From an uncultured bacterium (lineage in GTDB: Bacteria; Fidelibacterota; UBA2242): DNA of 64,000 nucleotides. How positions within the stretch are numbered: the stretch's first letter is position 1; each line of letters opens with the position of its first letter. Below, one piece after another: positions 1-64,000 of the stretch. The stretch lies in NCBI GenBank assembly GCA_964441235.1, contig CAYTUQ010000002.1, positions 1,705-65,704 of the forward strand, given 5' to 3'. The translations under genes and the position numbers were made by a program. The notes beneath the pieces were generated by a model. It worked only from the letters and a program-made list of their open reading frames with translations. It was not told where the DNA came from and made no database searches.

Positions 1-268
1 GATCGACAAAATTGATGTAGTCGTAACCGACGCAAACATACTTGAAAAGGACAGGAAAAACCTCGAAAATGCGGGTGTACAGGTTATTATTGTAGATTAA
101 AAGATGGATTCAAGTTCTAAGTGCAACAATCTAAGTAAAGTATTTTCACATAAATTCATTTTCCCCAAAACCCTCCAATATTGTGCGAGAGGATTTTGGG
201 AAAAATGAATTATAGAATCTCAGTGTTATACAGTATTATAATGTGTTGCACTTATTACTTGAACTCAC

Positions 269-1180
269 GTGATGTATAAAAGAGTAATCCTCATTATAAT
301 CGGTTTGTTTCTTTTATATACGTCGGTACTTGCAGATGGTTCAAAGCGTGACAAGTTAAATATCCAAATTCAATACCCTGAAAAGTACGAAGAAATAGCA
401 AAATATACTGAGTCAACGATTAGGAAAAACTTTTCAAAGATCTATTCTATATTTAGTAATCCTAAAGATACTATAATTTATATTCTGGTGGATTCTGAGA
501 AGCAATTCAGAAAATATACAGGTCCCTCTCTTCCCTCATGGGCAAATGGTGTGACTCTTTTTCCTCAAGGGGTAGTAGTTATTAAAACCCCTGATCTTAG
601 TCGTTCCACTCTTAAAAATTATAGAACGACAATCGTTCATGAGCTTGTCCATATCATTCAGGGTCAACAGGTACCTCTTAATCTAACGCCGGTGTGGTTT
701 AATGAAGGGTTAGCAGTATATTTTTCGGAAGATTATAATTTGCGAAGCAAAATAATTCTCTCAAGAGCCATTGCAAAGAAAAAATTAATACCACTGAATG
801 AACTGTCTGATATATTAAATTTCGGTGATCTAAAAGCAGAACTTGCATACGATGAAAGTGCTTCAGTAATTGAATATCTTGTTCAGGTTTACGGTTTTAA
901 AGTTTTAAAGGAGATATTTGAGAATATGCGGTCAGGGAACAGATTCGAAAAAAGTATTACAATCGCAACAGATATTGATTATTCAAACTTCTCATATTTT
1001 TGGGAGCGATATGTTTCCAGGACATACAGGTGGATATTTATTCTGGATATTCAATATATTTTGTGGCTTATTATGTCGTTACTTCTTATTTTAGCCTATC
1101 TGAGTATTCGTCGTCGAAACAGGGAAACTGCAAAAACATGGGAAGACCAAGAAAATAATGCGAACAGTATCAGTGCGTAA
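269..1180 (+). CDS. putative secreted zinc metallopeptidase (HExxH; peptidase-MA-like), C-terminal TM helix
   Basis: N-terminal signal peptide. HELVH motif followed by NEG, as in gluzincins. Hydrophobic C-terminal segment. Confidence 0.4.
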   Translation: MMYKRVILIIIGLFLLYTSVLADGSKRDKLNIQIQYPEKYEEIAKYTESTIRKNFSKIYSIFSNPKDTIIYILVDSEKQFRKYTGPSLPSWANGVTLFPQGVVVIKTPDLSRSTLKNYRTTIVHELVHIIQGQQVPLNLTPVWFNEGLAVYFSEDYNLRSKIILSRAIAKKKLIPLNELSDILNFGDLKAELAYDESASVIEYLVQVYGFKVLKEIFENMRSGNRFEKSITIATDIDYSNFSYFWERYVSRTYRWIFILDIQYILWLIMSLLLILAYLSIRRRNRETAKTWEDQENNANSISA

Positions 1181-2090
1181 ATATGTTGGATTTTACCTGA
1201 TAATTGCTGTTTTTGGTATTGTCAGTATGATGCAGGCACAGGCTCTATTTCAGGGTCTGAATCACCCTCTTAATTCACGTGGCTGGGGAATGGGTTCAGC
1301 CGTCTGCGGTTTAGTAAATGATGGGACGGGCATTTCATCTAACCCGGGTACTCTTTCCAGGGCACCGCTCTCCTGGCAGGTTAACTATACTTCATTCGTT
1401 CTTGATATTTATTCAACAACTGGTTTTGTAATTCTAAATGCCCCAGTAAAAGGGAAATATGCAGTTATGATACATTACCTTGATTATGGCTCTTTTAGTG
1501 AACGAAATCGTGAGGGTGAGGCTACAGGAAATTTTTGTGTTAATGATTTAAATATGGGTATAGCTTACGGAACTGATATAACACAGAAACTGAGTGCTGG
1601 CGCTTCAGCCTCAGTTGTTCATTCAAATCTTAATCTATTGTCCGCAAATGCTGTTCTTGGGACAATTGGAATTCTTTACTATGATAGCAATTCAAGTCTT
1701 GCTATTGGCTTTGCCTACAATAACTTTGGTACTCTGTTATCCGGATATAAAACAGAAGATGAACCTCTTCCCAGAACTTTCATAATTGGAGTATCTAAAC
1801 ATCTTGCTCACCTTCCTATGATTTTATCTTTTGATGTGTACCAAGCGTATAAAGATGAGTACATTGCTCGGATAGGTGGAGAATTTCATTTTCATAATCG
1901 TTTCTTTCTCCGGTGGGGTACATCAACCCGAAGATTTCAGATAAATACACAGCAAACTTTTAAAGACTTTTTAGCTGGTTCTTCAGCGGGAGTAGGGATA
2001 AAGTTAAGCAGGTTCCATTTTGATTTAGCATTCATGAGTTTTGGGAATATTGGAACGATTTCATCAATTAGCATATCGCAAAGTCTTTAA
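1158..2090 (+). CDS. outer-membrane beta-barrel protein, FadL/PorV-like
   Basis: Signal peptide. N-terminal 'RGWGMGSA...NDGTGISSNPGTL' matches the 'ARALGMGGA...DDASA..NPAGL' signature of the FadL/PorV superfamily. Ends in an aromatic-rich beta-strand. Confidence 0.4.
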   Translation: MRTVSVRKYVGFYLIIAVFGIVSMMQAQALFQGLNHPLNSRGWGMGSAVCGLVNDGTGISSNPGTLSRAPLSWQVNYTSFVLDIYSTTGFVILNAPVKGKYAVMIHYLDYGSFSERNREGEATGNFCVNDLNMGIAYGTDITQKLSAGASASVVHSNLNLLSANAVLGTIGILYYDSNSSLAIGFAYNNFGTLLSGYKTEDEPLPRTFIIGVSKHLAHLPMILSFDVYQAYKDEYIARIGGEFHFHNRFFLRWGTSTRRFQINTQQTFKDFLAGSSAGVGIKLSRFHFDLAFMSFGNIGTISSISISQSL

Positions 2091-2103
2091 AGGAGTAATC
2101 CTT

Positions 2104-2490
2104 ATGAAGAAAATTACATTTATATTCGTGAGCCTTGGAATTTTAATTATTACCGTTGCTTCTGTTTTAAGTTGTGAACCTGATGAAAAATACGATGTAA
2201 GTTTTTCTTATGATATTCAACCGATTTTTAACATAAAGTGTCTGGATTGCCATGGTGCAGGTGGAAATGCAAATCTTGACCTGTCCTCTTATTCAACCTT
2301 GATGAGCGGAGGAAATAATAATCCTCCTGTACTAATTCCATTTCAATCAGACCAGAGCTTATTATATGAGAAAGTTTCGCAACAATCTCCGAGTATTGGT
2401 GATAGAATGCCTCTTGGTAGAAATCCTTTAATTAATTCGGATATTATACTTATCAGAGATTGGATAGACCAGGGCGCGAAAGGTAATTAG
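2104..2490 (+). CDS. c-type cytochrome domain lipoprotein (PSCyt1-like CxxCH)
   Basis: RBS AAGGAG upstream of ATG at 2104. Lipoprotein signal ending in ...LSC. 'PIFNIKCLDCHG...NLDLSSY...GG...P...DRMPLG' matches the planctomycete-type cytochrome c domain. The ORF-track start at 2041 overlaps the previous gene and is unlikely. Confidence 0.5.
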   Translation: MKKITFIFVSLGILIITVASVLSCEPDEKYDVSFSYDIQPIFNIKCLDCHGAGGNANLDLSSYSTLMSGGNNNPPVLIPFQSDQSLLYEKVSQQSPSIGDRMPLGRNPLINSDIILIRDWIDQGAKGN

Positions 2491-2642
2491 ATTTTCCTCT
2501 GTGAATTTGTATATAGGAATCAAACTATATTTTACCGATTGACCATGAAGGTTACATAAAGTTATTAGTGATTGTTTTGATAAAAGAATAAAAAAGGCAA
2601 TATAAAAACATCACCTTTTTAAAATCTATCATGGTTTTTGCG

Positions 2643-3302
2643 TTAGCTCCTTAGTTTGAAAATTACAGGAATTGAAATATAAACACCAACTTTCCTGTCT
2701 CTTTGCATAGCAGGGATGAAACGGGTCATTTTTATGGCTTTAACTGCAGCCTCGTCAAGCCCGGTATTCGGCACACCTTTAAGTATTACGCAGTCTTGCA
2801 CTTTCCCCTTTTTATCTACAAATGCTTGAACGATAACTGTTCCCTCTATTCCGGCTTCCTGAGCAATTTCCGGGTAAACAACATTTTTTTGAATAGCTTC
2901 AAAACCACCAATAGGTTTTGGTGGTTCATCATAAGGGATAAAACGAATAGTTGGACCTGTATTTTCTTCGGGAGGTGCAGGTGGAGCTTCCCATGCTACA
3001 TAATCATCAAAATCCATGTCTATATCCATGGAAATGTCCTCGGAAAAATCTTCATCCTCCGATTCAACCGGGATTGCAGGTCTTGACGGAGGCTTTGCCA
3101 TTTCAATTTTTTGTTCTGTTATTGGAATATCGGTGGTTTCAATGATTATTTGGACCTCTTTCTGTGTTCTACTTCTTTGTTCGAGCTTAGGGAATAGTAC
3201 CATTACAGCGATAATAAAAGCAAGACTAACCACGAGTCCTACTCTAAGGACTAAATTATATCTTAATTTTAGACTGGCTTCGGGATATTTTCTAAGAATC
3301 AT
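2643..3302 (-). CDS. tonB: TonB family energy transducer
   Basis: N-terminal TM helix, Pro/Glu-rich spacer and C-terminal TonB domain (GIEGTVIVQAFVDKKGKV...). Last gene of the exbB-exbD-exbD-tonB operon. Confidence 0.7.
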   Translation of the reverse strand: MILRKYPEASLKLRYNLVLRVGLVVSLAFIIAVMVLFPKLEQRSRTQKEVQIIIETTDIPITEQKIEMAKPPSRPAIPVESEDEDFSEDISMDIDMDFDDYVAWEAPPAPPEENTGPTIRFIPYDEPPKPIGGFEAIQKNVVYPEIAQEAGIEGTVIVQAFVDKKGKVQDCVILKGVPNTGLDEAAVKAIKMTRFIPAMQRDRKVGVYISIPVIFKLRS

Positions 3303-3314
3303 TTGATAAAACCT

Positions 3315-3722
3315 CTAAATGGCAGTCTTTGTAGAATAATTTACTTTCAGAGCATCTGCCAATCTTAATTCTTTGTGAATCTTGTTCATAAGTCCCATAT
3401 TTACTCGTTGATCTGATCTTATGGATACAATAAGGTGTGGATCAGCTGTCCGTTTTTCATACATAACATTCCTGATACTTTTAACATCTAAGAGTTTACC
3501 ATCAATTGAAATCAATTCTTCTTTTGATACCCATAAATAAGTTACGTGCACTTTTGAGGCGAGTTTCTCAATCTGCCTGGCTTTGGGCAGGACGACATTT
3601 AATCCCTCGTATTCACGCAGAACAGAAGACACCATAAAAAAGAAAATCAACATAAAAATAATATCAGGCATTGATGCAGTTGGAATTCCAGTTTTCATCT
3701 TGCTTTTTTTCTTCAATTTCAT
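3315..3722 (-). CDS. exbD: ExbD/TolR biopolymer transport protein
   Basis: Single N-terminal TM helix followed by an ExbD periplasmic domain. Operon context. Confidence 0.75.
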   Translation of the reverse strand: MKLKKKSKMKTGIPTASMPDIIFMLIFFFMVSSVLREYEGLNVVLPKARQIEKLASKVHVTYLWVSKEELISIDGKLLDVKSIRNVMYEKRTADPHLIVSIRSDQRVNMGLMNKIHKELRLADALKVNYSTKTAI

Positions 3723-3734
3723 CTTTTTTCTTTC

Positions 3735-4127
3735 CTATTCAGCAATTGAAACTTTTGCACTTGTCTGTTTTAACTGATCAAGAACCTCAATATATGTGTG
3801 GTATTTGGTTCTTGCATGTGTTTTTACTGAAAATATCATCTTCGGATTTTTCAGTATAATACCCTCAACTGTAGATTTAATTTTGCTGATTTCTATTTCT
3901 TTGTTATCCAGTAATACTCTTCCTGTAGGATCAATTATGAGGTTTGTGATATTTTTCTTAGATATCTCAACCTGGTCTCCTTCTGCAGGTAGAATCAGTT
4001 GTATTCCTTTATCCATGTCAATAGTTGTAGCGACCATAAAGAAAATAAGAATAAGAAAAGCAATATCAGCCAGTGAGCTTGATGGTATTTCCGCTTCACG
4101 GATTCCTTTATTTTTTAATAAACTCAT
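3735..4127 (-). CDS. exbD: ExbD/TolR biopolymer transport protein (second copy)
   Basis: ExbD-like architecture, adjacent to exbB. Confidence 0.75.
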   Translation of the reverse strand: MSLLKNKGIREAEIPSSSLADIAFLILIFFMVATTIDMDKGIQLILPAEGDQVEISKKNITNLIIDPTGRVLLDNKEIEISKIKSTVEGIILKNPKMIFSVKTHARTKYHTYIEVLDQLKQTSAKVSIAE

Positions 4128-4138
4128 AATTATTGCCT

Positions 4139-4756
4139 TTAATCTTTTTTCACTTCATTTGCAGATAAGATATCTAAAAGATTTACTGAATTTTCTTCCA
4201 TATCAATGATAATACCATCTACACGTGCTGTAAAGAGATTATAGAAAATCGAGATAGTAATACCGACAATAAGACCAAATAAAGTGGTCAAAAGTGCTTC
4301 TGAAATACCACCTGCAACAACAGCAGGAGATATATCATTAGCAGCAGCAATATCTTGAAATGCTCTTACCATACCTGAAACTGTTCCGGCAAATCCTAAC
4401 ATGGGGGCAAGTGTGATAACTGTAGATAACCAGATCATTCCTTTCTCAAGGAAAGCCATTTCAATAGAACCTGCAGTTTCAATAGCTTTTTCAACAACCT
4501 CAACACCCTGGTCTGCACGAGAAAGACCGGCGTGAAAAACCTCAGCAATAGGTCCGGGAGTTTTCTTGCAAACTTCAAGAGCCTCAGCTACACCTTTATC
4601 ATTCAATGCCTTATTTATCTTTGGAATAAATTTTTTAGTAACCACAGAGGCTTTCGTTAAAGTGTAAATTCTTTCAAGTGTAACCATTAAACCGAAAATT
4701 AAGAGCCCCAAAATCGGCCACATAAAAATTCCACCCTGTAGAAAAAGATCAACCAT
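4139..4756 (-). CDS. exbB: MotA/TolQ/ExbB proton channel
   Basis: Three TM helices and conserved ExbB C-terminal core (...LGLLGTVSGM...). Confidence 0.8.
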   Translation of the reverse strand: MVDLFLQGGIFMWPILGLLIFGLMVTLERIYTLTKASVVTKKFIPKINKALNDKGVAEALEVCKKTPGPIAEVFHAGLSRADQGVEVVEKAIETAGSIEMAFLEKGMIWLSTVITLAPMLGFAGTVSGMVRAFQDIAAANDISPAVVAGGISEALLTTLFGLIVGITISIFYNLFTARVDGIIIDMEENSVNLLDILSANEVKKD

Positions 4757-5303
4757 TGAATTACTCCTTTAGTTATATAGTTATTCAGTTAAATCAAACG
4801 GCTGTTTATTTTAAGTGAATATTTTCTAAAAGTCAACATTATTTTCTATTTTATTTTCCGACAGTAAATAGCTTTTCACAATTATGTGTTAAATTAGAGT
4901 CAAGTTTATTAAAAATATTGGATATCAAAAATAATAAGTCCTCAAAAAAAATTCAAGTCGATGTTACTTCTATAAAAATATTTGATGGGATTGGCGGAGA
5001 CTCAGCTAAGGACTGATTTAATTAGAAATAATTAACGATTTATATTGCCATATTAATCTGAAAATACTACTTTGAACCGAAATCTTGATTTTTGATTTTG
5101 TGTGAAATAAAACCCAATTTCTGAGTTATTTATGATAGCGGGCATTTTTAACCTGAATAATTCGTGAATAAATGAATTTATAAGTTATTGGAGTTAAATT
5201 TCAAACAGTAAAAATAGGGAGGACTTAAAAGATTTATTTTCCTATCTTGGTATAAGTGCGAAAAATCCATAAGTTTTACTAGAACAGTGAGTAAAAGATT
5301 TAG

Positions 5304-6239
5304 ATGTACATAATTTATTTTTTAGCTGGATTAGTTTTACTCTACTATGGTGCTAATTTTCTTGTAAATGGCAGTTCCGCTATTGCAGTATCCCTCGGAG
5401 TTAAAAAAATTGTAGTTGGTCTAACACTTGTTGCTCTTGGTACATCAATGCCTGAGTTTGTTGTAAGTTTATTTGGTGCTGTTGAAAAGGTAGACGATGT
5501 AAGCGTTGGAAATATTGTTGGTAGCAATCTGGCAAATATTCTATTAGTTCTTGGAATCTCATCTTTTATTCATCCAATAAAAGCGAAGAGGAGGATATTT
5601 TTTCTTGACTTTCCAGTTCTCTTAATAATAACTGCTATTTTTATAATTTTTTGTTATGATGGGCGTTTAGTTTTTTACGAAGGTACCATTCTTCTAACCT
5701 TATTTGTCGCTTATATGTCATATATCATCGTTAATCGTAAAGTACAGGAAGAAAATGTTGTCGAAGTAAAAAATATTGAAAAGGGGCATATTTCAAAGAA
5801 TATAGCTTTATCTATTTTGGGATTAGGAGCATTGATAATGGGTGGGAATCTAACAGTTAGAGGAGCTATTGGATTGGCACGTGCTTTTGGTATTTCAGAA
5901 CTTATAATTGGTCTTACTATAGTTGCGCTTGGTACTTCTTTACCAGAACTCTTTACAAGTGTAATAGCAGTTATTAAAAGGGAAGATGAAATCTCTATAG
6001 GCAATATTATTGGGAGTAATCTTTTTAATACGGCATTTGTGTTAGGAATTATACCAATGGTCTATTCACTTAAAATAGATAAAAGCATAATCAGGATCGA
6101 GAATCCCTTTATGATGATTATTACTCTCATATTATTAATTTTTTTATTTATTGGGAAGAAATTGTCAAGAATTGAAGGAGTTTTTTTATTAATACTATAT
6201 GCCCTATTTATACTGAATCTGGGATATAGAATAATTTAG
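5304..6239 (+). CDS. Na+/Ca2+ exchanger family (CaCA, YrbG-like) membrane protein
   Basis: Two alpha-repeat signatures, GTSMPEFVVSL and GTSLPELFTSV. Ten predicted TM helices. Confidence 0.8.
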   Translation: MYIIYFLAGLVLLYYGANFLVNGSSAIAVSLGVKKIVVGLTLVALGTSMPEFVVSLFGAVEKVDDVSVGNIVGSNLANILLVLGISSFIHPIKAKRRIFFLDFPVLLIITAIFIIFCYDGRLVFYEGTILLTLFVAYMSYIIVNRKVQEENVVEVKNIEKGHISKNIALSILGLGALIMGGNLTVRGAIGLARAFGISELIIGLTIVALGTSLPELFTSVIAVIKREDEISIGNIIGSNLFNTAFVLGIIPMVYSLKIDKSIIRIENPFMMIITLILLIFLFIGKKLSRIEGVFLLILYALFILNLGYRII

Positions 6240-6517
6240 GGGGTGTGATAAAATAACCTTTAGGGGGTGTGTCGATCCTTAGGATTCCTTCGGAAAGACA
6301 TCCCTCTGGGAAGAAGAAATAAAATGGATTTTTGTATTATTCTAAGTTCAATCGCCAGACGGATCTCCGAAAAAATATTATGAATATAATTCTGTAAATG
6401 GTAATTAGTTTTTTCTCACCCCCTGAACATTTTTAGTATTGTAAATTCATCCCGAAGTTTCGGGACACAATGATAGTTAACCATGAATGACAACTTTATT
6501 CTATCACACCCCCTTAG
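6237..6517. mobile_element. MITE-like element with TAGGGGGTGTGATA terminal inverted repeats (~281 bp)
   Basis: The 14-15 nt motif is at 6237-6250, with a degenerate second copy at 6261-6275. Its reverse complement is at 6502-6517. A second, shorter 70-bp element with the same TIRs is at 43252-43321. Confidence 0.45.
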
Positions 6518-6537
6518 TGAAAAATTTGGAGTTAAAA

Positions 6538-8898
6538 ATGCCCGTAAAAATTATTACCGATGAGTCTTCAAGTTTAGATGAGGTAGATATTAAAAAATAT
6601 GGAATATCAATAATTCCATTCCTGATTAGCGATGCAGCTGGTAAGGAAGTGATAATTAAAGGTGAGCCAAATACGTATAATTCACAAGAGAATCAGACTA
6701 ATATCAGGAATTTTTCCTCGTTAAATGATTATTGTAGCTTTTTGGGTGGAATAAGAAACAAAGATGAGGCTCCAGTATCTGCAGCTCCAGATATTCATTG
6801 GTGTAAGAAATTTCTCGAAGATATTGTTCAGAAGGATGAAGGGGATATATGTTGCATTTTGCTGGCTAAGAATTTAAGCAAAATATATGATAATATTGAG
6901 ATTGCTTCTAAAGACATCAGTAAAAAGTATAATAGAAGAATAGAAGTAGTTGACTCAAATCAGGCATTTTGTCCTGAAGGACTGCTTGTGGTTGAAGCAG
7001 CAAAGATTGCAAAGCAGGGAAAAAGTCTTGATGAAATTATTGGCCATATTGATGATACAAAACATAAGATATTTTTCATCGCTTCTCTTGACAACTTAGA
7101 ATATTTGAGGAGATCTGGAAGGGTTCCTCTGCATAAAAGTATACTTACTAAGATAGCAGACCTTTTGGGAGTTGTTACAATTATTAGTTTTGCAGATAGT
7201 GTTCCACGTCCGATTTGCACTGTCAGAAAAGCTGATGTCAAAAAAAGGATGCTTCAAGAAATACGCGGAAGAATTGGGGATATGGAAACAATTGAACTTG
7301 TACTTGACTATTCAACCGAAAAACAGAGACTTTTTTTAGAGGAACTTAGTGAGACAGTTAAAAAAGAGTTCAATGTAGAAAAGATTTCATATAGACAGGC
7401 AAATAGGATTGTTGCTACTCATACTGGACCTCATATTTATAGTGCATCAATCCTCAGACTCGGTTATAACTCAATTAATACCTCCCTATTAATTAGAATG
7501 TTCAAGGAATCGGAAAAAAAATTAAGAAGATATCGGGGAATTATAGATAGTATAAATATTTTTCCTGTTAATGATTCAGATACTGGTAAAAATATATTGA
7601 GACCAATTGCTGGCGTAACTACAGGCTTAAGTGAAAAGGATATTGTAGTAAGAACGATCGATAAGATTTCAGGGAAAGCGTTTATGAAGGGGGGCGGTTG
7701 TTCTGGTAATGCACTATCCCAATATCTTTTAGGAATTAGTGATTATGTCAAATCTCATCTTTCTAAAGATAAGGATTTGGATCCTGAGACTTTTGTTTGT
7801 GCATTAAGAAAGGGAACCGAAAGCGTTTATGCTTCATTCAGCGACCCAAAAGAGGGAACGATACTTTCAGTGATGAAAGTGTTTGGCAAACAAGCTGAGG
7901 AAGCCCTTAAGAGAAAATATGAGTTTTCATATATTATTAAGAAGGCTTATTCTGCTAGTGTAAAAGAGCTATTAAATCCGATTGTGCAGGGAGTTAAAAT
8001 TCTGAGAGATAGTGATATTTCGGATTCTGGTGGCCTTGGCTTCATAATTTTTCTTCAGGGCTGGTTAGACACTCTAGGAATTTCTATGGACCCGAAAATC
8101 CAGAAACTCAATAGAAATCTGGAGAGGGAGATTAAAGACCAGATAGCCAGTCTAAAATATAAAGCAAAATATCCCGGTTTTTGTGTAGAATGTAATATTA
8201 AGGGCACTGTGGAGAGAGAAGAAATAAGCGACAGATTAAAGTCTCTTCCAAATAAAATTGACTATAATGCTTTGATAATAAGATACGGCGGCGGGTGCAC
8301 TTATATTCACATTCATGTATCTGATAGGGATTTAGTGGATAAAGTCAGACATATATGCAAGAGTTATGGTTACGAAGTCGAAGCAAAAACCCCGACCAGT
8401 TTATCTCAAAAAAAGATCGATATTTATAAACATAAGATTTTAAAATCATTGAAAAAATTAAAAGAAGTACCTTTCCTTTTTATGTACTGGTTTACACCTT
8501 TACCAAGGATATTCTTTGTAAGAAGCGAAATTAGAAAAAAGAAGAAGTATAAAGATATTTCAGAAGAAAGGGATTATCTCAAGCTTGTCTCAAGAGCTCT
8601 GGAGATAAAAACTGACGAAATGAGGACAATGATTCTAGTCTGTAATAAAAAAGGTGAAGTAATATATCTGAATAAGTTGGCAAGAGAATTTTACAACGTT
8701 GAAGATGGATATATAAAAGAGAAATTGAGCAAATTTTTATCTGAGGAAACATTTATATCTGCTGAGGAAAAGATAATTACAGGCTTGAGAGAGGAACATA
8801 TAATTAAAAACGATAATTCTACTTTATTGCTTAAACCAATACGAGTGAAAAGAAAAAATCTTGGAATAATGCTTGAAATAAAAGTAGAGGGAAATTAG
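6538..8898 (+). CDS. DegV-domain + DAK2(DhaL)-domain fusion protein (fatty-acid-kinase-like) with extra C-terminal region
   Basis: N-terminus MPVKIITDESSSL... resembles DegV (fatty-acid binding). The middle region 'EGTILSVMKVF...ILRDSDISDSGGLGFIIFLQG' resembles a Dak2/DhaL domain. The RBS GGAG precedes ATG 6538. The ORF-track start at 6487 lies inside the repeat element. Confidence 0.5.
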   Translation: MPVKIITDESSSLDEVDIKKYGISIIPFLISDAAGKEVIIKGEPNTYNSQENQTNIRNFSSLNDYCSFLGGIRNKDEAPVSAAPDIHWCKKFLEDIVQKDEGDICCILLAKNLSKIYDNIEIASKDISKKYNRRIEVVDSNQAFCPEGLLVVEAAKIAKQGKSLDEIIGHIDDTKHKIFFIASLDNLEYLRRSGRVPLHKSILTKIADLLGVVTIISFADSVPRPICTVRKADVKKRMLQEIRGRIGDMETIELVLDYSTEKQRLFLEELSETVKKEFNVEKISYRQANRIVATHTGPHIYSASILRLGYNSINTSLLIRMFKESEKKLRRYRGIIDSINIFPVNDSDTGKNILRPIAGVTTGLSEKDIVVRTIDKISGKAFMKGGGCSGNALSQYLLGISDYVKSHLSKDKDLDPETFVCALRKGTESVYASFSDPKEGTILSVMKVFGKQAEEALKRKYEFSYIIKKAYSASVKELLNPIVQGVKILRDSDISDSGGLGFIIFLQGWLDTLGISMDPKIQKLNRNLEREIKDQIASLKYKAKYPGFCVECNIKGTVEREEISDRLKSLPNKIDYNALIIRYGGGCTYIHIHVSDRDLVDKVRHICKSYGYEVEAKTPTSLSQKKIDIYKHKILKSLKKLKEVPFLFMYWFTPLPRIFFVRSEIRKKKKYKDISEERDYLKLVSRALEIKTDEMRTMILVCNKKGEVIYLNKLAREFYNVEDGYIKEKLSKFLSEETFISAEEKIITGLREEHIIKNDNSTLLLKPIRVKRKNLGIMLEIKVEGN

Positions 8899-8937
8899 CC
8901 GGAATTATTATTTCTGCCCTATAGGTTAAAAAAGATT

Positions 8938-9732
8938 ATGAAACTTGGAATTTTTCAGTTTGCTCCCATCTGGGGAAGTAAAGAAAAAAATCTTAAAAAA
9001 ATTGAAGGCACTATTTCTTCATATTCTGGTATTGATCTCTGGATTCTGCCAGAATTATGCATTACTGGTTACCAATTTAACTCCAAAGATGAAATTGAAG
9101 AACTCGCTGAAGAATTCCCCCTGGGCAAGTCTTCAAAAGTTCTACAAGAACTTTCGGAGAGCACTCAATCAGCGATAGTAATTGGGATTATGGAACGGGC
9201 TGATAATAGTTTTTTTAACAGTGCAGCTGTTTTTGATAAAGGAGAATTTTTAGGGACCTATCATAAGATTCATCTTTTTTACGAGGAAAAAATTTGGCTT
9301 TTACCTGGAACTGAAACTCCTTCTATTTTCGATATTAACGGAGTTAAAGTCGGAGTTATGATTTGCTTTGATTGGATTTTTCCGGAGATGGCGCGGACTC
9401 TTGCTCTGCAAGGAGCTCAAATAATTGCTCACCCTGCTAATCTGGTATTGCCCTATTGTCAGGATGCGATGATTACAAGAAGCATCGAAAACCGAGTTTT
9501 CACAGCTACTGCAAATAGAATTGGTACAGAAGTGATAAAAGGAAAACAACCTCTTACTTTTACTGGAAAAAGCCAGGTAATAGACCCGGGTGGAAAACGA
9601 CTCGGCAACCTCTCGGAAAATGAAGATGGCGTACTGATTGTTAATATCAATCCTGAAGAAGCTCTTAATAAAATGATTACACCAGTGAATGATATTTTTA
9701 AAGACCGTAATCCTTCGGTTTATCAATTATGA
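8938..9732 (+). CDS. carbon-nitrogen hydrolase (nitrilase superfamily) amidohydrolase
   Basis: Glu-Lys-Cys triad context (...ILPELCITGY..., ...VMICFDWIFPE...) typical of CN hydrolases. Confidence 0.7.
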   Translation: MKLGIFQFAPIWGSKEKNLKKIEGTISSYSGIDLWILPELCITGYQFNSKDEIEELAEEFPLGKSSKVLQELSESTQSAIVIGIMERADNSFFNSAAVFDKGEFLGTYHKIHLFYEEKIWLLPGTETPSIFDINGVKVGVMICFDWIFPEMARTLALQGAQIIAHPANLVLPYCQDAMITRSIENRVFTATANRIGTEVIKGKQPLTFTGKSQVIDPGGKRLGNLSENEDGVLIVNINPEEALNKMITPVNDIFKDRNPSVYQL

Positions 9733-9774
9733 ATAACTAATTCTGGAAAGGAATCTTTTAAAGAGTAATAATAT

Positions 9775-10056
9775 ATGTTAGTAAACGCCTCCGAAAAAAA
9801 ATATGAAGAAGAACAAAAGATTCAATGGCTCAGGAGATATTCTGATCTTGTTGTAAATAAATTAAGATCTGAAGATTTTACTGAAATAGAAGCTGCTGAA
9901 TTCCTTGAGTCAGTTAAACGAGAAATTCTGGAGCGATTTCCTGATAAAGAAGAGCAATATAACATAATTTATGAAAGGCGTTTTAAGAGGATTCTTCTAA
10001 AAAAAGGAATTTGCCTCAAACTTTACTCTGAAAATAGCACGAATGATTATAACTAA
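9775..10056 (+). CDS. hypothetical small protein
   Basis: Compact ORF between flanking genes, with no recognisable motif. Confidence 0.3.
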   Translation: MLVNASEKKYEEEQKIQWLRRYSDLVVNKLRSEDFTEIEAAEFLESVKREILERFPDKEEQYNIIYERRFKRILLKKGICLKLYSENSTNDYN

Positions 10057-10070
10057 AAATTATTTGGAGG

Positions 10071-10643
10071 GTGGAAATGGATAGAGAAAAAGCATGGAAT
10101 CTTTTATGCAAGTACACAAAAACTGAAAGTTTAAGAAAACATGCTCTTGCTGTCGAAGCAGCTATGCGTTACTATGCCGATTTTTATGGTGAAGATGTTG
10201 AACTTTGGGGGATAACAGGTCTGCTACATGACTTTGACTATGAGAAATATCCCGATGAGAAAAATCACCCTTATCGTGGAAATGAAATTCTTGAAAAGGA
10301 AGGTTATCCAGAAGAAATGCGCCATGCAATAATGGGGCATGCTTCATATACCGGGGTAACGAGAGACTCACTAATGGCAAAAGCGCTTTTCGCTGTTGAT
10401 GAACTTACAGGTTTTATAATTGCTGTTGCATTGGTTCGACCCTCTAAAAGTATCCTTGATGTGAAGCCGAAATCAGTGAAGAAAAAATTTAAGACAAAAG
10501 CTTTTGCGGCTAAAGTGAGTCGAGAAGAAATCAAACAGGGAATTGAGGAACTGGGCGTTGATGAAACCGAACATATTCAGAGAGTTATTGATGCACTCAA
10601 AACTATCGCAGATGATCTCGGTCTTGCAGGAGTAAAGGAATAA
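10071..10643 (+). CDS. HD-domain phosphohydrolase
   Basis: H...HD motif (LLHDFDY) and downstream His/Asp residues (MGHAS). Confidence 0.6.
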   Translation: MEMDREKAWNLLCKYTKTESLRKHALAVEAAMRYYADFYGEDVELWGITGLLHDFDYEKYPDEKNHPYRGNEILEKEGYPEEMRHAIMGHASYTGVTRDSLMAKALFAVDELTGFIIAVALVRPSKSILDVKPKSVKKKFKTKAFAAKVSREEIKQGIEELGVDETEHIQRVIDALKTIADDLGLAGVKE

Positions 10644-10645
10644 TA

Positions 10646-10915
10646 ATGAAAAAATGTAGATATTGCGGACATATTTTAGAAGAAGATGTGCTGCTTTGTC
10701 CTAATTGTGGACGTCGAATATATTTAAAGCGGTTTTACAGGTCCAGGAATGACAGGAAATTTTTAGGTATCTGCGGCGGGCTTGGAGAATATTTTGGAAT
10801 TGATTCAAACTTAATTCGTGTTATTGTCGCTTTAATTATTCTATGGACGGGAGTGTTACCCGGTTTTATTGTTTACTTTATACTTGGTGTCATAATTCCT
10901 TATTCAGATGAGTGA
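10646..10915 (+). CDS. PspC-domain membrane protein with N-terminal zinc ribbon
   Basis: CRYCGH...CPNCG ribbon. PspC motif 'RSRNDRKFLGICGGLGEYFGID...IRV' followed by a TM helix. Confidence 0.6.
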   Translation: MKKCRYCGHILEEDVLLCPNCGRRIYLKRFYRSRNDRKFLGICGGLGEYFGIDSNLIRVIVALIILWTGVLPGFIVYFILGVIIPYSDE

Positions 10916-11520
10916 AGTATCCCGGCATATTCTCAATATCACCCTAAACAGTATTGAATATTGAATAATGAACAGGGAATAATGAATTTTGAAGTTTTTT
11001 AAAATTAAAAGTTGTATTCTGAATGATTTGCTCTTCTTTATTCGACGTTCGTTGTTCGATATTCATCATTCAAAAGCACATTTATAAAAATTTGTGCCAC
11101 TTCGACTTCGCTCGGAGACCCGTCTGTCGTCAGGGCATTCTTTGTGCCTCGTATACTAAAAGTGGTCTTATTCATGGGTAGAAGAGATTTTAAAAATCTG
11201 TATCTTATTCTCTTTGATTATTACTTCTTATTTAAGAACAAGTTGAAAATCCCAAGTTGTCGGGGGATCAACGATTTTAAATTTTAGATGTTATCCATTC
11301 TCCCTCCTGCTCACTTACTCACTTGACTTTTAGTATAGTATCTCGTGGCTAATAACATCTCAAATATATATTGTTAAAATCGTAAATTTTAAGTAATATT
11401 CAGAGCATTGAAAATTGATTTTCATCTCATGATAAAAACTATCAGAAGGGTTTGGATGAATTAAATTATTTAATCAGCCAATACTCTGAATAGATAAAAA
11501 GATTTTATTGGAAGACTGTT

Positions 11521-14040
11521 TTGACTAAAAATATTCACTCTATCAATTATGATAGAGAGATTTTGCCTTTTGTGGAAAAGCCCGGTCGTTATGTAGGGCA
11601 TGAATTTAATATACAGCATAAAGACCTTTCAAAGGTAAAAGCATCTATTGTGCTTGGCTATCCTGACCTGTACGATGTCGGCATGTCTTATCATGGATTT
11701 CAGATACTTTATCATATTCTAAACAAAGACCGAGAAATAGCTGGAGAGCGTGTTTATGCTCCATGGCCGGATTTTGAAAAGCAACTCAGAAAGCATTCTG
11801 TTCCTTTATACAGCCTTGAGTCTTATACTTCTCTTCGCCAATTTGATATAGTAGGATTTACACTTCCTTATGAACTTACATTTACGAATATTCTGAATAT
11901 GCTGGATCTTTCCGGGATCCCGATATGGTCATACCAGCGGAAAGTAGATGATCCTTTTGTCATTGCAGGTGGGGTTGGGGCTTATAATCCGGAACCATTA
12001 GCTCCTTTTATTGACTTCTTCGTTATTGGAGATGCTGAGGAGGTAATAGTATCAATAGTGAAATTTGTTGCTGATAAACGAAGAAAAAAAGTGCCGCGCA
12101 TTGAGATTCTTAAAGAGCTGACTTACAGATTTCCCGGTATATACGTTCCTGCTCTTTATGAAATTGATATGGAAGAAAAGGACCTATTAAATCCAGCTCA
12201 TCCAATATTTGAGTATGTTCCTGAAAAAGTGAAATCTCTTAGAGTTTCAAAGCTTTTACCTGATTTTTACCCGGATTTTCCTATCATGCCGCTTGTTGAA
12301 ATTGTGCAGGATCGTCTGGTGATTGAGATTATGCGTGGATGTACACAAGGATGTAGGTTTTGCCAGGCAGGTATGATCTATAGACCTGTTAGGGAGCGAC
12401 CTTATAAAGACCTCGTAGACCAAATTCAGAAATCACTACCGAAAACTGGTTATAACGATATATCTTTGCTTTCTCTTTCTACATCAGATTATACAGGATT
12501 AGATAATCTTGCTAGCAAAGTTTTAGATAATTTGATTGCTCAGCATATATCAATTTCTCTCCCATCCCTTCGGCTTGATAGTTTTACTGAGAGAATAACA
12601 AAGTTGGCTAAGCAGACACGGAAGTCAGGATTAACATTTGCTCCTGAAGCTGGATCCTCAAGACTCAGGCATGTTATTAATAAAAATGTTACAGATGAGG
12701 ATTTGTTACAATCTACAGAAATAGCATTGCGGAATGGTTGGAGATTAATAAAACTCTACTATATGTTAGGTCTTCCAACAGAGACTGAAGCTGACATTGA
12801 TGCTGTTATTGAGCTTTCAGGAAAGGTTCTTCAAATTGGAAAGGGGAGACTTTCTCTCAATGTAACGCTTTCGACATTTATTCCTAAGCCGTTTACTCCC
12901 TTTCAATGGGAAGAACAAGATTCTGTGGAAAAGATCCAGAACAAACTGGACTTTGTAAAACCTGAACTCAGGTCGCTAAGAAAAATAAAAGTGATGGCTC
13001 GTGATCCTATATGCTCACAAATAGAAGGCGTGATTTCAAGGGGCGATAGAAGAATAGCAAATGTAATATTTGAGGCATGGAAACATGGTGCAAAGTTCGA
13101 TTCCTGGCATAAATATTTTTCAGCTGAAGTCTGGGACACTGCTTTTAAGAAAGCTGGCGTTGATTCTCAAAAATACATATCAGAAAGAAAAGAGGATAAA
13201 GCCTTATCATGGGATATTATAGACCCTTTAATAAGTAAAAAGTATCTTCTTAGTGAACGAGAAAAATCATATATGGGTGAGATAACACCTGACTGCCGCA
13301 ATGGATGTACCGGATGCGGTGTTTGTAAACCTAACATTTTGGATATGATAATTGTTGGCGGTAATAAGGGGACAACATCTGATAATCTTATTGAGAAAAA
13401 TGATAAAGAGGTTGAACCTGTAAAATACCGCCTGAAATATCGAAAAGGAAAGGAGATGAAATTTACATCACAGCTCGATATACTTCGAATATTTCAACAA
13501 GCTTTTAGGAGAGCTAAATTGAACCTTATCTATTCCCAGGGGTTTAATAAAAGGCCAAAGATTTCTACGGGTTTTTCACTACCTCTTGGATACACTTCAG
13601 AGGAAGAATATATCGAAATAACCTTAAAGAATAGAGTTCCTGAGCTATGTGAATGTATTAATGATAATCTTCCTAATGGTTTAAAAGTTATCAATTCTTT
13701 AGAAATACCATTAAAATCTCCTGCAATCTCCAGTTTAACTAATGGAATAGATTATGAAGTGACTTTTTATGCTGAATTGCCGCGAAATATTGATGATGCC
13801 ATAAATAATTTGTTGTTTAAGAAAGAACTTGCTATCAGCAGGAAGCGAGGTGAAGAAACAAAGCGAATTGATATTCGTAAATATATCAGTTCTATTTCAA
13901 GAAAAGATCGAAAATTACTTGTAAAAGTAAATGTAGAAGATGGGAAAACTGTAAGAATAATTGAGATACTTAAGAAATTAAATATAGAGAAATTTCCCAC
14001 TCAGGTACATAGATTAAAAACATATTTAAAAGAGTTATAA
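11521..14040 (+). CDS. radical SAM protein (TIGR03960-type B12-binding/rSAM) fused to DUF2344 (TIGR03936-like)
   Basis: CTQGCRFCQAG in the CxxxCxxC context. The N-terminal region is typical of the rng-associated rSAM family and the C-terminal ~250 aa are DUF2344-like. It lies directly upstream of rng. Start codon is TTG. Confidence 0.65.
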   Translation: MTKNIHSINYDREILPFVEKPGRYVGHEFNIQHKDLSKVKASIVLGYPDLYDVGMSYHGFQILYHILNKDREIAGERVYAPWPDFEKQLRKHSVPLYSLESYTSLRQFDIVGFTLPYELTFTNILNMLDLSGIPIWSYQRKVDDPFVIAGGVGAYNPEPLAPFIDFFVIGDAEEVIVSIVKFVADKRRKKVPRIEILKELTYRFPGIYVPALYEIDMEEKDLLNPAHPIFEYVPEKVKSLRVSKLLPDFYPDFPIMPLVEIVQDRLVIEIMRGCTQGCRFCQAGMIYRPVRERPYKDLVDQIQKSLPKTGYNDISLLSLSTSDYTGLDNLASKVLDNLIAQHISISLPSLRLDSFTERITKLAKQTRKSGLTFAPEAGSSRLRHVINKNVTDEDLLQSTEIALRNGWRLIKLYYMLGLPTETEADIDAVIELSGKVLQIGKGRLSLNVTLSTFIPKPFTPFQWEEQDSVEKIQNKLDFVKPELRSLRKIKVMARDPICSQIEGVISRGDRRIANVIFEAWKHGAKFDSWHKYFSAEVWDTAFKKAGVDSQKYISERKEDKALSWDIIDPLISKKYLLSEREKSYMGEITPDCRNGCTGCGVCKPNILDMIIVGGNKGTTSDNLIEKNDKEVEPVKYRLKYRKGKEMKFTSQLDILRIFQQAFRRAKLNLIYSQGFNKRPKISTGFSLPLGYTSEEEYIEITLKNRVPELCECINDNLPNGLKVINSLEIPLKSPAISSLTNGIDYEVTFYAELPRNIDDAINNLLFKKELAISRKRGEETKRIDIRKYISSISRKDRKLLVKVNVEDGKTVRIIEILKKLNIEKFPTQVHRLKTYLKEL

Positions 14041-14062
14041 AAGATTTTAACAGGATTTTACA

Positions 14063-15616
14063 ATGGACAAGACAATACTTATTAGTGAAACATCAAAAGA
14101 GACAAGAATAGCCATTCTTGAAAATGAAGATTTAGTAGAATTCTTTGTTGAGAAACCGGGAAGAACAAGAATGGTTGGCAATATTTACAAAGGAAAAGTT
14201 GAAAATGTTGTGCAGGGAATTCAAGCTGCTTTTATTGATATTGGTGATACTCAGAATGCATTTCTCCCTTTTTCGGAGATAGGTGACCCAACATCGGTTA
14301 CTACGATGATGGAAAGTATAAGTCATGATGATGAAGAGGACAGAGAAGAAAAGAAAGGTCTAAAACCTCGCAGACGTAGAGTTCCTCAAACTGGAGAAAT
14401 TAATCTAATAAAAGGACAGGATGTACTTGTACAGGTGATTAAAGAACCTTTCGGTACAAAAGGAGCTAGAGTTACAACTGATATCTCTATTCCCGGAAGA
14501 TTTCTTGTACTTGTTCCAGATGTTGATTTTATCGGAATTTCAAAAAAGATATATAACGTCTCTGAAAAAAAGCGTCTGAGAAGGATTGCGGATTCAATAA
14601 GACCTAAAAATTTTGGTCTGATCATAAGAACAATTACTAAGGGGAAAGATAAAAAAACACTAAATGCTGAACTTCAAAATTTGATGAAAATATGGCACGG
14701 CATAGAGGAGAATGTAAAAGAAAAAACCGCACCAATTTGTGTTTATAGCGATATGGAAATGGCAGCATCTGTTATTCGTGACCTGCTTACTCCAGATGTA
14801 AATAAAATCATTGTTGATACTAAGTATCTGTATAAAAATTTACATGCATATATTAAGTCAGTATCACCAGAATTTATTGATAAACTAAAATATTACCATT
14901 CGAGAAATCCTCTTTTTGAGCAAAATAATATTGAAAAGGAATTTGAAAAATCCCTTGATAAAAAAGTCTGGCTGAAAAGTGGTGGATTTATCGTAATTGA
15001 ACATACTGAAGCAATGGCTACAATTGATGTAAATAGTGGAAAATTTATAGGGAAAAAAGACCACGAAAAGAATTCATTAAAGATTGATCTCCAGGCAGCA
15101 AAAGAGATCGCCAGGCAGCTCAGACTTCGCGATATCGGTGGATTGATTGTAATTGATTTTATTGATATGGAAGAGGAGGAAAATAAAAAGAAAATATATC
15201 AGGAACTTGAACGTGAATTGAAAAAAGATAGAGCAAAAGTATCTTTGTCCCCAATTTCGGAATTTGGTCTACTCGAAATGACACGGCAGAGAGTTCGCGT
15301 AAATCTATTATATACTGTAAGTGAGGAGTGTCCAACATGTCATGGCTCAGGTCGAATTACTTCAAAAGAGTCTTTAGTAACTAAAATTGAAAGCTGGTTT
15401 AGACGCTTTAAAGTAAAGTCTAAAGAAAGAAGGTTGCATTTGCATGTTCAACCCGAAATTGCAGAGTATCTTAGAAAATCAACCGGGAACCTACTTAAAA
15501 GAATACAGTTGATAAATTTACTCCGGATAAAAATTTACGAAGATTCTTCAGTAAATATTAATGAGTTTAGAGTGTTTTCTGTAAAAACAGGAAAAGATAT
15601 TACTGATGAATATTAG
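14063..15616 (+). CDS. rng: ribonuclease G/E family (Rne/Rng)
   Basis: N-terminal S1 domain, RNase E/G catalytic core and a CPTCHGSG zinc-link. Confidence 0.8.
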   Translation: MDKTILISETSKETRIAILENEDLVEFFVEKPGRTRMVGNIYKGKVENVVQGIQAAFIDIGDTQNAFLPFSEIGDPTSVTTMMESISHDDEEDREEKKGLKPRRRRVPQTGEINLIKGQDVLVQVIKEPFGTKGARVTTDISIPGRFLVLVPDVDFIGISKKIYNVSEKKRLRRIADSIRPKNFGLIIRTITKGKDKKTLNAELQNLMKIWHGIEENVKEKTAPICVYSDMEMAASVIRDLLTPDVNKIIVDTKYLYKNLHAYIKSVSPEFIDKLKYYHSRNPLFEQNNIEKEFEKSLDKKVWLKSGGFIVIEHTEAMATIDVNSGKFIGKKDHEKNSLKIDLQAAKEIARQLRLRDIGGLIVIDFIDMEEEENKKKIYQELERELKKDRAKVSLSPISEFGLLEMTRQRVRVNLLYTVSEECPTCHGSGRITSKESLVTKIESWFRRFKVKSKERRLHLHVQPEIAEYLRKSTGNLLKRIQLINLLRIKIYEDSSVNINEFRVFSVKTGKDITDEY

Positions 15617-15683
15617 ACTTGACAAATCTCAATGGAATACATAAATTCACCAGCTTTTTTAAAGAGGAAAGTAAGAGAGTCTT

Positions 15684-16118
15684 ATGGAAAAAATGAATTA
15701 CGCTATCGCAGAAATTGCAGGTCAACAGGTTATTTTAGAGCCCGGGAAAAAGGTTTCGGTACCGAAGATTGATGTTGAAGAGGGAACTAAATATACTGCG
15801 GACAAAATTCTTTATATTCGACAGGATGGAAAAGTAAAAATTGGGAAACCTTATGTCAGAGGTGTCTCTGTCGAAACTGTTGTTAAAAAGCACAAACGAG
15901 CAGATAAGATAATTGTATTTAAAAAGAAACGTAGAAAAGGATACAAAGTAAAACGTGGACATCGTCAACCTTTCTGTGTACTTGAAGTAGGTGAGTTCAA
16001 AACAGGGGCAAAAAAAAAGCAGACAAAAAAGGCGGTTTCAAAAGTAAAGCCTAAGCCCGAAGAAGCACAAGTCGAGAAATTAAATGAGAATATAGGAGCT
16101 GATAAAAATGGCACATAA
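15684..16118 (+). CDS. rplU: 50S ribosomal protein L21 with Lys-rich C-terminal extension
   Basis: [12 protein letters not shown]...[15 protein letters not shown] matches L21. About 40 extra Lys-rich residues overlap the rpmA start. Confidence 0.85.
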
Positions 16119-16359
16119 AAAAGGTGTTGGAAGTTCAAGAAACGGTCGAGATAGCAATGCTCAGAGGTTAGGTATAAAACGATTCGGTGGACAAAATGTT
16201 ACCGCTGGCTCTATCATAGTCCGTCAACGAGGCACAAGAATCCACCCCGGAGATAATGTCGGTGTTGGTGGTGATTACACACTTTTTGCTCTTATTGATG
16301 GTACAGTAAAGTTTGGAAGAAAAGGACGTGACAGGAAAATAGTCAGTATTGTAGCTTAA
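16108..16359 (+). CDS. rpmA: 50S ribosomal protein L27
   Basis: [28 protein letters not shown]... is the canonical L27 N-terminus. Confidence 0.9.
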
Positions 16360-16365
16360 ATACAT

Positions 16366-16426
16366 CCCGCAATTTCAGTAAAGGGTTCCTCCCACTTACC
16401 CTTATATTTTGCGGGATTTTTATATT
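16366..16426 (+). terminator. putative intrinsic terminator after rpmA
   Basis: The inverted repeat atcccgcaa...ttgcgggat is followed by a T-run (tttttat). The loop is unusually long. Confidence 0.35.
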
Positions 16427-16478
16427 CTTAGCAAATGCAATAATCCCTGGAGGATTCTTTACATGATGAATCGGGATC

Positions 16479-16543
16479 GTCTCTAAGAGACCTCTGTCCC
16501 AAAGGGATCTCTTCGAGACGAGGCAATGACAGCTAATTCAGAC
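16479..16543. repeat. 65-bp GC-rich hairpin repeat (copy A)
   Basis: Near-identical (1 mismatch) inverted copy at 26747-26812. Contains the near-palindromes gtctctaagagac and tctcttcgagac. Confidence 0.6.
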
Positions 16544-16738
16544 TTTTTATCTCATGGAGATCCCATTGGGACGAATTCATCAATTTTGTTTCAAAAACAT
16601 AATTTGCAATTTAGACTATTCCATATACTATGTTCAAAAAAAGAAGTATTAACAATCATTATTAGTGAATCTTTTGCAAAATTAATATAGTCTAAAATTT
16701 ACCTTTCGAAAGTACCCTCTTTTACTCTCGACTTTCGC

Positions 16739-18025
16739 TTACCCCTTTAAATCCTTATTTATTTCACCAGCCTTTTCTAAACCAATTTTAGTCAATATAG
16801 GACCGATAATCTCAAAGAAAATACAGGTTGCGGTAACAATAGTTATTACTATTGCACCAAGTTTATCTCCTGAAGTAATATTAGTGCCATTAACAACTTC
16901 TACAATTTTGCCAAGCCCTTTGAATTCATGCTTAACAATTAGAGCTAAACCAATAGCAACACCTGCCTGAGATAAAATCCCCAACCCAAGATATTTTCTT
17001 ATTTTATCTTCAGCCTTACCAACTATTGCACCTATTTTTGCACCTGCGATGAGCCCACCTGAACGAGTTAAAACATATACAATTCCTAAAATCCCAAGTG
17101 AAGGTAGAACATTTAAATGAAGATTAGCTCCCGCCAAGGTGAAAAACAAAATAAATAACAAAGGCATAACAAGTGGTAATCTATCATGTATTTTTTGAAG
17201 TAATGAATGAGACTGGGTATTGACAACTATCATTCCAAATACCATATTTGTAAGAATGAGAGAAAGATGAAAAACTGTACAAATCCCATTTGAAGCAAGA
17301 ATAAATCCAAATATTAAAATTAAAATATCCCCGGCATTCTGCAACTTCCTTGTCAATAAAGAAAATATTGTTGCTATGATTCCACCAAGTAAAAAACTAA
17401 ATATAATTTCTTTGAATGGATAAAGCATCATTGACCAGAAATTCTCAGAAACCGCACCGGTTTCCCGCAAAAGAACAGCGCGGACAATAGCCGCAGCAAA
17501 TCCAAAAATAATTATCCCCAAACCGTCATCAAAGCCAACTACGGCATAAAGCGCTTTAGTTAAGCTCCCTTTTGCTTTATATTCCTGTATCACGGCAACC
17601 GTACCAGCCGGAGCGCTTGCAGGAGCAATTGCAGCAAAAATTAATGCAAGTGGTAAATTGCGAGTCAGTAAATATAATCCTGAAAATACCAATATAAATG
17701 CTCCAAAGGACTCAGCAAAAATAATGTAAATGATACTAATACCTAATTTTTTTAATGAAGAAAATTTAAGTTCCAGTCCAATACTAAATGCAACAAAACC
17801 TAAAGCTATTTCAGTAATAAATGATAACTGCTCCTGCAGTCCGTCGCTCATTATGTTTAAAATTGATGGACCTAAAATAACACCCAAAAGCATATAACCT
17901 ATTATTGATGGCAATTTTATAAACTTCATATTACGGCCAAAGTAAAATCCGAATATAATCGTAAGCCCAATCAATAATATTATCGGCATCGTAAAGTCAT
18001 TTAAATAGTTTATTAACCCCTCCAT
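16739..18025 (-). CDS. monovalent cation:proton antiporter (CPA2/Kef-like) membrane protein
   Basis: About 12 TM helices, Gly-rich helix pairs and no soluble domain. Confidence 0.55.
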   Translation of the reverse strand: MEGLINYLNDFTMPIILLIGLTIIFGFYFGRNMKFIKLPSIIGYMLLGVILGPSILNIMSDGLQEQLSFITEIALGFVAFSIGLELKFSSLKKLGISIIYIIFAESFGAFILVFSGLYLLTRNLPLALIFAAIAPASAPAGTVAVIQEYKAKGSLTKALYAVVGFDDGLGIIIFGFAAAIVRAVLLRETGAVSENFWSMMLYPFKEIIFSFLLGGIIATIFSLLTRKLQNAGDILILIFGFILASNGICTVFHLSLILTNMVFGMIVVNTQSHSLLQKIHDRLPLVMPLLFILFFTLAGANLHLNVLPSLGILGIVYVLTRSGGLIAGAKIGAIVGKAEDKIRKYLGLGILSQAGVAIGLALIVKHEFKGLGKIVEVVNGTNITSGDKLGAIVITIVTATCIFFEIIGPILTKIGLEKAGEINKDLKG

Positions 18026-18038
18026 TCCAGACCTTTAT

Positions 18039-18851
18039 TTAAATGTTAAGTGAGCCATTGAAATAAAAAACATCGTGTACTAAAACCAAAATGCCTGATT
18101 TTTCCTCTAAGTCCTCAATAACCATATTGATTCTTCTCAATACTTCATTTGAAAGGGATTTTTTTACTCCGGCAATTATTACTCTGCTGAAACCCTTATC
18201 TTTATCGCTCCAAAAACTTGAAAAAAGAGGTAGCGAATAAAGATACTTACTTGCATCATTGGCTTCAATAACAGTAACTGAACATTCATCGGTCTCGGTA
18301 AATATTTCAAGTATGTCATTAAATTTTTCTTCCAGTTGAATAACCACATAAAACAGACTATACTCCTTTGTTTCTTTAACTTCTTCCTCGATAACTGTAT
18401 GACGTAAAAAACTTTCACGAACAACTGAAGGACTTTTCCCTGATAACATTTCATTCACCTTTTCCGGATCGCGTAAGACACTGGAGATTTTAGATAATAA
18501 CCGTATGTGCTCGTTTCTCCTATCATTCGGCACAACAATAAAAACAAACAGTTCTGTTTTTTTTCTATCTAATGATTCGAAATCTACACCGTCAGGAACT
18601 GTTATAATGCCTATTACAAAATCAGATATTCCGTCTAAAGCACAATGTGGAATAGCAATATAATTACCAAATCCAGTTGAGCCTAATTTCTCTCGATCCT
18701 GTAATCCTTGTAAAATTTCATCTTCACTTTTATTGTCAAGTATGGAATTCCTTTTGGATAATTTCGCAATTTCTTTCAAAACTGAAATCTTATCAGAAGG
18801 TTTAAAATCGACTCGAATACATTCTTCGTGTAAAATTTCATATAAATTCAT
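18039..18851 (-). CDS. PTS EIIA type-2 (PtsN-like) domain regulatory protein
   Basis: The N-terminal 150 aa match the EIIA-2 fold with its conserved His context (...NYIAIPHCALDGI...). Co-oriented, just upstream of the antiporter. Confidence 0.5.
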   Translation of the reverse strand: MNLYEILHEECIRVDFKPSDKISVLKEIAKLSKRNSILDNKSEDEILQGLQDREKLGSTGFGNYIAIPHCALDGISDFVIGIITVPDGVDFESLDRKKTELFVFIVVPNDRRNEHIRLLSKISSVLRDPEKVNEMLSGKSPSVVRESFLRHTVIEEEVKETKEYSLFYVVIQLEEKFNDILEIFTETDECSVTVIEANDASKYLYSLPLFSSFWSDKDKGFSRVIIAGVKKSLSNEVLRRINMVIEDLEEKSGILVLVHDVFYFNGSLNI

Positions 18852-19261
18852 AACCTACCCCCAATGAAAAAAGGTTCATTAATAATAGTACTTATTGCAA
18901 AATACATTATAATCGTAATTATTTAGAAAAAATAACCCTATATTTACAAATCGAGTAATAATGAAAAGTAACAAACAGTAAAAGCAAAAAATAGGGCATT
19001 AACAACAAGCAATAGAAATTTACCATATTATTGGCAAAGAATTCAAGATACTTTGTTTTGCGAATGACAATGATAATCTAAGAAATTTACAGAAAAACGA
19101 AATCAATCATAGTTTATTTCACTATCAATTGTATCACTGGATTTTTTATATGTAGGCAGACCCAATTCATTGTTTTGATAATAAAAATATGTGTTTAATT
19201 TTAACCGGATTCTTTGAATGGATGATAAATAAAATTAAAATCGAGGTAAAGGCATAAAAAT

Positions 19262-21019
19262 ATGTTAAAAAGAACAGTAACGTGCGGTGAATTAAGAAGA
19301 GAAAATTCAGGACAAACCGTTGTTTTAAACGGCTGGGTAAACCGCAAACGGGATCACGGCGGACTGAGTTTTATAGATTTGCGTGATAGATATGGGCTAA
19401 CACAAATTGTCTTCGGTCCCGAAATGGGAGAAAAACTTCTAAATAAGGCGAAGAAGTTAGGTGCTGAAGATGTTGTAGCTGTTAGAGGAGTTGTAAGGAT
19501 TCGCCCTCAAGCCTCCCCAAATCGTGAAATGTCCACAGGTGAAATTGAAGTTCTCGCACAAGAGTTAGAAATTCTGAATAAGGCAAAAACATTGCCCTTC
19601 CTTGTAACTGACCGCTCTACCGGTCTCGAAGACTTGCGACTAAAATATAGATATCTTGATCTGCGTACAAAGGATTTACAACGAACAATTGCAATTAGAC
19701 ATTCTGCCGCTCAAAGTGTACGAAAATATTACATAAAGAACAATTTCTACGAAATCGAAACTCCTTTTTTGATGAAAAGTACTCCCGAAGGAGCAAGGGA
19801 TTATCTTGTACCGAGCAGAATTCACAAAGGCAAATTTTATGCTCTTCCTCAATCTCCGCAGACTTACAAACAACTCTTGATGATCTCAGGATTTGATAAA
19901 TATTTCCAGATTGTCAAATGCTTTCGCGATGAAGACCTCCGTGCTGATAGACAGCCGGAATTCACACAGATTGACGTCGAAATGTCATTTATTGAAGAAG
20001 AAGATGTAATTCAATCTACAGAGTCAATGCTCAGACATGTATTTAAAGAAGTAATCGGAATTGAACTGGTAAATCCCTTCCCGCGCATGACATACGAAAA
20101 GGCAATAGAACTTTACGGCTCTGATAAACCTGATATGAGATTCGGTATGGAAATTCACAAACTAAATAAAATTACCTACAAAACAGATTTTAAAGTCTTC
20201 AAATCTGTAATTGATAATGACGGAGTTGTTGCTGGAGTATGCGTTCCTGGTAGAGCAAAACTTTCCAGAAAAGAAATTGATAAATTAACTGAAAAGGCTC
20301 GGAATCTTGGTGCTAAAGGATTGGCATTTACAAAAGTCACCGAAAATGGCTTAGAGAGTGGAATTGCCAGATTTCTTTCTTCTGCTGATAAAGAAATAAT
20401 ACACGAGTTTAAAGCAGACATCGGTGATTTATTGCTGTTTGTAGCAGACCAAAAGAATATTACATATTCGGCACTTGGAAATCTACGTTTAGAAGTCGCA
20501 AAAAAATTAGATTTAATACCAACGGATACTTTTCAACCGGTTTGGGTGATACGCTTTCCCCTGCTTGAGTGGAGTGAAGAAGAAAAGCGTTATCTTGCAA
20601 CTCACCACCCGTTTACTTCATCAGTTCCTGAAGATACGGAGCTGCTGGATAAAGAACCGGAAAAAGCTCATTCACGCTCTTACGATATTGTAATTAACGG
20701 GCAGGAAATTGGTGGCGGCAGTATTAGAAATCATAACGTAGAGATGCAGGAAAAAATGTTTGAAGTATTGAGAATAAGTAAACAAGAGTCACGCAAAAAG
20801 TTCGGTTTCCTTCTGGATGCTCTGTCTTATGGTGCTCCACCCCATGGCGGAATAGCTCTCGGATTTGACCGACTTGTAATGATTTTAGCGGGAGTTGATA
20901 ATATCAGGGAGGTAATAGCCTTCCCAAAAACAACAAGCGCTTCATCTTTAATGGACGGCTGCCCTACAGATGTGGATGAGCAGCAGTTAAAAGAATTAGG
21001 AATTGCAATAAAACAGTGA
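19262..21019 (+). CDS. aspS: aspartate--tRNA ligase
   Basis: Class II aaRS motifs, an N-terminal OB anticodon-binding domain, a GAD insertion and the QSPQ/FRDEDLRADRQPEF signature. Confidence 0.9.
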   Translation: MLKRTVTCGELRRENSGQTVVLNGWVNRKRDHGGLSFIDLRDRYGLTQIVFGPEMGEKLLNKAKKLGAEDVVAVRGVVRIRPQASPNREMSTGEIEVLAQELEILNKAKTLPFLVTDRSTGLEDLRLKYRYLDLRTKDLQRTIAIRHSAAQSVRKYYIKNNFYEIETPFLMKSTPEGARDYLVPSRIHKGKFYALPQSPQTYKQLLMISGFDKYFQIVKCFRDEDLRADRQPEFTQIDVEMSFIEEEDVIQSTESMLRHVFKEVIGIELVNPFPRMTYEKAIELYGSDKPDMRFGMEIHKLNKITYKTDFKVFKSVIDNDGVVAGVCVPGRAKLSRKEIDKLTEKARNLGAKGLAFTKVTENGLESGIARFLSSADKEIIHEFKADIGDLLLFVADQKNITYSALGNLRLEVAKKLDLIPTDTFQPVWVIRFPLLEWSEEEKRYLATHHPFTSSVPEDTELLDKEPEKAHSRSYDIVINGQEIGGGSIRNHNVEMQEKMFEVLRISKQESRKKFGFLLDALSYGAPPHGGIALGFDRLVMILAGVDNIREVIAFPKTTSASSLMDGCPTDVDEQQLKELGIAIKQ

Positions 21020-21052
21020 TTATGAAATCATCTTTATTAAGGATTAAATATA

Positions 21053-22009
21053 ATGACATCAAAAGTTATTGAATTAAAGGGAGTGAACCCCTTTTTGGTA
21101 TTCGGAGTGAACGATGTTTTTCTTAAACTTATCGAGAAAAGCTTCCCATTGAACATCTTTGCAAGGGGAAATAAAATAACCCTCGAAGGCGATGAGAAAT
21201 GTATTCAGCAGGTAGATCGGATTTTAGGCGAAATGCTTTTAACAATTAATCAAAAAGGATTTGTAGATGAAAACGATGTTGTAGCACTAATTAATGTGGA
21301 AATCGGTGGACAAAAGTTAAAAGGAGAAATTACACCTGATACCGTTATACTATTTACAAAAAACGGTGCTGTGAAACCTCGCTCACCTAATCAAGAAAAG
21401 TATTACCAGTCAACACTCAAAAACGATATTGTATTTGGTATAGGACCGGCTGGAACCGGAAAAACCTATCTTGCTGTTGCAATAGCTATATCTGCATTCC
21501 GCAATCACGATGTTAAGCGGATAATACTGACTCGACCGGCGGTTGAAGCTGGCGAAAGTCTGGGATATTTACCGGGAGACCTCAAAGAAAAAATTGAGCC
21601 GTACCTCGCTCCATTATATGATGCTCTTCAAGATATGCTACCCTTAGAAAAAATAAAATCTCTGACCGAGCAACATGTAATCGAAATTCTACCGTTAGCA
21701 TATATGAGGGGGAGAACATTAAACAACGCCTTTGTTATTCTCGATGAAGCACAAAATACAGCCAGTATGCAAATGAAGATGTTTCTTACACGACTCGGTG
21801 TTAATTCGAAAGCAATTATTACAGGTGATATTACACAAATAGATATTCCGAATAGACAGAATTCAGGATTGATAGAAGCTAAAAATATTTTAAGAAATAT
21901 AGACGGTATAGATTTTATTTATTTCGACGAAGGAGATGTCGTTCGACATAGGTTGGTGAAGGAGATTATTAAAGCTTATAACGGTAAAAATAGTGCCAAT
22001 AATTTTTGA
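21053..22009 (+). CDS. phoH: PhoH family ATPase
   Basis: Walker A GPAGTGKTYLAVA and a PhoH C-terminal region. Confidence 0.85.
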   Translation: MTSKVIELKGVNPFLVFGVNDVFLKLIEKSFPLNIFARGNKITLEGDEKCIQQVDRILGEMLLTINQKGFVDENDVVALINVEIGGQKLKGEITPDTVILFTKNGAVKPRSPNQEKYYQSTLKNDIVFGIGPAGTGKTYLAVAIAISAFRNHDVKRIILTRPAVEAGESLGYLPGDLKEKIEPYLAPLYDALQDMLPLEKIKSLTEQHVIEILPLAYMRGRTLNNAFVILDEAQNTASMQMKMFLTRLGVNSKAIITGDITQIDIPNRQNSGLIEAKNILRNIDGIDFIYFDEGDVVRHRLVKEIIKAYNGKNSANNF

Positions 22010-22185
22010 GAAACTTAAAATCAAAGAAAATAAAGGGAATAAGGTAAAAGGGTATAAGGGAATTTCAAATTTCAAATATCAAATATCAAAGTGCCTAAAA
22101 GAGGCTCCTTCGGAGCAAATTTCAAACAAACCCATTTTAAAGCGAGCGTAGCGAGGTCAAATGGGCTTTGGTTTTACGGGAATAA

Positions 22186-22245
22186 AGGGATACCAAATTT
22201 CCCCAAAGGGGTCTCTTGCGAGACAAATCGCAGGAAAATTATTGC
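22186..22245. repeat. GC-rich hairpin repeat related to the 16.5 kb / 26.8 kb family
   Basis: ggggtctcttgcgagacaaatcgc resembles gggatctcttcgagacgagg. Confidence 0.35.
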
Positions 22246-22299
22246 AATCACAAATAAACTCGCTTTAATCCGTCAGCTGTGACAATCAAATAGGATTTT

Positions 22300-22773
22300 C
22301 TAATCCTTGATCAAAACATCAGCAGTCATCTCTTTGGGAATTTCCAAACTGAGTAAATACAAAACAGTAGGCGAAATATAGGACAGTTTTCCTCGGTCAA
22401 GAAGTTTTCTACCTAAAGAATCTCGGGCAACATATATCAATTCAACAGGAAATGTAGTATGGCTCGTTTTCAGTATCCATGTTTCATAATCGATCATCTG
22501 CTCTGAATTGCCATGGTCAGCTGTAATAAGTATATGAGCATCTAACTCCAGAAGTCTCTTGACTATTTTTCCTACATATTCATCTACAATTTCCACTGCT
22601 TGTTTTGCCGCATTAAAATCACCGGTGTGACCAACAATATCGCCATTTGCATAGTTGATCACTATAAAGGCGTAGAAATTATTTTTAAGACATTTTAACA
22701 GCGCTTCGGCTACATTGTATGTTTCCAGTTTGTTGGTATCATTAAAGTTAGACAGTTTATTTGTTTTCGCTGT
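22300..22773 (-). pseudogene. gpmI: C-terminal fragment of 2,3-bisphosphoglycerate-independent phosphoglycerate mutase (iPGM)
   Basis: The reading frame translates ...ETYNVAEALLKCLKNNFYAFIVINYANGDIVGHTG...ITADHGNSEQMID..., matching the C-terminal ~155 aa of iPGM. It is bounded upstream by an in-frame stop at 22774-22776. No N-terminal ~350 aa are found further upstream. Confidence 0.65.
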
Positions 22774-23038
22774 TCAGTCATCCGCAAGGCTATCCTATAA
22801 TCTTCTTGACTTCCAGGATTGAAAGATATATATTAAACCGTTACTTTAAAACGTGATTAAAAATAGGGAAACATGTGAAAATCATGTGCAGCCCCGCTAC
22901 TGTAACCGGAGCGTTTTCTGCATTATGTCACGATCCAAATAAATAGGGATTGGAAGGCGCAGAGAGCTGGATGCCGGAAGCCAGGACACCTGTTTGAAAT
23001 TACTTTAATCCAAAATGCGCGGGCATTAGAGGGTTGAA

Positions 23039-25195
23039 TTGTTTAAAAAATTATTAAAATCTTCACACTACTACTTTTTCAAATCCACTCTTAAATTTTT
23101 CATAGGCAACTACTGCATTCATCATATTGAATATCCCTTGAGGAATACCTTAATTTTAGCATTAGTCGTATATCCCCTGCTTACACTTAATGCTGGAAAC
23201 CAGTGGAAAGGTATGGTTGTCGATTCTTGCAACAATTCCGTTTCCTATGTTTTTATTAATAATTCAACAAAAAATTTATGGACAATTACCGACGAAAACG
23301 GTGAATTCACACTTCCATTTTCCTTTGAAGAAAACGATTCAGTAAGATTTTCCCGCATTGGTTTCAAAACAAAAACAATCAGATTATCAGAAAAGAATAA
23401 CTTACTTTACATAATACTTACAACAAATCCAGTTTTGCTAAAAGAGATAAAAGTATCTGCTAAAAAAGACCAAATAGACATCAGGAACCACAAAATGGCT
23501 GAGATATTCAAATCACCTGAATTAGGAGATATTGAGCACCGACAATTACTTGCTGTCATTCCCGGACTTTCAATCCGATCCTACGGAGGACCAGCTGGAA
23601 TTACTACATTAAGTCTTGATGGAGGACCTTCTTCACAAACCAAAGTTATGGTTTCTGGATTTGATCTGACCAATGCCCAAAATGGTGAAATGGACCTGTC
23701 CCAACTTCCCGGTCCTTTTGTGGAGAACGTAAGTTATATACCCCAGGATGAAAATTTTTACGGCTCGGGTAGCAATGAAAGTACTATACATCTAAACCCC
23801 TGGTCTGGGAAAACCGGATTGTCACTAAGCACTGGAAGTTATGAACATAGTTCTATCCATGGCACTTTAAACCTCAACAAAAACCAGTGGTTTGGAAACT
23901 TTTTGATAGGGAAACGACATGATGATGGCAATTATCCTTTCAAATGGAGAAATGAAAGTTTCAAGCGTGAGAACAACTACTTTGACCAAAAATTCATATC
24001 AGCCCGGTTTAACACAGTTATTCAGAAACGCGCATTTCTTCGTTTTCTCTACTTATTGTCTAATCAGAACAGAGGTATAGCCGGACAGTCGTGGAATCCG
24101 AGCAAAAATGCTAGTAGAGATGATAAACTACAAATAATTGGTGTAAAATTCGGATGGACTAACAAAAAGGGACATGGTTATATCCAAACTATGTATAGAT
24201 ATTCATATGAGCAATACAAAAATCCAATGATTGCAGTAAATAGTTTTCATAGGCTAAGCACATGGCAGGTAATACTGAATCAAGAGAAAAAAATTAACGA
24301 AAAAATTGGGGTAAATTTGCTTTTTGAAACTAAAAAAGATGGGCTTAAAAGCAAAGATACACATAATCATTCTAGAATTAGTTATAGCACTGCAATTACA
24401 ATTCCTTATCATATTTCAAAAACGTTTAAATTTCAACCTGCTTACTGTTACGACATTTCGCCGAATCTATATCATGAAAGCACTTATGAACTGAAATTGC
24501 TGACGTCATTCAATTTTCTTTTTATCAAATCATTAACTATTCATCAAGGCAGATATTTTCGCTATCCTACCTTTAATGATCTCTATTGGATTCCTGGTGG
24601 GAACCCGAATTTGAAGCCGGAACATACCGACAATATAAGTCTTGATATCAAATGTCATTTAATCCAGGATTCCGATCTTGAAATTTTATTATTTTATAAA
24701 TCCAGTGATGATTTAATTCAATGGACACCAATTAGTTCTTATTGGCAGCCTAAAAATATTCAGCATGCAGTCAGGAATGGATATAAAATAATTTATCGCT
24801 GGAATAGTCCAAATTTACCATTAAAAGCTTTTGCTCATTATAGCAGCAATAGAACCAAAGACTTATCTCCAGGTGATTGCTATGGAAAACCGCTTCGATA
24901 TGCACCGGAACAAACCGCTGCAGTAGGTATAAACTGTGAGCCCGAACCGCTATCCTTTCATCTTCAAATACATCATACAAGCGAAAGAATATCTATGTAT
25001 TCCTGGCCAGAAGATGTGATATTATCGGAAGTAGTACTCATATTTACCAGCTGTGCATATACATGGAAAAGACCTTCTGGAGATATAATTATTGTTTTTG
25101 CCATGGATAACCTGGCAAATAAAAGATATGAAACAATCAAGGGTTATCCAGAACCAGGTAGAACATTTAGAATGACAATAAGCTATCAACATTAA
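23039..25195 (+). CDS. TonB-dependent receptor-like outer-membrane protein (CarboxypepD_reg + plug)
   Basis: CarboxypepD_reg-like segment (NGEFTLPF...VRFSRIGFKTKTI) then a plug motif (IPGLSIRSYGG...) and a beta-rich C-terminus. The exact start is uncertain (TTG at 23039). Confidence 0.5.
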   Translation: MFKKLLKSSHYYFFKSTLKFFIGNYCIHHIEYPLRNTLILALVVYPLLTLNAGNQWKGMVVDSCNNSVSYVFINNSTKNLWTITDENGEFTLPFSFEENDSVRFSRIGFKTKTIRLSEKNNLLYIILTTNPVLLKEIKVSAKKDQIDIRNHKMAEIFKSPELGDIEHRQLLAVIPGLSIRSYGGPAGITTLSLDGGPSSQTKVMVSGFDLTNAQNGEMDLSQLPGPFVENVSYIPQDENFYGSGSNESTIHLNPWSGKTGLSLSTGSYEHSSIHGTLNLNKNQWFGNFLIGKRHDDGNYPFKWRNESFKRENNYFDQKFISARFNTVIQKRAFLRFLYLLSNQNRGIAGQSWNPSKNASRDDKLQIIGVKFGWTNKKGHGYIQTMYRYSYEQYKNPMIAVNSFHRLSTWQVILNQEKKINEKIGVNLLFETKKDGLKSKDTHNHSRISYSTAITIPYHISKTFKFQPAYCYDISPNLYHESTYELKLLTSFNFLFIKSLTIHQGRYFRYPTFNDLYWIPGGNPNLKPEHTDNISLDIKCHLIQDSDLEILLFYKSSDDLIQWTPISSYWQPKNIQHAVRNGYKIIYRWNSPNLPLKAFAHYSSNRTKDLSPGDCYGKPLRYAPEQTAAVGINCEPEPLSFHLQIHHTSERISMYSWPEDVILSEVVLIFTSCAYTWKRPSGDIIIVFAMDNLANKRYETIKGYPEPGRTFRMTISYQH

Positions 25196-25210
25196 AAAGA
25201 GGAGAGAAAA

Positions 25211-26530
25211 ATGAACAAACTATTACTTGTGATTTTGCTAATCCCTGTAACCATTCTTGCACAAACCAATGTATTTATTCTGTGTGAGGGAAACATGACT
25301 CAATTAAATTCTTCACTATGGATTTTAAATGAAGACTTAAATCAAATTACAGGTCCTATTCATTGGGATTCCATTGCAAATCCTCTCGGAGACGTTGGCC
25401 AATCAATGACTATTTACAACAATAAGCTTTATATCATTATGAATAACTCACATACAATAGAAGTTGTGGATTTATCAGATAGCATTCATTATGAAATGAC
25501 TATCTCTGTTCTGGGAGCAAGTCCACGTGAAATGGAAGTTGTTGAAGGAATTGGATACTTAACATGCTGGAATTTACATGGTATTTTAGTTATAGATCTT
25601 GATAGTGGTACTTTACTAGATACTCTTGTTTTATCCGATGTTGGGCAACCAGAGGATATAGTATTCAGTGACGGCAAATTATATACCTCAATTAAACAGA
25701 ACTCAGACTGGTCGGCAGGTCATCAAATTTTTGAAATTTCTATAAATACTGAACCTACTATTACGGACACATTTGAGGTTATTGACGGTCCAGGTCAAAT
25801 GTTAATTCATGACGGATTTCTGTATGTTGTAAGTACTTACTTTGATGCTTCATATAATTCATATATTGGCATGTCAAGGATAGACCTTTTAACAGGTGAA
25901 GTAACCAAGAAAGATTACGGACAGACGTATATCTATGATTCTGACATAACTTTCTATAATGATAAAATATATTTTACTTATTCTACCGGTATTGTGCCAT
26001 TGTCCGATTCCCTGACGATTGAAGAATCAGGGCTAATTGGTAATCTCAGTGGCATTTATTCAATGGCATCTTACAATGGTTATATTTATTTCGGCTTAAG
26101 TGATTATATTGCACCTGATGATATTATAGTGTTAGACTCTTTGGGTAACCAAATAGGAAGTTTTACAGTTGGGGCATGTCCGGGTTCCTTTGCATTTTAT
26201 TCCTCCCAACAAAATTCAATAAAAGATAACTCAAGTAATATACAAACTGCATCTTTATACTCACTACATCAAAATTTTCCCAATCCGTTTAATTCTTATA
26301 CAACAATTCCATATTACATTGGGGGAAAAAGCCATATTACGATTTCAATCTATGATCTTTTAGGACATCACATCGTTGATCTTGTTAATACGAACCAGAA
26401 TAAGGGTAACAAATCAATATCGTGGAATGGTAAAGATAAATTTGGCAAAACAGTCCCGGGGGGAATCTATATCTACGAGTTAAAAACAGGGGGAGTCTTC
26501 TTAGCGAAAAAATTGGTTTATATCAAATAA
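25211..26530 (+). CDS. secreted beta-propeller protein with T9SS C-terminal sorting domain
   Basis: Signal peptide. The C-terminal ~80 aa (FPNPFNSYTTIPYYIGGKSHITISIYDLLGHHIV...KSISWNGKD..GKTVPGGIYIYELKTGG...KKLVYIK) match the Por-secretion CTD pattern. Confidence 0.6.
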   Translation: MNKLLLVILLIPVTILAQTNVFILCEGNMTQLNSSLWILNEDLNQITGPIHWDSIANPLGDVGQSMTIYNNKLYIIMNNSHTIEVVDLSDSIHYEMTISVLGASPREMEVVEGIGYLTCWNLHGILVIDLDSGTLLDTLVLSDVGQPEDIVFSDGKLYTSIKQNSDWSAGHQIFEISINTEPTITDTFEVIDGPGQMLIHDGFLYVVSTYFDASYNSYIGMSRIDLLTGEVTKKDYGQTYIYDSDITFYNDKIYFTYSTGIVPLSDSLTIEESGLIGNLSGIYSMASYNGYIYFGLSDYIAPDDIIVLDSLGNQIGSFTVGACPGSFAFYSSQQNSIKDNSSNIQTASLYSLHQNFPNPFNSYTTIPYYIGGKSHITISIYDLLGHHIVDLVNTNQNKGNKSISWNGKDKFGKTVPGGIYIYELKTGGVFLAKKLVYIK

Positions 26531-26746
26531 GCCGTCCCGTTTCAATATTTAAAATTGAAACTTATAAGGATATTAAAATTTCCCACAGAGGTTCCAATTG
26601 AGAATTTAGCAATACCACAATCATTTTTAAAAAGAAGCCCGGCAATTGTTTGTCAGACTTCTTCAGTATATTATCATAAACCTACAAATTTATTTTTTTA
26701 TTAATTTGGATAAAATTGTCCCAACGGGATTTCCATGAGATAAAAA

Positions 26747-26812
26747 GTCTGAATTAGCTCTCATTGCCTCGTCTCGAAGAGATCCCTTTGGGACAGAGGT
26801 CTCTTAGAGACG
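26747..26812. repeat. 65-bp GC-rich hairpin repeat (copy B, inverted relative to copy A)
   Basis: Reverse complement of 16479-16543 with one mismatch. Further related GC-rich fragments lie at 26925-26965. Confidence 0.6.
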
Positions 26813-27090
26813 TTCCTGATTTATCAGAAGGAGCAATCTCCCGGGTCATAAGTACTTGTTTTTAATAGATTGCTCCGCCTGCCTGTCCTGCGGACACAGA
26901 CAGGGATACGCACAGGTAGACGTAGACAGGTCTCTCTGCTCCTCGTCTCGTGGAGAATCCTAAAGAACAAAGCAAAAATTCTGGTTACTAAAAACATGTA
27001 TTAAATCTTTCGAAATGTCAAAAGTGTCTCTGAATTTTAACAATTAAATTTGTATATTATATTTGTGAATAACATAAAGGAAAGTTATAA

Positions 27091-28551
27091 ATGAAAAAGT
27101 CTATTGTACCACTACTTGATTATATTCCAGAGAAAATGGAAAATGCATTTGCTGATTTTCAAAATAATTTTCCCTCTTTTAAAAGAACAAATTCCTTAGA
27201 CAACTTACGTAAGTTAGAATATTCTCGGTTAGACATTAATAACCAGATTTATCTTGATTACACTGGTGGTGGACAGTATGCCGATTTGCAACTCCGAAAG
27301 CATTTAGAGATATTGAGACAGGGCGTATTCGGTAATCCTCATTCTAATAATCCAAGTTCATTAGCATCAACAGCATTAGTACAGAAAGCTCGTTCCTGCG
27401 TACTTGAATTCTTCAACGCATCGCCCGATGAGTATGTGATAATTTTTACTACGAATGCTACCGGAGCAATTAAACTTGTAGCAGAATCCTATCCTTTTTC
27501 ATCAGGTAGTCAACTTCTAATGACTTTTGATAATCATAACTCCGTTAACGGTATTCGTGAGTATGCCCATGCTAAAAACTCTACGGTAAATTATGTACCC
27601 ATCACACCACCAGATTTGAGAGTAGATACGGATAAATTATTTGATTATTTTGAACGCTCCCAAAAAGACCATCATAATTTGTTTGTTTATCCCGCCCAAT
27701 CTAACTTTTCCGGTGTACAGCATCCGTTGGAATGGATTGCCATCGCACAGGATAAAGGTTGGGACGTTATTATAGATTCTGCGGCTTTTGCTCCTACAAA
27801 CCGTATTGACTTAAGTTTGTGGCATCCCGATTTTGTACCAATTTCTTTTTATAAAATGTTTGGATATCCGACTGGCGTGGGTTGTTTACTTGCTCGAAAA
27901 GAGAAATTGCATAAACTTAAGCGTCCCTGGTTTTCCGGAGGAACTATTACTATTTCTTCGGTACAGGGAGAAGGACATTACCTGGCAGAGGATGAAGTGG
28001 CTTTTGAGGATGGTACGGTTAATTACCTCAATCTGCCAGCCGTAGAAATAGGACTCAAGCATATAGCAATTATCGGAATAGAAATAATCCATGAACGTGT
28101 TAACTGTTTAGCAGATTGGCTGTTAAAACAATTATTGTCTTTACATCATAGTAATGGACTACCACTGATTCGGATTTATGGACCGACAGATATGAATATG
28201 CGTGGAGGAACAATTGCATTCAATTTCTATGATCCGCAGGAAAAACTTATCGATTACCGGCAAGTTGAAGCATTAGCCAATAGGGCAAATATTTCATTAC
28301 GTACCGGCTGTTTTTGCAATCCTGGTGTAAGCGAATCAATTCACGGTCTAACTGAAAATGAATTAAAAGATTGTTTCAAGAATAAAGAAAGAATGACATT
28401 CGAACAATTTATCACGGTGATACAGAAAATTGATGGAAAGAGCGCAGGTGCAATTCGTGTTTCGTTGGGTTTAGTAACAAACTTTCCGGATGTATATAGA
28501 TTCATGCAATTTGCCAAAGGTTTTCTGGATAAGCCAGCGGCAGAGACTTAA
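27091..28551 (+). CDS. class V aminotransferase-fold PLP enzyme, molybdenum-cofactor-sulfurase (NifS-like N-domain)-like
   Basis: YLDYTGGGQY...NPHSNNPSS...TTNATGAIKLVAE resembles the MOCOS/ABA3 N-terminal domain. Conserved Cys context FCNPG near the C-terminus. Confidence 0.5.
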   Translation: MKKSIVPLLDYIPEKMENAFADFQNNFPSFKRTNSLDNLRKLEYSRLDINNQIYLDYTGGGQYADLQLRKHLEILRQGVFGNPHSNNPSSLASTALVQKARSCVLEFFNASPDEYVIIFTTNATGAIKLVAESYPFSSGSQLLMTFDNHNSVNGIREYAHAKNSTVNYVPITPPDLRVDTDKLFDYFERSQKDHHNLFVYPAQSNFSGVQHPLEWIAIAQDKGWDVIIDSAAFAPTNRIDLSLWHPDFVPISFYKMFGYPTGVGCLLARKEKLHKLKRPWFSGGTITISSVQGEGHYLAEDEVAFEDGTVNYLNLPAVEIGLKHIAIIGIEIIHERVNCLADWLLKQLLSLHHSNGLPLIRIYGPTDMNMRGGTIAFNFYDPQEKLIDYRQVEALANRANISLRTGCFCNPGVSESIHGLTENELKDCFKNKERMTFEQFITVIQKIDGKSAGAIRVSLGLVTNFPDVYRFMQFAKGFLDKPAAET

Positions 28552-28636
28552 GCACCAATCTGTCATCCAATGGAAAGGCACAAATGAAAAAAGTGATTGG
28601 AAGTAAGTATATATGACATAGAAAATATTTAACAAT

Positions 28637-29369
28637 ATGAAGCTAATAATGAAAAGGATATTAACGCTGCTGATTTTTATGTTTTACACACTTTATTCCC
28701 ATGAAAAAATTGGGCTGGATTTTATATTCGCACATCCCAGAATCTGTTGGACTCCCCGGAAGAAATCAGATGGTCACCGGACGATTCTAAAATTGCATTC
28801 CTATGGAATAATTCAGGAGAACAATTCAGGGACATTCATCCGAGAGATAAAATGGTTACTTTATGACAATTTCCTTGCATTTAAAACTATCACCCACGAC
28901 TTGAAAAAGAGATACATCATTTTATCAAATACAAAATCAGGTGATCTGGGCACATTAATATTGCGAACACAGTAAAAAATGGATCGGCGACTTCGGAAAT
29001 AATCTCTTCTGGATTGAGAGCGGGGAAAAGATGTCATTTGGTGCCGGCAAAAATGGCTTTAACCATCTATACGCAATTCCAATCGAAAGCAGGCAGATTA
29101 TTGCTTTAACATGCGGTAAATGGAATGATATTGATTATAAAGTAGATGATTCCGGTCAGCATATTTTCTTTACCTCAACAAAAGATATCCCTAACGAACA
29201 CCACCTCTATTCTATTTCTATTACAAACGGAAAATCTGTTGATTTCATTTTCTATCCGTGTGAAAGCGATTGTATCAAATTAGATGGAAGCTATATAAAT
29301 TTATTCCAGAAGGTTTGTGAATATTTTGAAAGGAATTTAAAATGCTGCGGCGACCCACCGGAAAATTAG
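28637..29369 (+). pseudogene. frameshifted remnant of an S9 peptidase / dipeptidyl-peptidase-IV-type N-terminal beta-propeller
   Basis: Three frames together read ...PEEIRWSPDDSKIAFLWNNSGEQFRDI..., ...WIGDFGNNLFWIESGEK... and ...GKNGFNHLYAIPIES...DDSGQHIFFTSTKDIPNEHHLYSISITNGKS..., which are DPP-IV N-domain-like strings. The two 112-aa ORFs in the track are fragments of this. Confidence 0.45.
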
Positions 29370-29390
29370 ATACCTGGTTTTTACTAATCT

Positions 29391-29714
29391 TCAGTTAGGC
29401 AATTTATCAGGTGGAATTGGCTGAATACCGAACGGCAAATTTCTCTCTTTATCGGGCATTTTGACTTCACCAAACTTTGACTCAAACTTAGCAATGTTGT
29501 CTCTAAGTGTATAAAGCAGAGTTTTTGCATGTATTGGAGTCATAATAATCCTGCTTTGAACGACAGCTTTGGGAGCTCCTGGCATAACTCTGGCAAAATC
29601 AATGACAAATTCTGCGCCTGAATGTGATATTACCGTAAAGTTGCTATAGTTACCTTCAGCTTTTGATTCGGGTAGCTCTATTTTTATCTGAGTAACCTGC
29701 TTTTTTTGATCCAC
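29391..29714 (-). CDS. hypothetical protein (DUF3467-like)
   Basis: EGNYSNFTVISHSGAEFVIDF pattern. Confidence 0.3.
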   Translation of the reverse strand: MDQKKQVTQIKIELPESKAEGNYSNFTVISHSGAEFVIDFARVMPGAPKAVVQSRIIMTPIHAKTLLYTLRDNIAKFESKFGEVKMPDKERNLPFGIQPIPPDKLPN

Positions 29715-29752
29715 AATATCTCCTTGTTAAAAATCCCAAATTGTAAACCTGA

Positions 29753-30211
29753 TTATTTTTTCTTCTTTTTAGGTTTTTTCTTGGGTTTATCGGAAGATTC
29801 ATTTACTGAATTATCTTCATGGGATTCGTCCTCCCAATCATCAATAATTGCGATGTTATCCCCAAAAATATTCCATGCATCTTCTTCATTCTCATTTTGA
29901 AGACTTTTTTCGCGTTCTAATTCCTCTTCAAATTCGTCCCAGACTTCCTTACGCTTTTCAAACTTAGACGGATCTATTTCAGGCTCATCATAATCTTCCA
30001 GTTCTTCCTTTAACATTTCATCTCCATATAGACTCATATCAAAGAAATCTATATCATCTACTATATCATAGAAAACGAGTAACTCGAGGAAATTTAAATA
30101 TTTGGGATTTCGTAAATTTTTCTTACAGTGTGGACAAATTAAAGATTTTTTTAATTGTTCTTCCGATAATGGCTGACCACATTCTGGGCAAGCTAAATCT
30201 TCCATTGTCAC
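29753..30211 (-). CDS. zinc-ribbon protein with acidic middle and poly-Lys tail
   Basis: CPECG...CPHCKK ribbon, then a D/E-rich stretch and ...KKKPKKKKK. Confidence 0.35.
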   Translation of the reverse strand: MTMEDLACPECGQPLSEEQLKKSLICPHCKKNLRNPKYLNFLELLVFYDIVDDIDFFDMSLYGDEMLKEELEDYDEPEIDPSKFEKRKEVWDEFEEELEREKSLQNENEEDAWNIFGDNIAIIDDWEDESHEDNSVNESSDKPKKKPKKKKK

Positions 30212-30395
30212 TCCTCAATAATTGCGGCGGTAAATATAAACTGTTAAGCCCAGTTGGTCAAGAGAAATTTTAGATTTTTTTAATATTTTATTTTATGTAA
30301 AAATATTACTCTTAAAACGCATGAAACGCTTATTTTAATTACCTTTTATAATAAAATTCATACAGAACTTTTATATTGTGTATTACTGAAATTTT

Positions 30396-30929
30396 TCAAG
30401 TATTATTCTCAGTCGTCTGTTTATGTATAGATGTTATCAGGCTCTTTATTTGGATGTACCCGGATTCAATGGAATTATCTTCCTTCTTGTCAATTTGCAT
30501 ATTAAAACAGAAATCGGAATAATCTGATTTAAAGCCGATTCGTAATTGTACATTGCTATTATTAACGAAATATGCTGTCGTTAAATTGAAATCAATATTT
30601 AAATCAGCTGCTGCAATATAATTGTACTGAAAAATTTCTTTTACCAGACTATCTGAGGGTAGCAGAGACCTGCCAATATCAGAATTTAAAACAGGTATAA
30701 AACGGTTTGGGTCAATATTCTTGATAATCGGAAAAAATGCCTGGTGAATTATTGCCTTTATTTTAATACTATGCTCATCTATTAATGGGAAAAATACACG
30801 CTGTGCAATTTTAAATGGTATCGTATCAAATGGTAAACAAATGAGTATATATTCCTCATCTGAAGAATGCTGTGGACTGAGATTTCCGGTGCCCAATAAT
30901 TTTTTAACAGTTCGCTTTGATGTACTCAA
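30396..30929 (-). CDS. hypothetical protein
   Basis: ORF only. Marks the left edge of the defense island. Confidence 0.25.
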   Translation of the reverse strand: MSTSKRTVKKLLGTGNLSPQHSSDEEYILICLPFDTIPFKIAQRVFFPLIDEHSIKIKAIIHQAFFPIIKNIDPNRFIPVLNSDIGRSLLPSDSLVKEIFQYNYIAAADLNIDFNLTTAYFVNNSNVQLRIGFKSDYSDFCFNMQIDKKEDNSIESGYIQIKSLITSIHKQTTENNT

Positions 30930-31408
30930 TTATATCTCAATATTTTATCCTTATATCAAAATGCCTTTTTTTATATGGTACGCCTATAAGTCGAAGGGAA
31001 CGATTTTAAAAGACCTTTTTTCTTATCACTCACTAAACATTCCTTATTTTTTATTGGGTGGAAAATAAGTTATTCAGATGAAAAACAAAAGATATTTTAA
31101 ACCTGCACAGTAATTCACCAAGTTATAGGTTTTGCTCGTACCACGAAGCTCTGCTTCGCAAGCATATTTGCGAAGCAGTACGTAGGACGCGGTACATTTA
31201 TCCGTTTTAGTAAGAAGATCAGAAGACACGTCTGTGCCCGTAACTGACTCATTACCTTGCAAAACCAGGATAATGTTATCACTCATCAAACTTGTTATAT
31301 TATCTTAGATGATAAATAACAAAAGTTTTTATAGAAATTTAATTTATTGTCTTTTTACTTATTATCTGTAATTTTGTTTTCTGTGAAGATTTAAATAGGG
31401 AAATAACG

Positions 31409-31693
31409 ATGAGCATTAAAATAAAAAAGTTCGGCACTTTTGAGGGAGTTTTGACTCTACGCTCCTTGCTACTCTATTTTATTTACGGCAATAATTATAG
31501 AACTAAGCCTGCTGGTTATTCCGTAAATGATATTGGAAAAATAGATTTCTCCAAATTACGTAATGTTACAATTGGTAGGATTTTTTCTGAATTAAATATA
31601 ATTGAGCAGTGGGGACGGGAATTTACAAATATTATTGAATCTTGTAGGCAATATAAAAATATCGTTCCGGAATTCAAAGAAGAATTATTGTAG
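31409..31693 (+). pseudogene. remnant of HATPase_c_4-type (RecG-C-terminal-like) putative transcriptional regulator
   Basis: The C-terminal 'QWGREFTNIIESCRQYKNIVPEFKE' resembles the HATPase_c_4 tail 'G.GI.R..E.C...G.P.P.F'. At 94 aa it is far shorter than intact members. Confidence 0.3.
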
Positions 31694-32020
31694 TTTAAGA
31701 TTATTTTTTGGAATAAGAAAATAGATAAAAAAGTCGGAGATAAGCTCGGAGAAAAGGTGGTCAGAAAATCTTGCAAAAAGCTAAAAATATATTAGACTTA
31801 GTTAAAACAAATCCACATATTTCAAAAAGTGAACGCACTGCGTTCAGAATTGAGCTGGACGCATTATAGTCTATTGTTGAAGGTAGAAATTGATGTTGTT
31901 GACCATATTATTGCCACCAAAACTGAATATTTTAGTTTTAAAGATAGAAAATTATTGCAATGTTGCTGAAAGTTTAATATTTTCATTTACCTGTATAAAT
32001 TTATACAGGAATTATAAAAT

Positions 32021-32602
32021 ATGAAAAATATAAAGGCTATAGAAATCTTACAAAATTCAGGGAAGAAGATTTTCACCCTTTCTGAAATAAAGAATATTTT
32101 AGGCATTGAGAAAGATAATACAATCTACAAAAAAGTAGAATCTTTGATAAAAGATCGGATATTAAAAAGGGCAATTAAAGGAATCTATTATTTTACTTAT
32201 AATTCACCGTCAGATTTTGAATTAGCTAATCATCTTTATCAACCGTCTTATGTCTCTCTTACTTCGGCGTTAAATTTCCATGGAATTTTAGTCCAGGTGC
32301 CATATAAAATAACTTCTGTTACTCCTAAATTAACACGGGAAATTTATATTAACGAAAAGACCTTTAAATATTCTCATATCTCAAAAGATTATTTTTGGGG
32401 ATATCAAAAAGTAGAAGGATTTCTAATTGCAGAACCAGAAAAAGCATTTTTGGATGTTCTGTTCTTTATGAGCTTGGGGAGGATTATTATAAGTTACGAT
32501 GAACTTTTGTTAGATAGGATTGATTATGAAAAATTTTCAGAAATGACCAAAAAAATTAAAAACCCTAACTTTCACAGATTTTTAAAAAAATTAAAATTAT
32601 GA
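32021..32602 (+). CDS. AbiEi-type antitoxin/transcriptional regulator (type IV TA / abortive infection)
   Basis: N-terminal wHTH (KNILGIEKDNTIYKKVESLIKDRILKRAIKGIYYF). Its stop overlaps the start of the downstream AbiEii gene (ATGA). Confidence 0.55.
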   Translation: MKNIKAIEILQNSGKKIFTLSEIKNILGIEKDNTIYKKVESLIKDRILKRAIKGIYYFTYNSPSDFELANHLYQPSYVSLTSALNFHGILVQVPYKITSVTPKLTREIYINEKTFKYSHISKDYFWGYQKVEGFLIAEPEKAFLDVLFFMSLGRIIISYDELLLDRIDYEKFSEMTKKIKNPNFHRFLKKLKL

Positions 32603-33399
32603 TTACACCTGAACAGATTCAAGATTTATCAAAAAAAAAGAGGATAAATCAAGATACTATACTGCGAGAATATCTTCAACTTTTATTTTTGCAGAATCTT
32701 TATAGCGAAAAGTTGTCACAGAAAATTTATTTTAGAGGCGGAACAGCAATTCATTTGCTTTTAGGTTCTTCACGATTTTCAATGGATTTGGATTTTACTT
32801 CAGAAATTTCTACAACTTGTCTGGAAAAATTAATAAAAAAGATTGTTGATAGAATGAATTTGGAAATTCCAGATATCAGATTAAAATCATCAAGAAAAAG
32901 AATCAATCACTCATTTTCTAAGATTCTATCCTATTATCCAAAAGAGAAGAAATACCCTGTTAATATTGCAATTGATTTCTCTTTAAGAGAAAAACCTGTG
33001 AAAAAAACTCAAATAACAGTATTGAAAACTGATTTTCCAATAAGTGGTTTACCTGTAATTTCACATCTACATTGGCAGGAAATCTTAGCAGAAAAAATCA
33101 GGGCAATCTTGATTCGTGGAAAAGGAAGAGATTTATATGATATTTATTATTTGGTTATGAAAAATATCCGCCAGCTGGCAGATTGGGATGTGGTGAAAGA
33201 AAAAATGAAGATATATCCAGAAGTTGATATTGATACAAATATGAATACTCTTATTAGTAGAATTGAAAAATTGGGAAACAAAGAGCTTAAAAATGATTTA
33301 GCCCAGTTTTTACCTGATTCTGAAAGAAATTCTCTTTTGCCAATATTGAAAGACGAGTTAATTAAAGAACTTGAAAAATATAAACAAACACGAGGATGA
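32599..33399 (+). CDS. AbiEii/AbiGii nucleotidyltransferase toxin (DUF1814)
   Basis: YFRGGTAIHLLLGSSRFSMDLDF matches the GGTAL...R.S.DLDF nucleotidyltransferase signature. Confidence 0.7.
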   Translation: MITPEQIQDLSKKKRINQDTILREYLQLLFLQNLYSEKLSQKIYFRGGTAIHLLLGSSRFSMDLDFTSEISTTCLEKLIKKIVDRMNLEIPDIRLKSSRKRINHSFSKILSYYPKEKKYPVNIAIDFSLREKPVKKTQITVLKTDFPISGLPVISHLHWQEILAEKIRAILIRGKGRDLYDIYYLVMKNIRQLADWDVVKEKMKIYPEVDIDTNMNTLISRIEKLGNKELKNDLAQFLPDSERNSLLPILKDELIKELEKYKQTRG

Positions 33400-33490
33400 G
33401 TTTATAATTCGGTGAAAATTATGAACAAAAATAATTACCAAAATTGGACAAATGATGCTTATAATAATTAAATAGGACCATGAAATAGTT

Positions 33491-34216
33491 ATGGATGAAA
33501 AGAGTTGGATAAAAAATAGACCGGAGTATGAAAGACCTCGTGAAAAACTTTTGAAGTTTGGTTCTAAGAATCTTTCTAATTCGGAATTACTTGCTATCTT
33601 TCTTAGAATAGGTGTTAAAGACAAAAGTGCAATTCAACTTGCAGCAGAAATATTAGAAAAATTTGGTGGGATTAGAGGAATTTGTACTGCCAAAATAGAA
33701 GATTTACTTACAATAAAAGGATTGGGTATAGCAAAGATTGCTCAATTAAAAGCAACTTTAGAACTCGCTGAAAGGTATCTTAAAGAAGATGTTAAGCAAA
33801 AATCAATTGTAGAAAGCTCAAAGGAAGTTTTAAATTATCTTCATCATTCAATGCAAGATTTAGATCATGAATTAATGAAAGTAATCCTTTTGAATGGTCA
33901 AAATCAAATAATAAATATTGTAGATTTATTTAGAGGCTCTATAAGTTCATCAAGTGTTTATCCAAGGGAGATAATCAAATTGGCTCTTAAATATTCAGCT
34001 TTAGCAATTGTTATTGTTCATAATCATCCTTCTGGAATTTCAAAACCAAGCGAAGGTGATAAAAAACTTACAAAAGAAATTATTTTTGCATGTATTTCTA
34101 CAGGTATTAAAGTTCACGACCATATAATAATTGGCAATAAAAAGCATTATAGTTTTGCTGATGAGGGAATTATTGAAGTTTACGAAAAAGAATATGAAAA
34201 GAGGATGAAACTATGA
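33491..34216 (+). CDS. radC: RadC-like JAB/MPN domain protein
   Basis: N-terminal HhH (LLTIKGLGIAKIAQLKATLELAERY) and a JAMM motif (HNHPSG...S..D). Confidence 0.8.
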   Translation: MDEKSWIKNRPEYERPREKLLKFGSKNLSNSELLAIFLRIGVKDKSAIQLAAEILEKFGGIRGICTAKIEDLLTIKGLGIAKIAQLKATLELAERYLKEDVKQKSIVESSKEVLNYLHHSMQDLDHELMKVILLNGQNQIINIVDLFRGSISSSSVYPREIIKLALKYSALAIVIVHNHPSGISKPSEGDKKLTKEIIFACISTGIKVHDHIIIGNKKHYSFADEGIIEVYEKEYEKRMKL

Positions 34217-36096
34217 GTCCAGTAAAATATCAAAGAGTGGATGAAATAGAAAAAAGGGGATATTTAAGAGATTATGCAACGGGAAAATGGGTTAGGTCAA
34301 GGCCCGAAGAAGGACCAAGACAAATATTTGAAAAAAGGTTAGTTGGAGAATATGGCTACGACAAAGGTCAAATTGAAATTGAGTTCTTAATACAAAAAGG
34401 AGCTAGAAAAATCGGTCCTGCTGATATAGTTGTTTTTCACGATTCAAAAAGAAAAACATTTGATAACATAAAAATAGTGGTTGAAACAAAGAGAAAAGAA
34501 AAAAATGATGGAAAAGATCAATTAAGATCTTATTCAATATCACCATCCCAAGAATTTGCAGTTTGGTTTAACGGAAAAGACATTCTATTTCTACAGGTTC
34601 TGAAAAAAGCACCATGGTTTAGAGAAATCCCAGATATTCCTAAAAAAGGTGAGACATTAGAAGATGTAGGGCTTTATTATAAGAAGGATTTAAAACCTGC
34701 AACAGAACTGAAAACTGTTTTTGAGATTTGTCACAATTATATTTATGCAAATGAGGGACTCTTGAAAGAGAAGGTATTTAATGAGGTGCTAAAACTAATT
34801 TTTATCAAAATGGCTGATGAAAAGAAATCAAATCCCAAATGTGAGTTTAGAATTACTGACAAAGAATTAAAAGAATTAGAAGAGGGCAAAGAAAATGCAT
34901 TTGTGAATAGGATTTTGAATCTTTTTAGTGAAGTAAAAACAAGATATAGTGATGTTTTTGAGAAAAATGAAAGAATATATCTAAGACCTTTAACAATTGC
35001 CTTTATTGTCAGTCAATTCCAAAAATATAGTTTGATTAACACTAAAGCAGATGTTAAAGGAACAGCATTTCAAACATTTGTTTATGCTCATCAAAGAGGA
35101 GAGAGAGGGGAGTTCTTTACACCACATCCAATTGTTGAATTAGCAGTAAATATGCTAAATCCAAAAGACAATGAAAGATTTATTGACCCTGCTTGTGGTT
35201 CTGGCGGTTTCCTTGTTAAAGGAATGAATTATATTAAAGAAAAATTTATTAAAGATAATCCTCATAGGATAACTGAAGCAGATAAATTTATAGGTGAATA
35301 TGCACATTCTTATGTTTCTGGAATTGATATTAATCCTGATTTGGCAAAAGTTGCAAAGATGCACATGATTTTGTATGATGATGGACACACGGGAATTTTT
35401 TCAGCGAATACTTTAGAGAGTTTTGATAATTTGGTAAAAACTGCACAAGAAATGGGAGTTCCAAGAGCAATACAACCAAGACCAAATACTTTTCAAGTTT
35501 TGATGACCAATCCACCTTTTGGGACAAAGGGAAAAGTAACGAATAAAAGAATCTTGGAAAACTTTGAACTTGGCCATAAATGGAAAAACGATAAAGAAAT
35601 AGGAGGATGGATAAAAACAAATAAAATCTTGGATGGGCAAGTTCCAGATATTTTATTCATTGAGAGATGTTTGCGGTTATTGGACAATCATGGTAGAATG
35701 GCAATTGTTTTGCCTGACGGTGATTTAACAAATCAAAATACAGAGCATATAAGAGAATTTATTAAACAAAAAGCAAGATTACTGGCAGTAGTTTCTATGC
35801 CTATTGGAACATTTATGCATGCTGGAGTTAATCCAAAAGCAAGTGTATTGTTTTTACAAAAATTGGATGAAGAAAAATTAGAAGAGTTGAATAGAAAAGA
35901 TTATCCCATCTTCATGGCCATTGCTGAGAGGATAGGCTATGATTTAACAAGTAAAACACCTAAAATACTTTACAAAAGAGATGAGAAGGGAGAGATAATT
36001 AAATATAAAGAAGGAAAACCAATTATTGAATCTGATATTCCAGAAATAATAGAAGCGTTTAACGGATTCAAAAGGAAATATAACTTGAGGTTTTAA
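34213..36096 (+). CDS. hsdM: Type I-like N6-adenine DNA methyltransferase (HsdM) with N-terminal HsdR_N-like domain
   Basis: Motif I DPACGSGGFL and motif IV NPPFG. The N-terminal ~130 aa (ARKIGPADIVVFHD...IKIVVETKRKEK...QLRSYS...FAVWFNGKDI) match the HsdR_N PD-(D/E)xK-like fold. Confidence 0.75.
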   Translation: MSPVKYQRVDEIEKRGYLRDYATGKWVRSRPEEGPRQIFEKRLVGEYGYDKGQIEIEFLIQKGARKIGPADIVVFHDSKRKTFDNIKIVVETKRKEKNDGKDQLRSYSISPSQEFAVWFNGKDILFLQVLKKAPWFREIPDIPKKGETLEDVGLYYKKDLKPATELKTVFEICHNYIYANEGLLKEKVFNEVLKLIFIKMADEKKSNPKCEFRITDKELKELEEGKENAFVNRILNLFSEVKTRYSDVFEKNERIYLRPLTIAFIVSQFQKYSLINTKADVKGTAFQTFVYAHQRGERGEFFTPHPIVELAVNMLNPKDNERFIDPACGSGGFLVKGMNYIKEKFIKDNPHRITEADKFIGEYAHSYVSGIDINPDLAKVAKMHMILYDDGHTGIFSANTLESFDNLVKTAQEMGVPRAIQPRPNTFQVLMTNPPFGTKGKVTNKRILENFELGHKWKNDKEIGGWIKTNKILDGQVPDILFIERCLRLLDNHGRMAIVLPDGDLTNQNTEHIREFIKQKARLLAVVSMPIGTFMHAGVNPKASVLFLQKLDEEKLEELNRKDYPIFMAIAERIGYDLTSKTPKILYKRDEKGEIIKYKEGKPIIESDIPEIIEAFNGFKRKYNLRF

Positions 36097-37034
36097 TGAT
36101 GGAAAAAGAAAAAATGACTTTTGAGGATTTTTGGAATCATGAAACAGAATATTTTAAAGAAACGGCAAAAGAAAGTTTTAAAAAAAATAAACAGGGAGTT
36201 GAATATTTTATAGAATATCTCGATAATTATATAGATCTATTTGGCATAAACAAGTATTACCAAAAAGATGAAATAACAAATTCTATTTCTGCTATGTTTC
36301 TCTTTTACTCCTTTAAACAATTGCGATGGGTTAATCATGAGATTCTATCAGGTGCTTATTTTGAGGCAATCAGAGATTTAAGATTTGCATTTGAAACTAT
36401 TGTTTGGGCACATTTTTTAGATGAGTGGATTAACGAAAAAACAAAAGAATACCTAAAAGTAAGTATAGGAGCAGGAATATCTTTAAAATATGAGATTTTA
36501 AAGTTAAGAGATGAGATATATGATGTCAAAGGTTATAGAAAAAAGAAAAATGAAAGAGAGAAAATAGTTAAGGAAAATGTTGGCAAATTCATAAAAAAGC
36601 ATGCCCAAGATTTTACAAACGAAGAAACGTGGAAATATAAAGAACTTTATTTTGAAATCTTGAAGAACTTGGGAGTTGGATTTACTGGAAAAAATGGATT
36701 AATTGCTAAACTTCCCTTAGAAGAGGAAGATGAAAAGAAGTTGGACAAACTTTATTCAGAATTATCAAAATATATCCATCCATCAAACAGAATAATAAAA
36801 CCGTTTTATGAAGACGATATTGGTTTAATCTTTAATTTTTGCTATAATAAAATATTATTTAATAGCTGTATGAGGTTTCTTGTAGATGTTATGGACTTAT
36901 TTTATGCCATTCTTTACGTCCATTTTGAGAAACTTAGAGAAGTGATTAAAGAAAAAATTGTAGATTTTTGTAAGGTTAATTTTAATATGGAATTTCCGAT
37001 AACTGAAAAATTAATACGGGATGACCTAGTATGA
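36096..37034 (+). CDS. hypothetical protein embedded between hsdM and hsdS
   Basis: 312 aa with no recognisable motif. Start overlaps the hsdM stop and stop overlaps the hsdS start, so it is operonic. Confidence 0.3.
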   Translation: MMEKEKMTFEDFWNHETEYFKETAKESFKKNKQGVEYFIEYLDNYIDLFGINKYYQKDEITNSISAMFLFYSFKQLRWVNHEILSGAYFEAIRDLRFAFETIVWAHFLDEWINEKTKEYLKVSIGAGISLKYEILKLRDEIYDVKGYRKKKNEREKIVKENVGKFIKKHAQDFTNEETWKYKELYFEILKNLGVGFTGKNGLIAKLPLEEEDEKKLDKLYSELSKYIHPSNRIIKPFYEDDIGLIFNFCYNKILFNSCMRFLVDVMDLFYAILYVHFEKLREVIKEKIVDFCKVNFNMEFPITEKLIRDDLV

Positions 37035-39439
37035 TAATTTCAGAAGCAAAATTTTCAGAAGCTTATACCAAACTAAGATTTGATGCTGAATATTTTAAAA
37101 CAGAATTCATTGAAACACGATATAGATTAGAAAAAATTAATGCATCCAAACTTACTTCTATTGCTGAAATATCAAAATTAAGGAGGGATCCTACAAAAGA
37201 ATCGGATAAAGAATTTATATACATTGATATAAGCAATATTGATACATCTGTTGCTGATGTCAGTACACAGAAAATAATAGGTTATAAAGCACCAACAAGA
37301 GCGAGAAAATTAGTTCAAACAGGAGATGTTATAGTATCTACTGTACGACCGAATAGAAATGCCGTCGCAATTATACCAAAAGAATTAGATAATAGCGTTT
37401 GTTCTACAGGCTTTTGTGTTTTAAAACCGACGGAAGTAAATTTGCATTATTTGTTTGTTTTCTTAAAAACAAAATATGCAATAAATCAACTAGTAAGAGA
37501 AACTATGGCTTCTATGTATCCCGCAGTTAGTGAAGATCAAATTAAAAAGATATTGGTGTTTTTACCATCTTTTGAATTCCAGTTTCACGTAGAAAAACTC
37601 GTCAAAGAAGCATTTTCAAAACGAAAACTTGCTGATGAAAAATACAAACAAGCAAAACAACTTTTAGAAAAAGAATTAGGACTTGATAAATTAAAATTAA
37701 AAGAAGAAAAAACATTTGAAGCAAAATCATCAGAACTATTTGGAAGTAGAAGATTTGATTCTGAGTACTACAAGCCGAAGTGCAAACAAATCATAAGGTT
37801 TCTTAAAAATTCTGGGTTTGAAGTAAAGAAATTAAAAGAGATTGTAAAAATTTCAAATAAGAAAATTGACCCAACAAAGGAGCCAACCAAAAGGTTTAGA
37901 TATGTTCCAATAGCAAAGATAAATTCAAATGGAGAAATTGATGAGTGGGATGAATTTAATGGTTGGCAGGCACCAAGCAGGGCAAGAATGCTTATTAAAA
38001 AAGGGGATGTTTTAGTCTCATCATTAGGTGGTTCGCTTAACAAAATAGCATTAGTTCCTGAAGAATTAAATAATTCAATTGCTACAACAGGAACCTTTGT
38101 CATCAATTCTGAAAACTTTTATAGTGAATTCTTATTTTTATTATTCAGAACAGAACTAATCAAATTGCAGTTGGAGCGGAAAACAGCAGGTGCAATAATG
38201 ACTGCTGTTCCTAAAACAACTTTTGGAAATTTACTAATTCCAATTATTCCAAAACAAAAGCAAGAAAATATTGCAAAATTAATAAACCAATCTTTTACTT
38301 TGAGAAAAGAAGCAAAACAACTTTTAGAAGAGGCAAAAGAAAAGGTGGAAAGTATGATAGAAAATCCTTTAGAAATCTCTGAAACCCAACCCGTTCTCCG
38401 TAGTCCTGATAAAATTGGGACGAAGGGTGAACCTGAGATTATTATCCCTTTTCCTATTCCTTCAAAATTAATAAGCCTTAAACCGCCTGTCAAAGTAAAA
38501 TATAAAGATTACCAAATGCTTGATGGTTCAATAAAGAAATTGGTTCAACAAATAGGAGATGGTTCAATCATTAAAAGATTTGAAAAAACACCAATACCTA
38601 AAAGTAAAATAGATGTAGTTTGTCCTCATTTTCTTGAATTAAAATGGGCAACAGGATGTCCTTATGATTGTTCCTGGTGCTATCTGAAAGGAACTTTTAG
38701 ATTCTTGCCGTATAAAGCGAAACCACATATTAAGGATTTTGATAAGATAGAAAAACATACAAAGACATTTTTGGAATATGTTCAAACTCCTGAAGTATTA
38801 AATACAGGTGAGCTGGCAGACTCACTAATGCTTGAAGTAAAGAATAAATCATTTGTTAAGTTTATTGTTCCACTTTTTGAAAACCAAAATAAGCATAAGA
38901 TTCTCTTTTTGAGTAAATCAAACAAAATAGAAAATCTTTTATTACTTAATACACATCGTCAGGTTATAGTAAGTTTTAGTCTTAATGCTATTCCTGTGGC
39001 ACAAAGATGGGAAAAGAAAGCACCTTCAGTTGAAGACCGCATAAAAGCAGCAGGGATTCTATACAAACAACGATTTGAAGTAAGGATAAGGATAGACCCA
39101 ATGATCCCTGTGGAAAACTGGGAGCAACTTTATACTGATTTAATAGACCGCATATTTAATTCGTTTATACCTGAAAGAATTACTTTAGGTTCTCTTAGAG
39201 GATTACAGAGTACTATCAATGGAACATCAGATAAGTCCTGGGTAAAATATCTATCTGAACGCTCAAACTGGGGAAGAAAAATAGATATTAATTTAAGGCT
39301 TGCTATGTACAAAACAATTATCTCTTATTTAAATGAAAAGTATAAATATAATAAGGTCGCTCTTTGCAAAGAAACTTTGGCAATTTGGGATATACTAAAT
39401 ACGAATTATAAAAATATAAAATGTAATTGTGTGTGGTAG
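37031..39439 (+). CDS. hsdS: Type I specificity subunit (two TRDs) fused to a C-terminal SPL/COG1533-like radical SAM domain
   Basis: Residues 1-~450 carry two HsdS target-recognition domains (RFDAEYF...STGFCVLKP..., RFDSEYYKP...TTGTFVI...) with conserved coiled-coil spacers. Residues ~500-802 carry CPYDCSWCY (CxxxCxxC) followed by spore-photoproduct-lyase-family landmarks (LFLSKS, SFSLNA, IRIDPMIP). It is a single continuous ORF. Confidence 0.6.
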   Translation: MIISEAKFSEAYTKLRFDAEYFKTEFIETRYRLEKINASKLTSIAEISKLRRDPTKESDKEFIYIDISNIDTSVADVSTQKIIGYKAPTRARKLVQTGDVIVSTVRPNRNAVAIIPKELDNSVCSTGFCVLKPTEVNLHYLFVFLKTKYAINQLVRETMASMYPAVSEDQIKKILVFLPSFEFQFHVEKLVKEAFSKRKLADEKYKQAKQLLEKELGLDKLKLKEEKTFEAKSSELFGSRRFDSEYYKPKCKQIIRFLKNSGFEVKKLKEIVKISNKKIDPTKEPTKRFRYVPIAKINSNGEIDEWDEFNGWQAPSRARMLIKKGDVLVSSLGGSLNKIALVPEELNNSIATTGTFVINSENFYSEFLFLLFRTELIKLQLERKTAGAIMTAVPKTTFGNLLIPIIPKQKQENIAKLINQSFTLRKEAKQLLEEAKEKVESMIENPLEISETQPVLRSPDKIGTKGEPEIIIPFPIPSKLISLKPPVKVKYKDYQMLDGSIKKLVQQIGDGSIIKRFEKTPIPKSKIDVVCPHFLELKWATGCPYDCSWCYLKGTFRFLPYKAKPHIKDFDKIEKHTKTFLEYVQTPEVLNTGELADSLMLEVKNKSFVKFIVPLFENQNKHKILFLSKSNKIENLLLLNTHRQVIVSFSLNAIPVAQRWEKKAPSVEDRIKAAGILYKQRFEVRIRIDPMIPVENWEQLYTDLIDRIFNSFIPERITLGSLRGLQSTINGTSDKSWVKYLSERSNWGRKIDINLRLAMYKTIISYLNEKYKYNKVALCKETLAIWDILNTNYKNIKCNCVW

Positions 39440-39451
39440 AAAGGAAAGATT

Positions 39452-40549
39452 ATGTCTATTAAAGAAACAATATGGAAGATTGAACTGCACACACAGGCAA
39501 AGCATGAAATACTAAAGCGGTATCTTCAAGCGTGGCTTCCAATAATGAGTACTGTTAGTGGGCGTATTTTGTATATTGATGGCTTTGCAGGTCCAGGAAA
39601 GTATTTAGACGAAAATAATCAGCCAACTATTGATGGCTCTCCACTTGTGGCTATGAATGCAGCAATAAAGCACAAGTTACCGCTAAAGGCGGAGATAGTA
39701 TTTCTTTTAATTGAAGCAGACCCTAAAAGATTTGACTATCTTAAAAATTTGCTTTCAGAAATAACTTTTGCAGATAGTATGAAATATAAAGTAGTATGTA
39801 GTAAATTTGATGAAACTCTTACATCTATTCTAAACGACTTTGATGAGCAGAAGAAACAATTAGCTCCAACTTTTGCATTCATTGACCCATTTGGATATTC
39901 CGATACACCTCTTGCAGTTGTTAAACGAATAATGGAGAGCCCAAAGTGTGAGGTCCTTATTACATTTATGTATAGTTTTATAAAAAGAGCTATTGTCAAA
40001 CTCGACCAAGAAGATCATCTAGACATTCTTTTTGGTACCCAAGAATGGAGAAAAATTCGAGATATTGGTTATCCTTCAAAGAAACGAGAATTTGCCCAGC
40101 AACTTTATAAAAAACAATTGGAAAAGGAAGCCAATATAAAATATGTGCGTTTTTTTGAGATGATTAATAAGTTCAATCAAACTGAATATTTTTTATTTTT
40201 CGGAACTAATAGTCTTGAAGGACTTAGATATATGAATTCGTCAATGTGGAAAGTTGATCCGAGTGGAACATTTCAATTTTCTGATAGAACAAATCCTAAT
40301 CAAACAGTGCTCTTTACTCTAGAGCCTAACTATAACTTACTTAAAAGATTAATTGTCAGAGAATATAAAGGTAAAACGGTCTCAGTTGAAGAAGTTGATG
40401 AATTTGTATTAGTGGCTGGTTTCACTCATTTCAAAAAGAATATTTTGGAACCTATGGAAAGAGCAAAACCTGCTCAGATAGAAGTGATTAAGAGTAATAG
40501 GAAGAGAAGATATACTTATCCACCAAGAACTATAATTAAATTTTTGTAA
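39452..40549 (+). CDS. hypothetical protein with methyltransferase-like DxFxGxG motif, possible radical-SAM partner ('TcmP-like')
   Basis: LYIDGFAGPGKY resembles SAM-MTase motif I and FAFIDPFGY resembles a degenerate motif IV. Immediately downstream of the rSAM fusion, with a 12-nt gap. Assignment to the three-Cys-motif-partner family is from memory only. Confidence 0.3.
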   Translation: MSIKETIWKIELHTQAKHEILKRYLQAWLPIMSTVSGRILYIDGFAGPGKYLDENNQPTIDGSPLVAMNAAIKHKLPLKAEIVFLLIEADPKRFDYLKNLLSEITFADSMKYKVVCSKFDETLTSILNDFDEQKKQLAPTFAFIDPFGYSDTPLAVVKRIMESPKCEVLITFMYSFIKRAIVKLDQEDHLDILFGTQEWRKIRDIGYPSKKREFAQQLYKKQLEKEANIKYVRFFEMINKFNQTEYFLFFGTNSLEGLRYMNSSMWKVDPSGTFQFSDRTNPNQTVLFTLEPNYNLLKRLIVREYKGKTVSVEEVDEFVLVAGFTHFKKNILEPMERAKPAQIEVIKSNRKRRYTYPPRTIIKFL

Positions 40550-40643
40550 AAGAATTTAAAACATATTTTGATACAAAAATTAAATTTAATATCAGGTCAG
40601 TTTTAAAGTGAAATGCTAAATAAAAATTAAGGTGAGGAATAGG

Positions 40644-40922
40644 ATGAAGAAAAATCAGAAAACTGGCTACCAATATGAAAAATCTCAAGCAAAAAAACAC
40701 CGAGGTAAACATCTTGGTGGCCCAGGAAAACCGGATTATCAAAGAGGTAAAATTAAGGGTGAAGTAAAAGACTGGAAACATCCCGTACATAGCGGAGTAA
40801 TTAAAAAAGCCATAAAAAATGGTGTAAAAGAAGTTGTAAGTAAAAGTGGTTTCACAAAACCAGCTATACAATTGGCTAAAAAGAAAAATATAAAATTTAT
40901 AAGACGAGGAAAAAAAGTTTAG
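40644..40922 (+). CDS. small basic protein with PD-(D/E)xK-like motif (Mrr-cat-like restriction endonuclease fold?)
   Basis: GGPGKPDYQRGKIKGEVKDWKH fits D-x(9)-E-x-K. Very Lys/Arg-rich. RBS GGTGAGG precedes ATG 40644. Confidence 0.25.
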   Translation: MKKNQKTGYQYEKSQAKKHRGKHLGGPGKPDYQRGKIKGEVKDWKHPVHSGVIKKAIKNGVKEVVSKSGFTKPAIQLAKKKNIKFIRRGKKV

Positions 40923-41164
40923 AAAAAAATATAATTCTCCTATTCAGTCATTATAAATAAGATAAAAAATTTCTTATTTATAATGCAAATTTATTAGAAG
41001 CAATTGTTACTAAAAATCTTATTATTATGAAAAAAACATAGACATTTAGAGATTTGCCGATATAAGAGCAATAAATAGCATAAATGCAAAAGAAAAGCAA
41101 AATAGCTTTTTGAAGAAGCAAAAAGAAAAATTGAGAAGATGATTTTAAGATCATCTACAAGAAA

Positions 41165-41524
41165 ATGACTTTATTTATAGAGAACAAAATGAATAGAGAT
41201 AAAAATATCAGAAAAATAATTTCAAGAATGGTAGAGAAAATCAAAACTGAATATCAACCAGAAAGGATAGTTCTCTTTGGTTCTTATTCTTGGGGAAAGC
41301 CAACAAGGGATAGTGATGTAGATTTACTTATTATTAAAAAGACAAATGAAAGACATTTAGAGAGAGCAATTAGGGTTAGAGAAATTGTTGATAAAGAAAA
41401 CCGAATGGTTCCACTAGATATTGTGGTATATACTCCACAAGAGCTCAAACAGAGATTGAAAGCAAGAGATTGTTTTATAAAAACAATATTAACAAAAGGA
41501 GATGTAGTTTATGAACAAGAATGA
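41165..41524 (+). CDS. nucleotidyltransferase (MntA-like antitoxin, Pol-beta superfamily)
   Basis: LFGSYSWGKPTRDSDVDLLII is the GS...D.D motif. Overlaps the downstream HEPN gene by 14 nt. Confidence 0.7.
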   Translation: MTLFIENKMNRDKNIRKIISRMVEKIKTEYQPERIVLFGSYSWGKPTRDSDVDLLIIKKTNERHLERAIRVREIVDKENRMVPLDIVVYTPQELKQRLKARDCFIKTILTKGDVVYEQE

Positions 41525-41894
41525 AGCATTTAGATGGTTCAAACGAGCTCAAAAAGATATTGAAGATGCAGAATTCCTCTTGAAAGAAAGCCGAACTTTA
41601 GAAAATGTAGCACTCCTTATTCAACAAGCAATTGAAAAATATCTCAAAGGATTCATAATATATCATGATTGGGAATTGGAGAAAATCCATGATTTGATAA
41701 CGCTTATTAACTATGCGAGTAAAATTGACAAATCCTTTGAGAAGTTTGTTCCTTCTCTCAGAATTATCACTAATTTCTATTTTGAAAGCCGCTATCCTAT
41801 TACCTATGAACCAGATTATACAAAAGAAGAAATAAGAGAATCTCTTAAAGAAGCAAAGAAACTTATTGCTCTAATTAAAGAAAAAGTAAAATAA
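41511..41894 (+). CDS. HEPN domain protein (HepT-like toxin)
   Basis: HEPN helical fold with ...ESRYP...Y... signature. Paired with the MNT gene. Confidence 0.6.
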   Translation: MNKNEAFRWFKRAQKDIEDAEFLLKESRTLENVALLIQQAIEKYLKGFIIYHDWELEKIHDLITLINYASKIDKSFEKFVPSLRIITNFYFESRYPITYEPDYTKEEIRESLKEAKKLIALIKEKVK

Positions 41895-42013
41895 TGCTTT
41901 GATTACTTGTTCAATCCCCTGAAGCAACAAGAAGCAAAGCAACTCTTAGAAGAAGCAAAAAGAAAAGTTGAGAAGATAATGGATAGAGAAAGTGATAAAA
42001 ACAGGTAGGAAAA

Positions 42014-43051
42014 ATGTTTAAACCCAAATTTACATACACAAATAAAATTGTAAGGTTGCTTACCAGAATATCTGCAGCGAGAGAGATAATTCTTAATTCG
42101 CCTTTGATCCCGGGGTGGAATGTTACATTAAGGCAGGAAGCAATAATCCACAGTGCTCATTCGTCCACGCGTATTGAGGGAAATAGATTATCATTGGAAC
42201 AAGTAAGCGAATTATCTCTTGGAAGAGAAGTAATGGCGACTCGAAGAGATAAACAGGAAGTTTTGAACTATCTGAATGTGCTAAAAAATATTGATAAGCT
42301 GATAAAAGGAAATTCTATAAGTGAGAAAGATATCTTAAATATTCACCGTATGGTAACAGAAGACACATTAGACAATTCTAATGATTGTGGGGTTTATCGT
42401 AACCGTTATGTTGTGGTTGGAAATAGATTTACAGGGGAGATTTTCTTTAAGCCACCGCAAAATGAGGATGTTCCCGGGTTAATAGAAGATTTGATTGAAT
42501 GGATAAACTCTGAGGAATCAAAATCACTCGAGCCTGTTATTGAAGCGGGTATTGAGCATTATGAATTTGTCAGAATTCATCCTTTTGTTGATGGTAATGG
42601 GAGAACTGCAAGAGTTCTGGCAACTTTGATTCTCTACATGCGAGATTTCGACACAAAACAATTTTTTTGCCTTGATGATTATTACGATTCTGATAGACAA
42701 GCATACTATTTAGCATTACAAAGTGTTAAACAAGACACATTAGACCTGACAAACTGGTTGGAATATTTTGTCGAGGGAGTAAGTGTAAGCACTGAGGCTG
42801 TCAAAGAAAGAGTGATAAGGTTAAGTAGTGAGAGACTGAGAAGATCAAAAGGCGGGCAAATAGCTTTAACCGAAAGACAGATAAGAATTGTGGAATTTAT
42901 TAATAAAAATGGTAAAATAACTAATAGAGATGTACGGGGAATGTTTAAACTTTCGGATGAAGGTGCATTGAGAGAGATTAAAAAACTAATGGTGTTGAAA
43001 GTTATTCAAAGCCAGGGTAAAGGGAGAGGGTTGCATTATGTCCTTAAATAA
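42014..43051 (+). CDS. fic: Fic/DOC family protein with Fic_N and C-terminal wHTH
   Basis: HPFVDGNGRTARV is the Fic motif HPFx[DE]GNGR. N-terminal ...HSSTRIEGN... is a Fic_N motif. Confidence 0.8.
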   Translation: MFKPKFTYTNKIVRLLTRISAAREIILNSPLIPGWNVTLRQEAIIHSAHSSTRIEGNRLSLEQVSELSLGREVMATRRDKQEVLNYLNVLKNIDKLIKGNSISEKDILNIHRMVTEDTLDNSNDCGVYRNRYVVVGNRFTGEIFFKPPQNEDVPGLIEDLIEWINSEESKSLEPVIEAGIEHYEFVRIHPFVDGNGRTARVLATLILYMRDFDTKQFFCLDDYYDSDRQAYYLALQSVKQDTLDLTNWLEYFVEGVSVSTEAVKERVIRLSSERLRRSKGGQIALTERQIRIVEFINKNGKITNRDVRGMFKLSDEGALREIKKLMVLKVIQSQGKGRGLHYVLK

Positions 43052-43123
43052 GGTTGGCGATTAGGTTGGCGATTAGGTTGGCGATTAGGTTGATGATTAG
43101 GTTGATGATTAGGTTGATGATTT
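43052..43123. repeat. 12-bp tandem repeat (GGTTGGCGATTA x3, GGTTGATGATTA x3)
   Basis: Six perfect or near-perfect head-to-tail units, starting one base after the fic stop codon. Confidence 0.85.
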
Positions 43124-43251
43124 GACAATTTTATTTTGTCTAAATTTACCCTACAACGTCATTTGTCGCAGACATCTCTTTGAGATAGCAAATCAGGCAA
43201 ATGCCTGATATAGTTCGTACCATCAACTGTAAATACTACATCCGGTATATT

Positions 43252-43321
43252 TAAGGGGGTGTGATAGAATGAAGTTTTCACTCAGTCAACTTACTAAAGG
43301 TTATATTATCACACCCCCTAA
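43252..43321. mobile_element. 70-bp MITE-like element with TAAGGGGGTGTGATA TIRs
   Basis: taagggggtgtgata ... tatcacaccccctaa. Same TIR as the 6237-6517 element. Confidence 0.45.
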
Positions 43322-43360
43322 ATTTTTATATTACGTAGTAGGGTTAATAGTGGTGTAATA

Positions 43361-44200
43361 ATGAAACGATTATATTTTCAAAGAAATCTTTTTAGAATCC
43401 TTTGCATACTACCAGTTCTTATCTTCTTCTCATTTACTTCTGCTGCTCAGATAGATACTGTCGAAATTAAAAGTGAAGCGATGCAGAAGTCGCCAAAAGC
43501 GGTTGTAGTATTGCCTGAAAAATATTTAAGCAGCGACAGCAATTTCCCCGTACTCTATCTCTTACACGGTTGGAGTGGATGTTATGGGGATTGGAGCAAG
43601 CATATAGATTTGCGTCCTTTAGCGGATGAATACAATTTGATAATTGTCTGTCCTGACGGCGGTTATGCCGGCTGGTATATAGATAGTCCTCTGGTTGAAG
43701 ATTCTCAATATGAAACCTATATTTCCAATGAAGTGGTTGCTTTTGTTGATAAAAATTATAGAACAATTGAAAAGACAGATGGCAGGGTGATTTGTGGTTT
43801 AAGTATGGGTGGGCATGGTGCGATTAGTCTGCTTGCCAAACATCCTGATATTTACTGTGCTGCGGGAAGTATGAGTGGCGTAATGGAATTGACTTCATCA
43901 AGTAAAAAATACGGGCTTACTAATTTGCTTGGTGATTACAGGACGAATAAAAATAAGTGGAGAAAGAATTCTTGTATTAATTTGGCTGGTAAATTAGTTG
44001 GGAAAAATAGAGGAGTTATTATTGATTGCGGTGTAGATGATTTTCTCGTTAAAGGTAATAGGAAAATGCACAAGAAACTTCTGAAATTGAAGATAGAACA
44101 CGATTATTATGAGAGAACGGGGAAACACAGTTGGAGCTATTGGACAAATGCTCTGGAATACCATATTTTATTTTTTAGCAAGTTTTTAAGGCATGAATAG
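43361..44200 (+). CDS. putative esterase (alpha/beta hydrolase, esterase D/S-formylglutathione-hydrolase-like)
   Basis: Signal peptide, VLYLLHGWSG and GLSMGGHGA nucleophile elbow. Confidence 0.6.
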   Translation: MKRLYFQRNLFRILCILPVLIFFSFTSAAQIDTVEIKSEAMQKSPKAVVVLPEKYLSSDSNFPVLYLLHGWSGCYGDWSKHIDLRPLADEYNLIIVCPDGGYAGWYIDSPLVEDSQYETYISNEVVAFVDKNYRTIEKTDGRVICGLSMGGHGAISLLAKHPDIYCAAGSMSGVMELTSSSKKYGLTNLLGDYRTNKNKWRKNSCINLAGKLVGKNRGVIIDCGVDDFLVKGNRKMHKKLLKLKIEHDYYERTGKHSWSYWTNALEYHILFFSKFLRHE

Positions 44201-44265
44201 TAATATGAATCTTTTTATCAGAGAAAAAGGAATCATTTTACTTATAGTTTCAAAATCAGATCAAT

Positions 44266-45306
44266 TTGAGGAATAGTATGAAAGCTATGGTATTGAATGC
44301 TATTTGTGATATAAGGGGAAATAAAACTCCTTTAGAACTTGTAGATATGCCGAAACCAAAGCCTGGTGAAAAAGAGATTTTGATTAAGGTTACTGCATGC
44401 GGTGTATGTCATACAGAATTAGATGAAATTGAAGGGAGAACACCTCCCCCTAAATTCCCGGTGGTTCCTGGACATGAGGTAGTTGGCAAAGTTGAAGAAG
44501 CTGGTAGTCAGGCTAACCGTTTTAAGATTGGAGACAGAGTGGGAGTCGCATGGATATTTTCCTCGTGTGGGAAATGTAAATTCTGCCTATCCGGAAATGA
44601 AAACCTCTGCCCGGACTTTAAAGCAACCGGGAGAGATGCAAACGGAGGTTATGCACAATATATGACGGTACCGGAAGATTTTGCTTATTCTATTCCAGAT
44701 ATTTTCAGTGATACCGAAGCAGCTCCACTTTTATGTGCCGGGGCAATTGGATATCGTTCGTTGAAGTTATCGGGTTTGAAAGATGGACAGAATCTTGGGC
44801 TCACCGGGTTTGGAGCTTCCGCTCACCTGGTATTGAAAATGGTAAAACACAAATATCCTAATACGAATGTCTATGTGTTTGCGAGGAGTGAAAAGGAGCA
44901 GATATTTGCGAGGGAACTTGGAGCAGTATGGGCAAGTGACACAGAAAAAACTTCCCCTGTCAAACTAGATTCTATTATAGATACAACCCCAGTATGGAAA
45001 CCAATAGTCGAAGCGATGAAAAATCTTGAGCCCGGTGGAAGATTGATCATAAATGCAATACGCAAAGAGGAGATAGATAAAGAATATTTACTAAAATTAA
45101 ATTATCCAACACATCTCTGGATGGAAAAAGAGATAAAGAGCGTTGCTAATGTTGCGAGTAACGATGTCAGCGAGTTTATTAAATTGGCTGCTGAAATTCC
45201 AATAAAGCCGGAAGTTCAGGAATATAGCCTTGAGGAAGCCAATAAAGCTCTGCTTGAACTTAAGGAACAAAAAATCAGGGGAGCGAAAGTTTTAAAAATA
45301 GAGTAA
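44266..45306 (+). CDS. zinc-dependent alcohol dehydrogenase (MDR family)
   Basis: GVCHTELD...PGHEVVG catalytic Zn site, a structural Zn Cys cluster (CGKCKFC...C) and a GLTGFGASAH Rossmann motif. Confidence 0.8.
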   Translation: MRNSMKAMVLNAICDIRGNKTPLELVDMPKPKPGEKEILIKVTACGVCHTELDEIEGRTPPPKFPVVPGHEVVGKVEEAGSQANRFKIGDRVGVAWIFSSCGKCKFCLSGNENLCPDFKATGRDANGGYAQYMTVPEDFAYSIPDIFSDTEAAPLLCAGAIGYRSLKLSGLKDGQNLGLTGFGASAHLVLKMVKHKYPNTNVYVFARSEKEQIFARELGAVWASDTEKTSPVKLDSIIDTTPVWKPIVEAMKNLEPGGRLIINAIRKEEIDKEYLLKLNYPTHLWMEKEIKSVANVASNDVSEFIKLAAEIPIKPEVQEYSLEEANKALLELKEQKIRGAKVLKIE

Positions 45307-45394
45307 ACAATTGATTAAAACAGTATGATTTGTTAAAATGAATGCGAATGATCACGGCTCAAGTTGAAAATATTAGTCAGGGGAGATATAAGAA

Positions 45395-46417
45395 ATGAAT
45401 TACACAAAAACACTGCAGGGAAAACATCTAATTACAACACAGGATTGGGGAAAAGTAGAATTAGATATTGTCCTTGGACTTGCAAAGGAAATGAAAAAAA
45501 ATCGTTTCCATCACCCGTTAAACAAATCCCTGGAGAATAAAAGTTTCTTTATGTTTTTTTACAATCCATCAGTAAGGACCCGGCAATCATTTGAAGTTGC
45601 AGCTACAGAGTTGGGTGGGCATGCTCTGTTTCTGGAGCCTAAATCCATGAGGCTTAAAACAGCAACGACCGCGGGAGAAACAATTGAAGATGCTGCTAAG
45701 GTAATGTCAAGATATGCTTGCGGTTTGGGCATAAGAATACTTGAAGATAAAATTCCACATTATGGGGCTGGAGAAGAGCTGGTTCGTGAATATGCTAAAT
45801 ATTCGACTATCCCAATTGTATCTATGGCACATGATAAATACCACCCATGTCAGGGATTAGCAGACATTATGGGGATTCAGGAGCATTTAGGCGAACTTAA
45901 AGGGAAAAAAACTTTATTAACATGGGGATGCAGTGCTCTTGCCCGGTCATGGTGTTCTGTTCAGGAGTATTTATTGATTGCTTCGCGATATGGTATGTCT
46001 GTTAACCTTGCTTTCCCTGAGAGTTATGATTTGGATCCGGAAATAATTGAGCAGGCGAAAAAGAATTGTGAGCAGAATTCTCAGGAATTTAATATCACAA
46101 ATGATGTGAAAGAGGGATATGAGGACGTTGATGTTGTCTATTCCAGAAACTGGATGAGTCCGCAGGCGTATAGAGACAACAAGTTGCATAAGGATGAGGA
46201 GATTGAAAAAGCATTACAGTTCAATGAATGGATATTTGATGCGGAGAAAATGAGATTAACAAATGATGCGTTATTTATTCATCCGATGCCTATTGATAGG
46301 GAAAATGAAGTTACAGATGAGATAGCATCAGGTTCACGTTCTATCATATATGATGTTGCCGAAAACAGACTTCATGTTCAAAAGGCGGTAATGGCGTTGA
46401 CAATGGGTGAATTCTAA
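45395..46417 (+). CDS. aspartate/ornithine carbamoyltransferase family protein (OTCase/YgeW-type)
   Basis: STRTRQSFE carbamoyl-phosphate-binding motif, HPCQGLAD and a C-terminal HPMP-like motif. Confidence 0.75.
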   Translation: MNYTKTLQGKHLITTQDWGKVELDIVLGLAKEMKKNRFHHPLNKSLENKSFFMFFYNPSVRTRQSFEVAATELGGHALFLEPKSMRLKTATTAGETIEDAAKVMSRYACGLGIRILEDKIPHYGAGEELVREYAKYSTIPIVSMAHDKYHPCQGLADIMGIQEHLGELKGKKTLLTWGCSALARSWCSVQEYLLIASRYGMSVNLAFPESYDLDPEIIEQAKKNCEQNSQEFNITNDVKEGYEDVDVVYSRNWMSPQAYRDNKLHKDEEIEKALQFNEWIFDAEKMRLTNDALFIHPMPIDRENEVTDEIASGSRSIIYDVAENRLHVQKAVMALTMGEF

Positions 46418-46447
46418 TCAGTGTTCGCAAGGTTTAAGGAGAGTAGT

Positions 46448-47530
46448 ATGGGAATTAAGAGAATTAGAATATTTGCATTAGGTGGAAATGAAGTATCCCC
46501 AATTGATATTAAAGATAAAAATGGAAGTTCTGTAAGAGCTGATATCCCAATGCAGTGGCAACGGACAGCGGATACATGTAAAGAAATAGCCAATATTATT
46601 GAGGAGTTCCCGGAAGATTCCTTTATAATAACACATGGGAACGGTCCACAGGTAGGGAATATTTTGTTAAGAGCCGAACACTCTTTGGATATATTACCAC
46701 CTTTGCCTTTAGATGTATGCGGAGCTGATAGTCAGGGTGCAATTGGTTATATGATTGGTCAGCTTTTGAATAATGAATTAAGAACGAGAAATATCAAAAG
46801 GAACGTTGATACTATTATAACACAGGTAGTCGTTGATAGAAACGACCCTAATTTTAAAAATCAGACCAAATTTATCGGACCTGCCTTTACGAAAGAAGAG
46901 GCGCTGGAGAGAAAAGAAAAAGCAGGTTGGATTGTGAAACTTTACAAAAAAGACCCTGAGGGATATGAGATATGGCGGAGAGTCGTACCTTCTCCTCAAC
47001 CCATAGATATTGTTGAACTTGATCTGGTTCAATCTACTTTGGAAAAAGGGATTATACCTATTACAGTTGGTGGCGGTGGTATCCCGGTTATAGAAGTTGA
47101 GGCAGATAATAGAGGAGTTTACAAATGTAATTATAACATAAAGTATCAAAATGAAAGAGATTTGAAAATTTTCACCGGTGTTGAAGTTGTTATTGATAAA
47201 GACCTTGCATCCGCACTTCTTGGAGTATTATTAATACAAAGATATAAAAGATATGGCGAGTGTGTTGAGGTAATGTTGACGATTTTCACGGCCGAAGATG
47301 GAGCTAAACTATATTATCAGAAACCAGATCAGAGTGATTTAAGAATTGTAACACTCGACGAGATAAAAGAGTATTATAATGCTGGACATTTTCCGCCAGG
47401 TAGTATGGGCCCCAAAATCAAAGCCATTATTAATTTTATGGAGGGTGGCGGTGAGAGAGCCTATATTTCACTTACTAAGAAATATAAAAAAACAATTAGA
47501 GGTGAAGCGGGAACTACTATTGTCAAGTAA
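46448..47530 (+). CDS. arcC: carbamate kinase (with internal insertion)
   Basis: ITHGNGPQVGN, VVPSPQPIDI, GGGGIPV, DKDLAS and AGHFPPGSMGPKI all match carbamate kinase. An RBS AAGGAG precedes ATG 46448. Confidence 0.75.
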   Translation: MGIKRIRIFALGGNEVSPIDIKDKNGSSVRADIPMQWQRTADTCKEIANIIEEFPEDSFIITHGNGPQVGNILLRAEHSLDILPPLPLDVCGADSQGAIGYMIGQLLNNELRTRNIKRNVDTIITQVVVDRNDPNFKNQTKFIGPAFTKEEALERKEKAGWIVKLYKKDPEGYEIWRRVVPSPQPIDIVELDLVQSTLEKGIIPITVGGGGIPVIEVEADNRGVYKCNYNIKYQNERDLKIFTGVEVVIDKDLASALLGVLLIQRYKRYGECVEVMLTIFTAEDGAKLYYQKPDQSDLRIVTLDEIKEYYNAGHFPPGSMGPKIKAIINFMEGGGERAYISLTKKYKKTIRGEAGTTIVK

Positions 47531-47585
47531 CAATGATTTATAAATTGAAAAAGAATATTAACAAATAGAAAATAGGAGGATCAAA

Positions 47586-48662
47586 ATGAGATCAAATAAA
47601 TTTTTAGGGAAAGATTGGATTGATGCCGAATTGGATTTTACAAAAGAGGAATGGGAAACATTAATTGACGTGGCGCTTTATTTAAAACGCCGTCACGCCA
47701 TGAATGAAGATCAAAGCAATATTCTAAAAGGTAAAACTTTATTTACGATGTTTTTCAATCAATCACTGAGAACTCGCAGTACTTTTGCAGTGGGGATTCA
47801 GCAGTTGGGCGGTATTCACGTGGATTTAGAACCTGGAAAAACATATACTCCGGCAAGGAAAGGTTTTGATATTCCATATAAAACCGAGAGAATTTCTGAT
47901 GTAGCGAGAATGTTAAGCAGAGTTGGTGATGCTATAGCTATTCGTATGTATGGTCCGCCGGCTTACTGGATATACGGATTTGCAAATGCTACGGTAAAAG
48001 AGTTTGCGGAATATGCTGGAATTCCTATCATTAATATGGAATGTGATAAATACCATCCGACACAAGCCCTTGCAGATCTCATTACTATTAAAGAAAAATT
48101 CGGTACGTTTAAGGCTGTGAATCTTACAATGTCCTGGGCATATTCGGGCTCTATCGAAAAACCGAGAGCTGTACCTCAAAGCGTCATACTTGCTGCAACT
48201 AAAATGGGAATGAATGTAACTTTAGCACATCCTGAAGGGTTTGAATTAGACCCTGAAGTCAACAAGGCATGTCAGAAGTTTTCAGAACAGACAAATGGTT
48301 CATTCAAGATAACCAATGATTTTGAGGAAGGTTTTAAAGGTGCAGATGTTGTATATCCTAAATCCTGGGGCGCCGCTTCCTGCTTTAATTATACGGATGA
48401 AAAAGGCAATACTATTAAGAAACAAGATCATGAGGAAGCGGAAAGATTGAACAATGCCAGTAAAAATTGGATGACTACAGAGAAACAGATGCGATTAGTT
48501 AATAAAAATGGTGTCTATATGCACTGTCTCCCGGCAGATAGAGGACAGGAAGTGACTGACGAAGTGATTGACGGACCCAATTCTGTTGTTATTGATGAAG
48601 CGGAGAACAGACTGCACGCTCACAAGGCTATTATGGCGATGATCATGGGGGGAAGGCTGTAG
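47586..48662 (+). CDS. second carbamoyltransferase (OTCase/YgeW-type paralog)
   Basis: SLRTRSTF, HPTQALADL and C-terminal HCLPA motifs. Confidence 0.75.
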   Translation: MRSNKFLGKDWIDAELDFTKEEWETLIDVALYLKRRHAMNEDQSNILKGKTLFTMFFNQSLRTRSTFAVGIQQLGGIHVDLEPGKTYTPARKGFDIPYKTERISDVARMLSRVGDAIAIRMYGPPAYWIYGFANATVKEFAEYAGIPIINMECDKYHPTQALADLITIKEKFGTFKAVNLTMSWAYSGSIEKPRAVPQSVILAATKMGMNVTLAHPEGFELDPEVNKACQKFSEQTNGSFKITNDFEEGFKGADVVYPKSWGAASCFNYTDEKGNTIKKQDHEEAERLNNASKNWMTTEKQMRLVNKNGVYMHCLPADRGQEVTDEVIDGPNSVVIDEAENRLHAHKAIMAMIMGGRL

Positions 48663-49004
48663 GATTGTAGATTGTGATTAGAGATTTTCGATTTGAAATA
48701 CAGAAGACTGAAATTAGACAAATATGGTTATTTCATTGTAGAGCACAACTTACATAACCACAGCGGTGAATTGTCGCAGATTGCACCTGGATCATTCAAG
48801 TTAAGCCCAACAAGTTATTCTCATTGTATTCTACCAGACCCGTTTGTTTTGAAAAACGGTCAAACAATTTACAAGCCAAAGGATTGGTGATGCAGGTTTC
48901 GATTGTTAAATATTCAGAGTTTGCGAATGTCTATCTTCAGTTGTATTTTGTTTTAATGAACTATTTCCAGAATCTCGTTAATTTCATTAACATAGAAGGA
49001 TTAT

Positions 49005-50213
49005 ATGAAGTTTTATTACAAATGTATCGATTGTGATGCTGAATATTCATCGGATAAGATCCTTTACCTTTGTCCAAAATGTGAGAAAGAGCAAATATCC
49101 GGCGAATTTCAAAAAGGTGTTCTCCGGACTAAGTTGGATGAAGATTATCTCAAATCACTTCAACGAAAATTTGAAATCAGTCCCGATGACTTCTCTGTTT
49201 ATAAAATTCCACATTCTGAATCCTATCCGGTTGGGGGTACACCGTTTATTTCACCAATACGTTTGAGACAGAAAACCGGGTTTAAATATCTTTATTTTAA
49301 GAATGACAGTACAAATCCATCCGGTTCTTTGAAAGACAGAGCGTCACGGCTCGTAGCAGCGCAGGCAATTTACCACAAAGAAAAAACCGTAACCCTTGCA
49401 TCAACGGGCAATGCAGGCTCAGCCATGGCTTGTGCCGGTGCTGCTTATGGATTAGATATTGTGCTTTTTGTACCGGAGAGTGCTCCGAAAGCAAAATTGA
49501 TTCAATCACTGTTATATGGTGCTAAAGTAATACCGATAAAAGGCACTTATGATGATGCATTTCGGCTTTCGATAGAATTTACAAATATGTATGGTGGAAT
49601 AAACCGAAATACTGCCTATAATCCGCTGACAATAGAGGGCAAAAAAACGGTATCGGTTGAAATTTACAATCAATTAAATAAAACTGCTCCTGATATTGTC
49701 TATTTACCAGTTGGTGACGGCGTAATATATTCCGGTGTGTATAAAGGATTTTCGGATTTACAAGAGGCAGGACTTATTGAAAATATACCTCAAATTGTAG
49801 GTGTTCAATCAGTAGGAAGCAATGCGATTTCCAGGGCATTTCATACTGGGAAAATGAAAGCGCTCGAATCTGCGAACACAATAGCGGATTCGATTTCCGT
49901 CGCCTCACCTGCGTGTGGTAGAATGGCGGTTAAATATTTAAAGAGTTGTAAGGGTTGGATGACTGAAGTTACAGATGACGAAATTTCCAAAGCGCAATTG
50001 CAGCTCTGCCGCGATTCGGGAATCTTCGTAGAGCCAGCTGCTGCTGCATCGTGGGCTGGATTTTTAAAAGACAGCGACAAACTGGATAAAGATAAAACAA
50101 TTGTTATTCTTTTGACGGGAACTGGTTTAAAAGATATGAAAGCGGTGGAAGATATTGTGTCAATTCCTGATTCAATTAAGCCCGAATTAAAAGAGGTTGA
50201 AAAGTTATTTTGA
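49005..50213 (+). CDS. fold-type II PLP enzyme, threonine-synthase-like, with N-terminal zinc ribbon
   Basis: CIDC...CPKC ribbon. The NPSGSLKDRAS PLP-lysine motif and the Gly-rich loop GNAGSAMA. Confidence 0.6.
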   Translation: MKFYYKCIDCDAEYSSDKILYLCPKCEKEQISGEFQKGVLRTKLDEDYLKSLQRKFEISPDDFSVYKIPHSESYPVGGTPFISPIRLRQKTGFKYLYFKNDSTNPSGSLKDRASRLVAAQAIYHKEKTVTLASTGNAGSAMACAGAAYGLDIVLFVPESAPKAKLIQSLLYGAKVIPIKGTYDDAFRLSIEFTNMYGGINRNTAYNPLTIEGKKTVSVEIYNQLNKTAPDIVYLPVGDGVIYSGVYKGFSDLQEAGLIENIPQIVGVQSVGSNAISRAFHTGKMKALESANTIADSISVASPACGRMAVKYLKSCKGWMTEVTDDEISKAQLQLCRDSGIFVEPAAAASWAGFLKDSDKLDKDKTIVILLTGTGLKDMKAVEDIVSIPDSIKPELKEVEKLF

Positions 50214-50782
50214 ATATCGAAGCGATTGTACTTGCAGCCGGCAAATCAAGCAGGATGACTGGATTTAAACCGTTACTCCTATATGGAAATTCCACGATCA
50301 TTGAAACTGTCATAGAAAGTGCGCTTTCCGTCGCAGAAAGGGCAATTGTTGTTGTAGGATATTATAGCGATAGAATACTGAATTTAAAAAATTGGGATGA
50401 CAGAATCCTATTTGTAAAAAACCCAAATCCCGAATTCGGGATGTTTTCTTCAGTAAAGATTGGCGTAAAAGAAATTACAACCCCGAGATTTTTTATAGTC
50501 TTAGGTGATCAGCCGCAGGTCTCAAAGAAAGTTTATAAACAGTTGTTAGAAGTCACTGATGCCGATGTAGTTTCGCCAAGGTATAAAGAAATATCCGGTC
50601 ATCCGGTACTATTGTCAGAAGCCGTAAGGATACGTATTTTGCAAGCAGATGAAAAAGATAGTTCAGTTACTTTAAGGACCATTTTATCAGAATTTAAGCA
50701 CAAATATATAGAAGTAAATGATGAATGGATTTTGTGGAATATTAATACCGATGATCAATACCGGGAAATATTAAAAAAATAG
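50210..50782 (+). CDS. MobA-like nucleotidyltransferase (molybdenum cofactor cytidylyl/guanylyltransferase, MocA-like)
   Basis: IVLAAGKSSRMTGFKPLL N-terminal signature. Its start overlaps the upstream stop. Confidence 0.6.
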   Translation: MNIEAIVLAAGKSSRMTGFKPLLLYGNSTIIETVIESALSVAERAIVVVGYYSDRILNLKNWDDRILFVKNPNPEFGMFSSVKIGVKEITTPRFFIVLGDQPQVSKKVYKQLLEVTDADVVSPRYKEISGHPVLLSEAVRIRILQADEKDSSVTLRTILSEFKHKYIEVNDEWILWNINTDDQYREILKK

Positions 50783-50857
50783 ATATAGGCAGTTGATATT
50801 GCCGATTTTCTATTTTTGGGTAAATTCTAAACAATAAGGAGGTTATTAAAGGGAATT

Positions 50858-51655
50858 GTGGACATTTTTAAAGAAATCACTGCTATCAGAAATTCCGGAA
50901 CTCCTTGTGTTCTTGTCACAGTTATTAAAACAATAGGTGCTTCACCAGGGAAAAAATCCTTCAAAATGATTGTTCTGCCCGATGGGAAGACATTTGGAAC
51001 CGTTGGAGGAGGTGATGTTGAACAAATGGCTTTGCAAGAAGCTCTTAAAGTCCTGAAGAGTGAAATTTCCGGATTAAAGGAATATGACCTTGATAAACTT
51101 CAGATGGAGTGCGGCGGAAGTATTTCGCTGTTTTACGATTTCATTCCACCAGAACGCCAATTGTTAATCTTTGGTGGAGGACACGTAGGACAGGCGCTTT
51201 ATAGGATTGCGAGGAATGTTTCATTTTATACGAGAGTTTATGACGATAGAGAAAGTTTGAAATCAAATTTTGACGCACAAGATTTTGTTCTTTGTAATTT
51301 TGAAAATCTGCCAGTGGAAATGTTTCCTGTTTCAAATTCTTATGTGGCTATTATGACCTATAATCACAAATACGATTATACAGTTTTAAAACAAGTTTTG
51401 AAATGCGGGGAGTCTTTTAAATATATTGGCTTAATTGGATCAAATAAAAAAGTCGAGGCTACTCATAAAAAGTTGCTTAAGGAGGGAATTAATATACCTG
51501 ATAATCTATATGCGCCAATTGGATTGGATATCGGAGCAAAAACCGCTGAAGAAATAGCAGTAGCAATAATGGGAGAAATCATCGGCGTAGCAAATAAAAA
51601 AGAAGTTGATTCTATGAGGAAATCAATTACCCACAAAACACACGAAAAACACTAA
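50858..51655 (+). CDS. xdhC: XdhC/CoxI family molybdo-enzyme maturation protein
   Basis: XdhC_CoxI N-domain and Rossmann-like C-domain (LLIFGGGHVGQAL). Confidence 0.7.
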   Translation: MDIFKEITAIRNSGTPCVLVTVIKTIGASPGKKSFKMIVLPDGKTFGTVGGGDVEQMALQEALKVLKSEISGLKEYDLDKLQMECGGSISLFYDFIPPERQLLIFGGGHVGQALYRIARNVSFYTRVYDDRESLKSNFDAQDFVLCNFENLPVEMFPVSNSYVAIMTYNHKYDYTVLKQVLKCGESFKYIGLIGSNKKVEATHKKLLKEGINIPDNLYAPIGLDIGAKTAEEIAVAIMGEIIGVANKKEVDSMRKSITHKTHEKH

Positions 51656-51721
51656 TAGTATTTGTAGAAAGATTTTACCATTTTAGAGTGTTTCGTGGGA
51701 AAAGAGAAAGTTGTTATTTAA

Positions 51722-53944
51722 ATGGGATATGTAGGGAAAAGTATAAATAGAGTTGATGCACCTGACAAGATTCGAGGGAAAGCGAAGTACATTGATGATT
51801 TAACTTTTCCGTATATGTTATTTGGGATAACCGTTCGTTCTACGAGGCAGCGTGCTCACATTGTTGACATAAAAATACCCGAATTGCCCAAAGATGTTTT
51901 TACTTTCACTGCTGATGAAATTCCCGGTGATAACTATGTAGCACTATTTAAAGAAGACCAACCGTTTTTAGCATGTGGTATTGTACAGTATATAGGTGAG
52001 CCTGTACTTTTGCTTGCAGGTCCCGATAAAAATATACTCCGTGAAGTTGAAGACAAAATTAAGATAAATTACGAGGATATTCCAGCGATCAATACTATTG
52101 AAGAAGCGCTGTCCGGCAAATTTCTTCCAATTTATGGCGAAGAAAATATTTACAAAAAGTATGGCTACGTAAAAGGTGATCCCAATTCCATTTTCAAGGA
52201 GAAAGAAAAAAGTAAAAAGTATAAAATATTTTGTGGCACTTATAAAACTGGTTACCAGGAACATGTCTATATGGAAACACAGGGCATGATAGCAATGCCG
52301 TATGGAAGTGGTGTAAAAATCTTGGGTTCTATGCAATGTCCTTTTTATATCAATAGGGCTCTGGCAATTGGATTGGGACTTAAGCCTGACGATGTTGTAA
52401 TAGAGCAGGTTTGTACCGGGGGCGCATTTGGTGGGAAGGAAGAATTTCCCTCGTTAATAGCGGGTCATGCTGCATTTCTTGCCTTAAAAACCGGAAAACC
52501 GGTCAAAATGGTCTATGATCGCCAGGAAGACCTTTTAGTTACTACCAAACGTCACCCTTCAAAAACAGCTCAAAGAATTGCATTTGATTCTGATAATAGA
52601 ATTGTAGCCCTGGACACTGATTTCACTCTTGATGGAGGAGCACACAGCACTTTATCAGAAGTAGTATTAGCACGAGGAGCGCTGGCCGCAACAGGAGTTT
52701 ATCGCTGTAAGAACTCTAAACTATCGAGTCGGGTGGTCAGTACAAATAATGTTCCCTCCGGTGCATTTAGAGGTTTTGGTGCACCGCAAGCTTTTTTCGC
52801 CATTGAACAATCAATCAACCATTCAGCATATAGACTGGGGGTAAATCCTTACGACCTGCGAAAAATTAATATATTAAGAAAAGGTGACATCTCAACAACA
52901 GGACAATTGCTAAGCGAGTCTATTGGTTTGGAGAGAGTTTTAGATGCAGTTGAAAAGGCAACTGATTTTAAAAGAAAGTATAAATCTTATAAAAATAGAG
53001 AACCTGATGATAAACCGTTAAAAGGGATAGGTATTTCCTCATTTTTCCATGGAATCGGATTTACAGGCAAGGGAGAAGAAATTATAAAAGCAACGGCTAC
53101 GGTTGAATATTCAATAAAGTACGGCGCCGTTATCAAAATTGGCACAGTGGAAATGGGGCAGGGAATGAATACAGTCATAAGGCAAATCGGAGCAGATTCT
53201 TTACATCTTCCGATTTCTGAAGTTCATATCTCTGCACCCGATACTTCAAGGGTTCCCAATTCAGGTCCAACAGTTGCATCAAGAACGACAACAATTGTAG
53301 GTGGATTGGTTTATCAGTGCTGTATGGAATTGAGAGAAAAAGTTAATGCAAAAGATTTTTCCAGAGATTTTTCCTTTTTGGCGAAAGAGAATTTACGTAA
53401 GGAAGAAGTTATTTCATCTACGAAAAGTTATAAAATTCCGAAGGATGTTCACTGGGACGATGATAATTTTATTGGAAGTGCATATCCTACTTATTCATGG
53501 GCAGCGGCAGTTGTAGAAGTCGAAGTTGATCCGACAACTTTTGAGGTTTCCGTAGAGAAAATTACAGCGGCACATGACATTGGAAAAGCAATTAATCCGA
53601 TTTTAGTAGAAGGACAGATAGAAGGCGGCTCAGTTCAGGGACTGGGTTACGCTTCGATGGAAGTGATGACGATAACTAATGGTAAAATTAATAATCCTAA
53701 TTTGACTGATTATATAATTCCTACATCACTTGATACTCCGGAGATTGATTCAATTATTGTAGAAGAAAGATACCCTCGCGGTCCATTTGGTGCGAAAGGC
53801 GTCGGCGAGCAGCCTCTGGTTGGAGTTCCACCTGCTTATATCGGAGCGGTGGAAAATGCACTTGGCGTGGAATTTTATAAAATACCATTAACGCCAGAAA
53901 AAATCTATAATAAATTAAAAGATACTAACCGCAGAGGACGCTGA
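51722..53944 (+). CDS. xanthine dehydrogenase family molybdopterin-binding subunit
   Basis: a/b hammerhead followed by the MoCo-binding domain (GGAFGGKE, ...FRGFGAPQ..., the ...ENPILVEGQ... equivalent, and a C-terminal GVGE motif). Confidence 0.8.
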   Translation: MGYVGKSINRVDAPDKIRGKAKYIDDLTFPYMLFGITVRSTRQRAHIVDIKIPELPKDVFTFTADEIPGDNYVALFKEDQPFLACGIVQYIGEPVLLLAGPDKNILREVEDKIKINYEDIPAINTIEEALSGKFLPIYGEENIYKKYGYVKGDPNSIFKEKEKSKKYKIFCGTYKTGYQEHVYMETQGMIAMPYGSGVKILGSMQCPFYINRALAIGLGLKPDDVVIEQVCTGGAFGGKEEFPSLIAGHAAFLALKTGKPVKMVYDRQEDLLVTTKRHPSKTAQRIAFDSDNRIVALDTDFTLDGGAHSTLSEVVLARGALAATGVYRCKNSKLSSRVVSTNNVPSGAFRGFGAPQAFFAIEQSINHSAYRLGVNPYDLRKINILRKGDISTTGQLLSESIGLERVLDAVEKATDFKRKYKSYKNREPDDKPLKGIGISSFFHGIGFTGKGEEIIKATATVEYSIKYGAVIKIGTVEMGQGMNTVIRQIGADSLHLPISEVHISAPDTSRVPNSGPTVASRTTTIVGGLVYQCCMELREKVNAKDFSRDFSFLAKENLRKEEVISSTKSYKIPKDVHWDDDNFIGSAYPTYSWAAAVVEVEVDPTTFEVSVEKITAAHDIGKAINPILVEGQIEGGSVQGLGYASMEVMTITNGKINNPNLTDYIIPTSLDTPEIDSIIVEERYPRGPFGAKGVGEQPLVGVPPAYIGAVENALGVEFYKIPLTPEKIYNKLKDTNRRGR

Positions 53945-54080
53945 GACCGCAGAGCGAGAAAATTAAAAAAATGTTTGGGAAAACGTTCATACTTTTATTG
54001 TCTATAAAGAATGCTAATCCTAATTATTGTAGAGACTCATCTATATTCTCAGCGTTCTCTGCGAACTCTGCGGTGAGAAA
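53941..54080. repeat. CGCAGAG-type inverted-repeat element
   Basis: Arms gagaccgcagagcgag and ctcagcgttctctgcgaactctgcggtgag flank an AT-rich core. Related to the 62352-62588 element. Confidence 0.4.
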
Positions 54081-54092
54081 AGTGAGGAAGTT

Positions 54093-54533
54093 TTGAAGAT
54101 TATAGTTAATGGAATTGAATATCTCCCAACCGTTTCCCCAACAATGAGGTTACTTGATTATCTAAGAAAAGAAATAAAACTAACCGGTACAAAAGAGGGC
54201 TGCGATGAAGGTGAATGTGGAGCGTGTTCTGTTCTTATAGATGGCAAATTAGTGAACTCATGTATGGTTTTATTAGGGCAGGTTGATGATAAATCGGTTA
54301 CGACGATTGAAGGTATTGACGAGCCGGAACTGTTCAGAGCATTTGAAGAAACAGGGGCGGTGCAGTGCGGATTTTGCACGCCGGGAATGATTATGGCGGC
54401 AACTGCTCTGTTGAGAAAAAATCCAAATCCATCTGTTTATGAAATTAAAGAAGCAATTTCCGGAAATCTCTGCCGCTGTACGGGATATAAGAAAATTGTG
54501 GAAGCGATTTCGAAAGTGAAACGTGAATTGTGA
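54093..54533 (+). CDS. (2Fe-2S)-binding subunit of xanthine-dehydrogenase-family enzyme
   Basis: CDEGECGACSV plant-type cluster plus the second cluster GFCTPG...CRCTGY. Confidence 0.85.
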   Translation: MKIIVNGIEYLPTVSPTMRLLDYLRKEIKLTGTKEGCDEGECGACSVLIDGKLVNSCMVLLGQVDDKSVTTIEGIDEPELFRAFEETGAVQCGFCTPGMIMAATALLRKNPNPSVYEIKEAISGNLCRCTGYKKIVEAISKVKREL

Positions 54534-54549
54534 ATCGTGAACATAAAAT

Positions 54550-54635
54550 TATCAATAGTCAATAATCAATGGTCAATAGTCAATAATCAATAGCCAATAG
54601 TCAATAATCAATGGTCAATGGTCAATAGACAATCG
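54550..54635. repeat. heptamer microsatellite ((A/G)TCAATA-like, ~12 units)
   Basis: atcaatagtcaataatcaatggtcaatagtcaataatcaatagccaatagtcaataatcaatggtcaatggtcaatagacaat, lying between the FeS and FAD subunit genes. Confidence 0.8.
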
Positions 54636-54643
54636 AGTAAGGG

Positions 54644-55465
54644 ATGTGGTACGAATCACTAAAATTTGAGAATCCGAAAACCGTAGAAGAAGCATTAAAC
54701 TGTCTGGAAACTGATGGTGCAGAAATCATTGCCGGGGGTACGGATGAACTCATTCAGATAAGAGAAAAGAAAAAATGTATAAAAAAATTAGTCAATATTG
54801 GAGATATAAAATCTCTTAAAAAGATAAAGAAAAAAGATAATACTCTAATTATTGGAGCATGTGTAACATATTCGGAGTTTCTTGAACTTGCTTCTGAAAA
54901 TTTGCCTCCATTGACAGATGCCGTAAAGCAAATTGCATCTCCCTCGATAAGAAATATTGCTACTTTTGGAGGAAATATTGTGAACGCTTCCCCTGCAGGT
55001 GATACTTTACCTGTTTTGTATGCTTTTAATGCGGAATTGGTTCTGGAGTCTTTGCAGGGCAAGAGAGTTGTAAAGATAAGCGATTTTATTGTCGGCCCAG
55101 GCAAAACAATACTGAATAATATAGAACTTCTAACCGAAATTCGGGTAAATATTCCATCCTTCACTTGTTACTATCGAAAATTCGGTCCACGTAAAGCATT
55201 AGCACTTTCGAAGGTTTCTTTTTGCGGAGTTCACCTGACTGATTACGATGAAATCCGATTGGCGTACGGCTCGGTGGGGCCTACTGTCATAAGGGCTTAT
55301 GAAGCAGAGGAATTATATAAAAAAGGTCAAAAAGACAAAATCCCAAAGTTAATAAATAAATTAGTTCAGCCAATAAATGACCAGCGCTCTACTGCGGAAT
55401 ATCGGAGATATCTGTGCGTGGAAATGACGAGGGAGTTTTTAAAAAAGTGTGAAAATTTGTCTTAA
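54644..55465 (+). CDS. FAD-binding subunit (CO dehydrogenase flavoprotein-like) of molybdo-hydroxylase
   Basis: FAD_binding_5-type motifs (AGGTDEL, ...FGGNIVNASPAGD...). Lacks the CO_deh_flav_C extension. Confidence 0.75.
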   Translation: MWYESLKFENPKTVEEALNCLETDGAEIIAGGTDELIQIREKKKCIKKLVNIGDIKSLKKIKKKDNTLIIGACVTYSEFLELASENLPPLTDAVKQIASPSIRNIATFGGNIVNASPAGDTLPVLYAFNAELVLESLQGKRVVKISDFIVGPGKTILNNIELLTEIRVNIPSFTCYYRKFGPRKALALSKVSFCGVHLTDYDEIRLAYGSVGPTVIRAYEAEELYKKGQKDKIPKLINKLVQPINDQRSTAEYRRYLCVEMTREFLKKCENLS

Positions 55466-55716
55466 ATTTTCTATTGATTGTTTCATTTTATTTGGTTACA
55501 CTAACTAATAGTATAAGTGATAAAGAGGAGAAATGAGATTTTATTACTTTAAATTTATAAATCAGAAAGATTTTGTAGATTATCCTAAATTTTCTTCAAT
55601 AATATCTAAATATGTCGAATATAGTAGAAGTCTGTATTAGGTATATGTTGTATTTATAATTTTTCAGGATTCTTTCGTGAGTAATGTTGGATTTTTAGAA
55701 ATTTATAATCGTTAAT

Positions 55717-56388
55717 ATGGAAAATAAAATGAATTTTGATGATCTTTATTTAAATAGAGTGATTTTGGAATTTAGATATGATGGAGGATTTCTATATTGG
55801 GACAAATGTGGAGAAACAATTTTAGATATTCAGAGTAATTTTCCTGAGTGGAATTGGGAAGGAATTTCAACTGAATTAGCAAGGTTGAAAAACCATACAA
55901 GAAATATGGAACTTGTGTTTAATTATAAAAATATACGCTTCATTCAAAATGAAGTCGAGAATCTGAACCAGTTCAAAGAAGCAGCAAGTAAGATTACACC
56001 AATAATTGTCAAAAGCCTTGAGATAAACAAATTCAAGCGAATAGGTAACAGATATCAGTATGTTTTTCCTCTGGAGAATCCTGAGCAGGGCAAGAAAATC
56101 ATAAGAGAGAGTTCCTTGATTAAAATACCTGAGGGAAAACTGGCCTTGTTTGGAGAGAATTCCATTAAAACTAATTTTATTGTCCACATTGAAAACGAAA
56201 ATTATCGTTACAGGATTGAACTTGTAGGCATCGAGCGAGTTGAGGTGCCAAAGAATATTAAGATTGATGAGCGGTTTAACCCCAAATATGGACTGCGTGT
56301 TGATGTAGATATTGCTACTATTAATAAAGTTAATGCTTTAGATTTTGATTGCAGTAGCTTTATTCAATCAAGCAAGAAGTTCCTGTAA
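55717..56388 (+). CDS. hypothetical protein (paralogous in architecture to 58883..59581; TIGR04255-like?)
   Basis: The N-terminal ...LNRVILEFRYD... and central ...FKRIGNRYQYVFPLE... parallel ...PVIEAVFEIRFP... and ...LNRTGLRYINHIPIE... in the second copy. Confidence 0.3.
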   Translation: MENKMNFDDLYLNRVILEFRYDGGFLYWDKCGETILDIQSNFPEWNWEGISTELARLKNHTRNMELVFNYKNIRFIQNEVENLNQFKEAASKITPIIVKSLEINKFKRIGNRYQYVFPLENPEQGKKIIRESSLIKIPEGKLALFGENSIKTNFIVHIENENYRYRIELVGIERVEVPKNIKIDERFNPKYGLRVDVDIATINKVNALDFDCSSFIQSSKKFL

Positions 56389-56418
56389 AATAATTTAATT
56401 AAATTTATCTAAGAATCA

Positions 56419-57087
56419 GTGATAAAGGAGGTAGTTCTTGTGAATAACACAACCACTGAGACAAGAATTGATGAGAGAGGTGAAGGAATCGCCAAATATG
56501 TTCTCTCAAGAGGAATGACTCAGGTTGAAACTGTAGGCACGTTCCCAAAAGAGCAATTTGCACCGTTCTATTTGCCAACAGAGGAAGAAGAAACTCATAA
56601 GGAATTAGAAGAAACAGATATGACTTTATCAACATCTCCTACAGGTGAAATTGAAAGAGAAATTATACCCACTATAAAAAGGCTAGTTGAAATCATTGAA
56701 TCTGCAATTAGTTTGCTTGATGAGGTATTGGAAGTTTATGATGATGAGATTGAAAGGATAAACACGTTTTCACTCTTTGAAGAAGAAATTAAATCTCTGT
56801 GGGAGTTACGGGAAGAGGCAAACAAGAACTTTGTAGATGTTCTCGTTCTTTTAGAAGTAGCAGCTAAAAATTCACATTATAAAAATTATCAGAAACATCA
56901 GTACCAATCTATAAAAATGGTTTTAGAAAAAATTAAGAGTATCTATATCACACCCCAGAACGCAAGAGAATGTAGAAGATTATTAATGGACAATGGGATT
57001 GACCTTTTTGCTCCTATCAGAAACTGGGAGAATTATACAGTTGAAATAAAGAAAAATAGTATCCTCTCAATAAAGCATGGTAAATAA
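56419..57087 (+). CDS. hypothetical acidic protein (partner of 55717 gene)
   Basis: Glu-rich, no recognisable motif. Separated from the 55717 gene by 30 nt. Confidence 0.25.
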   Translation: MIKEVVLVNNTTTETRIDERGEGIAKYVLSRGMTQVETVGTFPKEQFAPFYLPTEEEETHKELEETDMTLSTSPTGEIEREIIPTIKRLVEIIESAISLLDEVLEVYDDEIERINTFSLFEEEIKSLWELREEANKNFVDVLVLLEVAAKNSHYKNYQKHQYQSIKMVLEKIKSIYITPQNARECRRLLMDNGIDLFAPIRNWENYTVEIKKNSILSIKHGK

Positions 57088-57326
57088 ATTCTAAATTCTA
57101 ATATCTAAACTCTAAACAATTTTAAAATTCAAATGTTCAAATGCTCAAAATTCGGCAGATGCTGGACCGATGATTAAATGGATTCCCGTCGATACTTTTG
57201 GTCATTTTGATTTTGGGTTTTTAATTTGTTTAGTATTTCGGATTTCGTACTTCGGATTTTACCTTGTTGGAAATTTACTAATATCAAAGAAACTTACCAT
57301 AAGATATTGAGCGGATACGAAAAATA

Positions 57327-58019
57327 TTGAAACAAAATAGAAAGTTATTTTTAGAAACCACTATCCAGATAGATCGGTTCTCTGCTGACCTAGATAAAAA
57401 GGAAAGAATAGATAAGATAATTTCCCAGTTTAGCCAGATTCTAAGTTCTACTTACGTGAAGATGGAATTCAGAAGAAGGTTTATCCAGGATTTAGTTTAC
57501 CTTTACAATGAAGCCATTTGGGGTGCTGAAACTTTTGCCGATGTCTATGCTAGAATTGACAAACTACATTCTGATTTCCATAAAAGGAAAATTAAAGGGA
57601 TAGTTGCCAGTTTTTACAGATTTTTTTCAGATACCAAAGATGAAGAAATTTCAGGAACATTAGGTAAGATAATTTTAGAAAAAGTAAGACCGTATTTTAA
57701 ACAAATTATATTAGCTGCCTGGGAAAGTTTTGATTTTGGGATCAATACAATACTAAATGAGATTAATTGCTATCATGGATTGAGAGGTCCAGTTCAAAAA
57801 GGCGGGAAGTTTGATAATAGGATGAGCAAGTGTAAAAAAGCAGATATAAGATGTAAGATTCAGGAATTCTTCAATAGAAATATGGAAACTTTCAGAAAAA
57901 TATATGACAAATTTTCTCAAATGGACTGTTTGGATAGTGAACAACAAAAGATGAAGAAATTCTTGAAAAATATAATTCGCTTGAAGGGCTTGCAAATCAG
58001 CCACTTGAAAATTTATTGA
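57327..58019 (+). CDS. hypothetical protein
   Basis: ORF only. Confidence 0.25.
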   Translation: MKQNRKLFLETTIQIDRFSADLDKKERIDKIISQFSQILSSTYVKMEFRRRFIQDLVYLYNEAIWGAETFADVYARIDKLHSDFHKRKIKGIVASFYRFFSDTKDEEISGTLGKIILEKVRPYFKQIILAAWESFDFGINTILNEINCYHGLRGPVQKGGKFDNRMSKCKKADIRCKIQEFFNRNMETFRKIYDKFSQMDCLDSEQQKMKKFLKNIIRLKGLQISHLKIY

Positions 58020-58107
58020 AAATTAAAGGCATATCCGACGTGAAGATAATACGAATAGCTGCAGCTTTTGAAATAGCACTGAGACTGATAGAAAGAAAGA
58101 AGAAATA
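57941..58107 (+). pseudogene. RadC N-terminal (HhH) remnant
   Basis: The frame reads ...DEEILEKYNSLEGLANQPLENLLKIKGISDVKIIRIAAAFEIALRLIERKKK*, matching the RadC N-terminal 'LL..FGSL.GL..A..EEL..IKGIG.AKA.QL.A..ELA.R'. The JAB domain is absent. Confidence 0.4.
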
Positions 58108-58130
58108 ATTTGTCTAATAAGAAAACCAGG

Positions 58131-58536
58131 CTAACTGAAAGAGCAACAAGTTATTTTAAAAGGGATTATTACTGAGAGTGGAACATATTATTATGAAACA
58201 AATAATATAAATGAGGCATTATATTTACTATCTGTTCTAAATTCGGTAATAGTAGATAAACTTGTCAAACCACTTCAAGTGCGTGGGCTATGGGGATCCC
58301 GTCATTTTCATAAAAAAGTTCTCAAGCTGCCCATTCCGCAATTTGGTGTAAATAATACGCATCATCATAGACTAGCAGAAATTGGTAAAGAATGTAGTAA
58401 AAAAGTAGAAAAATGGTTAAAATGTGGTGGAGTGGGAAAGATTAGAAGTATTGGGAAGTTGCGGAGTATGGTGAGGGAAATGTTGAGGGGAGAGTTGGGG
58501 GAGATTGATGGGGTGGTGGAAGGGATTCTTAGATAA
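58131..58536 (+). pseudogene. remnant of a DNA methyltransferase / type IIG enzyme C-terminal TaqI_C-like target-recognition domain
   Basis: ...YYYETNNINEALYLLSVLNSVIVDKLVKPLQVRGLWGSRHFHKKVLKLPIPQF... is paralogous to 60309..60740. It fits the 'YYLLaiLNS.l..fy.k.....G......i..lPIP' pattern and is N-terminally truncated by a stop. Confidence 0.4.
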
Positions 58537-58882
58537 AAAAAAGCACAAAGGATAAAACAGAAGTTATTTGCGAAATATTATAACTCGTTTCATAATGAAT
58601 TATCAAATTGATTTTTTAATAAAGATTTAGACGAGGGAGTTTTTAAATGACTTATGCAAAATTTCTTGTTGATTTATTTATTTCATTTACTTAAAATAAT
58701 TATAGGAAAGATGTACAAGAGAAGAAATATTGCCTTATCATTTAAATCTGTTGTATTATTGGGTATTAATTTTACGATTTTTGATTACTTTTTGAACAAT
58801 TGAGTGAGGAAAGTAGTCAAGAGATTGGGAATAGAATATTAAACTTTTAATCAGAATTGGTTAAAGTAAATCTGAGGACAAA

Positions 58883-59581
58883 ATGAATACTAAATATATT
58901 GATCCTCCTGTTATAGAGGCTGTTTTCGAAATTAGATTTCCTGCAGAATTATCTATAGAATCTCAAAGAGATAAGTACTATGAAAAGATTAGAGAATATT
59001 TCCCCGATATTTCCGTTCCTAAGGTTGAAAGTCCAGAGCCTTATCCTCTAAAACCTTATCGGTTTGAAACTTCTGATAAATTAAAGATGATCCAATTTTC
59101 AATCAATAGATTTTCTTTTCATACTAAGAAGTATAATACATTTAATGAATTCAATACGGAAGTGATTAATTATATTGAATCTTTTTGCGAGCTGTATAGA
59201 ATATCAAAACTCAATAGAACAGGATTAAGATATATCAATCACATTCCTATAGAACGAGAAAATGGAGTTTTGCAAATATCTAAATATTTGAAATTTGGAT
59301 ATATTTTACCTGATATTATTCCAAGCAACTTAGAACTGTTTCAAACGGTCTTATTGTCACGAATTGAAGAGGGGAAATTAAGGATATTAATTGCTTCTCA
59401 AAATGCAATAGGTACCGGGGATGGAGAGATTATGGTGCTTGACTTTGATTTCTTTTTTGAGGGTGATCTTTCTGTAGATTTGTTAAAGAATTATTTACAA
59501 AATTCTCATATACATACTAAGAAAGTTTTTGAAAGTTTGATTAGTAAAGAATACAGAAGTATTCCAGAGAAAGGGGATTAA
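58883..59581 (+). CDS. hypothetical protein (second copy of 55717-type family; TIGR04255-like?)
   Basis: See 55717. Its stop abuts the next gene's ATG. Confidence 0.3.
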   Translation: MNTKYIDPPVIEAVFEIRFPAELSIESQRDKYYEKIREYFPDISVPKVESPEPYPLKPYRFETSDKLKMIQFSINRFSFHTKKYNTFNEFNTEVINYIESFCELYRISKLNRTGLRYINHIPIERENGVLQISKYLKFGYILPDIIPSNLELFQTVLLSRIEEGKLRILIASQNAIGTGDGEIMVLDFDFFFEGDLSVDLLKNYLQNSHIHTKKVFESLISKEYRSIPEKGD

Positions 59582-60061
59582 ATGGATGTTTCTGGTGAAA
59601 CAGTTGAAAAGTTAACTTATCACAATATGTATGATTATCCGGGTGGACAGATTGAGACTTACAAGGGATGGACAGGACCCGGCAAATTTATTGCTCAGGG
59701 AGGTTCCTATGTACCTTTAGCCTATGTTCCGATAAGGCGTGAAGTTCTAACTATGCTTTTATCAGTTGATTCCCAGGTACAAGGCATTATTGAAAAAATA
59801 AATGGCTTGGAAAATAGAGTTTCTACGTTGGAAAAAGGAATTTCATCGGTAGGGATGATTGAGATTTCTGAATCAAATCCAATTGAAGGTAATATTAGGA
59901 TAACAAAAACGGAGGCGAGGAAAAAGATATTAAAACACTTTCAGCTAAGAGGTGAGTTAGATTACTTTGACATAGTAGAAGATCTTGGTCTAGACTTGAA
60001 ATTTGTTGTTGAAATTTGTGAAGAACTAGAAAATGAGAAAGAAATAAAAGCAGTAAAATAA
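59582..60061 (+). CDS. hypothetical protein (partner of 58883 gene)
   Basis: ORF only. Translationally coupled to the upstream gene. Confidence 0.25.
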   Translation: MDVSGETVEKLTYHNMYDYPGGQIETYKGWTGPGKFIAQGGSYVPLAYVPIRREVLTMLLSVDSQVQGIIEKINGLENRVSTLEKGISSVGMIEISESNPIEGNIRITKTEARKKILKHFQLRGELDYFDIVEDLGLDLKFVVEICEELENEKEIKAVK

Positions 60062-60308
60062 TGCCAATATATTTCAAAGAGGGGGATGCAATTCAGGGTG
60101 AAAAATTAGTTTTCACTTGTAGGAAATTTAGTATCTCTAAGAAACCTGTAAAACGAACATCAGCTCATAGAGCACAGAGTGGGAAATTAGATAACGCATA
60201 TTGTGTAATAAATAAGCGTTTTAGGCACATACCAGAGAAATGAAGGTAAAAAAGTATCAATTATATGCTATTTTAAAATAAAATCATCATGTAATTTACA
60301 AATATCGA

Positions 60309-60740
60309 GTGATTTGTAATACTTCGGGGACATTTCTTACTGCTGCAACTGTTGAAAATGAACCTATAGCATTTGAGATTAACGGTCAGAAAATTATATC
60401 AAATGGATTCGTAGCTGATTATGTAACTTACTATTTCGAAACATCAAATTTTAAAGAAGCATACTATCTTAGTTCAATTCTGAACTCTCCTATCCTGAAC
60501 ATTCTGATCAAGCCTATGCAAGCACGGGGCTTATGGGGTCCTCGGGATATTCATAAAAAAGTTCTCGAGTTGCCCATTCCGCAGTTTGATGCGGAAAACT
60601 CCCAACATCGGCAATTGACTGAATTGGGCCAAGCCTGCTCTGCCAAAGTCAGGCAGTGGGTCAACAGCGGCGGTCTCGGCAATATTCGCAGCATCGGTAC
60701 GCTGCTCACACGATGGAAACGTTATACGAAACCGGTATAA
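60309..60740 (+). pseudogene. fragment: TaqI_C-like C-terminal target-recognition domain of an N6-MTase / type IIG enzyme, no catalytic domain
   Basis: ...EAYYLSSILNSPILNILIKPMQARGLWGPRDIHKKVLELPIPQFDAENSQHRQLTELGQ... No NPPY/FxGxG-bearing ORF lies upstream. Confidence 0.4.
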
Positions 60741-61312
60741 TTTAATTTTGGGTTATTTTTAAAGTAAGGAAGTGTATTATGGTTGAACAATTAAGTAAGG
60801 AAATTCTTGCTTTTGAAAGTGATCATATATGGGTACATGAGAATTTTGATGATTTGCTTAAAGATTATCAAGACCGGTGGATTGACAAATTTCAAGTTTC
60901 AATCATAGCCTCAGCCTTTGTAGTCAATGGGACAGGCAAGTTTCAAGTATCACGTTTTACGTATTAATTTATATGAAAGTAACCACGAATTACACTAATT
61001 ACACTAATTGAAACCGTTCACCCCGTTAGATACTTACTATTTTAAACAATGAATATCTATCAGGGGTTGTTATCTTACGGGGTTCATGGTTTACAGTTTA
61101 TGGTTAACGGTCTCTTAATCCCACCCCGATTTGTATAAGTTAGTTTTGAACATTAGACATTGAGATTTGTAATTTGTTTGAAATTTGATCCGCCAGCTGG
61201 TGGATTAATATTTGCAATTTGCAATTTGATATTTATTTTGTCTCAGCCTTTTTAAATTTCACGCTTCGTTGTGGTGAAAAATCATGGGTGTTATTAACAA
61301 TATGTTGCTAAT

Positions 61313-62281
61313 ATGTACTTTGAAGCTGAATTAAACGAAGCCATTCGGTTGAAACAGAAGAAGGAATATCACCGGGCATGGGAACTGTTTGATGAGATTT
61401 CAAAGTCCAATCCCCGGTCGGCTTATTTCTGGTCCAATTATGCCCATTTGGCATTCCTGATGAACCGATATCAGAAAGCAAAGGAGTTTTCGGAAACGGC
61501 TTTGAGCATTGACCCCCTGTCCAGATTTGTGAGGTCGTTATATTCATCTATCCTGCTTCACACTAATGATACAGCGTCTTCTCTGGAATTAATACAGGAA
61601 CTCATCGAAGAAAAAATGGAAGTTCCTCTTTTGAAAAAATTGGTGAAAGCCGGTGAATCTCTGGGAATTCTCAACGATCTTGAGCCGTATTTCAATGATT
61701 GGATTCTACGATTTCACAGTGATAGAGAATTTGTTTCAACAGCGGCTGAGTATTACCATAAAATTGGTAAGACAGAGAAGACAATTGAACTTTATCAACG
61801 ACTGGTATCGGAAGAAAAATCAAACGATTTTATTTATGAACGTTTGATAGCACTTAAGACACTGGGCAAGTCAAGTCAGGAAAAAATCCGCGAACTGGAA
61901 ATAATACTGAAGCTTCCATCTCAGGAGAGGAATATTCACCTACTTGGTCTGTTGGCACGAGAGTACAAGAAAAGCAAGGAGTGGGGAAAGGCAGAACAAA
62001 CATATCGCAAGATACTTTCCATTAATCCTGATGATTTGTTTCAAAAGAAACAGATGGGATTTCTCTACGCCCGGAGTGGCAATCTGGAACAGGCTGTTGA
62101 AATCTTGAAAGATTGTTTATTTAAAGACCCAGACGACCATTTTGTCCGTAGTTCCCTGCTCTCAGCTTTTAAAAAGATGAACAGTAAGGAAAAAGCTCTT
62201 CAATTCATTGATCAGTTGCTCCTCCATTATCCTGAGAAGAAGAGTTATCTGGGTATTCGGAAAAGAGTTGAGAAGTGGTAA
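61313..62281 (+). CDS. tetratricopeptide-repeat protein
   Basis: Multiple 34-aa TPR-like repeats (W..LG/A..Y...G....A...Y..AL..DP). Confidence 0.6.
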   Translation: MYFEAELNEAIRLKQKKEYHRAWELFDEISKSNPRSAYFWSNYAHLAFLMNRYQKAKEFSETALSIDPLSRFVRSLYSSILLHTNDTASSLELIQELIEEKMEVPLLKKLVKAGESLGILNDLEPYFNDWILRFHSDREFVSTAAEYYHKIGKTEKTIELYQRLVSEEKSNDFIYERLIALKTLGKSSQEKIRELEIILKLPSQERNIHLLGLLAREYKKSKEWGKAEQTYRKILSINPDDLFQKKQMGFLYARSGNLEQAVEILKDCLFKDPDDHFVRSSLLSAFKKMNSKEKALQFIDQLLLHYPEKKSYLGIRKRVEKW

Positions 62282-62351
62282 TTGATAATTGGTGAGTGGT
62301 GTTTACTTAAATGTAAAAATTCAGTAAACTACGTCTGACTTAAAAAAAGAT

Positions 62352-62588
62352 TAAAACGCAGAGGCGCAGAGAACGCAGGGAGAAAAAGAAATATTGTAAA
62401 TAGATAAGATGTCGAAAATAGTATCATTAATTAGACGCTAAGGAAAGTTGAAAGATTATGAACATATATTTTAAACAGAGATTGTGAAATGAATAGGAAA
62501 ATTAACATAACTAATCATAAAAATTCTGCGTCTAAAGAATATTATATATCATTTAAATCTCTGCGTTCTCTGCGCCTCTGCGTTTATA
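62352..62588. repeat. ~240-bp element bounded by a perfect 25-nt inverted repeat (AAACGCAGAGGCGCAGAGAACGCAG)
   Basis: 62356-62380 equals the reverse complement of 62561-62585. The core is AT-rich. It lies immediately upstream of the brxC-like gene. Confidence 0.7.
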
Positions 62589-62640
62589 AATTTGGTTCTT
62601 TTTTTGTTCTGGTTTGTCCAAGTTAGGTGCACAACACTAT

Positions 62641-64000
62641 GAATAAACATGACCTAAAAATAGCTGATCTCATCACCGTTCCACCAGTGGAGACGGTAAT
62701 TCAACTTGAAACGGCGGACAGCAGAGATTTAGATCTCAGCCGGGGACTCCTCACCTCATTCGTACTCACTGATGAAATCGAAAATGCCCTTGCTCAACTT
62801 TTTACGCACATTCTGGAAAAGAAGGGTGCAGGGGCATTCCTGAAAGGGAATTACGGCTCCGGTAAATCTCATTTTCTGGCTGTCGTCTCATTGTTGTTGG
62901 AATCAAACCAGTGCTGGCAGTTTATCACTCACCCTCTACTCAAACAGTTTTCTGACATTCAGAAGCAACAGACTTTAATCGTAAAAATTGCTCTACATAA
63001 CTATTCAGCCGGAGAACCTCTGGAAGCTATTATTCTGGAAGAAACAGAAAAGGCGCTTCAAGACCGAACTGGTAAACCCATACTTCTCCGCAGTAAGGCT
63101 TTGCTGATTGAGCATTTCAACCGATATATCCTTCCACAGCATTCAGAATTCTTAAAATCCGCTGACCACTCCAGAGAGAGTTGGAAACGTTTTTGTAAAA
63201 CTGATCTGTCCCAAGCAGTGAAAAAGGTCACTGCCTTCATCCAATCCCATGGTATTCCTCTAAAAGCGCAATTCGATCGCCGTCAATCCCTTAGAACACT
63301 CCTATCATTTTTGAAGAACGAGCAATTTGCGGGGATATTCTTCGCCGTAGATGAACTATCGGAATTCCTGAAATCCAAAAGCAATTCATCCCTCCTCTCT
63401 GAAGACCTTCGCTTTTTACAGTTTCTTGGGGAAGCATGCAAACAGAACCCTTTCTATCTGGTAGCTACCCTCCAAGAAAATATTGAACAAACGGGGTATG
63501 TGGAAGATGACCTGGTATACCGGATCAAGGACCGTTTCCCCTTAAGATTTAGCCTGTCTGCACACCACGTCAACCAGTTGATTTCCAAACGTCTTGTACA
63601 AAAGAAAGCAGGTTCGGATAAACCCATCCAGGTTGTGTACGACCGTTTCCGGTCATCTTTTCCAAAACTTGAAGTGGGACCAAAGACATTTACCGAAATA
63701 TATCCGGTTCATCCGGATACGGTTACTATGCTGGAAGGTCTGACACCTATCTTCTCCCAACACCGAGGAGTGGTGGACTTCATCTATCACCAGTTGACAG
63801 GTGATGAAAACAGGCAATGGGATGGAATGCTTTCACTTGGTGCCGATTGCCTGATGACTCCCGACACCATCTTTGACCATTTCCGCGAGCGAATCAAAGA
63901 GCACCCGGATTTAGAAGCCTATTCGGAAGTTGTATTCAAAACTATAGAGCGTGAAATCCCTGCTTTGTTTGAATCAGAGAAGGATCAACATATTGCCCTT
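62641..64000 (+). CDS. brxC: BrxC/PglY-like P-loop ATPase (DUF499-type), 3'-partial at window end
   Basis: Walker A GNYGSGKSHFL, Walker B FFAVDELSEF and a YPVHPDTVTMLE...FSQHRGVVDFI motif resembling the DUF499 'YPFHP...FQrTRG' motif. No stop before 64000. GC is visibly higher than the rest of the window. Confidence 0.5.

Follow-up and report, generated by a model that had tools for sequence, protein, structure and literature searches.

Short inverted-repeat elements flanked by TTA or TAA form a family of candidate MITEs in Candidatus Marinimicrobia

Results

The window, that is, the whole stretch of DNA analysed here, comprises 64,000 nucleotides from an uncultured bacterium of the phylum Fidelibacterota. 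Near its left end the CaCA gene is followed by a repeat element of 275 bp (F1-long, 6239–6513, plus strand, running from end A to end B) and then by the DegV-Dak2 gene (6539–8898, plus strand), which is context and not part of the element. A second copy of the same family, F1-mini, has 64 bp (43255–43318, minus strand) and lies inside an element of another family, F2. The original prediction had described a MITE-like pair of 281 and 70 bp built on the motif TAGGGGGTGTGATA. This motif and its reverse complement were confirmed at 6237–6250 (plus), 6502–6515 (minus), 43253–43266 (plus) and 43307–43320 (minus). With up to two mismatches allowed, the window holds five matches vs 0.24 expected from shuffles, and five were reached in 0 of 100 shuffles. 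Two elements bounded by terminal inverted repeats (TIRs) are indeed present, but their limits had to be redrawn. The F1 elements proper run GGGGG…CCCCC and are bounded by GGGGGTGTGATA…TATCACACCCCC, while a 3-bp target-site duplication (TSD), T(T/A)A, adjoins the TIR proper and lies outside it.

The F1 TIR consists of 12 perfect base pairs, GGGGGTGTGATA, or about 19 bp when imperfect positions are counted. In F1-long the end-A TIR occupies 6239–6250 (plus strand), with conservation continuing to about 6262 (…AAAATAACCTTTA). The end-B TIR, which reads TATCACACCCCC on the plus strand, occupies 6502–6513 (minus strand) and is conserved inward to about 6480. The two copies had been described as sharing TIRs of 14–15 nt but differing in internal sequence; the shared TIRs stand, but the likeness extends to the subterminal sequence. 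End A (GGGGGTGTGATAAWATAACCTTTAG) and end B (as reverse complement, GGGGGTGTGATAGAATRAAGTT.TCA.TCA) differ from each other, and each is conserved in both window copies. This subterminal likeness had been missed, as had the nested, composite nature of both copies and the position of the short one within another MITE family. Across 22 aligned copies the terminal 12 pairs are kept in 18–22, and GGGGGTGTGATA/TATCACACCCCC are nearly invariant. Copies collinear with F1-long, of 206–273 bp, were found at eight other loci (L035, L008, L042, L058, L064, L072, L082 and L091). The two elements have 36.7% (F1-long) and 37.4% G+C vs 34.8% for the window and are classed here as AT-rich. Neither contains an open reading frame of any size, save for a spurious 5′ extension of DegV-Dak2.

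F1-long had been described as beginning at the CaCA stop codon, and it does adjoin it: the TAG at 6237–6239 is made up of the TA of a duplicated TTA and the first G of the element. The proposed overlap with DegV-Dak2 proved to be an artefact of ORF calling. The listed frame, 6487–8898, is a mechanical upstream extension, and the real start is the ATG at 6539, which gives a protein of 786 aa in contigs of the identical strain and in relatives. Empty orthologous sites were found for both window copies. In L037/L038 (CaCA 86% identical) and L040/L041 (83%) the distance from the CaCA stop to the DegV ATG is 20 nt, with one TTA. The CaCA stop is TAA in these relatives, and the protein length, 311 aa, is unchanged. 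The left TSD copy of F1-long (TTA, 6236–6238) is placed by the single TTA that L038 and L040 have at the unoccupied site, and the right copy (TTA, 6514–6516) by blastn breakpoints and sequence. The breakpoints fall at window positions 6238 and 6514, with a 3-nt overlap in the L040 empty site (4933–4935). F1-long landed on a TTA overlapping the CaCA stop, splitting the 20-nt spacer by 278 bp and leaving both proteins unchanged. In L039 (CaCA 89% identical) the same TTA is occupied by a different F1 variant, of 87 bp and in the opposite orientation, consistent with a favored target being hit more than once.

The check for target-site duplication was extended to 38 non-redundant F1 sites among the matches listed. 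A 3-bp TWA duplication was present at 31 of them as direct TTA/TTA or TAA/TAA; four sites had inverted flanks and three had other flanks (direct vs inverted, binomial p = 1.7e-6). The consensus of the target reads R-T-[TTA]-R; 29 of the 31 sites have T at −1 and 28 have a purine at +1. The DNA flanking F1 copies is 70% A+T, and one copy lies inside a gene. A duplication of TA or of 4 bp was also considered and dismissed, because in TAA-flanked copies the element adjoins AA and not TA, and because the empty site together with the blastn overlap gives exactly 3 nt. The four sites that read TTA…TAA are also compatible with a longer palindromic TIR, a point against the TSD reading.

A degenerate internal copy of the TIR had been noted in F1-long at about 6261–6275. 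The TIR-like sequence is there, but it is not an isolated copy; it forms the left end of an inner segment of 161 bp (6263–6423, plus strand). This segment has TIR-like ends of its own, GGGGGTGTGTCG… on the left and …TTCTCACCCCC on the right, and is flanked by TTA (6260–6262) and TGA (6424–6426). It is cleanest in L035, where the ends read GGGGGTGAGAAgAAA and tttTTCTCACCCCC. A free-standing copy was not found; the segment was seen only inside F1 and always at the same position. Its probable origin is an ancient insertion of a related element, nested in F1.

Two GC-rich modules were also located in F1-long. An 18-nt unit, CGCCAGACGGATCTCCGA, lies at 6353–6370 (plus strand) and is absent from the otherwise collinear L008, L035 and L005. 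A palindromic module, TCCCGAAGTTTCGGGA, lies at 6450–6465, a position that is AT-rich in other copies. F1-long is an F1 variant carrying the inner segment and small GC-rich hairpin modules. The 18-nt unit (CSCYAGACGGGTCTCCGA) occurs in F1 and F2 copies at five or more different positions, always directly 3′ of a T, and a longer form of 37 nt exists. Its 14-nt core is also found outside any MITE, at about 11112–11125.

The short F1 copy does not stand alone but lies within an F2 element that spans 195 bp with the insert (43149–43343, minus strand; ends CCCTACAACGTCA… and …TTACGTAGTAGGG), flanked by TTTA (43145–43148) and TTAA (43344–43347). The ends of the F2 family read CCCTACWACGT. F1-mini itself is flanked by TAA on both sides (43252–43254 and 43319–43321). 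L220, an 82% relative, lacks the F2 composite and has GTCTAATTCAATAGTGG at that position. An F2 copy lacking the F1 insert was found in L053 (1800–1926), reading …AAAAATTTAATATAC… at the insert position, and L065 and L098 retain a perfect TTA/TTA around the insert. All 18 of the 64-bp F1 copies sit at an identical position within F2, which rules out independent insertions and points to descent from one nesting event. This single event also accounts for the fact that most of the 64-bp copies read TTA…TAA. An F1 miniature had once inserted into F2, and the composite (168–212 bp across copies) then spread as a unit.

In the search for further copies, the motif was met many times over in metagenome contigs and in several genomes of Marinimicrobia, with an A end paired to a B end. 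F1 was found at 32 loci in genomes, with multi-copy matches in about ten genome bins, each with matches on 4–6 contigs. Most of these bins are named Neomarinimicrobiota; one is named Cloacimonadota and one Deltaproteobacteria. At least 79 metagenome loci were found, five of those listed being on one 125-kb contig (Ga0315547_1000069), and at least 65 elements have both ends paired. These counts are lower bounds, since the metagenome loci are those among the matches listed and the window's own contigs are not included. All 99 matches in viral contigs were single chance hits with neither A nor B ends, yielding no F1 member, and a plasmid search gave no F1 match. The genes flanking F1 copies are Marinimicrobia genes, and F1 is specific to Candidatus Marinimicrobia (Fidelibacterota or ‘Neomarinimicrobiota’). 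The family is therefore far from confined to the two window loci, and its neighbors form no coherent set, including CaCA/DegV, a TonB-dependent receptor, a GntR-like regulator, RadC, TsaB and an AAA ATPase. Copies were seen mostly between genes and in both orientations; the AAA ATPase gene is itself interrupted by one relative.

A search for a cognate transposase elsewhere in the genome had been proposed. The search made here covered about 1 Mb of retrieved loci together with viral contigs and plasmids, and none was found. Open reading frames beside solo F1 ends in L015, L020, L026, L061, L075 and L115 were ordinary genes. When 121 loci were compared all-vs-all by blastn to find internal repeats of 0.5–3.5 kb, nothing came up except orthologous genes and a paralogous AAA ATPase. 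Two TIR pairs 600–3000 bp apart with TWA flanks were found, each consisting of two separate MITEs with no transposase enclosed. The signature Y..R...E......K matched seven of 1002 ORFs (about 1 Mb), none of them transposase-like on inspection. A strain-polymorphic insertion sequence (IS) beyond the window edges (L228, about 425–2265) was also considered as a partner and rejected: its ends, TCTGACCGAAAAG, and its 7-bp TATATAG duplication are unlike those of F1. Its DDE_Tnp_1 transposase (764–2119) is the sole transposase seen in this genome.

Discussion

Both sites are very probably copies of F1, a MITE family (non-autonomous DNA transposons) for which an IS5/PIF-Harbinger-type enzyme acting in trans is the best fit. 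Insertion of F1 is accompanied by duplication of the target, as shown here, and the checks of copy number, TSD and empty sites were all favorable to the MITE reading. Prokaryotic MITEs measure about 50–500 bp, and up to 1000 bp, a range that holds for F1, at 64–545 bp over at least 65 paired copies, and for the F2 composite, at 195 bp. TIR, TSD, lack of a transposase gene, dispersed copies and AT-rich setting also agree with what is described for prokaryotic MITEs (PMC10969869, PMC4596501), and the definition of these elements includes mutual insertion (PMC10969869). A transposase supplied in trans would bind both F1 ends. Insertion at R-T-TTA-R would involve a 3-nt staggered cut, the repair of which would duplicate TTA (or TAA).

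Since no autonomous element was found, the transposase family is judged from duplication length, target and termini. The TWA hallmark is known from the ISL2, IS1031 and IS427 groups of the IS5 family, the ends of which start G-rich. Canonical PIF/Harbinger elements generate 3-bp duplications, and a TWA-specific 3-bp TSD with a short extended target is a hallmark of these elements (PMC2213677; PMC12730594). The 3-bp TWA duplication is present in F1 and, with the G-rich termini, appears to fit an IS5-family or PIF-Harbinger DDE transposase best.

A different DDE transposase, IS30-type or from an undescribed family, may have moved F1, but this is rather unlikely. IS30-family elements make 2–3-bp duplications, and the lack of a partner leaves room for such an enzyme in an assignment drawn from duplication length, target and termini. 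Nevertheless, the TWA-specific 3-bp TSD, the extended target and the G-rich ends point to PIF/Harbinger and IS5, and the MITE parents documented in the related phylum Bacteroidota belong to the IS5 family (PMC4596501).

A more far-reaching proposal has two separate parts, namely that the 18-nt unit is itself a mobile unit, or the footprint of a novel insertion/excision process, and that the F1 partner represents an undescribed transposase group in the phylum; the proposal is improbable. A mobile unit of 18 nt, if real, would be far below the size of any described transposable element.

As an explanation for the origin of the elements, selection on a functional stem formed by the inverted repeat, either in a conserved structured non-coding RNA or in a palindromic regulatory site such as an operator, an attenuator or an intrinsic terminator, is largely refuted and now seems very unlikely. 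Both window copies do fold more stably than shuffles (z from −4.2 to −5.6), genomes at the species level share strongly conserved ends, and the copies seen are mostly intergenic. Nevertheless, no Rfam family was matched at gathering score at either site, and the consensus structure of the 22 aligned copies is the terminal stem alone. Compensatory change was seen in 0 of 16 pairs, with a covariation term of +0.05, and several changes affect one side only and disrupt the pairing. No T-run terminator was predicted within either element, and promoter-like matches were not above shuffles. The occurrence in both orientations beside unrelated genes, and precise presence or absence with a 3-bp TSD, are not expected of a regulatory site. 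Movement as single-stranded REP/BIME-like or IS200/IS605-type palindromes by a Y1-type (HUH) transposase, RAYT or TnpA for instance, to which the small size, hairpin-forming ends, mosaic of GC-rich palindromic modules and high intergenic copy number might point, is hardly credible, given that Y1-mobilised elements insert beside a fixed tetra- or pentanucleotide and are not known to duplicate the target, whereas F1 has a 3-bp duplication (TTA or TAA) at 31 of 38 sites and true TIRs of 12–19 bp instead of a subterminal hairpin per end, and that a non-systematic look at the genes examined noticed no Y1 gene.

With F1 taken as a MITE family, its closest counterparts are the Tourist-like MITEs, PIF/Harbinger elements (e.g. 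mPing) and IS5 relatives (ISL2, IS1031, IS427). Shared features are a 3-bp TSD restricted to TTA/TAA, an extended target, short TIRs starting with G, and non-coding derivatives of about 60–500 bp in either orientation. Unlike for these systems, no cognate transposase or full-length element of F1 was found in the loci covered, and the likeness is one of TSD, target and termini. The TIR GGGGGTGTGATA was matched to no described element, and the host belongs to an uncultured bacterial phylum. F1 also resembles the IS5-derived MITEs BrickBuilt, MITEPgRS and MITE700 of Porphyromonas gingivalis and ATR of Neisseria meningitidis in having TIRs of 11–12 bp, a copy number per genome of 10–20 or more, interiors that vary and contain internal repeats, and frequent nesting in mobile elements, and in that the parent is deduced from the TIRs (PMC4596501). 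The TIRs of the IS5-derived MITEs (GAGACC…) are identical to, or one base off, those of IS elements of the same genomes, whereas the parent IS of F1 is missing; their duplications in P. gingivalis and Neisseria are irregular and those of F1 regular.

Correia elements of Neisseria (CREE/NEMIS) have a TA duplication and TIRs of 26 bp, unlike F1, and for these elements effects of promoters and of RNase III are documented. They are like F1 in being intergenic, with about 100–150 bp, TIRs and length variants of an internal segment, and they are co-transcribed with their neighbors as long hairpins (PMC10969869). The BOX, RUP and SPRITE clusters of pneumococci are likewise small modular repeats that insert into one another (PMC10969869). 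Their sequences and hosts are different, and BOX is modular without a classical TIR or TSD, whereas both nested partners, F1 and F2, have TIR and TSD.

F1 is real and demonstrably mobile but of an ordinary type, and leaves the understanding of MITE function unchanged. No description of MITEs in Marinimicrobia was found in the literature searched. The family indicates that a TWA-targeting transposase is, or was until recently, present in the lineage. F1 elements can interrupt genes and can split operon spacers; the 20-nt CaCA–DegV-Dak2 junction is predicted to become about 300 nt of hairpin-forming RNA. The inserted F1 would be co-transcribed and could fold as a long hairpin, with a putative effect on expression. 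F1 and F2 repeats also inflate ORF calls, as in the false 5′ end of DegV-Dak2, and their insertions offer clean presence/absence markers for strain discrimination. In this abundant marine and sediment phylum, which is uncultured, the repeats fragment short-read assemblies at predictable positions: short-read contigs were found to end exactly where F1 variants diverge.

F1 copies and distribution

The original prediction described two MITE-like elements in the window that share 14-15-nt terminal inverted repeats (TIRs). The terminal motif of this family, F1, was confirmed by sequence match at four positions: 6237-6250 (+) and 6502-6515 (-) for the long copy (6239-6513, 275 bp), and 43253-43266 (+) and 43307-43320 (-) for the short copy, F1-mini (43255-43318, 64 bp). 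With up to two mismatches allowed, the motif has five matches in the window compared with 0.24 expected, and no shuffle reached five. The two loci have far more in common than a 14-mer. A window-wide repeat search gave matches of 38 nt and 33 nt at their two ends, indicating that each element has two distinct conserved ends, A (GGGGGTGTGATAAWATAACCTTTAG) and B (read inward, GGGGGTGTGATAGAATRAAGTT…).

The nearest named relatives of the flanking CaCA and esterase proteins belong to Candidatus Marinimicrobia / Fidelibacterota, and identical genes were found on JGI sediment metagenome contigs and in Logan assemblies. The pattern TWAGGGGGTGTGATARWAT, scanned against one genome per species, matched 32 loci. 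Real F1 copies occur in about ten genome bins, on up to six contigs per bin; these bins are mostly named Neomarinimicrobiota, with one named Cloacimonadota and another Deltaproteobacteria. All other matches were single chance matches, those in Firmicutes being ribosome-binding-site-like (AAGGGGGTG…ATG). The same pattern gave at least 79 loci on metagenome contigs other than the window's own. A shorter pattern gave 99 single matches in viral contigs, none of which had end A or end B, and plasmids searched for the F1 motif gave no match. Pairing of the ends yielded at least 65 complete F1 elements of 64-545 bp in the genome and metagenome loci, establishing that the motif is multicopy.

Target-site duplication and empty sites

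A check for target-site duplications had been proposed. After orthologous or duplicated sites were collapsed, 31 of 38 insertion sites were seen to carry a 3-bp direct duplication, TTA/TTA or TAA/TAA, while TTA…TAA was found at four and degenerate flanks at three (direct versus inverted, binomial p = 1.7e-6). Relative to the A-to-B orientation the flanks are either TTA or TAA, so the trinucleotide is a duplication and not repeat sequence. The reconstructed targets have T at -1 (29/31) and a purine at +1 (28/31); the target is R-T-[TTA]-R, in flanks of 70% A+T. The observations show multicopy, non-coding elements with TIRs at their boundaries that insert at R-T-TTA-R in either orientation, duplicating 3 bp, and that also insert into each other.

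The long copy was predicted to begin where CaCA ends, at the stop codon. Relatives with a CaCA that is 86% (L037, L038) or 83% identical (L040, L041) have 20 nt between the CaCA stop and the DegV-Dak2 ATG. The empty site in relatives reads …AATTTAATGAAAAA… and the filled site in the window …AATAATTTA[275 bp]TTAGTGAAAAA…. Homology breakpoints by blastn fall at window 6238 and 6514; in the empty site, the two blastn segments have precisely 3 nt (4933-4935) in common. Before insertion, the TAA stop of CaCA and the target TTA overlapped; afterwards TA and the first G of the element make up a TAG stop, leaving a protein of 311 aa as before. In L039 (CaCA 89% identical) another F1 variant, 87 bp long, oppositely oriented and flanked by TTA/TTA, fills the same TTA (L039 2475-2567 versus window 6236-6516). 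In-situ inversion and replacement at one site may account for this pair; our reading is a target hot spot used twice, independently.

Logan contigs L003 and L004 end, and L223 and L224 start, exactly at …AACCTTTAG, the point where F1 variants diverge, as a multicopy repeat would cause in a de Bruijn graph. A 99-bp F1 relative (L016 5274-5372; TIR GGGGGTGGAATA, TTA/TTA flanks) interrupts an AAA-ATPase (DUF4143-like) gene, leaving separate 5′ and 3′ ORFs on either side.

Anatomy and nesting

The commonest F1 form is 101-108 bp long, with the consensus GGGGGTGTGATAATATAACCTTAACATnTTTAATATTGTAAATTCATAAATAACATAATGATAAATCACCATGAATGACAACTTTATTCTATCACACCCCC. Variants differ block by block, and at fixed places AT-rich stretches are swapped for GC-rich palindromes (CCGGCAGCTGCCGG, TCCCGAAGTTTCGGGA). 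The F1-long subfamily (206-275 bp) carries an inner segment between AACCTTTA and TGAACAT; in L035, the cleanest copy, this segment has its own ends, GGGGGTGAGAAgAAA … tttTTCTCACCCCC. The 17 inner segments found all occupy the same place inside F1, pointing either to one old nested insertion whose composite then spread or to an ancestral part of F1. The long window copy belongs to this subfamily (inner segment 6263-6423) and has two further small blocks, one of them an 18-nt unit at 6353-6370.

All 18 copies of F1-mini (64-65 bp) sit at one position within a larger repeat, F2, which has the ends CCCTACTACGTAA … TGACGTTGTAGGG, measures 168-212 bp including the insert and is flanked mostly by TTAA/TTAA and once by TAAA/TAAA. 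The junction in an insert-free F2 copy (L053 1800-1926) reads …AAAAATTTAATATAC…, and perfect TTA/TTA is retained around the insert in L065 and L098. The TTA…TAA at most F1-mini copies is attributed to a single nesting event in F2. The window composite (43149-43343, flanks TTTA / TTAA) is absent from an 82% relative, L220, which reads GTCTAATTCAATAGTGG versus GTCTAAATTTA[195 bp]TTAATAGTGG in the window, a comparison that would fit a 4-bp duplication for F2.

As predicted, the short element borders a defence island, with genes for AbiEii (32599-33399), RadC (33491-34216), a type I restriction-modification methylase (34213-36096), a specificity-subunit-like protein (37031-39439) and Fic (42014-43051). 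The specificity-subunit-like protein (802 aa) is an unusual fusion of a type I restriction specificity domain, Methylase_S (residues 260-429), and, at residues 539-712, a radical SAM domain resembling spore photoproduct lyase. Just upstream of F2, a 12-bp tandem repeat (GGTTGGCGATTA / GGTTGATGATTA) of about six units occupies 43052-43124. L220 has a single unit, GGTTGGCGATTTGACA, indicating recent local expansion in the window.

Nature of F1 and candidate transposase

Folds of both loci are more stable than those of shuffled sequence (z from -4.2 to -5.6), as is expected of any long inverted repeat. A structured RNA or a regulatory or terminator element is nevertheless not supported. Neither site matches an Rfam family, and RNAalifold on 22 aligned copies recovered the terminal stem only, with compensatory change in 0 of 16 pairs, a covariation term of +0.05 and one-sided changes that disrupt pairs. 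No terminator signature was predicted and promoter-like sites were not above shuffles. The genes adjoining F1 copies are functionally unrelated, contrary to a regulatory palindrome beside a coherent gene set. Y1-type (REP or IS200/IS605) mobilisation, which is not known to make a target duplication, is likewise not supported, as it conflicts with the 3-bp duplication at F1 sites.

F1 is very probably a MITE family, and a DDE transposase would move it in trans. Within the bacterial IS5 family, the ISL2, IS1031 and IS427 groups make a TWA-specific 3-bp duplication and have ends that begin with G. TWA-specific 3-bp duplication is a PIF/Harbinger signature (PMC2213677; PMC12730594), and the documented parents of Bacteroidota MITEs are IS5-family elements (PMC4596501). 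We give an IS5/PIF-Harbinger-type partner roughly an even chance. The proposed search for a cognate transposase recovered none: solo-end ORFs, blastn repeats, distant TIR pairs and a transposase motif gave no full-length partner in the retrieved loci. F1 points to an unseen TWA-targeting transposase.

The window's strain carries an IS about 7.5 kb upstream of the window start (L228 about 425-2265), encoding a 451-aa DDE_Tnp_1 transposase. No other IS was seen in this organism. The element is absent from L227, a strain polymorphism that shows it to be active. Its different ends (TCTGACCGAAAAG / CTTTTCGTCCAGA) and 7-bp duplication, TATATAG, rule it out as partner of the GGGGGTGTGATA elements.

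F1 has every structural property of a prokaryotic MITE (PMC10969869) except an identified parent element; two or three new families of a known element type, rather than one, are described here. Small repeats of pneumococcus nest in each other (PMC10969869), as F1 and F2 do. A literature search found no paper linking Marinimicrobia with MITEs. The families are of use for annotation, assembly and strain typing in this uncultured phylum.

Other repeats

The GC-rich 18-nt unit, CSCYAGACGGGTCTCCGA, occupies at least five different positions in otherwise collinear copies of F1, the inner segment and F2, preceded by T in every case. It occurs 21 times in 875 kb versus about 0.6 expected (rough estimate), at loci including L039 2478-2564, L005 5440-5984, L106, L082, L056, L096, L070, L045 and L081; L039 and L005 have a longer, 37-nt form, and a 14-nt core lies at about 11112-11125 (-) of the window. 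It may be a miniature mobile unit or a footprint, or may have arisen as a mosaic by recombination, and is the one feature described here that might be more unusual.

A third interspersed repeat has two intergenic window copies in inverted orientation, 16465-16575 (+) and 26715-26825 (-), that are 83% identical over 160 nt with a nearly identical core of about 105 nt. It is full of short GC hairpins (…CGTCTCTAAGAGACCTCTGTCCCAAAGGGATCTCTTCGAGACG…) and was not found in other retrieved loci. A 232-bp element at 62354-62585, with an AT-rich interior and 28-nt TIRs that are 96% complementary (AAACGCAGAGGCGCAGAGAACGCAGGGA), is probably another MITE family; no second copy was found in the window or retrieved loci. 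At 22832-23011, upstream of a 718-aa ORF (23039-25195), lies a riboswitch of the cobalamin class (Rfam RF00174, 92 bits).

Follow-up and report, generated by a model that had tools for sequence, protein, structure and literature searches.

Comparison with described defence systems

Defence islands, in the sense of Makarova and Koonin, are clusters of RM, Abi and toxin-antitoxin (TA) genes, and PrrC of EcoprrI and RloC are HEPN nucleases whose genes lie within Type I RM loci. The locus analyzed here lies on a Candidatus Neomarinimicrobiota chromosome, in a stretch of 64,000 nucleotides that we call the window. It is like defence islands in packing at least five defence or TA modules into ~12 kb of AT-rich DNA that varies between relatives, with an RM operon surrounded by TA and HEPN/MNT genes. 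It differs from them in having no mobility gene, tRNA or att repeats, and in being fixed and clonal in the sampled population, with a part that predates a species-level split. Devoid of mobility signals, fixed and in part older than this split, it therefore has the character of a chromosomal locus under slow remodelling and not of a recent arrival. The ~12-kb AT-rich cluster of anti-phage and TA genes is real, it is an old patchwork and not a single clean insertion, and apart from an HsdS::radical SAM fusion beside TcmP it is an ordinary defence island. It is located at a synteny breakpoint, where deletions have eroded its native neighbours. The block from ~31308 to ~43116-43360 is probably a long-resident mosaic defence-gene cluster rather than one mobile element lying between two linked genes.

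Gene content

All the genes listed in an earlier reading of this DNA (the original prediction) were found: the HATPase_c_4 remnant, AbiEi/AbiEii, RadC, the RM-like module, the MNT-HEPN pair and Fic (Table 1). The HATPase_c_4 match covers profile positions 23-81 of 89 in a 94-aa ORF. The AbiEi and AbiEii ORFs overlap by 4 nt and would form the first of five independent modules, a type IV toxin-antitoxin/abortive-infection pair; the MNT-HEPN pair and Fic, a putative AMPylase, would be the fourth and fifth. The description of the former pair as MntA/HepT-like holds for the nucleotidyltransferase-HEPN arrangement at 41165-41894 and not for the toxin, which is a PF05168 HEPN and not DUF86/HepT.

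Table 1. Features of the defence-gene cluster and its native flanks (window positions)
Feature	Position	Strand	Evidence
S9/DPP-IV peptidase pseudogene, native left flank	28637-29369	+	DPPIV_N match
Native DUF3467 gene (29391-29714) and Zn-ribbon gene (29753-30205)	29391-30205	-	
Native 177-aa conserved hypothetical gene	30396-30929	-	
PTR2/MFS transporter leader and first 13 codons, body deleted; last native DNA before the island	30995-31307	-	
HATPase_c_4 gene remnant, island left edge	31409-31693	+	Pfam PF13749 E=6.7e-8
AbiEi antitoxin	32021-32602	+	PADLOC AbiEi 2.1e-32
AbiEii nucleotidyltransferase toxin	32599-33399	+	PADLOC AbiEii 8e-35; Pfam AbiEii 2.9e-26
RadC-like JAB protein, first gene of RM-like block	33491-34216	+	Pfam RadC 5.9e-40, UPF0758_N; HNHPSG motif
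Nuclease-methyltransferase, HSDR_N_2 PD-(D/E)xK and gamma-class N6-adenine methylase	34213-36096	+	HSDR_N_2 1.8e-16, N6_Mtase 1.3e-34
312-aa all-helical protein, HEPN-like fold (modelled), between methylase and specificity genes	36096-37034	+	
802-aa fusion HsdS::radical SAM	37031-39439	+	Methylase_S, SPL, Radical_SAM matches
TcmP (three-Cys-motif partner protein), conserved radical SAM partner	39452-40549	+	TIGR04474 218.9 bits vs cutoff 53; PADLOC PDC-M30A 3e-60
92-aa ORF, end of radical SAM-TcmP insert	40644-40922	+	Called in JGI contigs
Degenerate copy A of hsdS 3' end, just upstream of MNT	41092-41146	+	Repeat family D2
MNT nucleotidyltransferase	41165-41524	+	NTP_transf_2 3.9e-12; GSYSWG..DSDVD motif
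HEPN	41511-41894	+	PF05168 4.5e-24
Copy B of hsdS 3' end, 33-codon ORF ending ...EAKQLLEEAKRKVEKIMDRESDKNR, just upstream of fic	41907-42008	+	Repeat family D2, alignment A4
Fic protein (SoFic-like)	42014-43051	+	Pfam Fic 4.9e-22; PADLOC SoFic 6e-58; intact HPFVDGNGRTAR motif
12-bp tandem array, 3 x AGGTTGGCGATT then ~2.5 x AGGTTGATGATT	43051-43116	.	TRF 5.5 copies, 96% matches, score 104
70-bp MITE-like element, internally deleted family copy	43251-43322	.	Inverted repeat I6
Esterase, first native gene of right flank (purine/Mo-hydroxylase cluster)	43361-44200	+	Pfam Esterase 1.9e-31

The RM-like block

The RM-like module spans positions 34213-40549. Judged by sequence, RadC, the nuclease-methyltransferase, the HEPN-like protein and HsdS would form a second module, a putative Type IIB/BcgI-BsaXI-like or MAD2/MAD5-like RM unit. 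As in BcgI and BsaXI, an N-terminal PD-(D/E)xK domain is joined to a gamma-class N6-adenine methylase (NPPF), and a separate HsdS-like subunit has two target-recognition domains (TRDs) and no HsdR motor. The translated nuclease-methyltransferase shows the motifs GPADIVVF...VVETK, FIDPACGSGG and NPPF, and among solved structures it comes closest to the Type IIB enzyme RM.BsaXI (E=9e-25). However, the match to BsaXI is confined to the methylase part, cleavage by the window unit being a prediction, and unlike Type IIB systems the window has a 312-aa HEPN-like gene between the subunit genes and an S subunit with a 350-aa radical SAM extension. The closest NCBIfam/PADLOC matches of the methylase and the S subunit are MAD2 and MAD5 of the methylation-associated defence system (MADS), yet both score below the curated cutoffs (476 bits vs 720 and 134 vs 400, respectively) and the window lacks mad3, mad4 and mad6-8; MAD6-8 are mandatory components of MADS (bioRxiv 10.1101/2023.03.30.534895). 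In the proposed unit, the S subunit would select a bipartite site; host DNA would carry the mark of the NPPF methylase, and DNA lacking it would be cleaved by the N-terminal PD-(D/E)xK domain.

The 312-aa protein has a HEPN-like fold in a structure model of moderate confidence. Its gene lies within the RM operon and separates the methylase gene from the specificity gene, a placement like that of PrrC in EcoprrI, and the analogy with PrrC and RloC suggests a back-up or guard role. It differs from both in having neither an ATPase domain nor a recognisable Rx4-6H motif.

A similar block was found at another locus (L111), in the order RadC, methylase (627 aa), 312-aa protein, free-standing 446-aa HsdS and MNT. 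Its 312-aa protein is 77% identical to that of the window, and the two loci share 73.6% nucleotide identity over window positions 34380-37060. The island is composite: the RadC/nuclease-methylase/HEPN-like/HsdS/MNT block occurs in L111 without the radical SAM-TcmP pair, and the pair occurs apart from the block in two other loci (L108 and L120).

The HsdS::radical SAM fusion and TcmP

The SPL-family radical SAM domain and TcmP would constitute a third module, a pair of genes that is widespread and uncharacterised and probably has DNA as its substrate. HsdS with its two TRDs extends to ~38365 of the fusion, and the radical SAM domain, which carries a CPYDCSWC motif, occupies ~38435-39439. This domain shares Pfam PF20903 and the CxxxCxxC cluster motif with SPL and phage M6 gp53, and its solved relatives are SPL chains only (E ~5e-6). 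It differs from SPL in scoring 71.5 vs the equivalog cutoff of 400, in belonging to a separate, highly conserved clade with an extra C-terminal CxC pair, and in being always accompanied by TcmP. Identity to the members of alignment A1 is 57-79%; these homologues include sequences named at source as Zixiibacteriota, Nitrospirota, Aminicenantia, WOR-3, Omnitrophota and Proteobacteria.

TcmP resembles PDC-M30 proteins in passing the TIGR04474 model, in matching PDC-M30A and, as in plasmid copies, in adjoining a CxxxCxxC protein amid defence genes. In contrast to the TcmP/'phage Gp37/Gp68 family' pairing, its partner is an SPL-family radical SAM protein (a Gp37/Gp68 profile comparison was negative). 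PADLOC has no model for the radical SAM partner of TcmP, and the searched literature reports no function for either pairing. The radical SAM-TcmP pair recurs with different neighbours (L108, L109, L112-L115 and L120), both members being 73% identical between the window and L108, and the two are fused as a single protein in P0192, P0194, P0196 and P0198. The 92-aa ORF that follows gave only sub-threshold Pfam matches (Mrr_cat, FdhD) and no PADLOC or PHROG match.

Three copies of the hsdS 3' end, at 38307, 41092 and 41929, are 69-78% alike and two are degenerate; copy A can be aligned to the genuine hsdS termini in the window and in L111, and its reading frame is broken. Each of the three cargo blocks (radical SAM-TcmP, MNT-HEPN and Fic) lies downstream of one copy, and because of this position we infer that recombination at the conserved hsdS 3'-end stretch may have stacked cargo downstream of hsdS. 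The radical SAM-TcmP pair would have entered exactly at the hsdS 3' end, and its insertion would have erased the stop codon to yield the fusion. At the junction the hsdS stop is lost and the ancestral radical SAM ATG has become ATT.

It is conceivable, though doubtful, that the fusion is purposeful, HsdS bringing the radical SAM domain and TcmP to specific DNA sequences, where they would make a site-specific radical modification or lesion. In that case the module would represent a novel type of system for sequence-targeted modification or restriction of DNA. The ORF is uninterrupted, the radical SAM domain retains all family-invariant residues, including CxxxCxxC and four further Cys, and with ATT in place of its ancestral start it may therefore be made mainly as the fusion. 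Yet the fusion originates exactly at the cassette junction, so that it may be an insertion accident, and all sampled copies are identical in sequence. SPL-family enzymes do work on DNA, SPL itself as well as phage M6 gp53, an example of an SPL-type fold that can install DNA modifications (PMC8989533). The radical SAM-TcmP pair is linked to RM genes elsewhere (a Type IIG RM-TcmP-radical SAM operon of overlapping ORFs in L120; methylases no more than a few kb away in L113 and L115), and other N-terminal fusions to DNA-binding domains occur (ParB_N, wHTH). However, among the best 150 matches in 1.84 billion cluster representatives no other protein matches both halves of this fusion, and the closest 120 radical SAM homologues are nearly all free-standing, none being fused to an S subunit. 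Moreover, in a population variant (L097) TcmP has lost its invariant IDGFAGPGKY motif, and this suggests that the pair is dispensable here.

Extent of the island and its left flank

The block is compositionally distinct: GC content is 0.306 for 31308-43116 vs 0.351 in the left flank and 0.368 in the right flank, and tetranucleotide distance is 0.23-0.31 in the island vs 0.14-0.23 outside. The predicted defence-gene cluster stands, with its atypical composition, over ~12 kb, and its left edge is at ~31308 and not at 30300. The reported absence of tRNA and integrase genes was borne out by a tRNA scan of the 64-kb window and a profile search that found no integrase domain in any island ORF scanned. 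Direct repeats sought at the island edges were not convincing, the best flanking pair being 29 nt with 76% identity and having its left copy within native DNA.

Decay was correctly recognised on the left. The S9/DPP-IV pseudogene lacks two internal blocks of the intact 695-aa gene of a relative (L102 2235-3060 and 3455-3984). The segment at 30995-31307 shows 76% nucleotide identity to L103 336-662, and the transporter body that follows in L103 (663-2831, 2.17 kb) is missing from the window. Truncation also affects a third gene, gpmI, ~9 kb further left. The DUF3467/Zn-ribbon pair is conserved in Marinimicrobia relatives L102-L107. The 177-aa ORF, formerly placed in the island, turned out to be a native gene: it is 71% identical to a 181-aa gene of L103 in the same position, preceding the Zn-ribbon/DUF3467 pair, and it has a full 177-aa counterpart in L102 and a 187-aa one in L104 (39% identity).

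Comparison with related genomes

The closest genome found (L009) is collinear with the window from 43385, in the esterase, onward, with 85-88% nucleotide identity over the purine cluster. In L009 the esterase is adjoined by a 1049-aa YgfK-like oxidoreductase, and two scars lie between ygfK and the esterase. One is a 79-bp segment matching window positions 41023-41098; the other, 105 bp with 95% identity to 41958-42062, keeps copy B at this identity, and in it the first 16 codons of fic continue in frame into the esterase gene at codon ~8. MNT-HEPN is absent between the two segments. Because L009 keeps these scars, at least the MNT-HEPN/Fic part is older than the split: it stood beside the esterase before the lineages separated, and L009 lost MNT-HEPN/Fic. 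The scars date only the 41.0-43.4 kb part; AbiE and the RM part could have arrived together at a later time, in one acquisition.

The original prediction was that a single ~13-kb island had been inserted between a NifS/MOCOS-like gene and the purine-catabolism cluster, separating once-adjacent cooperating genes. We consider this improbable. Low GC and deviant tetranucleotide usage do extend over the whole block and left-side genes are decayed, but no relative was found in which 27091 adjoins 43361. The esterase of L009 adjoins ygfK, and L103 and L104 share the left flank and continue beyond the 177-aa gene to a PTR2 transporter and PFK, not to the purine cluster. The pre-split age of the right part, the composite make-up (L111 vs L108 and L120) and the lack of an integrase, tRNA or flanking direct repeat likewise argue against one event. 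As for the proposed cooperation, a genuine Mo-hydroxylase cluster does lie to the right (XdhC, Ald_Xan_dh, Fer2_2, FAD_binding_5), and the 'MOCOS-like' protein at 27091 has the class-V aminotransferase (NifS-like) domain but no MOSC domain in a domain profile search. A Mo-hydroxylase subunit was encoded near its homologue (55-63% identity) in just two of 80 loci, L039 (adjacent) and L052, and no neighbour was conserved in more than six, so the functional link is weak.

That the arrangement is simply ancestral and ordinary for the lineage, a set of AT-rich resident genes and no accessory island, is very improbable. In its favour, all same-species contigs, which come from at least six samples, carry the island with 100% sequence identity; for this reason no empty site exists among them. 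Moreover, fic has a host-like GC content (0.36) and its 5' end is conserved in L009. Against this, the island is absent from the matching flanks of relatives, as the original prediction would have it: L009 lacks AbiE, RadC, the RM block, radical SAM-TcmP, MNT-HEPN and most of fic, and L102, L103 and L104 have no island part beside the shared left-flank genes. The modules are found separately in unrelated phyla at 60-77% identity, which therefore indicates horizontal spread. Genome and metagenome scans, with one query each, revealed no relative in which the ancestral locus is intact and uninterrupted.

An assembly artefact, with unrelated segments joined at repeats in a chimeric MAG contig, has a negligible probability: Logan contigs do end repeatedly at the same points (31556/31590 and 43177/43300) in up to nine samples and a MITE lies at the right edge, but JGI contig L097 (27914-44064) alone spans both edges, and L099 crosses the left and L001 and L098 the right one, all from different samples and 100% identical.

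The right edge

The 12-bp tandem array after fic agrees with the original prediction (5.5 copies, score 104 in TRF); its pattern has a chance expectation of 0.02 and occurs only here in the window. The 70-bp terminal inverted repeat (TIR) element is likewise present, with arms at 43251-43277 and 43296-43322. It had been taken, together with the tandem array, as a mark of the island edge, which it is not, because it belongs to a MITE-like family with a second, 279-bp copy at 6237-6515 that shares the same termini in an end-to-end comparison. The terminal 14-mer of this family occurs four times in the window vs 0.24 expected.

Gene content and composition of the island

Scans of the ORF map with Pfam, PADLOC and NCBIfam recovered every gene named in the original prediction of a defence island at 30300-43330; the 12-bp array and the inverted repeat at its right side are present too. 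AbiE, a restriction-modification (RM)-like block, TcmP (PDC-M30A), MNT-HEPN and a SoFic-like Fic are packed in 11 kb, the clustering that defines a defence island. The island is accessory, being absent beside the shared flank genes in the closest genome, L009, and in the left-flank relatives L102, L103 and L104. No PADLOC matches were found for the radical SAM domain, the 92-aa ORF or the HATPase remnant, and PHROGs gave nothing useful for the radical SAM domain, TcmP, the 312-aa protein or the 92-aa ORF.

Features of the island, in window positions
Feature	Position	Model match
HATPase_c_4 fragment, 94 aa	31409-31693	
AbiEi/AbiEii	32021-33399	
RadC	33491-34216	
HSDR_N_2 + N6_Mtase protein, 627 aa	34213-36096	
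312-aa protein, no family match	36096-37034	
802-aa protein: HsdS with two TRDs (first ~445 residues), SPL-family radical SAM domain with CPYDCSWC (last ~330)	37031-39439	
TcmP	39452-40549	TIGR04474, PADLOC PDC-M30A
92-aa ORF	40644-40922	
MNT + HEPN	41165-41894	
Fic, intact HPFVDGNGRTAR	42014-43051	
12-bp array	43051-43116	
Inverted repeat (70-bp TIR element)	43251-43322	

The composition of the region is as anticipated for an island: the GC content of 31308-43116 is 0.306 against 0.351 and 0.368 in the flanks, and the tetranucleotide distance from the remainder of the window is 0.23-0.31, compared with 0.14-0.23 outside the island. Fic, with a GC of 0.36, is the sole module of host-like composition. 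By Pfam, PADLOC and NCBIfam, the ORFs of 30.3-43.3 kb contain no integrase or recombinase domain, and no tRNA was found within the 64-kb window, in agreement with the prediction. The proposed search for direct repeats at the island edges, extended to inverted repeats, gave weak AT-rich matches only, the best of 29 nt at 76% identity with one copy in native DNA, and these were rejected as att sites. At the far end of the window the GC content reaches 0.448 in the last kilobase (63001-64000), against 0.31-0.39 elsewhere, and no Rfam match was found there.

The left edge and the decayed native genes

Homologues of the Zn-ribbon protein led to the three left-flank relatives L102, L103 and L104, which share the gene order 177/181/187-aa gene, Zn-ribbon, DUF3467. 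The 177-aa ORF of the window (30396-30929) shows 71% identity to the L103 protein, and its DNA 91% identity to L102; this gene is native. Next in L103 and L104 comes a PTR2/MFS peptide transporter, of which the window retains only the leader and the first 13 codons (30995-31307, corresponding to L103 336-662), the 2.17-kb body being cleanly missing. Homology to any relative ends at 31307, which places the start of the island at about 31308. The predicted island is real, but its left boundary thus moves from 30300 to about 31308, leaving the 177-aa gene and the PTR2 leader on the native side.

The S9 peptidase of the left flank is a pseudogene, as had been proposed, and in comparison with L102 has lost two internal blocks of ~0.8 and 0.5 kb. 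Given the S9 and PTR2 losses, native-gene decay beside the island is therefore real, and wider than first noticed.

Three minor features were observed on this side. A perfect-stem hairpin, CTGCTTCGCAAATATGCTTGCGAAGCAG, is conserved in the leader of the deleted PTR2 gene (window 31140-31180, minus strand; L103 451-483). It overlaps a spurious 71-aa ORF (31074-31289) and gave no match in Rfam. A further gene that is decayed or broken, ~9 kb to the left of the island, is a cofactor-independent phosphoglycerate mutase of the Metalloenzyme family (22300-22752, minus strand) reduced to its C-terminal ~150 residues; the homologue in the comparator locus L013 has 516 aa. This truncation abuts a Cobalamin riboswitch (22832-23011, plus strand; Rfam RF00174, 92 bits) located directly 5' of a TonB-dependent receptor gene (23039-25195).

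The right edge

Scanning reference genomes with the esterase gave L009, a Black Sea MAG whose purine/Mo-hydroxylase cluster aligns collinearly to window 43385-53315 with a nucleotide identity of 85-88%. The esterase of L009 is preceded by a 1049-aa YgfK-like oxidoreductase, and further upstream come a glycosyltransferase, a phosphorylase and transporters; the window has no homologue of any of these genes. The ygfK-esterase gap of L009, 260 bp long, holds two island pieces. Positions 9826-9904 correspond to window 41023-41098 (86% identity), a region with a copy of the hsdS 3' end (copy A), and positions 9894-9998 to window 41958-42062 (95% identity), with a second such copy (copy B) and the first 16 fic codons, which in L009 read in frame into esterase codon ~8. 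Because insertion into such a fragment cannot create a complete fic, the fragment is a deletion scar; the common ancestor accordingly carried MNT-HEPN and Fic beside the esterase, and L009 has lost both. Since the L009 deletion spans the edge, the right edge of the island can be placed no closer than 43052-43360.

The 12-bp array and the 70-bp TIR element had been taken as the right end of the island. Both are present, but the TIR element is a MITE-like copy and not a terminus, because its family has a 279-bp copy at 6237-6515. The two copies, the longer located between two genes and the shorter internally deleted and in opposite orientation, have terminal inverted repeats, common termini of the form (T/A)AGGGGGTGTGATA and no coding capacity, as in MITEs. 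The terminal 14-mer occurs 4 times against 0.24 expected. In L009 an extra 181-aa nucleotidyltransferase-like gene (NTP_transf_5/DUF6036; 12188-12733), absent from the window, was observed between the ADH and OTCase-like genes of the purine cluster.

A synteny breakpoint

According to the original prediction, the inserted island appeared to split a MOCOS-like gene at 27 kb from the functionally linked Mo-hydroxylase cluster at 44-55 kb, in which case 27091 and 43361, the esterase, might be adjacent elsewhere. No relative has the aminotransferase block beside the esterase: the left-flank relatives run on into PTR2 and PFK and the right-flank relative into ygfK. Likewise, no empty site joining both flanks was found among the relatives: next to the esterase L009 has ygfK, and at the opposite flank L103 and L104 have PTR2. 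An esterase/gpmI adjacency in the comparator loci L010 and L013 was considered as the ancestral state and rejected, as the orientations misfit a simple insertion.

The gene at 27091 does not qualify as MOCOS-like either. It matches Aminotran_5 only (residues 53-468 of 486), a NifS-like domain, and neither Pfam nor NCBIfam scans gave a match for the C-terminal MOSC domain. The homologues obtained in a metagenome scan with this aminotransferase all had 55-63% identity and came from many phyla, and were uninformative on local synteny. A Mo-hydroxylase subunit was near the homologue in two of 80 loci (L039 and L052), and no neighbour family was common to more than six of the 80; with no conserved Mo-related neighbour, the proposed functional link is weak. 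The site fits a synteny breakpoint holding a remodelled defence cluster, not a clean insertion. Of the prediction, the defence island and its decayed neighbours stand; the single insertion separating a Moco-sulfurase gene from its hydroxylases does not. What occupies the breakpoint is an old cluster of composite make-up, free of integrase genes.

Occurrence in natural populations

By its flank proteins, the window belongs to Candidatus Neomarinimicrobiota. Exact-protein look-ups retrieved contigs from four or more JGI metagenomes and from several SRA runs, each matching the window at 100% identity over 4.8-15 kb. The arrangement is not an assembly artefact, because these identical contigs come from several samples and together cross both island edges; one contig alone, L097 (JGI sample 3300031365), covers 27914-44064. 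The single difference in its 16 kb is a 30-bp in-frame deletion in tcmP (L097 11658-11661, window ~39575-39604) that takes out IDGFAGPGKY, the family's most conserved motif, in which two residues are invariant.

Logan assemblies of up to 9 runs break alike at 31556/31590 and 43177/43300, just inside the island ends. An island-free strain, coexisting variants or repeats could lie behind these breaks, but they may be due to the MITE and to polymorphisms close by, and both edges are crossed by JGI contigs. Four exact-protein look-ups gave no island-free genotype, every contig being identical and island-bearing.

Defence and toxin-antitoxin modules

AbiEi and AbiEii were recognized by PADLOC (2.1e-32 and 8e-35) as adjacent ORFs with a 4-nt overlap. 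The MNT protein (NTP_transf_2, 3.9e-12) has the motif GSYSWG..DSDVD and adjoins a HEPN protein (4.5e-24) encoded by an overlapping ORF. The pair had been described as MntA/HepT-like; the MNT motif beside a HEPN toxin bears this out, but the toxin belongs to PF05168 (HEPN), with no DUF86 match reported. In Fic, the Fic/Doc active-site motif HxFx(D/E)GNGRxxR is present as HPFVDGNGRTAR. The protein matches PADLOC SoFic at 6e-58, and its score of 82 against the NCBIfam SoFic equivalog is below the cutoff of 550. With their signature motifs intact, AbiE, MNT-HEPN and Fic are taken to act as described for their families.

The RM-like block had been called a Type I-like module. A methylase (N6_Mtase, 1.3e-34) and an HsdS with two TRDs (Methylase_S in two stretches; PADLOC Specificity_I, 5e-45) are indeed present, but not the helicase-nuclease motor HsdR: no helicase or ResIII protein was found in the island, which has only the HSDR_N_2 domain fused to the methylase. 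The union of HSDR_N_2 and N6_Mtase in one 627-aa protein with a separate S subunit is the subunit arrangement of Type IIB enzymes, and the Type IIB enzyme RM.BsaXI is the best solved (PDB) relative of this methylase subunit. Its translation contains an N-terminal PD-(D/E)xK motif (GPADIVVF...VVETK), SAM motif I (FIDPACGSGG) and NPPF. We interpret the unit as a putative BcgI/BsaXI-like nuclease-methylase with its S subunit. The block also resembles MAD2/MAD5 of MADS. However, only the mad2 and mad5 models match, both below the NCBIfam cutoffs, and MAD6, MAD7 and MAD8, which are absent from the island, are mandatory in the model of the MADS authors (bioRxiv 10.1101/2023.03.30.534895).

Mosaic build-up of the island

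A 5.4-kb JGI contig, L111, carries RadC, the 627-aa methylase, the rare 312-aa protein (77% identity), a free-standing 446-aa HsdS and MNT, and has no radical SAM or TcmP gene. It is 73.6% identical at the nucleotide level to window 34380-37060. HsdS ends in L111 as ...EAKTEVEELIEGV*, whereas the window reads through from ...EAKEKVESMIE into a 25-codon linker. The radical SAM gene starts with ATG GGA in the comparator locus L108, taken as ancestral, against ATT GGG in the window. Comparison of these sequences suggests that the HsdS::radical SAM fusion arose at an insertion junction.

Two further degenerate copies of the hsdS 3' end (41092-41146 and 41929-41983) lie directly 5' of MNT-HEPN and fic. 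As an hsdS 3'-end copy precedes every cargo block, recombination at this conserved end would have stacked cargo downstream of hsdS. The island appears to have been remodelled by such recombination and by deletions eroding the neighbouring housekeeping genes. As an island it is one more case of a well-known pattern, in the poorly studied phylum Marinimicrobia, and a worked example that such defence islands can be old, integrase-free patchworks.

The radical SAM domain and TcmP

The HsdS::radical SAM protein with its TcmP partner is the only feature of the island that merits follow-up. TcmP scores 218.9 bits against TIGR04474 (cutoff 53), and the three-Cys partner of this family is found immediately upstream as the radical SAM domain with CPYDCSWC. 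In 42 sequences, C94, C98 and C101 of the CxxxCxxC motif are invariant, as are four other Cys, which places the domain in the radical SAM superfamily. It belongs to the Pfam SPL family only, scoring 71.5 bits against the SPL equivalog TIGR04070 (cutoff 400) and 33 bits against TIGR03886 (cutoff 437), and its solved relatives are SPL chains only, all weak matches. Known DNA-directed enzymes of the SPL fold are SPL and gp53 of phage M6 (PMC8989533). A word-indexed search gave 1999 homologues of the domain at E <= 1e-5, the best of them 57-81% identical; the few with a source name span several phyla. A phage origin was dropped, with only 4 close relatives among 2.9 million viral contigs. For TcmP, nothing was found among PDB sequences, and a single-sequence AlphaFold model was of low confidence (pLDDT 38). 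The motifs ILYIDGFAGPGKY and FIDPFG had suggested that TcmP might be a Rossmann-fold methyltransferase, but profile comparison with the N6-methylase domain of the island itself was negative (probability 0.8%).

Nearly all the closest homologues of the radical SAM domain are free-standing proteins of 305-350 aa, and no second protein matching both the S and the radical SAM halves was among the best 150 matches (HMMER, 1.84 billion representatives). The pair with TcmP moves independently of the RM block and recurs in L108, L109, L112-L115 and L120. The closest free-standing pair, in L108 (6256-12148), has both proteins 73% identical to those of the window. It is preceded by a GHKL-type ATPase (HATPase_c_3), a 315-aa protein and another radical SAM gene unrelated to that of the pair, and the whole block is flanked by hisS on one side and by housekeeping genes on the other. 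In L120 (302-5352), and in L121, overlapping ORFs form an operon of a 976-aa Type IIG RM enzyme (HSDR_N, N6_Mtase, MmeI_Mtase and TaqI_C domains), a TcmP homologue and an SPL-like radical SAM enzyme, the last two having in L120 37% and 63% identity to their window counterparts. This operon is a second, independent link of the pair to an RM enzyme.

Other proteins join the radical SAM domain to TcmP in a single chain (P0192, P0194, P0196 and P0198), to the C-terminal, wHTH-containing part of TcmP (P0098 and P0143), to GMT-wHTH (P0089 and P0165) or to ParB_N, with ParB_N/HTH_ParB at the N-terminus (P0229 and P0233). The 735-aa protein P0230 has a long, unassigned N-terminal region on the radical SAM domain which, by eye, may hold an intein or a homing-endonuclease-like insert.

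The pair is very conserved, widespread, repeatedly found beside RM genes and experimentally untouched; the searched literature holds no functional study of TcmP, PDC-M30, GMT-wHTH, this radical SAM clade or S-subunit/radical SAM fusions. The natural fusion partners, which are TcmP, ParB-like and wHTH domains and, in this genome, HsdS, suggest that the substrate is DNA, and our best guess is a two-component enzyme that would act on DNA and often accompany methylase-based restriction. It is a good deal more speculative, and in our opinion improbable, that the pair is an accessory of methylase-based restriction doing DNA radical chemistry, made sequence-specific here by the HsdS fusion; if true, this would be the first natural radical SAM enzyme brought to DNA by a restriction-specificity subunit. 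Only slightly less doubtful is that the fusion is purposeful rather than an accident of insertion. Should the pair make a new DNA modification or lesion, the HsdS fusion would be the obvious construct for target finding.

Two further loci were noted. In L119, from a Nitrospirota MAG (6563-9347), MNT, HEPN, an N-terminal RadC fragment and a GMT-wHTH::radical SAM fusion are wedged in an ABC-transporter operon; the RadC and MNT-HEPN companions are the same as in the window. On plasmids the partner of TcmP, likewise among defence genes, is a "phage Gp37/Gp68 family" protein, whereas in the window it is the radical SAM domain. No relationship between these two partners was detected, profile comparison of the domain with a plasmid Gp37/Gp68 protein being negative. 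The Rhodococcus plasmid NZ_CP069241 (L122, 8983-12071) has two TcmP genes and a Gp37/Gp68 gene beside a zeta toxin and a DUF3375/DUF4194/ATP-binding trio that, from a reading of its annotation, looks like Wadjet (JetABC).

Follow-up and report, generated by a model that had tools for sequence, protein, structure and literature searches.

Restriction-modification systems that pair a bifunctional RM subunit with an S subunit, with no HsdR, are a known class. In the Type IIB enzymes BcgI and BsaXI, a subunit of about 630 aa carries an N-terminal PD-(D/E)xK nuclease followed by a gamma-class N6-adenine (N6A) methylase (NPPF motif), specificity resides in a separate HsdS-like subunit with two TRDs, and no helicase or HsdR is present. 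The methylation-associated defence system (MADS; mad1-8, Pseudomonas aeruginosa) is methylation-based, uses a bipartite m6A motif and is located in defence islands; the detection model of its authors requires MAD6, MAD7 and MAD8, and MADS further includes the kinase MAD3 (bioRxiv 10.1101/2023.03.30.534895). The PADLOC candidate systems PDC-M30 and PDC-M41 are two-gene cassettes of mobile elements and defence islands that pair TcmP with a phage Gp37/Gp68 'three-Cys-motif' protein (DUF5131; CxxxCxxC); no experimental validation of PDC-M30 was found in the literature searched. Here we compare with these systems a locus in which an S subunit is fused to a radical SAM (rSAM) domain. The locus lies in a 64-kb window (the whole stretch of DNA analysed), which comes from a contig at least 209 kb long.

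The RadC-M-X-S module

The operon is set in a defence island, a low-GC segment spanning about 30.2-43.1 kb of the window (Table 1). The five genes that a preliminary description had listed, from M to the small open reading frame (ORF), were found where it had placed them, all on the forward strand, and its account of overlaps or short gaps holds: M and X overlap by 1 nt and X and S by 4 nt, TcmP follows the fusion after 12 nt, and the small ORF follows TcmP after 94 nt. The operon itself begins one gene further upstream, at RadC, whose stop codon lies within a 4-nt overlap with the start of M and which also stands ahead of the methylase in relatives (L005, L055, L030, L023, L029, L018 and L012).

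Table 1. Features of the operon and its flanks (positions in the window).
Feature	Position (nt)	Strand	Evidence or description
AbiEi/AbiEii abortive-infection pair, upstream	32021-33399	+	PADLOC AbiEi 2e-32, AbiEii 8e-35
RadC (JAB domain), first gene of operon	33491-34216	+	Pfam RadC 5.9e-40; NCBIfam NF000642 248 bits vs cutoff 180
M, N-terminal PD-ExK (HSDR_N_2) and gamma-class N6-adenine MTase	34213-36096 (627 aa)	+	Pfam HSDR_N_2, N6_Mtase
X, between M and S	36096-37034 (312 aa)	+	All-helical; no database match
S::rSAM fusion ORF	37031-39439 (802 aa)	+	Two Methylase_S domains, then SPL-family rSAM domain
S part of fusion, about aa 1-450, complete, two TRDs	37031-38380	+	Methylase_S x2
Fusion linker, about aa 451-473, PLEISETQPVLRSPDKIGTKGEP	38381-38449	+	Homologous to neither parent
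rSAM part of fusion (SPL family), about aa 474-802	38450-39439	+	Pfam SPL; CX3CX2C motif plus four other invariant Cys
TcmP, RlmJ-like class I methyltransferase fold (model) and C-terminal winged HTH	39452-40549 (365 aa)	+	TIGR04474
Small basic protein	40644-40922 (92 aa)	+	Possible minimal Mrr-like PD-(D/E)xK domain
Decayed second copy of hsdS 3' end	41095-41143	+	Direct repeat D1
MNT (41165-41524) and HEPN (41511-41894), toxin-antitoxin pair	41165-41894	+	NTP_transf_2 3.9e-12; HEPN 4.5e-24
Third copy of hsdS 3' end, immediately before Fic	41932-41980	+	Direct repeat D1
Fic/DOC protein, final gene in low-GC island	42014-43051	+	Fic 4.9e-22

Residues 31-143 of M match HSDR_N_2 (Pfam, E = 1.8e-16), in agreement with the HsdR_N-type nuclease fold first noticed at its N-terminus, and residues 291-561 match N6_Mtase (E = 1.3e-34); the top PDB match is RM.BsaXI (Type IIB; 8w0p, 9e-25). 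The motifs GPADIVVF...IVVETKRK, DPACGSGGF and NPPFG are kept in nine of ten family members. L005, a relative with the order RadC-M-X-S-MNT that has a standalone 446-aa S and neither rSAM nor TcmP, likewise retains the D...ExK triad together with MTase motifs I and IV. The nuclease motif of M (PD-ExK, D...ExK triad) is intact at the sequence level, and M is a probable bifunctional nuclease-methyltransferase (RM) subunit. With this domain in M, and RM.BsaXI as the closest relative of M of solved structure, M plus S looks self-sufficient, and RadC-M-X-S as a whole looks like a Type IIB-like (BcgI/BsaXI-type, MAD2/MAD5-like) module.

As the preliminary description had reported, we found no helicase or HsdR in the window, here among its eight ORFs of at least 500 aa. 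HsdR would not be needed, since the methylase bears its own nuclease domain; for the same reason the label 'orphan M+S' given to these genes is misleading, and restriction, if any, by something other than HsdR, as that description suggested, need not have an unusual source. A classical Type I system, with hsdR elsewhere in the genome or lost and M-S left as an orphan methylase, is in our judgement very improbable: S is a typical two-TRD HsdS, M matches Type I M models, and the inspected stretch covers only part of its contig, but M has its PD-ExK domain, with conserved catalytic residues, where an HsdM N-terminal domain would lie, and no HsdR-sized helicase gene adjoins L017, L030 or L055 either (8-10 kb of context, flanking ORFs partly domain-scanned). 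In MADS, the MAD2 homolog of M is known only as a methylase, and nuclease activity among the HSDR_N_2-bearing methylases of this family is an assumption.

X gave no match in Pfam, NCBIfam, PADLOC or PDB, profile search included, and has homologs in only six proteins among 5.8 billion clusters, all from close relatives of the window. L005 keeps X at the same place (M-X-S), and the 255-aa gene at this position in L030 showed no homology to it; a single-sequence AF2 model of X was poor (pLDDT 45). The small ORF, mechanically called at 40632-40922, truly starts at ATG 40644 after a strong Shine-Dalgarno sequence, GGTGAGGA. Its product, earlier described as PD-(D/E)xK-like, is possibly a minimal domain of this kind, Mrr-like, the match to Mrr_cat being sub-threshold (E = 0.0064; 17 bits vs cutoff 21). 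It has no PDB match, was seen only in the window's own population and is not present after TcmP in other cassettes.

The S::rSAM fusion and the rSAM-TcmP cassette

The S part of the fusion (PADLOC Specificity_I 5e-45, mad5 2e-41) and the standalone S of L005 align along their entire lengths; the latter ends where the window reads KVESMIEN, and the TRDs of the fusion are shuffled relative to it. The rSAM part has 1980 homologs, the closest being standalone proteins of 305-350 aa. Standalone homologs begin around aa 465-475 of the fusion, and the SPL-family domain itself occupies residues 537-712 (Pfam SPL 1.5e-15; PDB SPL 4.5e-6). Inspection of this region revealed the motif GCPYDCSWC (CX3CX2C) and invariant cysteines at fusion positions 531, 543, 547, 550, 779, 798 and 800; conservation of the four outside the motif suggests an auxiliary metal site. 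Elsewhere the N-terminal partners of rSAM are TcmP-wHTH, GMT-wHTH and ParB/Noc-like domains, the place taken by S in the window, and L055 shows an unfused state in which the S stop overlaps the rSAM ATG (ATGA). S::rSAM occurs only once among 1.84 billion representative proteins and is confined to one clonal population whose contigs are all 100% identical at the DNA level. Selection and a recent stop-loss accident are both to be considered for a fusion known from such a source only.

TcmP scores 218.9 bits against TIGR04474 (cutoff 53), which bears out the suggestion that it is of the three-Cys-motif-partner type. The motifs YIDGFAGPG and FAFIDPFG, rightly read as methyltransferase-like, are invariant across the family, and the protein models as an RlmJ-like methyltransferase fold plus a wHTH. 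It also matches PADLOC PDC-M30A (3e-60), and annotated plasmids show TcmP together with a Gp37/Gp68 'three-Cys' protein as its partner. The cassette in the window is a partner-swapped variant of PDC-M30.

Together, rSAM and TcmP form a separate, widespread and portable two-gene cassette, 59-82% identical over many bacterial phyla and archaea and present in two or three copies in some MAGs. Of the 53 loci with flank on both sides, 41 have TcmP next to rSAM or fused to it, 25 of them as single-ORF TcmP::rSAM fusions, and the other 12 have no TcmP; the nearest rSAM homologs (59-81% identical) are standalone and followed by TcmP after 6-15 nt. The substrate of the cassette is probably DNA, since rSAM fusion partners include wHTH and ParB domains, the parent SPL family acts on DNA, and the modelled TcmP fold is nearest the nucleic-acid m6A methyltransferase RlmJ, with a DPFG motif.

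Of the 44 loci whose upstream flank reaches at least 5 kb, 14 (32%) have an N6A methylase (Type I/IIB/IIG-type) ahead of the cassette in the same orientation; these come from unrelated phyla, and the frequency is far above chance adjacency. RadC occurs in 10 of these 44, and all M-like genes (17/17) are on the rSAM strand. The closest rSAM relative (81% identical) sits after such a methylase, L017 has the order M-S-TcmP::rSAM, L023, L029, L018 and L012 read RadC-TypeIIG-like MTase-TcmP-rSAM, and rSAM accompanies M-S without TcmP in L055, L030 and L020. No methylase was detected upstream of about two thirds of the cassettes with enough flank, and the coupling is therefore facultative. The view of the locus as one composite system thus stands in part: the N6A methylase, with or without S, and the rSAM/TcmP pair recur together on one strand in unrelated lineages, but the five genes are not a conserved unit, given the narrow ranges of X and the small ORF and the gene content of L005. 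As S::rSAM is unique to the window's population, linkage of the partner genes to S-rSAM fusions elsewhere cannot be assessed in those terms; the linkage that is conserved is that of rSAM with TcmP, and of the pair with an N6A methylase. Overall, the observations of the preliminary description are confirmed and its interpretation is partly supported.

Assembly of the locus and its possible function

Three 49-nt copies of the hsdS 3' end flank the rSAM-TcmP-small and MNT-HEPN modules. The second copy is 76% identical to 38310-38358 and reads KAK*LFEEAKRKIEKMILRSSTRK* in the S frame, its stop overlapping the MNT ATG (ATGA) as S and MNT do in L005; it is the right border of a 2.8-kb rSAM-TcmP-small insertion. 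The third copy, 86% identical to this reference copy, reads QEAKQLLEEAKRKVEKIMDRESDKNR* in the same frame. This arrangement of copies around the modules indicates that recombination brought them together into a stack. An MNT gene is also found after S in L005 and after TcmP::rSAM in L051 and L063, and L030 and L012 have Fic homologs close to the cassette.

We lean towards an explanation in which two systems stacked in the defence island are functionally linked through S::rSAM. In the first, RadC-M-X-S, M would supply N6-adenine methylase and PD-ExK nuclease, and S a bipartite DNA specificity. The second would be a horizontally spreading cassette in which the SPL-family rSAM, with its extra four-Cys site, and TcmP act jointly on DNA, the rSAM usually being delivered there by an N-terminal or adjacent DNA-binding module such as the TcmP wHTH, a free wHTH or a ParB-like domain. 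In the window's genome this cassette would have recombined into the hsdS 3' end, with loss of the S stop codon, and the resulting S::rSAM may tether the radical enzyme to the sequence recognised by the M-S complex; the likeliest function of the pair would be a SAM-dependent, radical-mediated covalent modification of a DNA base. If so, such a modification would constitute a second epigenetic mark, beside that of m6A methylases, in self/non-self discrimination. We hold the structural and evolutionary part, taken alone, with high confidence; the functional part, alone, is a tentative proposal with slightly less than an even chance, and the statement as a whole we judge a little better than even.

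The stacking may instead be incidental, which we consider unlikely though far from negligible: an autonomous rSAM-TcmP system (a PDC-M30-like defence, addiction or lesion-repair module) would have entered a recombination-prone hsdS 3' end, and the fusion would be a recent neutral or mildly deleterious stop loss. The singleton status of S::rSAM in one clonal population fits this account, as do the mostly standalone cassettes in varied contexts, the functioning of L005 without a cassette, and the stacking of the functionally unrelated MNT-HEPN and Fic by the same hsdS-3'-end mechanism. In one strain variant, moreover, the SAM-binding loop of TcmP (motif I) has been deleted in frame while rSAM is intact; TcmP activity is therefore dispensable here, and this natural allele suggests relaxed selection on the cassette. 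The account sits poorly, however, with the recurrence of upstream same-strand methylases, with the translational coupling of S and rSAM in L055 and the gene orders of L017 and the Type IIG-like loci, and with the joining of S at the rSAM N-terminus, exactly where wHTH, ParB and TcmP-wHTH partners attach.

The same strain variant bears on an improbable alternative in which rSAM, carried on S, replaces HsdR as restriction effector, damaging or cross-linking unmethylated DNA by radical chemistry, possibly of reversed SPL type, with M and/or TcmP protecting self. HsdR is absent, the attachment of rSAM to S resembles the docking of HsdR on M2S, L055, L030 and L020 have rSAM with M-S but no TcmP, and the setting is a defence island; yet M already has an intact nuclease motif, the loci without any methylase (the majority) or without TcmP would be self-toxic under such a model, and the variant combining the TcmP SAM-loop deletion with intact rSAM is viable. 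To our knowledge, no rSAM enzyme acts as a nuclease-like toxin on DNA.

Comparison with known systems

With BcgI and BsaXI the module shares the combined nuclease-methylase subunit, the separate two-TRD subunit and the absence of helicase and HsdR. It differs in that its nuclease domain is of HSDR_N_2 type and does not align with the BsaXI N-terminus by sequence, RadC and X are co-transcribed, and a radical SAM enzyme is joined to S. A reduced or variant MADS has an equally small chance as the classical Type I reading. M and S match MAD2 and MAD5 over their full lengths (NCBIfam 1.6e-142 and 5.7e-39; PADLOC mad2 and mad5), and methylation, a bipartite target and a defence-island location are common to both systems, but the scores fall under the equivalog cutoffs (476 vs 720 bits and 134 vs 400 bits), none of MAD3, MAD6, MAD7 and MAD8 was found among the scanned island proteins, and the window has other accessory genes (X, rSAM, TcmP), of which rSAM and TcmP are absent from MADS itself.

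Like spore photoproduct lyase (SplB), whose substrate is DNA, the rSAM belongs to Pfam PF20903 and carries a CX3CX2C cluster with an aromatic residue after it. It scores only 71 bits against the NCBIfam true-SPL equivalog model (cutoff 400), has an invariant GE(L/I)ADS with no Cys at what we take to be the position of the SPL H-donor Cys140, and belongs to a family of non-sporulating anaerobes and archaea that is always in mobile or defence contexts. TcmP is only 15-16% identical to RlmJ (DUF519; 23S rRNA m6A2030 methyltransferase), from which its C-terminal wHTH and obligate rSAM-type partner also set it apart. The rSAM partner matches no PADLOC model, and homology to Gp37/Gp68 is not detectable. 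In place of the three-Cys protein of PDC-M30 and PDC-M41, the window's cassette has a radical SAM enzyme of about 330 aa from the SPL family, one that in many loci forms a fusion with TcmP and in many comes after an N6A methylase.

Layout of the defence island and its M-S module

With a GC content of about 35%, the window is a low-GC segment of a bacterial chromosome. Its housekeeping loci include AspRS, RNase E/G, a TonB-dependent receptor and a cobalamin riboswitch; no tRNA or rRNA gene was found in its 64 kb. GC drops further, to 0.27-0.33, over the stretch from about 30.2 to 43.1 kb, and from 32021 to 43051 all genes of this low-GC island lie on the + strand. The open reading frames that the preliminary description had called here are all real and lie where it had placed them. 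The 627-aa HsdM-like protein (M) and the 312-aa gene X overlap by 1 nt, X and the 802-aa fusion of hsdS to a radical SAM domain (S::rSAM) overlap by 4 nt, and gaps of 12 and 94 nt precede the 365-aa TcmP gene and the small basic ORF, respectively. Because RadC overlaps the start of M by 4 nt, it should be counted as a member of the operon. A scan for promoters and terminators returned counts equal to the shuffled expectation.

Features of the window (positions 5' to 3' on the forward strand)
Feature	Position	Strand	Remark
839-aa radical SAM protein	11521-14040		chromosomal, outside island
RNase E/G	14063-15616		
177-aa ORF	30396-30929	-	island left end
94-aa fragment	31409-31693		island left end
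AbiEi, AbiEii	32021-33399	+	
RadC	33491-34216	+	
M	34213-36096	+	
X	36096-37034	+	
S::rSAM	37031-39439	+	
hsdS 3' copy 1	38310-38358		live S 3' end, at fusion junction
TcmP	39452-40549	+	
Small basic ORF	40644-40922	+	
hsdS 3' copy 2	41095-41143		decayed, in-frame TAG; terminal TGA overlaps MNT ATG, as S in L005
MNT, HEPN	41165-41894	+	
hsdS 3' copy 3	41932-41980		directly upstream of Fic
Fic	42014-43051	+	
12-nt tandem repeat	43048-43119		from Fic stop codon on

Both edges of the island carry further features. On the right, a 12-nt tandem repeat (ATTAGGTTGGCG / ATTAGGTTGATG) of about 6 units could mark the end of the island or have a regulatory role. On the left, the 94-aa fragment matches a RecG-like/AlbA-type regulator in its C-terminal HATPase_c_4 domain only, and no annotation could be obtained for the 177-aa ORF; both are probably leftovers of earlier island content. 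Immediately upstream of RNase E/G, a gene codes for a second, unrelated radical SAM protein (Radical_SAM_N2, Radical_SAM and DUF2344 domains).

Inspection of M reveals an HSDR_N_2 domain at residues 31-143 (Pfam; E = 1.8e-16, 60.6 bits against a cutoff of 25) followed by N6_Mtase at 291-561, and its top PDB match is RM.BsaXI, a Type IIB nuclease-methylase subunit (8w0p, E = 9e-25). The catalytic signature GPAD71IVVF...IVVE91TK93 (D71...E91-x-K93) is present, as are methylase motifs I (DPACGSGGF) and IV (NPPFG). These nuclease and methylase motifs are kept in nine of ten family members adjoining related cassettes (rSAM plus TcmP) and in L005, a cassette-free relative with the gene order RadC-M-X-S(446 aa)-MNT, whose M and X orthologs are 63% and 77% identical to those of the window. 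In a single polypeptide, a predicted PD-(D/E)xK nuclease is thus placed N-terminal to a gamma-class N6-adenine methyltransferase, as in Type IIB enzymes, and the S part of the fusion, which aligns end to end with the standalone 446-aa S, provides an HsdS-like subunit with two Methylase_S domains (two TRDs).

No helicase or HsdR was found among the ORFs of at least 500 aa across the entire 64 kb, which bears out the absence of HsdR in the preliminary description and, for this stretch, argues against a classical Type I restriction-modification (R-M) system. BcgI/BsaXI-type enzymes consist of an RM subunit and an S subunit and have no HsdR, so the missing HsdR needs no exotic explanation: it is accounted for by a known class in which the RM subunit carries its own nuclease. 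The M+S module is a further member of this kind, and the term "orphan", which had been applied to it, does not hold. Type IIB enzymes of this type cut on either side of a bipartite site and so release a short fragment. From its motifs and architecture, M-S would be Type IIB-like, methylating a bipartite site and being able to cleave there.

X is all-helical, and its homologs are confined to close relatives. It gave no family match in Pfam, NCBIfam or PADLOC at E values up to 1-5, in a phmmer search of the PDB or in a profile search, its AF2 single-sequence prediction reached a pLDDT of 45, and hhalign detected no homology to a 255-aa gene at the same position in the related locus L030. The 92-aa small protein has sub-threshold matches to Mrr_cat and FdhD and no match in the PDB.

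The S::rSAM fusion and copies of the hsdS 3' end

The rSAM and TcmP genes are absent from the L005 locus. The S part of the window fusion ends where the L005 S ends, standalone rSAM proteins start at about residues 465-475 of the fusion, and the roughly 20 intervening residues are homologous to neither parent. The fusion forms a 90% cluster with a single member, seen on 12 contigs; fetched contigs from four independent assemblies (L001-L004) are 100% identical to the window in DNA sequence, L001 except for a deletion in tcmP. The fusion is real and not an assembly error; identity of this degree provides no independent evidence for selection on it. When 1.84 billion representative proteins were searched exhaustively, no sequence but the query matched both halves. 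Matches of about 700 aa to S proved to be three-TRD S subunits, and a 703-aa ORF of locus L051, a suspected second case, is a TcmP::rSAM fusion.

Examination of the surrounding DNA revealed that the 49-nt segment coding for the C-terminal helix of S occurs in three direct copies, 76-86% identical. These hsdS 3' ends bracket the 2.8-kb rSAM-TcmP-small segment and, separately, the 0.84-kb MNT-HEPN pair. Because both segments are bracketed in the way expected of a scar, the copies look like the traces of recombination in the conserved helix region of hsdS that stacked modules, each an S 3' end with its downstream genes. Such scars of defence-module stacking are of general use, as is the explanation of a missing HsdR by a known enzyme class. 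The same observations feed the main alternative to a functional role for the fusion, namely that fusion and stacking are incidental and link the modules in place only: the fusion is a singleton, a cassette-free relative exists, and unrelated toxin modules have been stacked in the same way.

The rSAM domain and its TcmP partner

The rSAM domain scores above the Pfam cutoff for the SPL family and below that of the Radical_SAM model (20.8 versus 29.5). Its CX3CX2C motif (C543-x3-C547-x2-C550), the superfamily signature of a [4Fe-4S]/SAM site in a partial TIM barrel, is conserved without exception in all 36 aligned homologs and predicts a radical SAM enzyme. Four further Cys (fusion positions 531, 779, 798 and 800) are also invariant, which suggests an auxiliary metal or Fe-S site. 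The region aligned to what we take to be the position of the SPL H-donor Cys holds an invariant GE(L/I)ADS and no Cys; together with a score of 71-73 bits against a cutoff of 400 for the true-SPL equivalog TIGR04070, this sets the domain far apart from true SplB.

The domain has homologs in 1980 or more protein clusters. Most are standalone proteins 305-350 aa long, and the closest share 59-81% identity with it. Scanning a single genome for each species gave 190 relatives, and 80 loci were fetched, from bacteria (Dehalococcoidia, Zixibacteria, Nitrospirota, Omnitrophota, Desulfobacterota, Planctomycetota, Ignavibacteria, Clostridia and others) and archaea (Methanoperedens, ANME-1, Halobacteria, Methanolliviera). 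All were 59-82% identical to the window domain, and some MAGs held 2-3 copies; such identity across distant phyla indicates that the cassette is horizontally mobile and under strong purifying selection. It is rare on viral contigs (4 close matches in 2.9 million), and plasmid and phage collections contained no close rSAM relative, only distant true SPLs.

Other members of the clade carry GMT-wHTH or ParB/Noc-like N-terminal extensions (the latter in P0258, P0263, P0267, P0271, P0286, P0290 and P0330); ParB-methyltransferase fusions, a parallel, are common on mobile elements. All fusion partners are DNA-binding or DNA-targeting modules joined at the rSAM N-terminus, and these partners, with the SPL ancestry, make DNA the most probable substrate. 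One homolog (P0287) appears to hold an intein. Elsewhere, a paralogous second rSAM gene of about 370 aa stands in tandem with the SPL-like one, TcmP being convergent (L095 7983-11261, L096, L097; such cassettes include three IMG/VR viral contigs), and in L006 (6779-7927) and L010 a 382-aa gene with a weak Radical_SAM match and a HATPase_c_3 protein lie upstream of the cassette.

The preliminary description had likened the 365-aa protein to the three-Cys-motif partner family, and the profile search bears this out: it matches TIGR04474 with 218.9 bits against a cutoff of 53, over model positions 2-262 of 263. The family is defined by a neighbor with a CxxxCxxC motif, here the CX3CX2C SPL-family rSAM and not the canonical Gp37/Gp68. 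Five independent contexts show rSAM followed by TcmP after 6-15 nt, as in the window. Across 83 rSAM loci analyzed with HMMs, the two were fused as TcmP::rSAM in one ORF in 25, ordered TcmP-rSAM in 21 and rSAM-TcmP in 8, with TcmP elsewhere in the locus in 6; TcmP was present at 41 of the 53 loci flanked by 900 nt or more on each side. TcmP and rSAM are a separate, portable and tightly coupled pair.

Such coupling might reflect a toxic rSAM restrained by TcmP. Two observations argue against this: rSAM occurs without TcmP in the other 12 of those 53 loci, and L001, a variant of the window's own population, has lost the TcmP SAM-binding loop. Its tcmP gene (L001 11539-12606) carries a 30-nt in-frame deletion (window 39575-39604), flanked by a GTAT direct repeat, that removes exactly residues 42-51, the invariant loop IDGFAGPGKY; outside the deletion the contig, which was assembled independently from a metagenome (JGI 3300031365), matches the window over 13.5 kb at 100.000% identity. 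The allele looks like a natural catalytic null, which implies that this population can dispense with TcmP activity or selects against it.

Coupling to N6-adenine methylases and comparison with known systems

Among the 44 loci with at least 5 kb of upstream sequence, 10 contain RadC and 14 (32%) carry, no more than 8 kb upstream, an N6A methylase of Type I/IIB/IIG character; all 17 M-like genes detected at any place in the loci share the strand of rSAM. Examples are RadC-M(HSDR_N+N6_Mtase)-S-rSAM, in which the stop codon of S overlaps the ATG of rSAM (L055); M-S-TcmP::rSAM (L017); RadC-M-255aa-S...rSAM-YhcG-Fic (L030); M-TcmP::rSAM-MNT-HEPN (L051); and RadC followed by a 1080-1390-aa N6_Mtase/Eco57I/MmeI-type methylase and next by TcmP and rSAM, either as separate genes (L018, L023, L029) or as one TcmP::rSAM ORF (L012). 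The closest standalone rSAM (81% identical, L090/L091) lies directly 3' of the C-terminus of a large methylase. By a rough reckoning, chance would produce such adjacency in well under 1% of cases, which supports the composite system of the preliminary description as an N6A methylase, with or without a specificity subunit, plus rSAM/TcmP; this support does not extend to the exact five-gene set. What was observed there stands, and its interpretation does so only in part.

Recurrent neighbor families of no evident identity turned out to be housekeeping genes in shared synteny in Dehalococcoidia. Near the cassette, an MtnA-like isomerase (IF-2B family) recurs in 12 loci and a PNP_UDP_1 MTA/5'-deoxyadenosine-type phosphorylase in 10 (for example L018 13283-15398; L032 6879-7922 and 10160-12084; L033, L023 and L031), mostly in Dehalococcoidia, probably again through shared synteny. 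Such enzymes also salvage 5'-deoxyadenosine, a by-product of radical SAM enzymes, and a functional link to rSAM is conceivable. YhcG/DUF1016 PDDEXK nucleases flank M-S-rSAM loci in two lineages (L017 3812-4852; L030 11000-12127), in L030 at the place where TcmP normally stands, and an AbiEii-like gene follows rSAM in L055 (11181-11828). The same accessory defence set of AbiE, MNT-HEPN, Fic and YhcG keeps recurring around these loci.

Beyond the observed gene content, domains, catalytic motifs, rSAM-TcmP partnership, methylase and RadC linkage and insertion scars, we propose that rSAM and TcmP would carry out a SAM-dependent, radical-mediated covalent modification of DNA, and that fusion to S would retarget rSAM to the M-S recognition sequence in place of the wHTH and ParB modules used elsewhere. 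More broadly, we tentatively raise the possibility, which we rate as less likely than not, that in anaerobic bacteria and archaea the pair is an unrecognized, widespread machinery for DNA modification or DNA-directed defence, performing radical chemistry on bases, functionally coupled to N6-adenine R-M and, in S::rSAM, programmed by S. The cassette occurs commonly (at least 1980 protein clusters and 190 species genomes), is extremely conserved across domains of life and is repeatedly fused to DNA-targeting modules. If the proposal is right, S::rSAM amounts to a natural experiment: a Type I-style specificity subunit programs a radical enzyme, with a predictable target sequence and a product that sequencing could find. 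The fusion predicts that any mark or lesion lies at the bipartite motif methylated by M, so the methylome of one construct could reveal both motif and new chemistry. This window is the most tractable entry point to the cassette, and the fusion is an unusually direct experimental handle.

Known self-marking of the R-M type proceeds by SN2 methylation, phosphorothioation or 7-deazaguanine insertion. To our knowledge, no radical SAM post-replicative DNA base modification tied to restriction-modification has been described, and the cassette could represent new DNA chemistry. As far as we could find, the cassette and its coupling to R-M methylases are undescribed. PADLOC models (2023) and NCBIfam models (June 2026) miss the cassette, and a search of one paper library found nothing on TcmP function, PDC-M30 validation, GMT-wHTH or SPL-like rSAM proteins in defence. 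The Ophion rSAM system, composed of rSAM, PHP and PRTase, is unrelated. Over their full lengths, M and S match the MADS proteins MAD2 and MAD5, with NCBIfam scores (476 and 134 bits) under the curated cutoffs (720 and 400). MAD6, MAD7 and MAD8, mandatory in the authors' MacSyFinder model (10.1101/2023.03.30.534895), are absent from the ten island proteins scanned with PADLOC, where mad2 and mad5 on M and S are the only mad matches; on this evidence the locus is not MADS.

The cassette is related to PDC-M30, a PADLOC candidate system. On annotated actinobacterial plasmids, TcmP adjoins a "phage Gp37/Gp68 family protein", and these proteins match components PDC-M30B and PDC-M41B at about 1e-105 in PADLOC. 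No such component B (Gp37/Gp68, DUF5131) stands next to TcmP here, which excludes the canonical PDC-M30. The rSAM domain has no PADLOC match at E values up to 1, and hhalign detects no homology between it and Gp37/Gp68 (probability 0.2%). TcmP is thus common to both systems, whereas its partner is an SPL-family rSAM in the cassette and Gp37/Gp68 in PDC-M30; judged by these homologies, the cassette is a partner-swapped variant of that candidate defence system.
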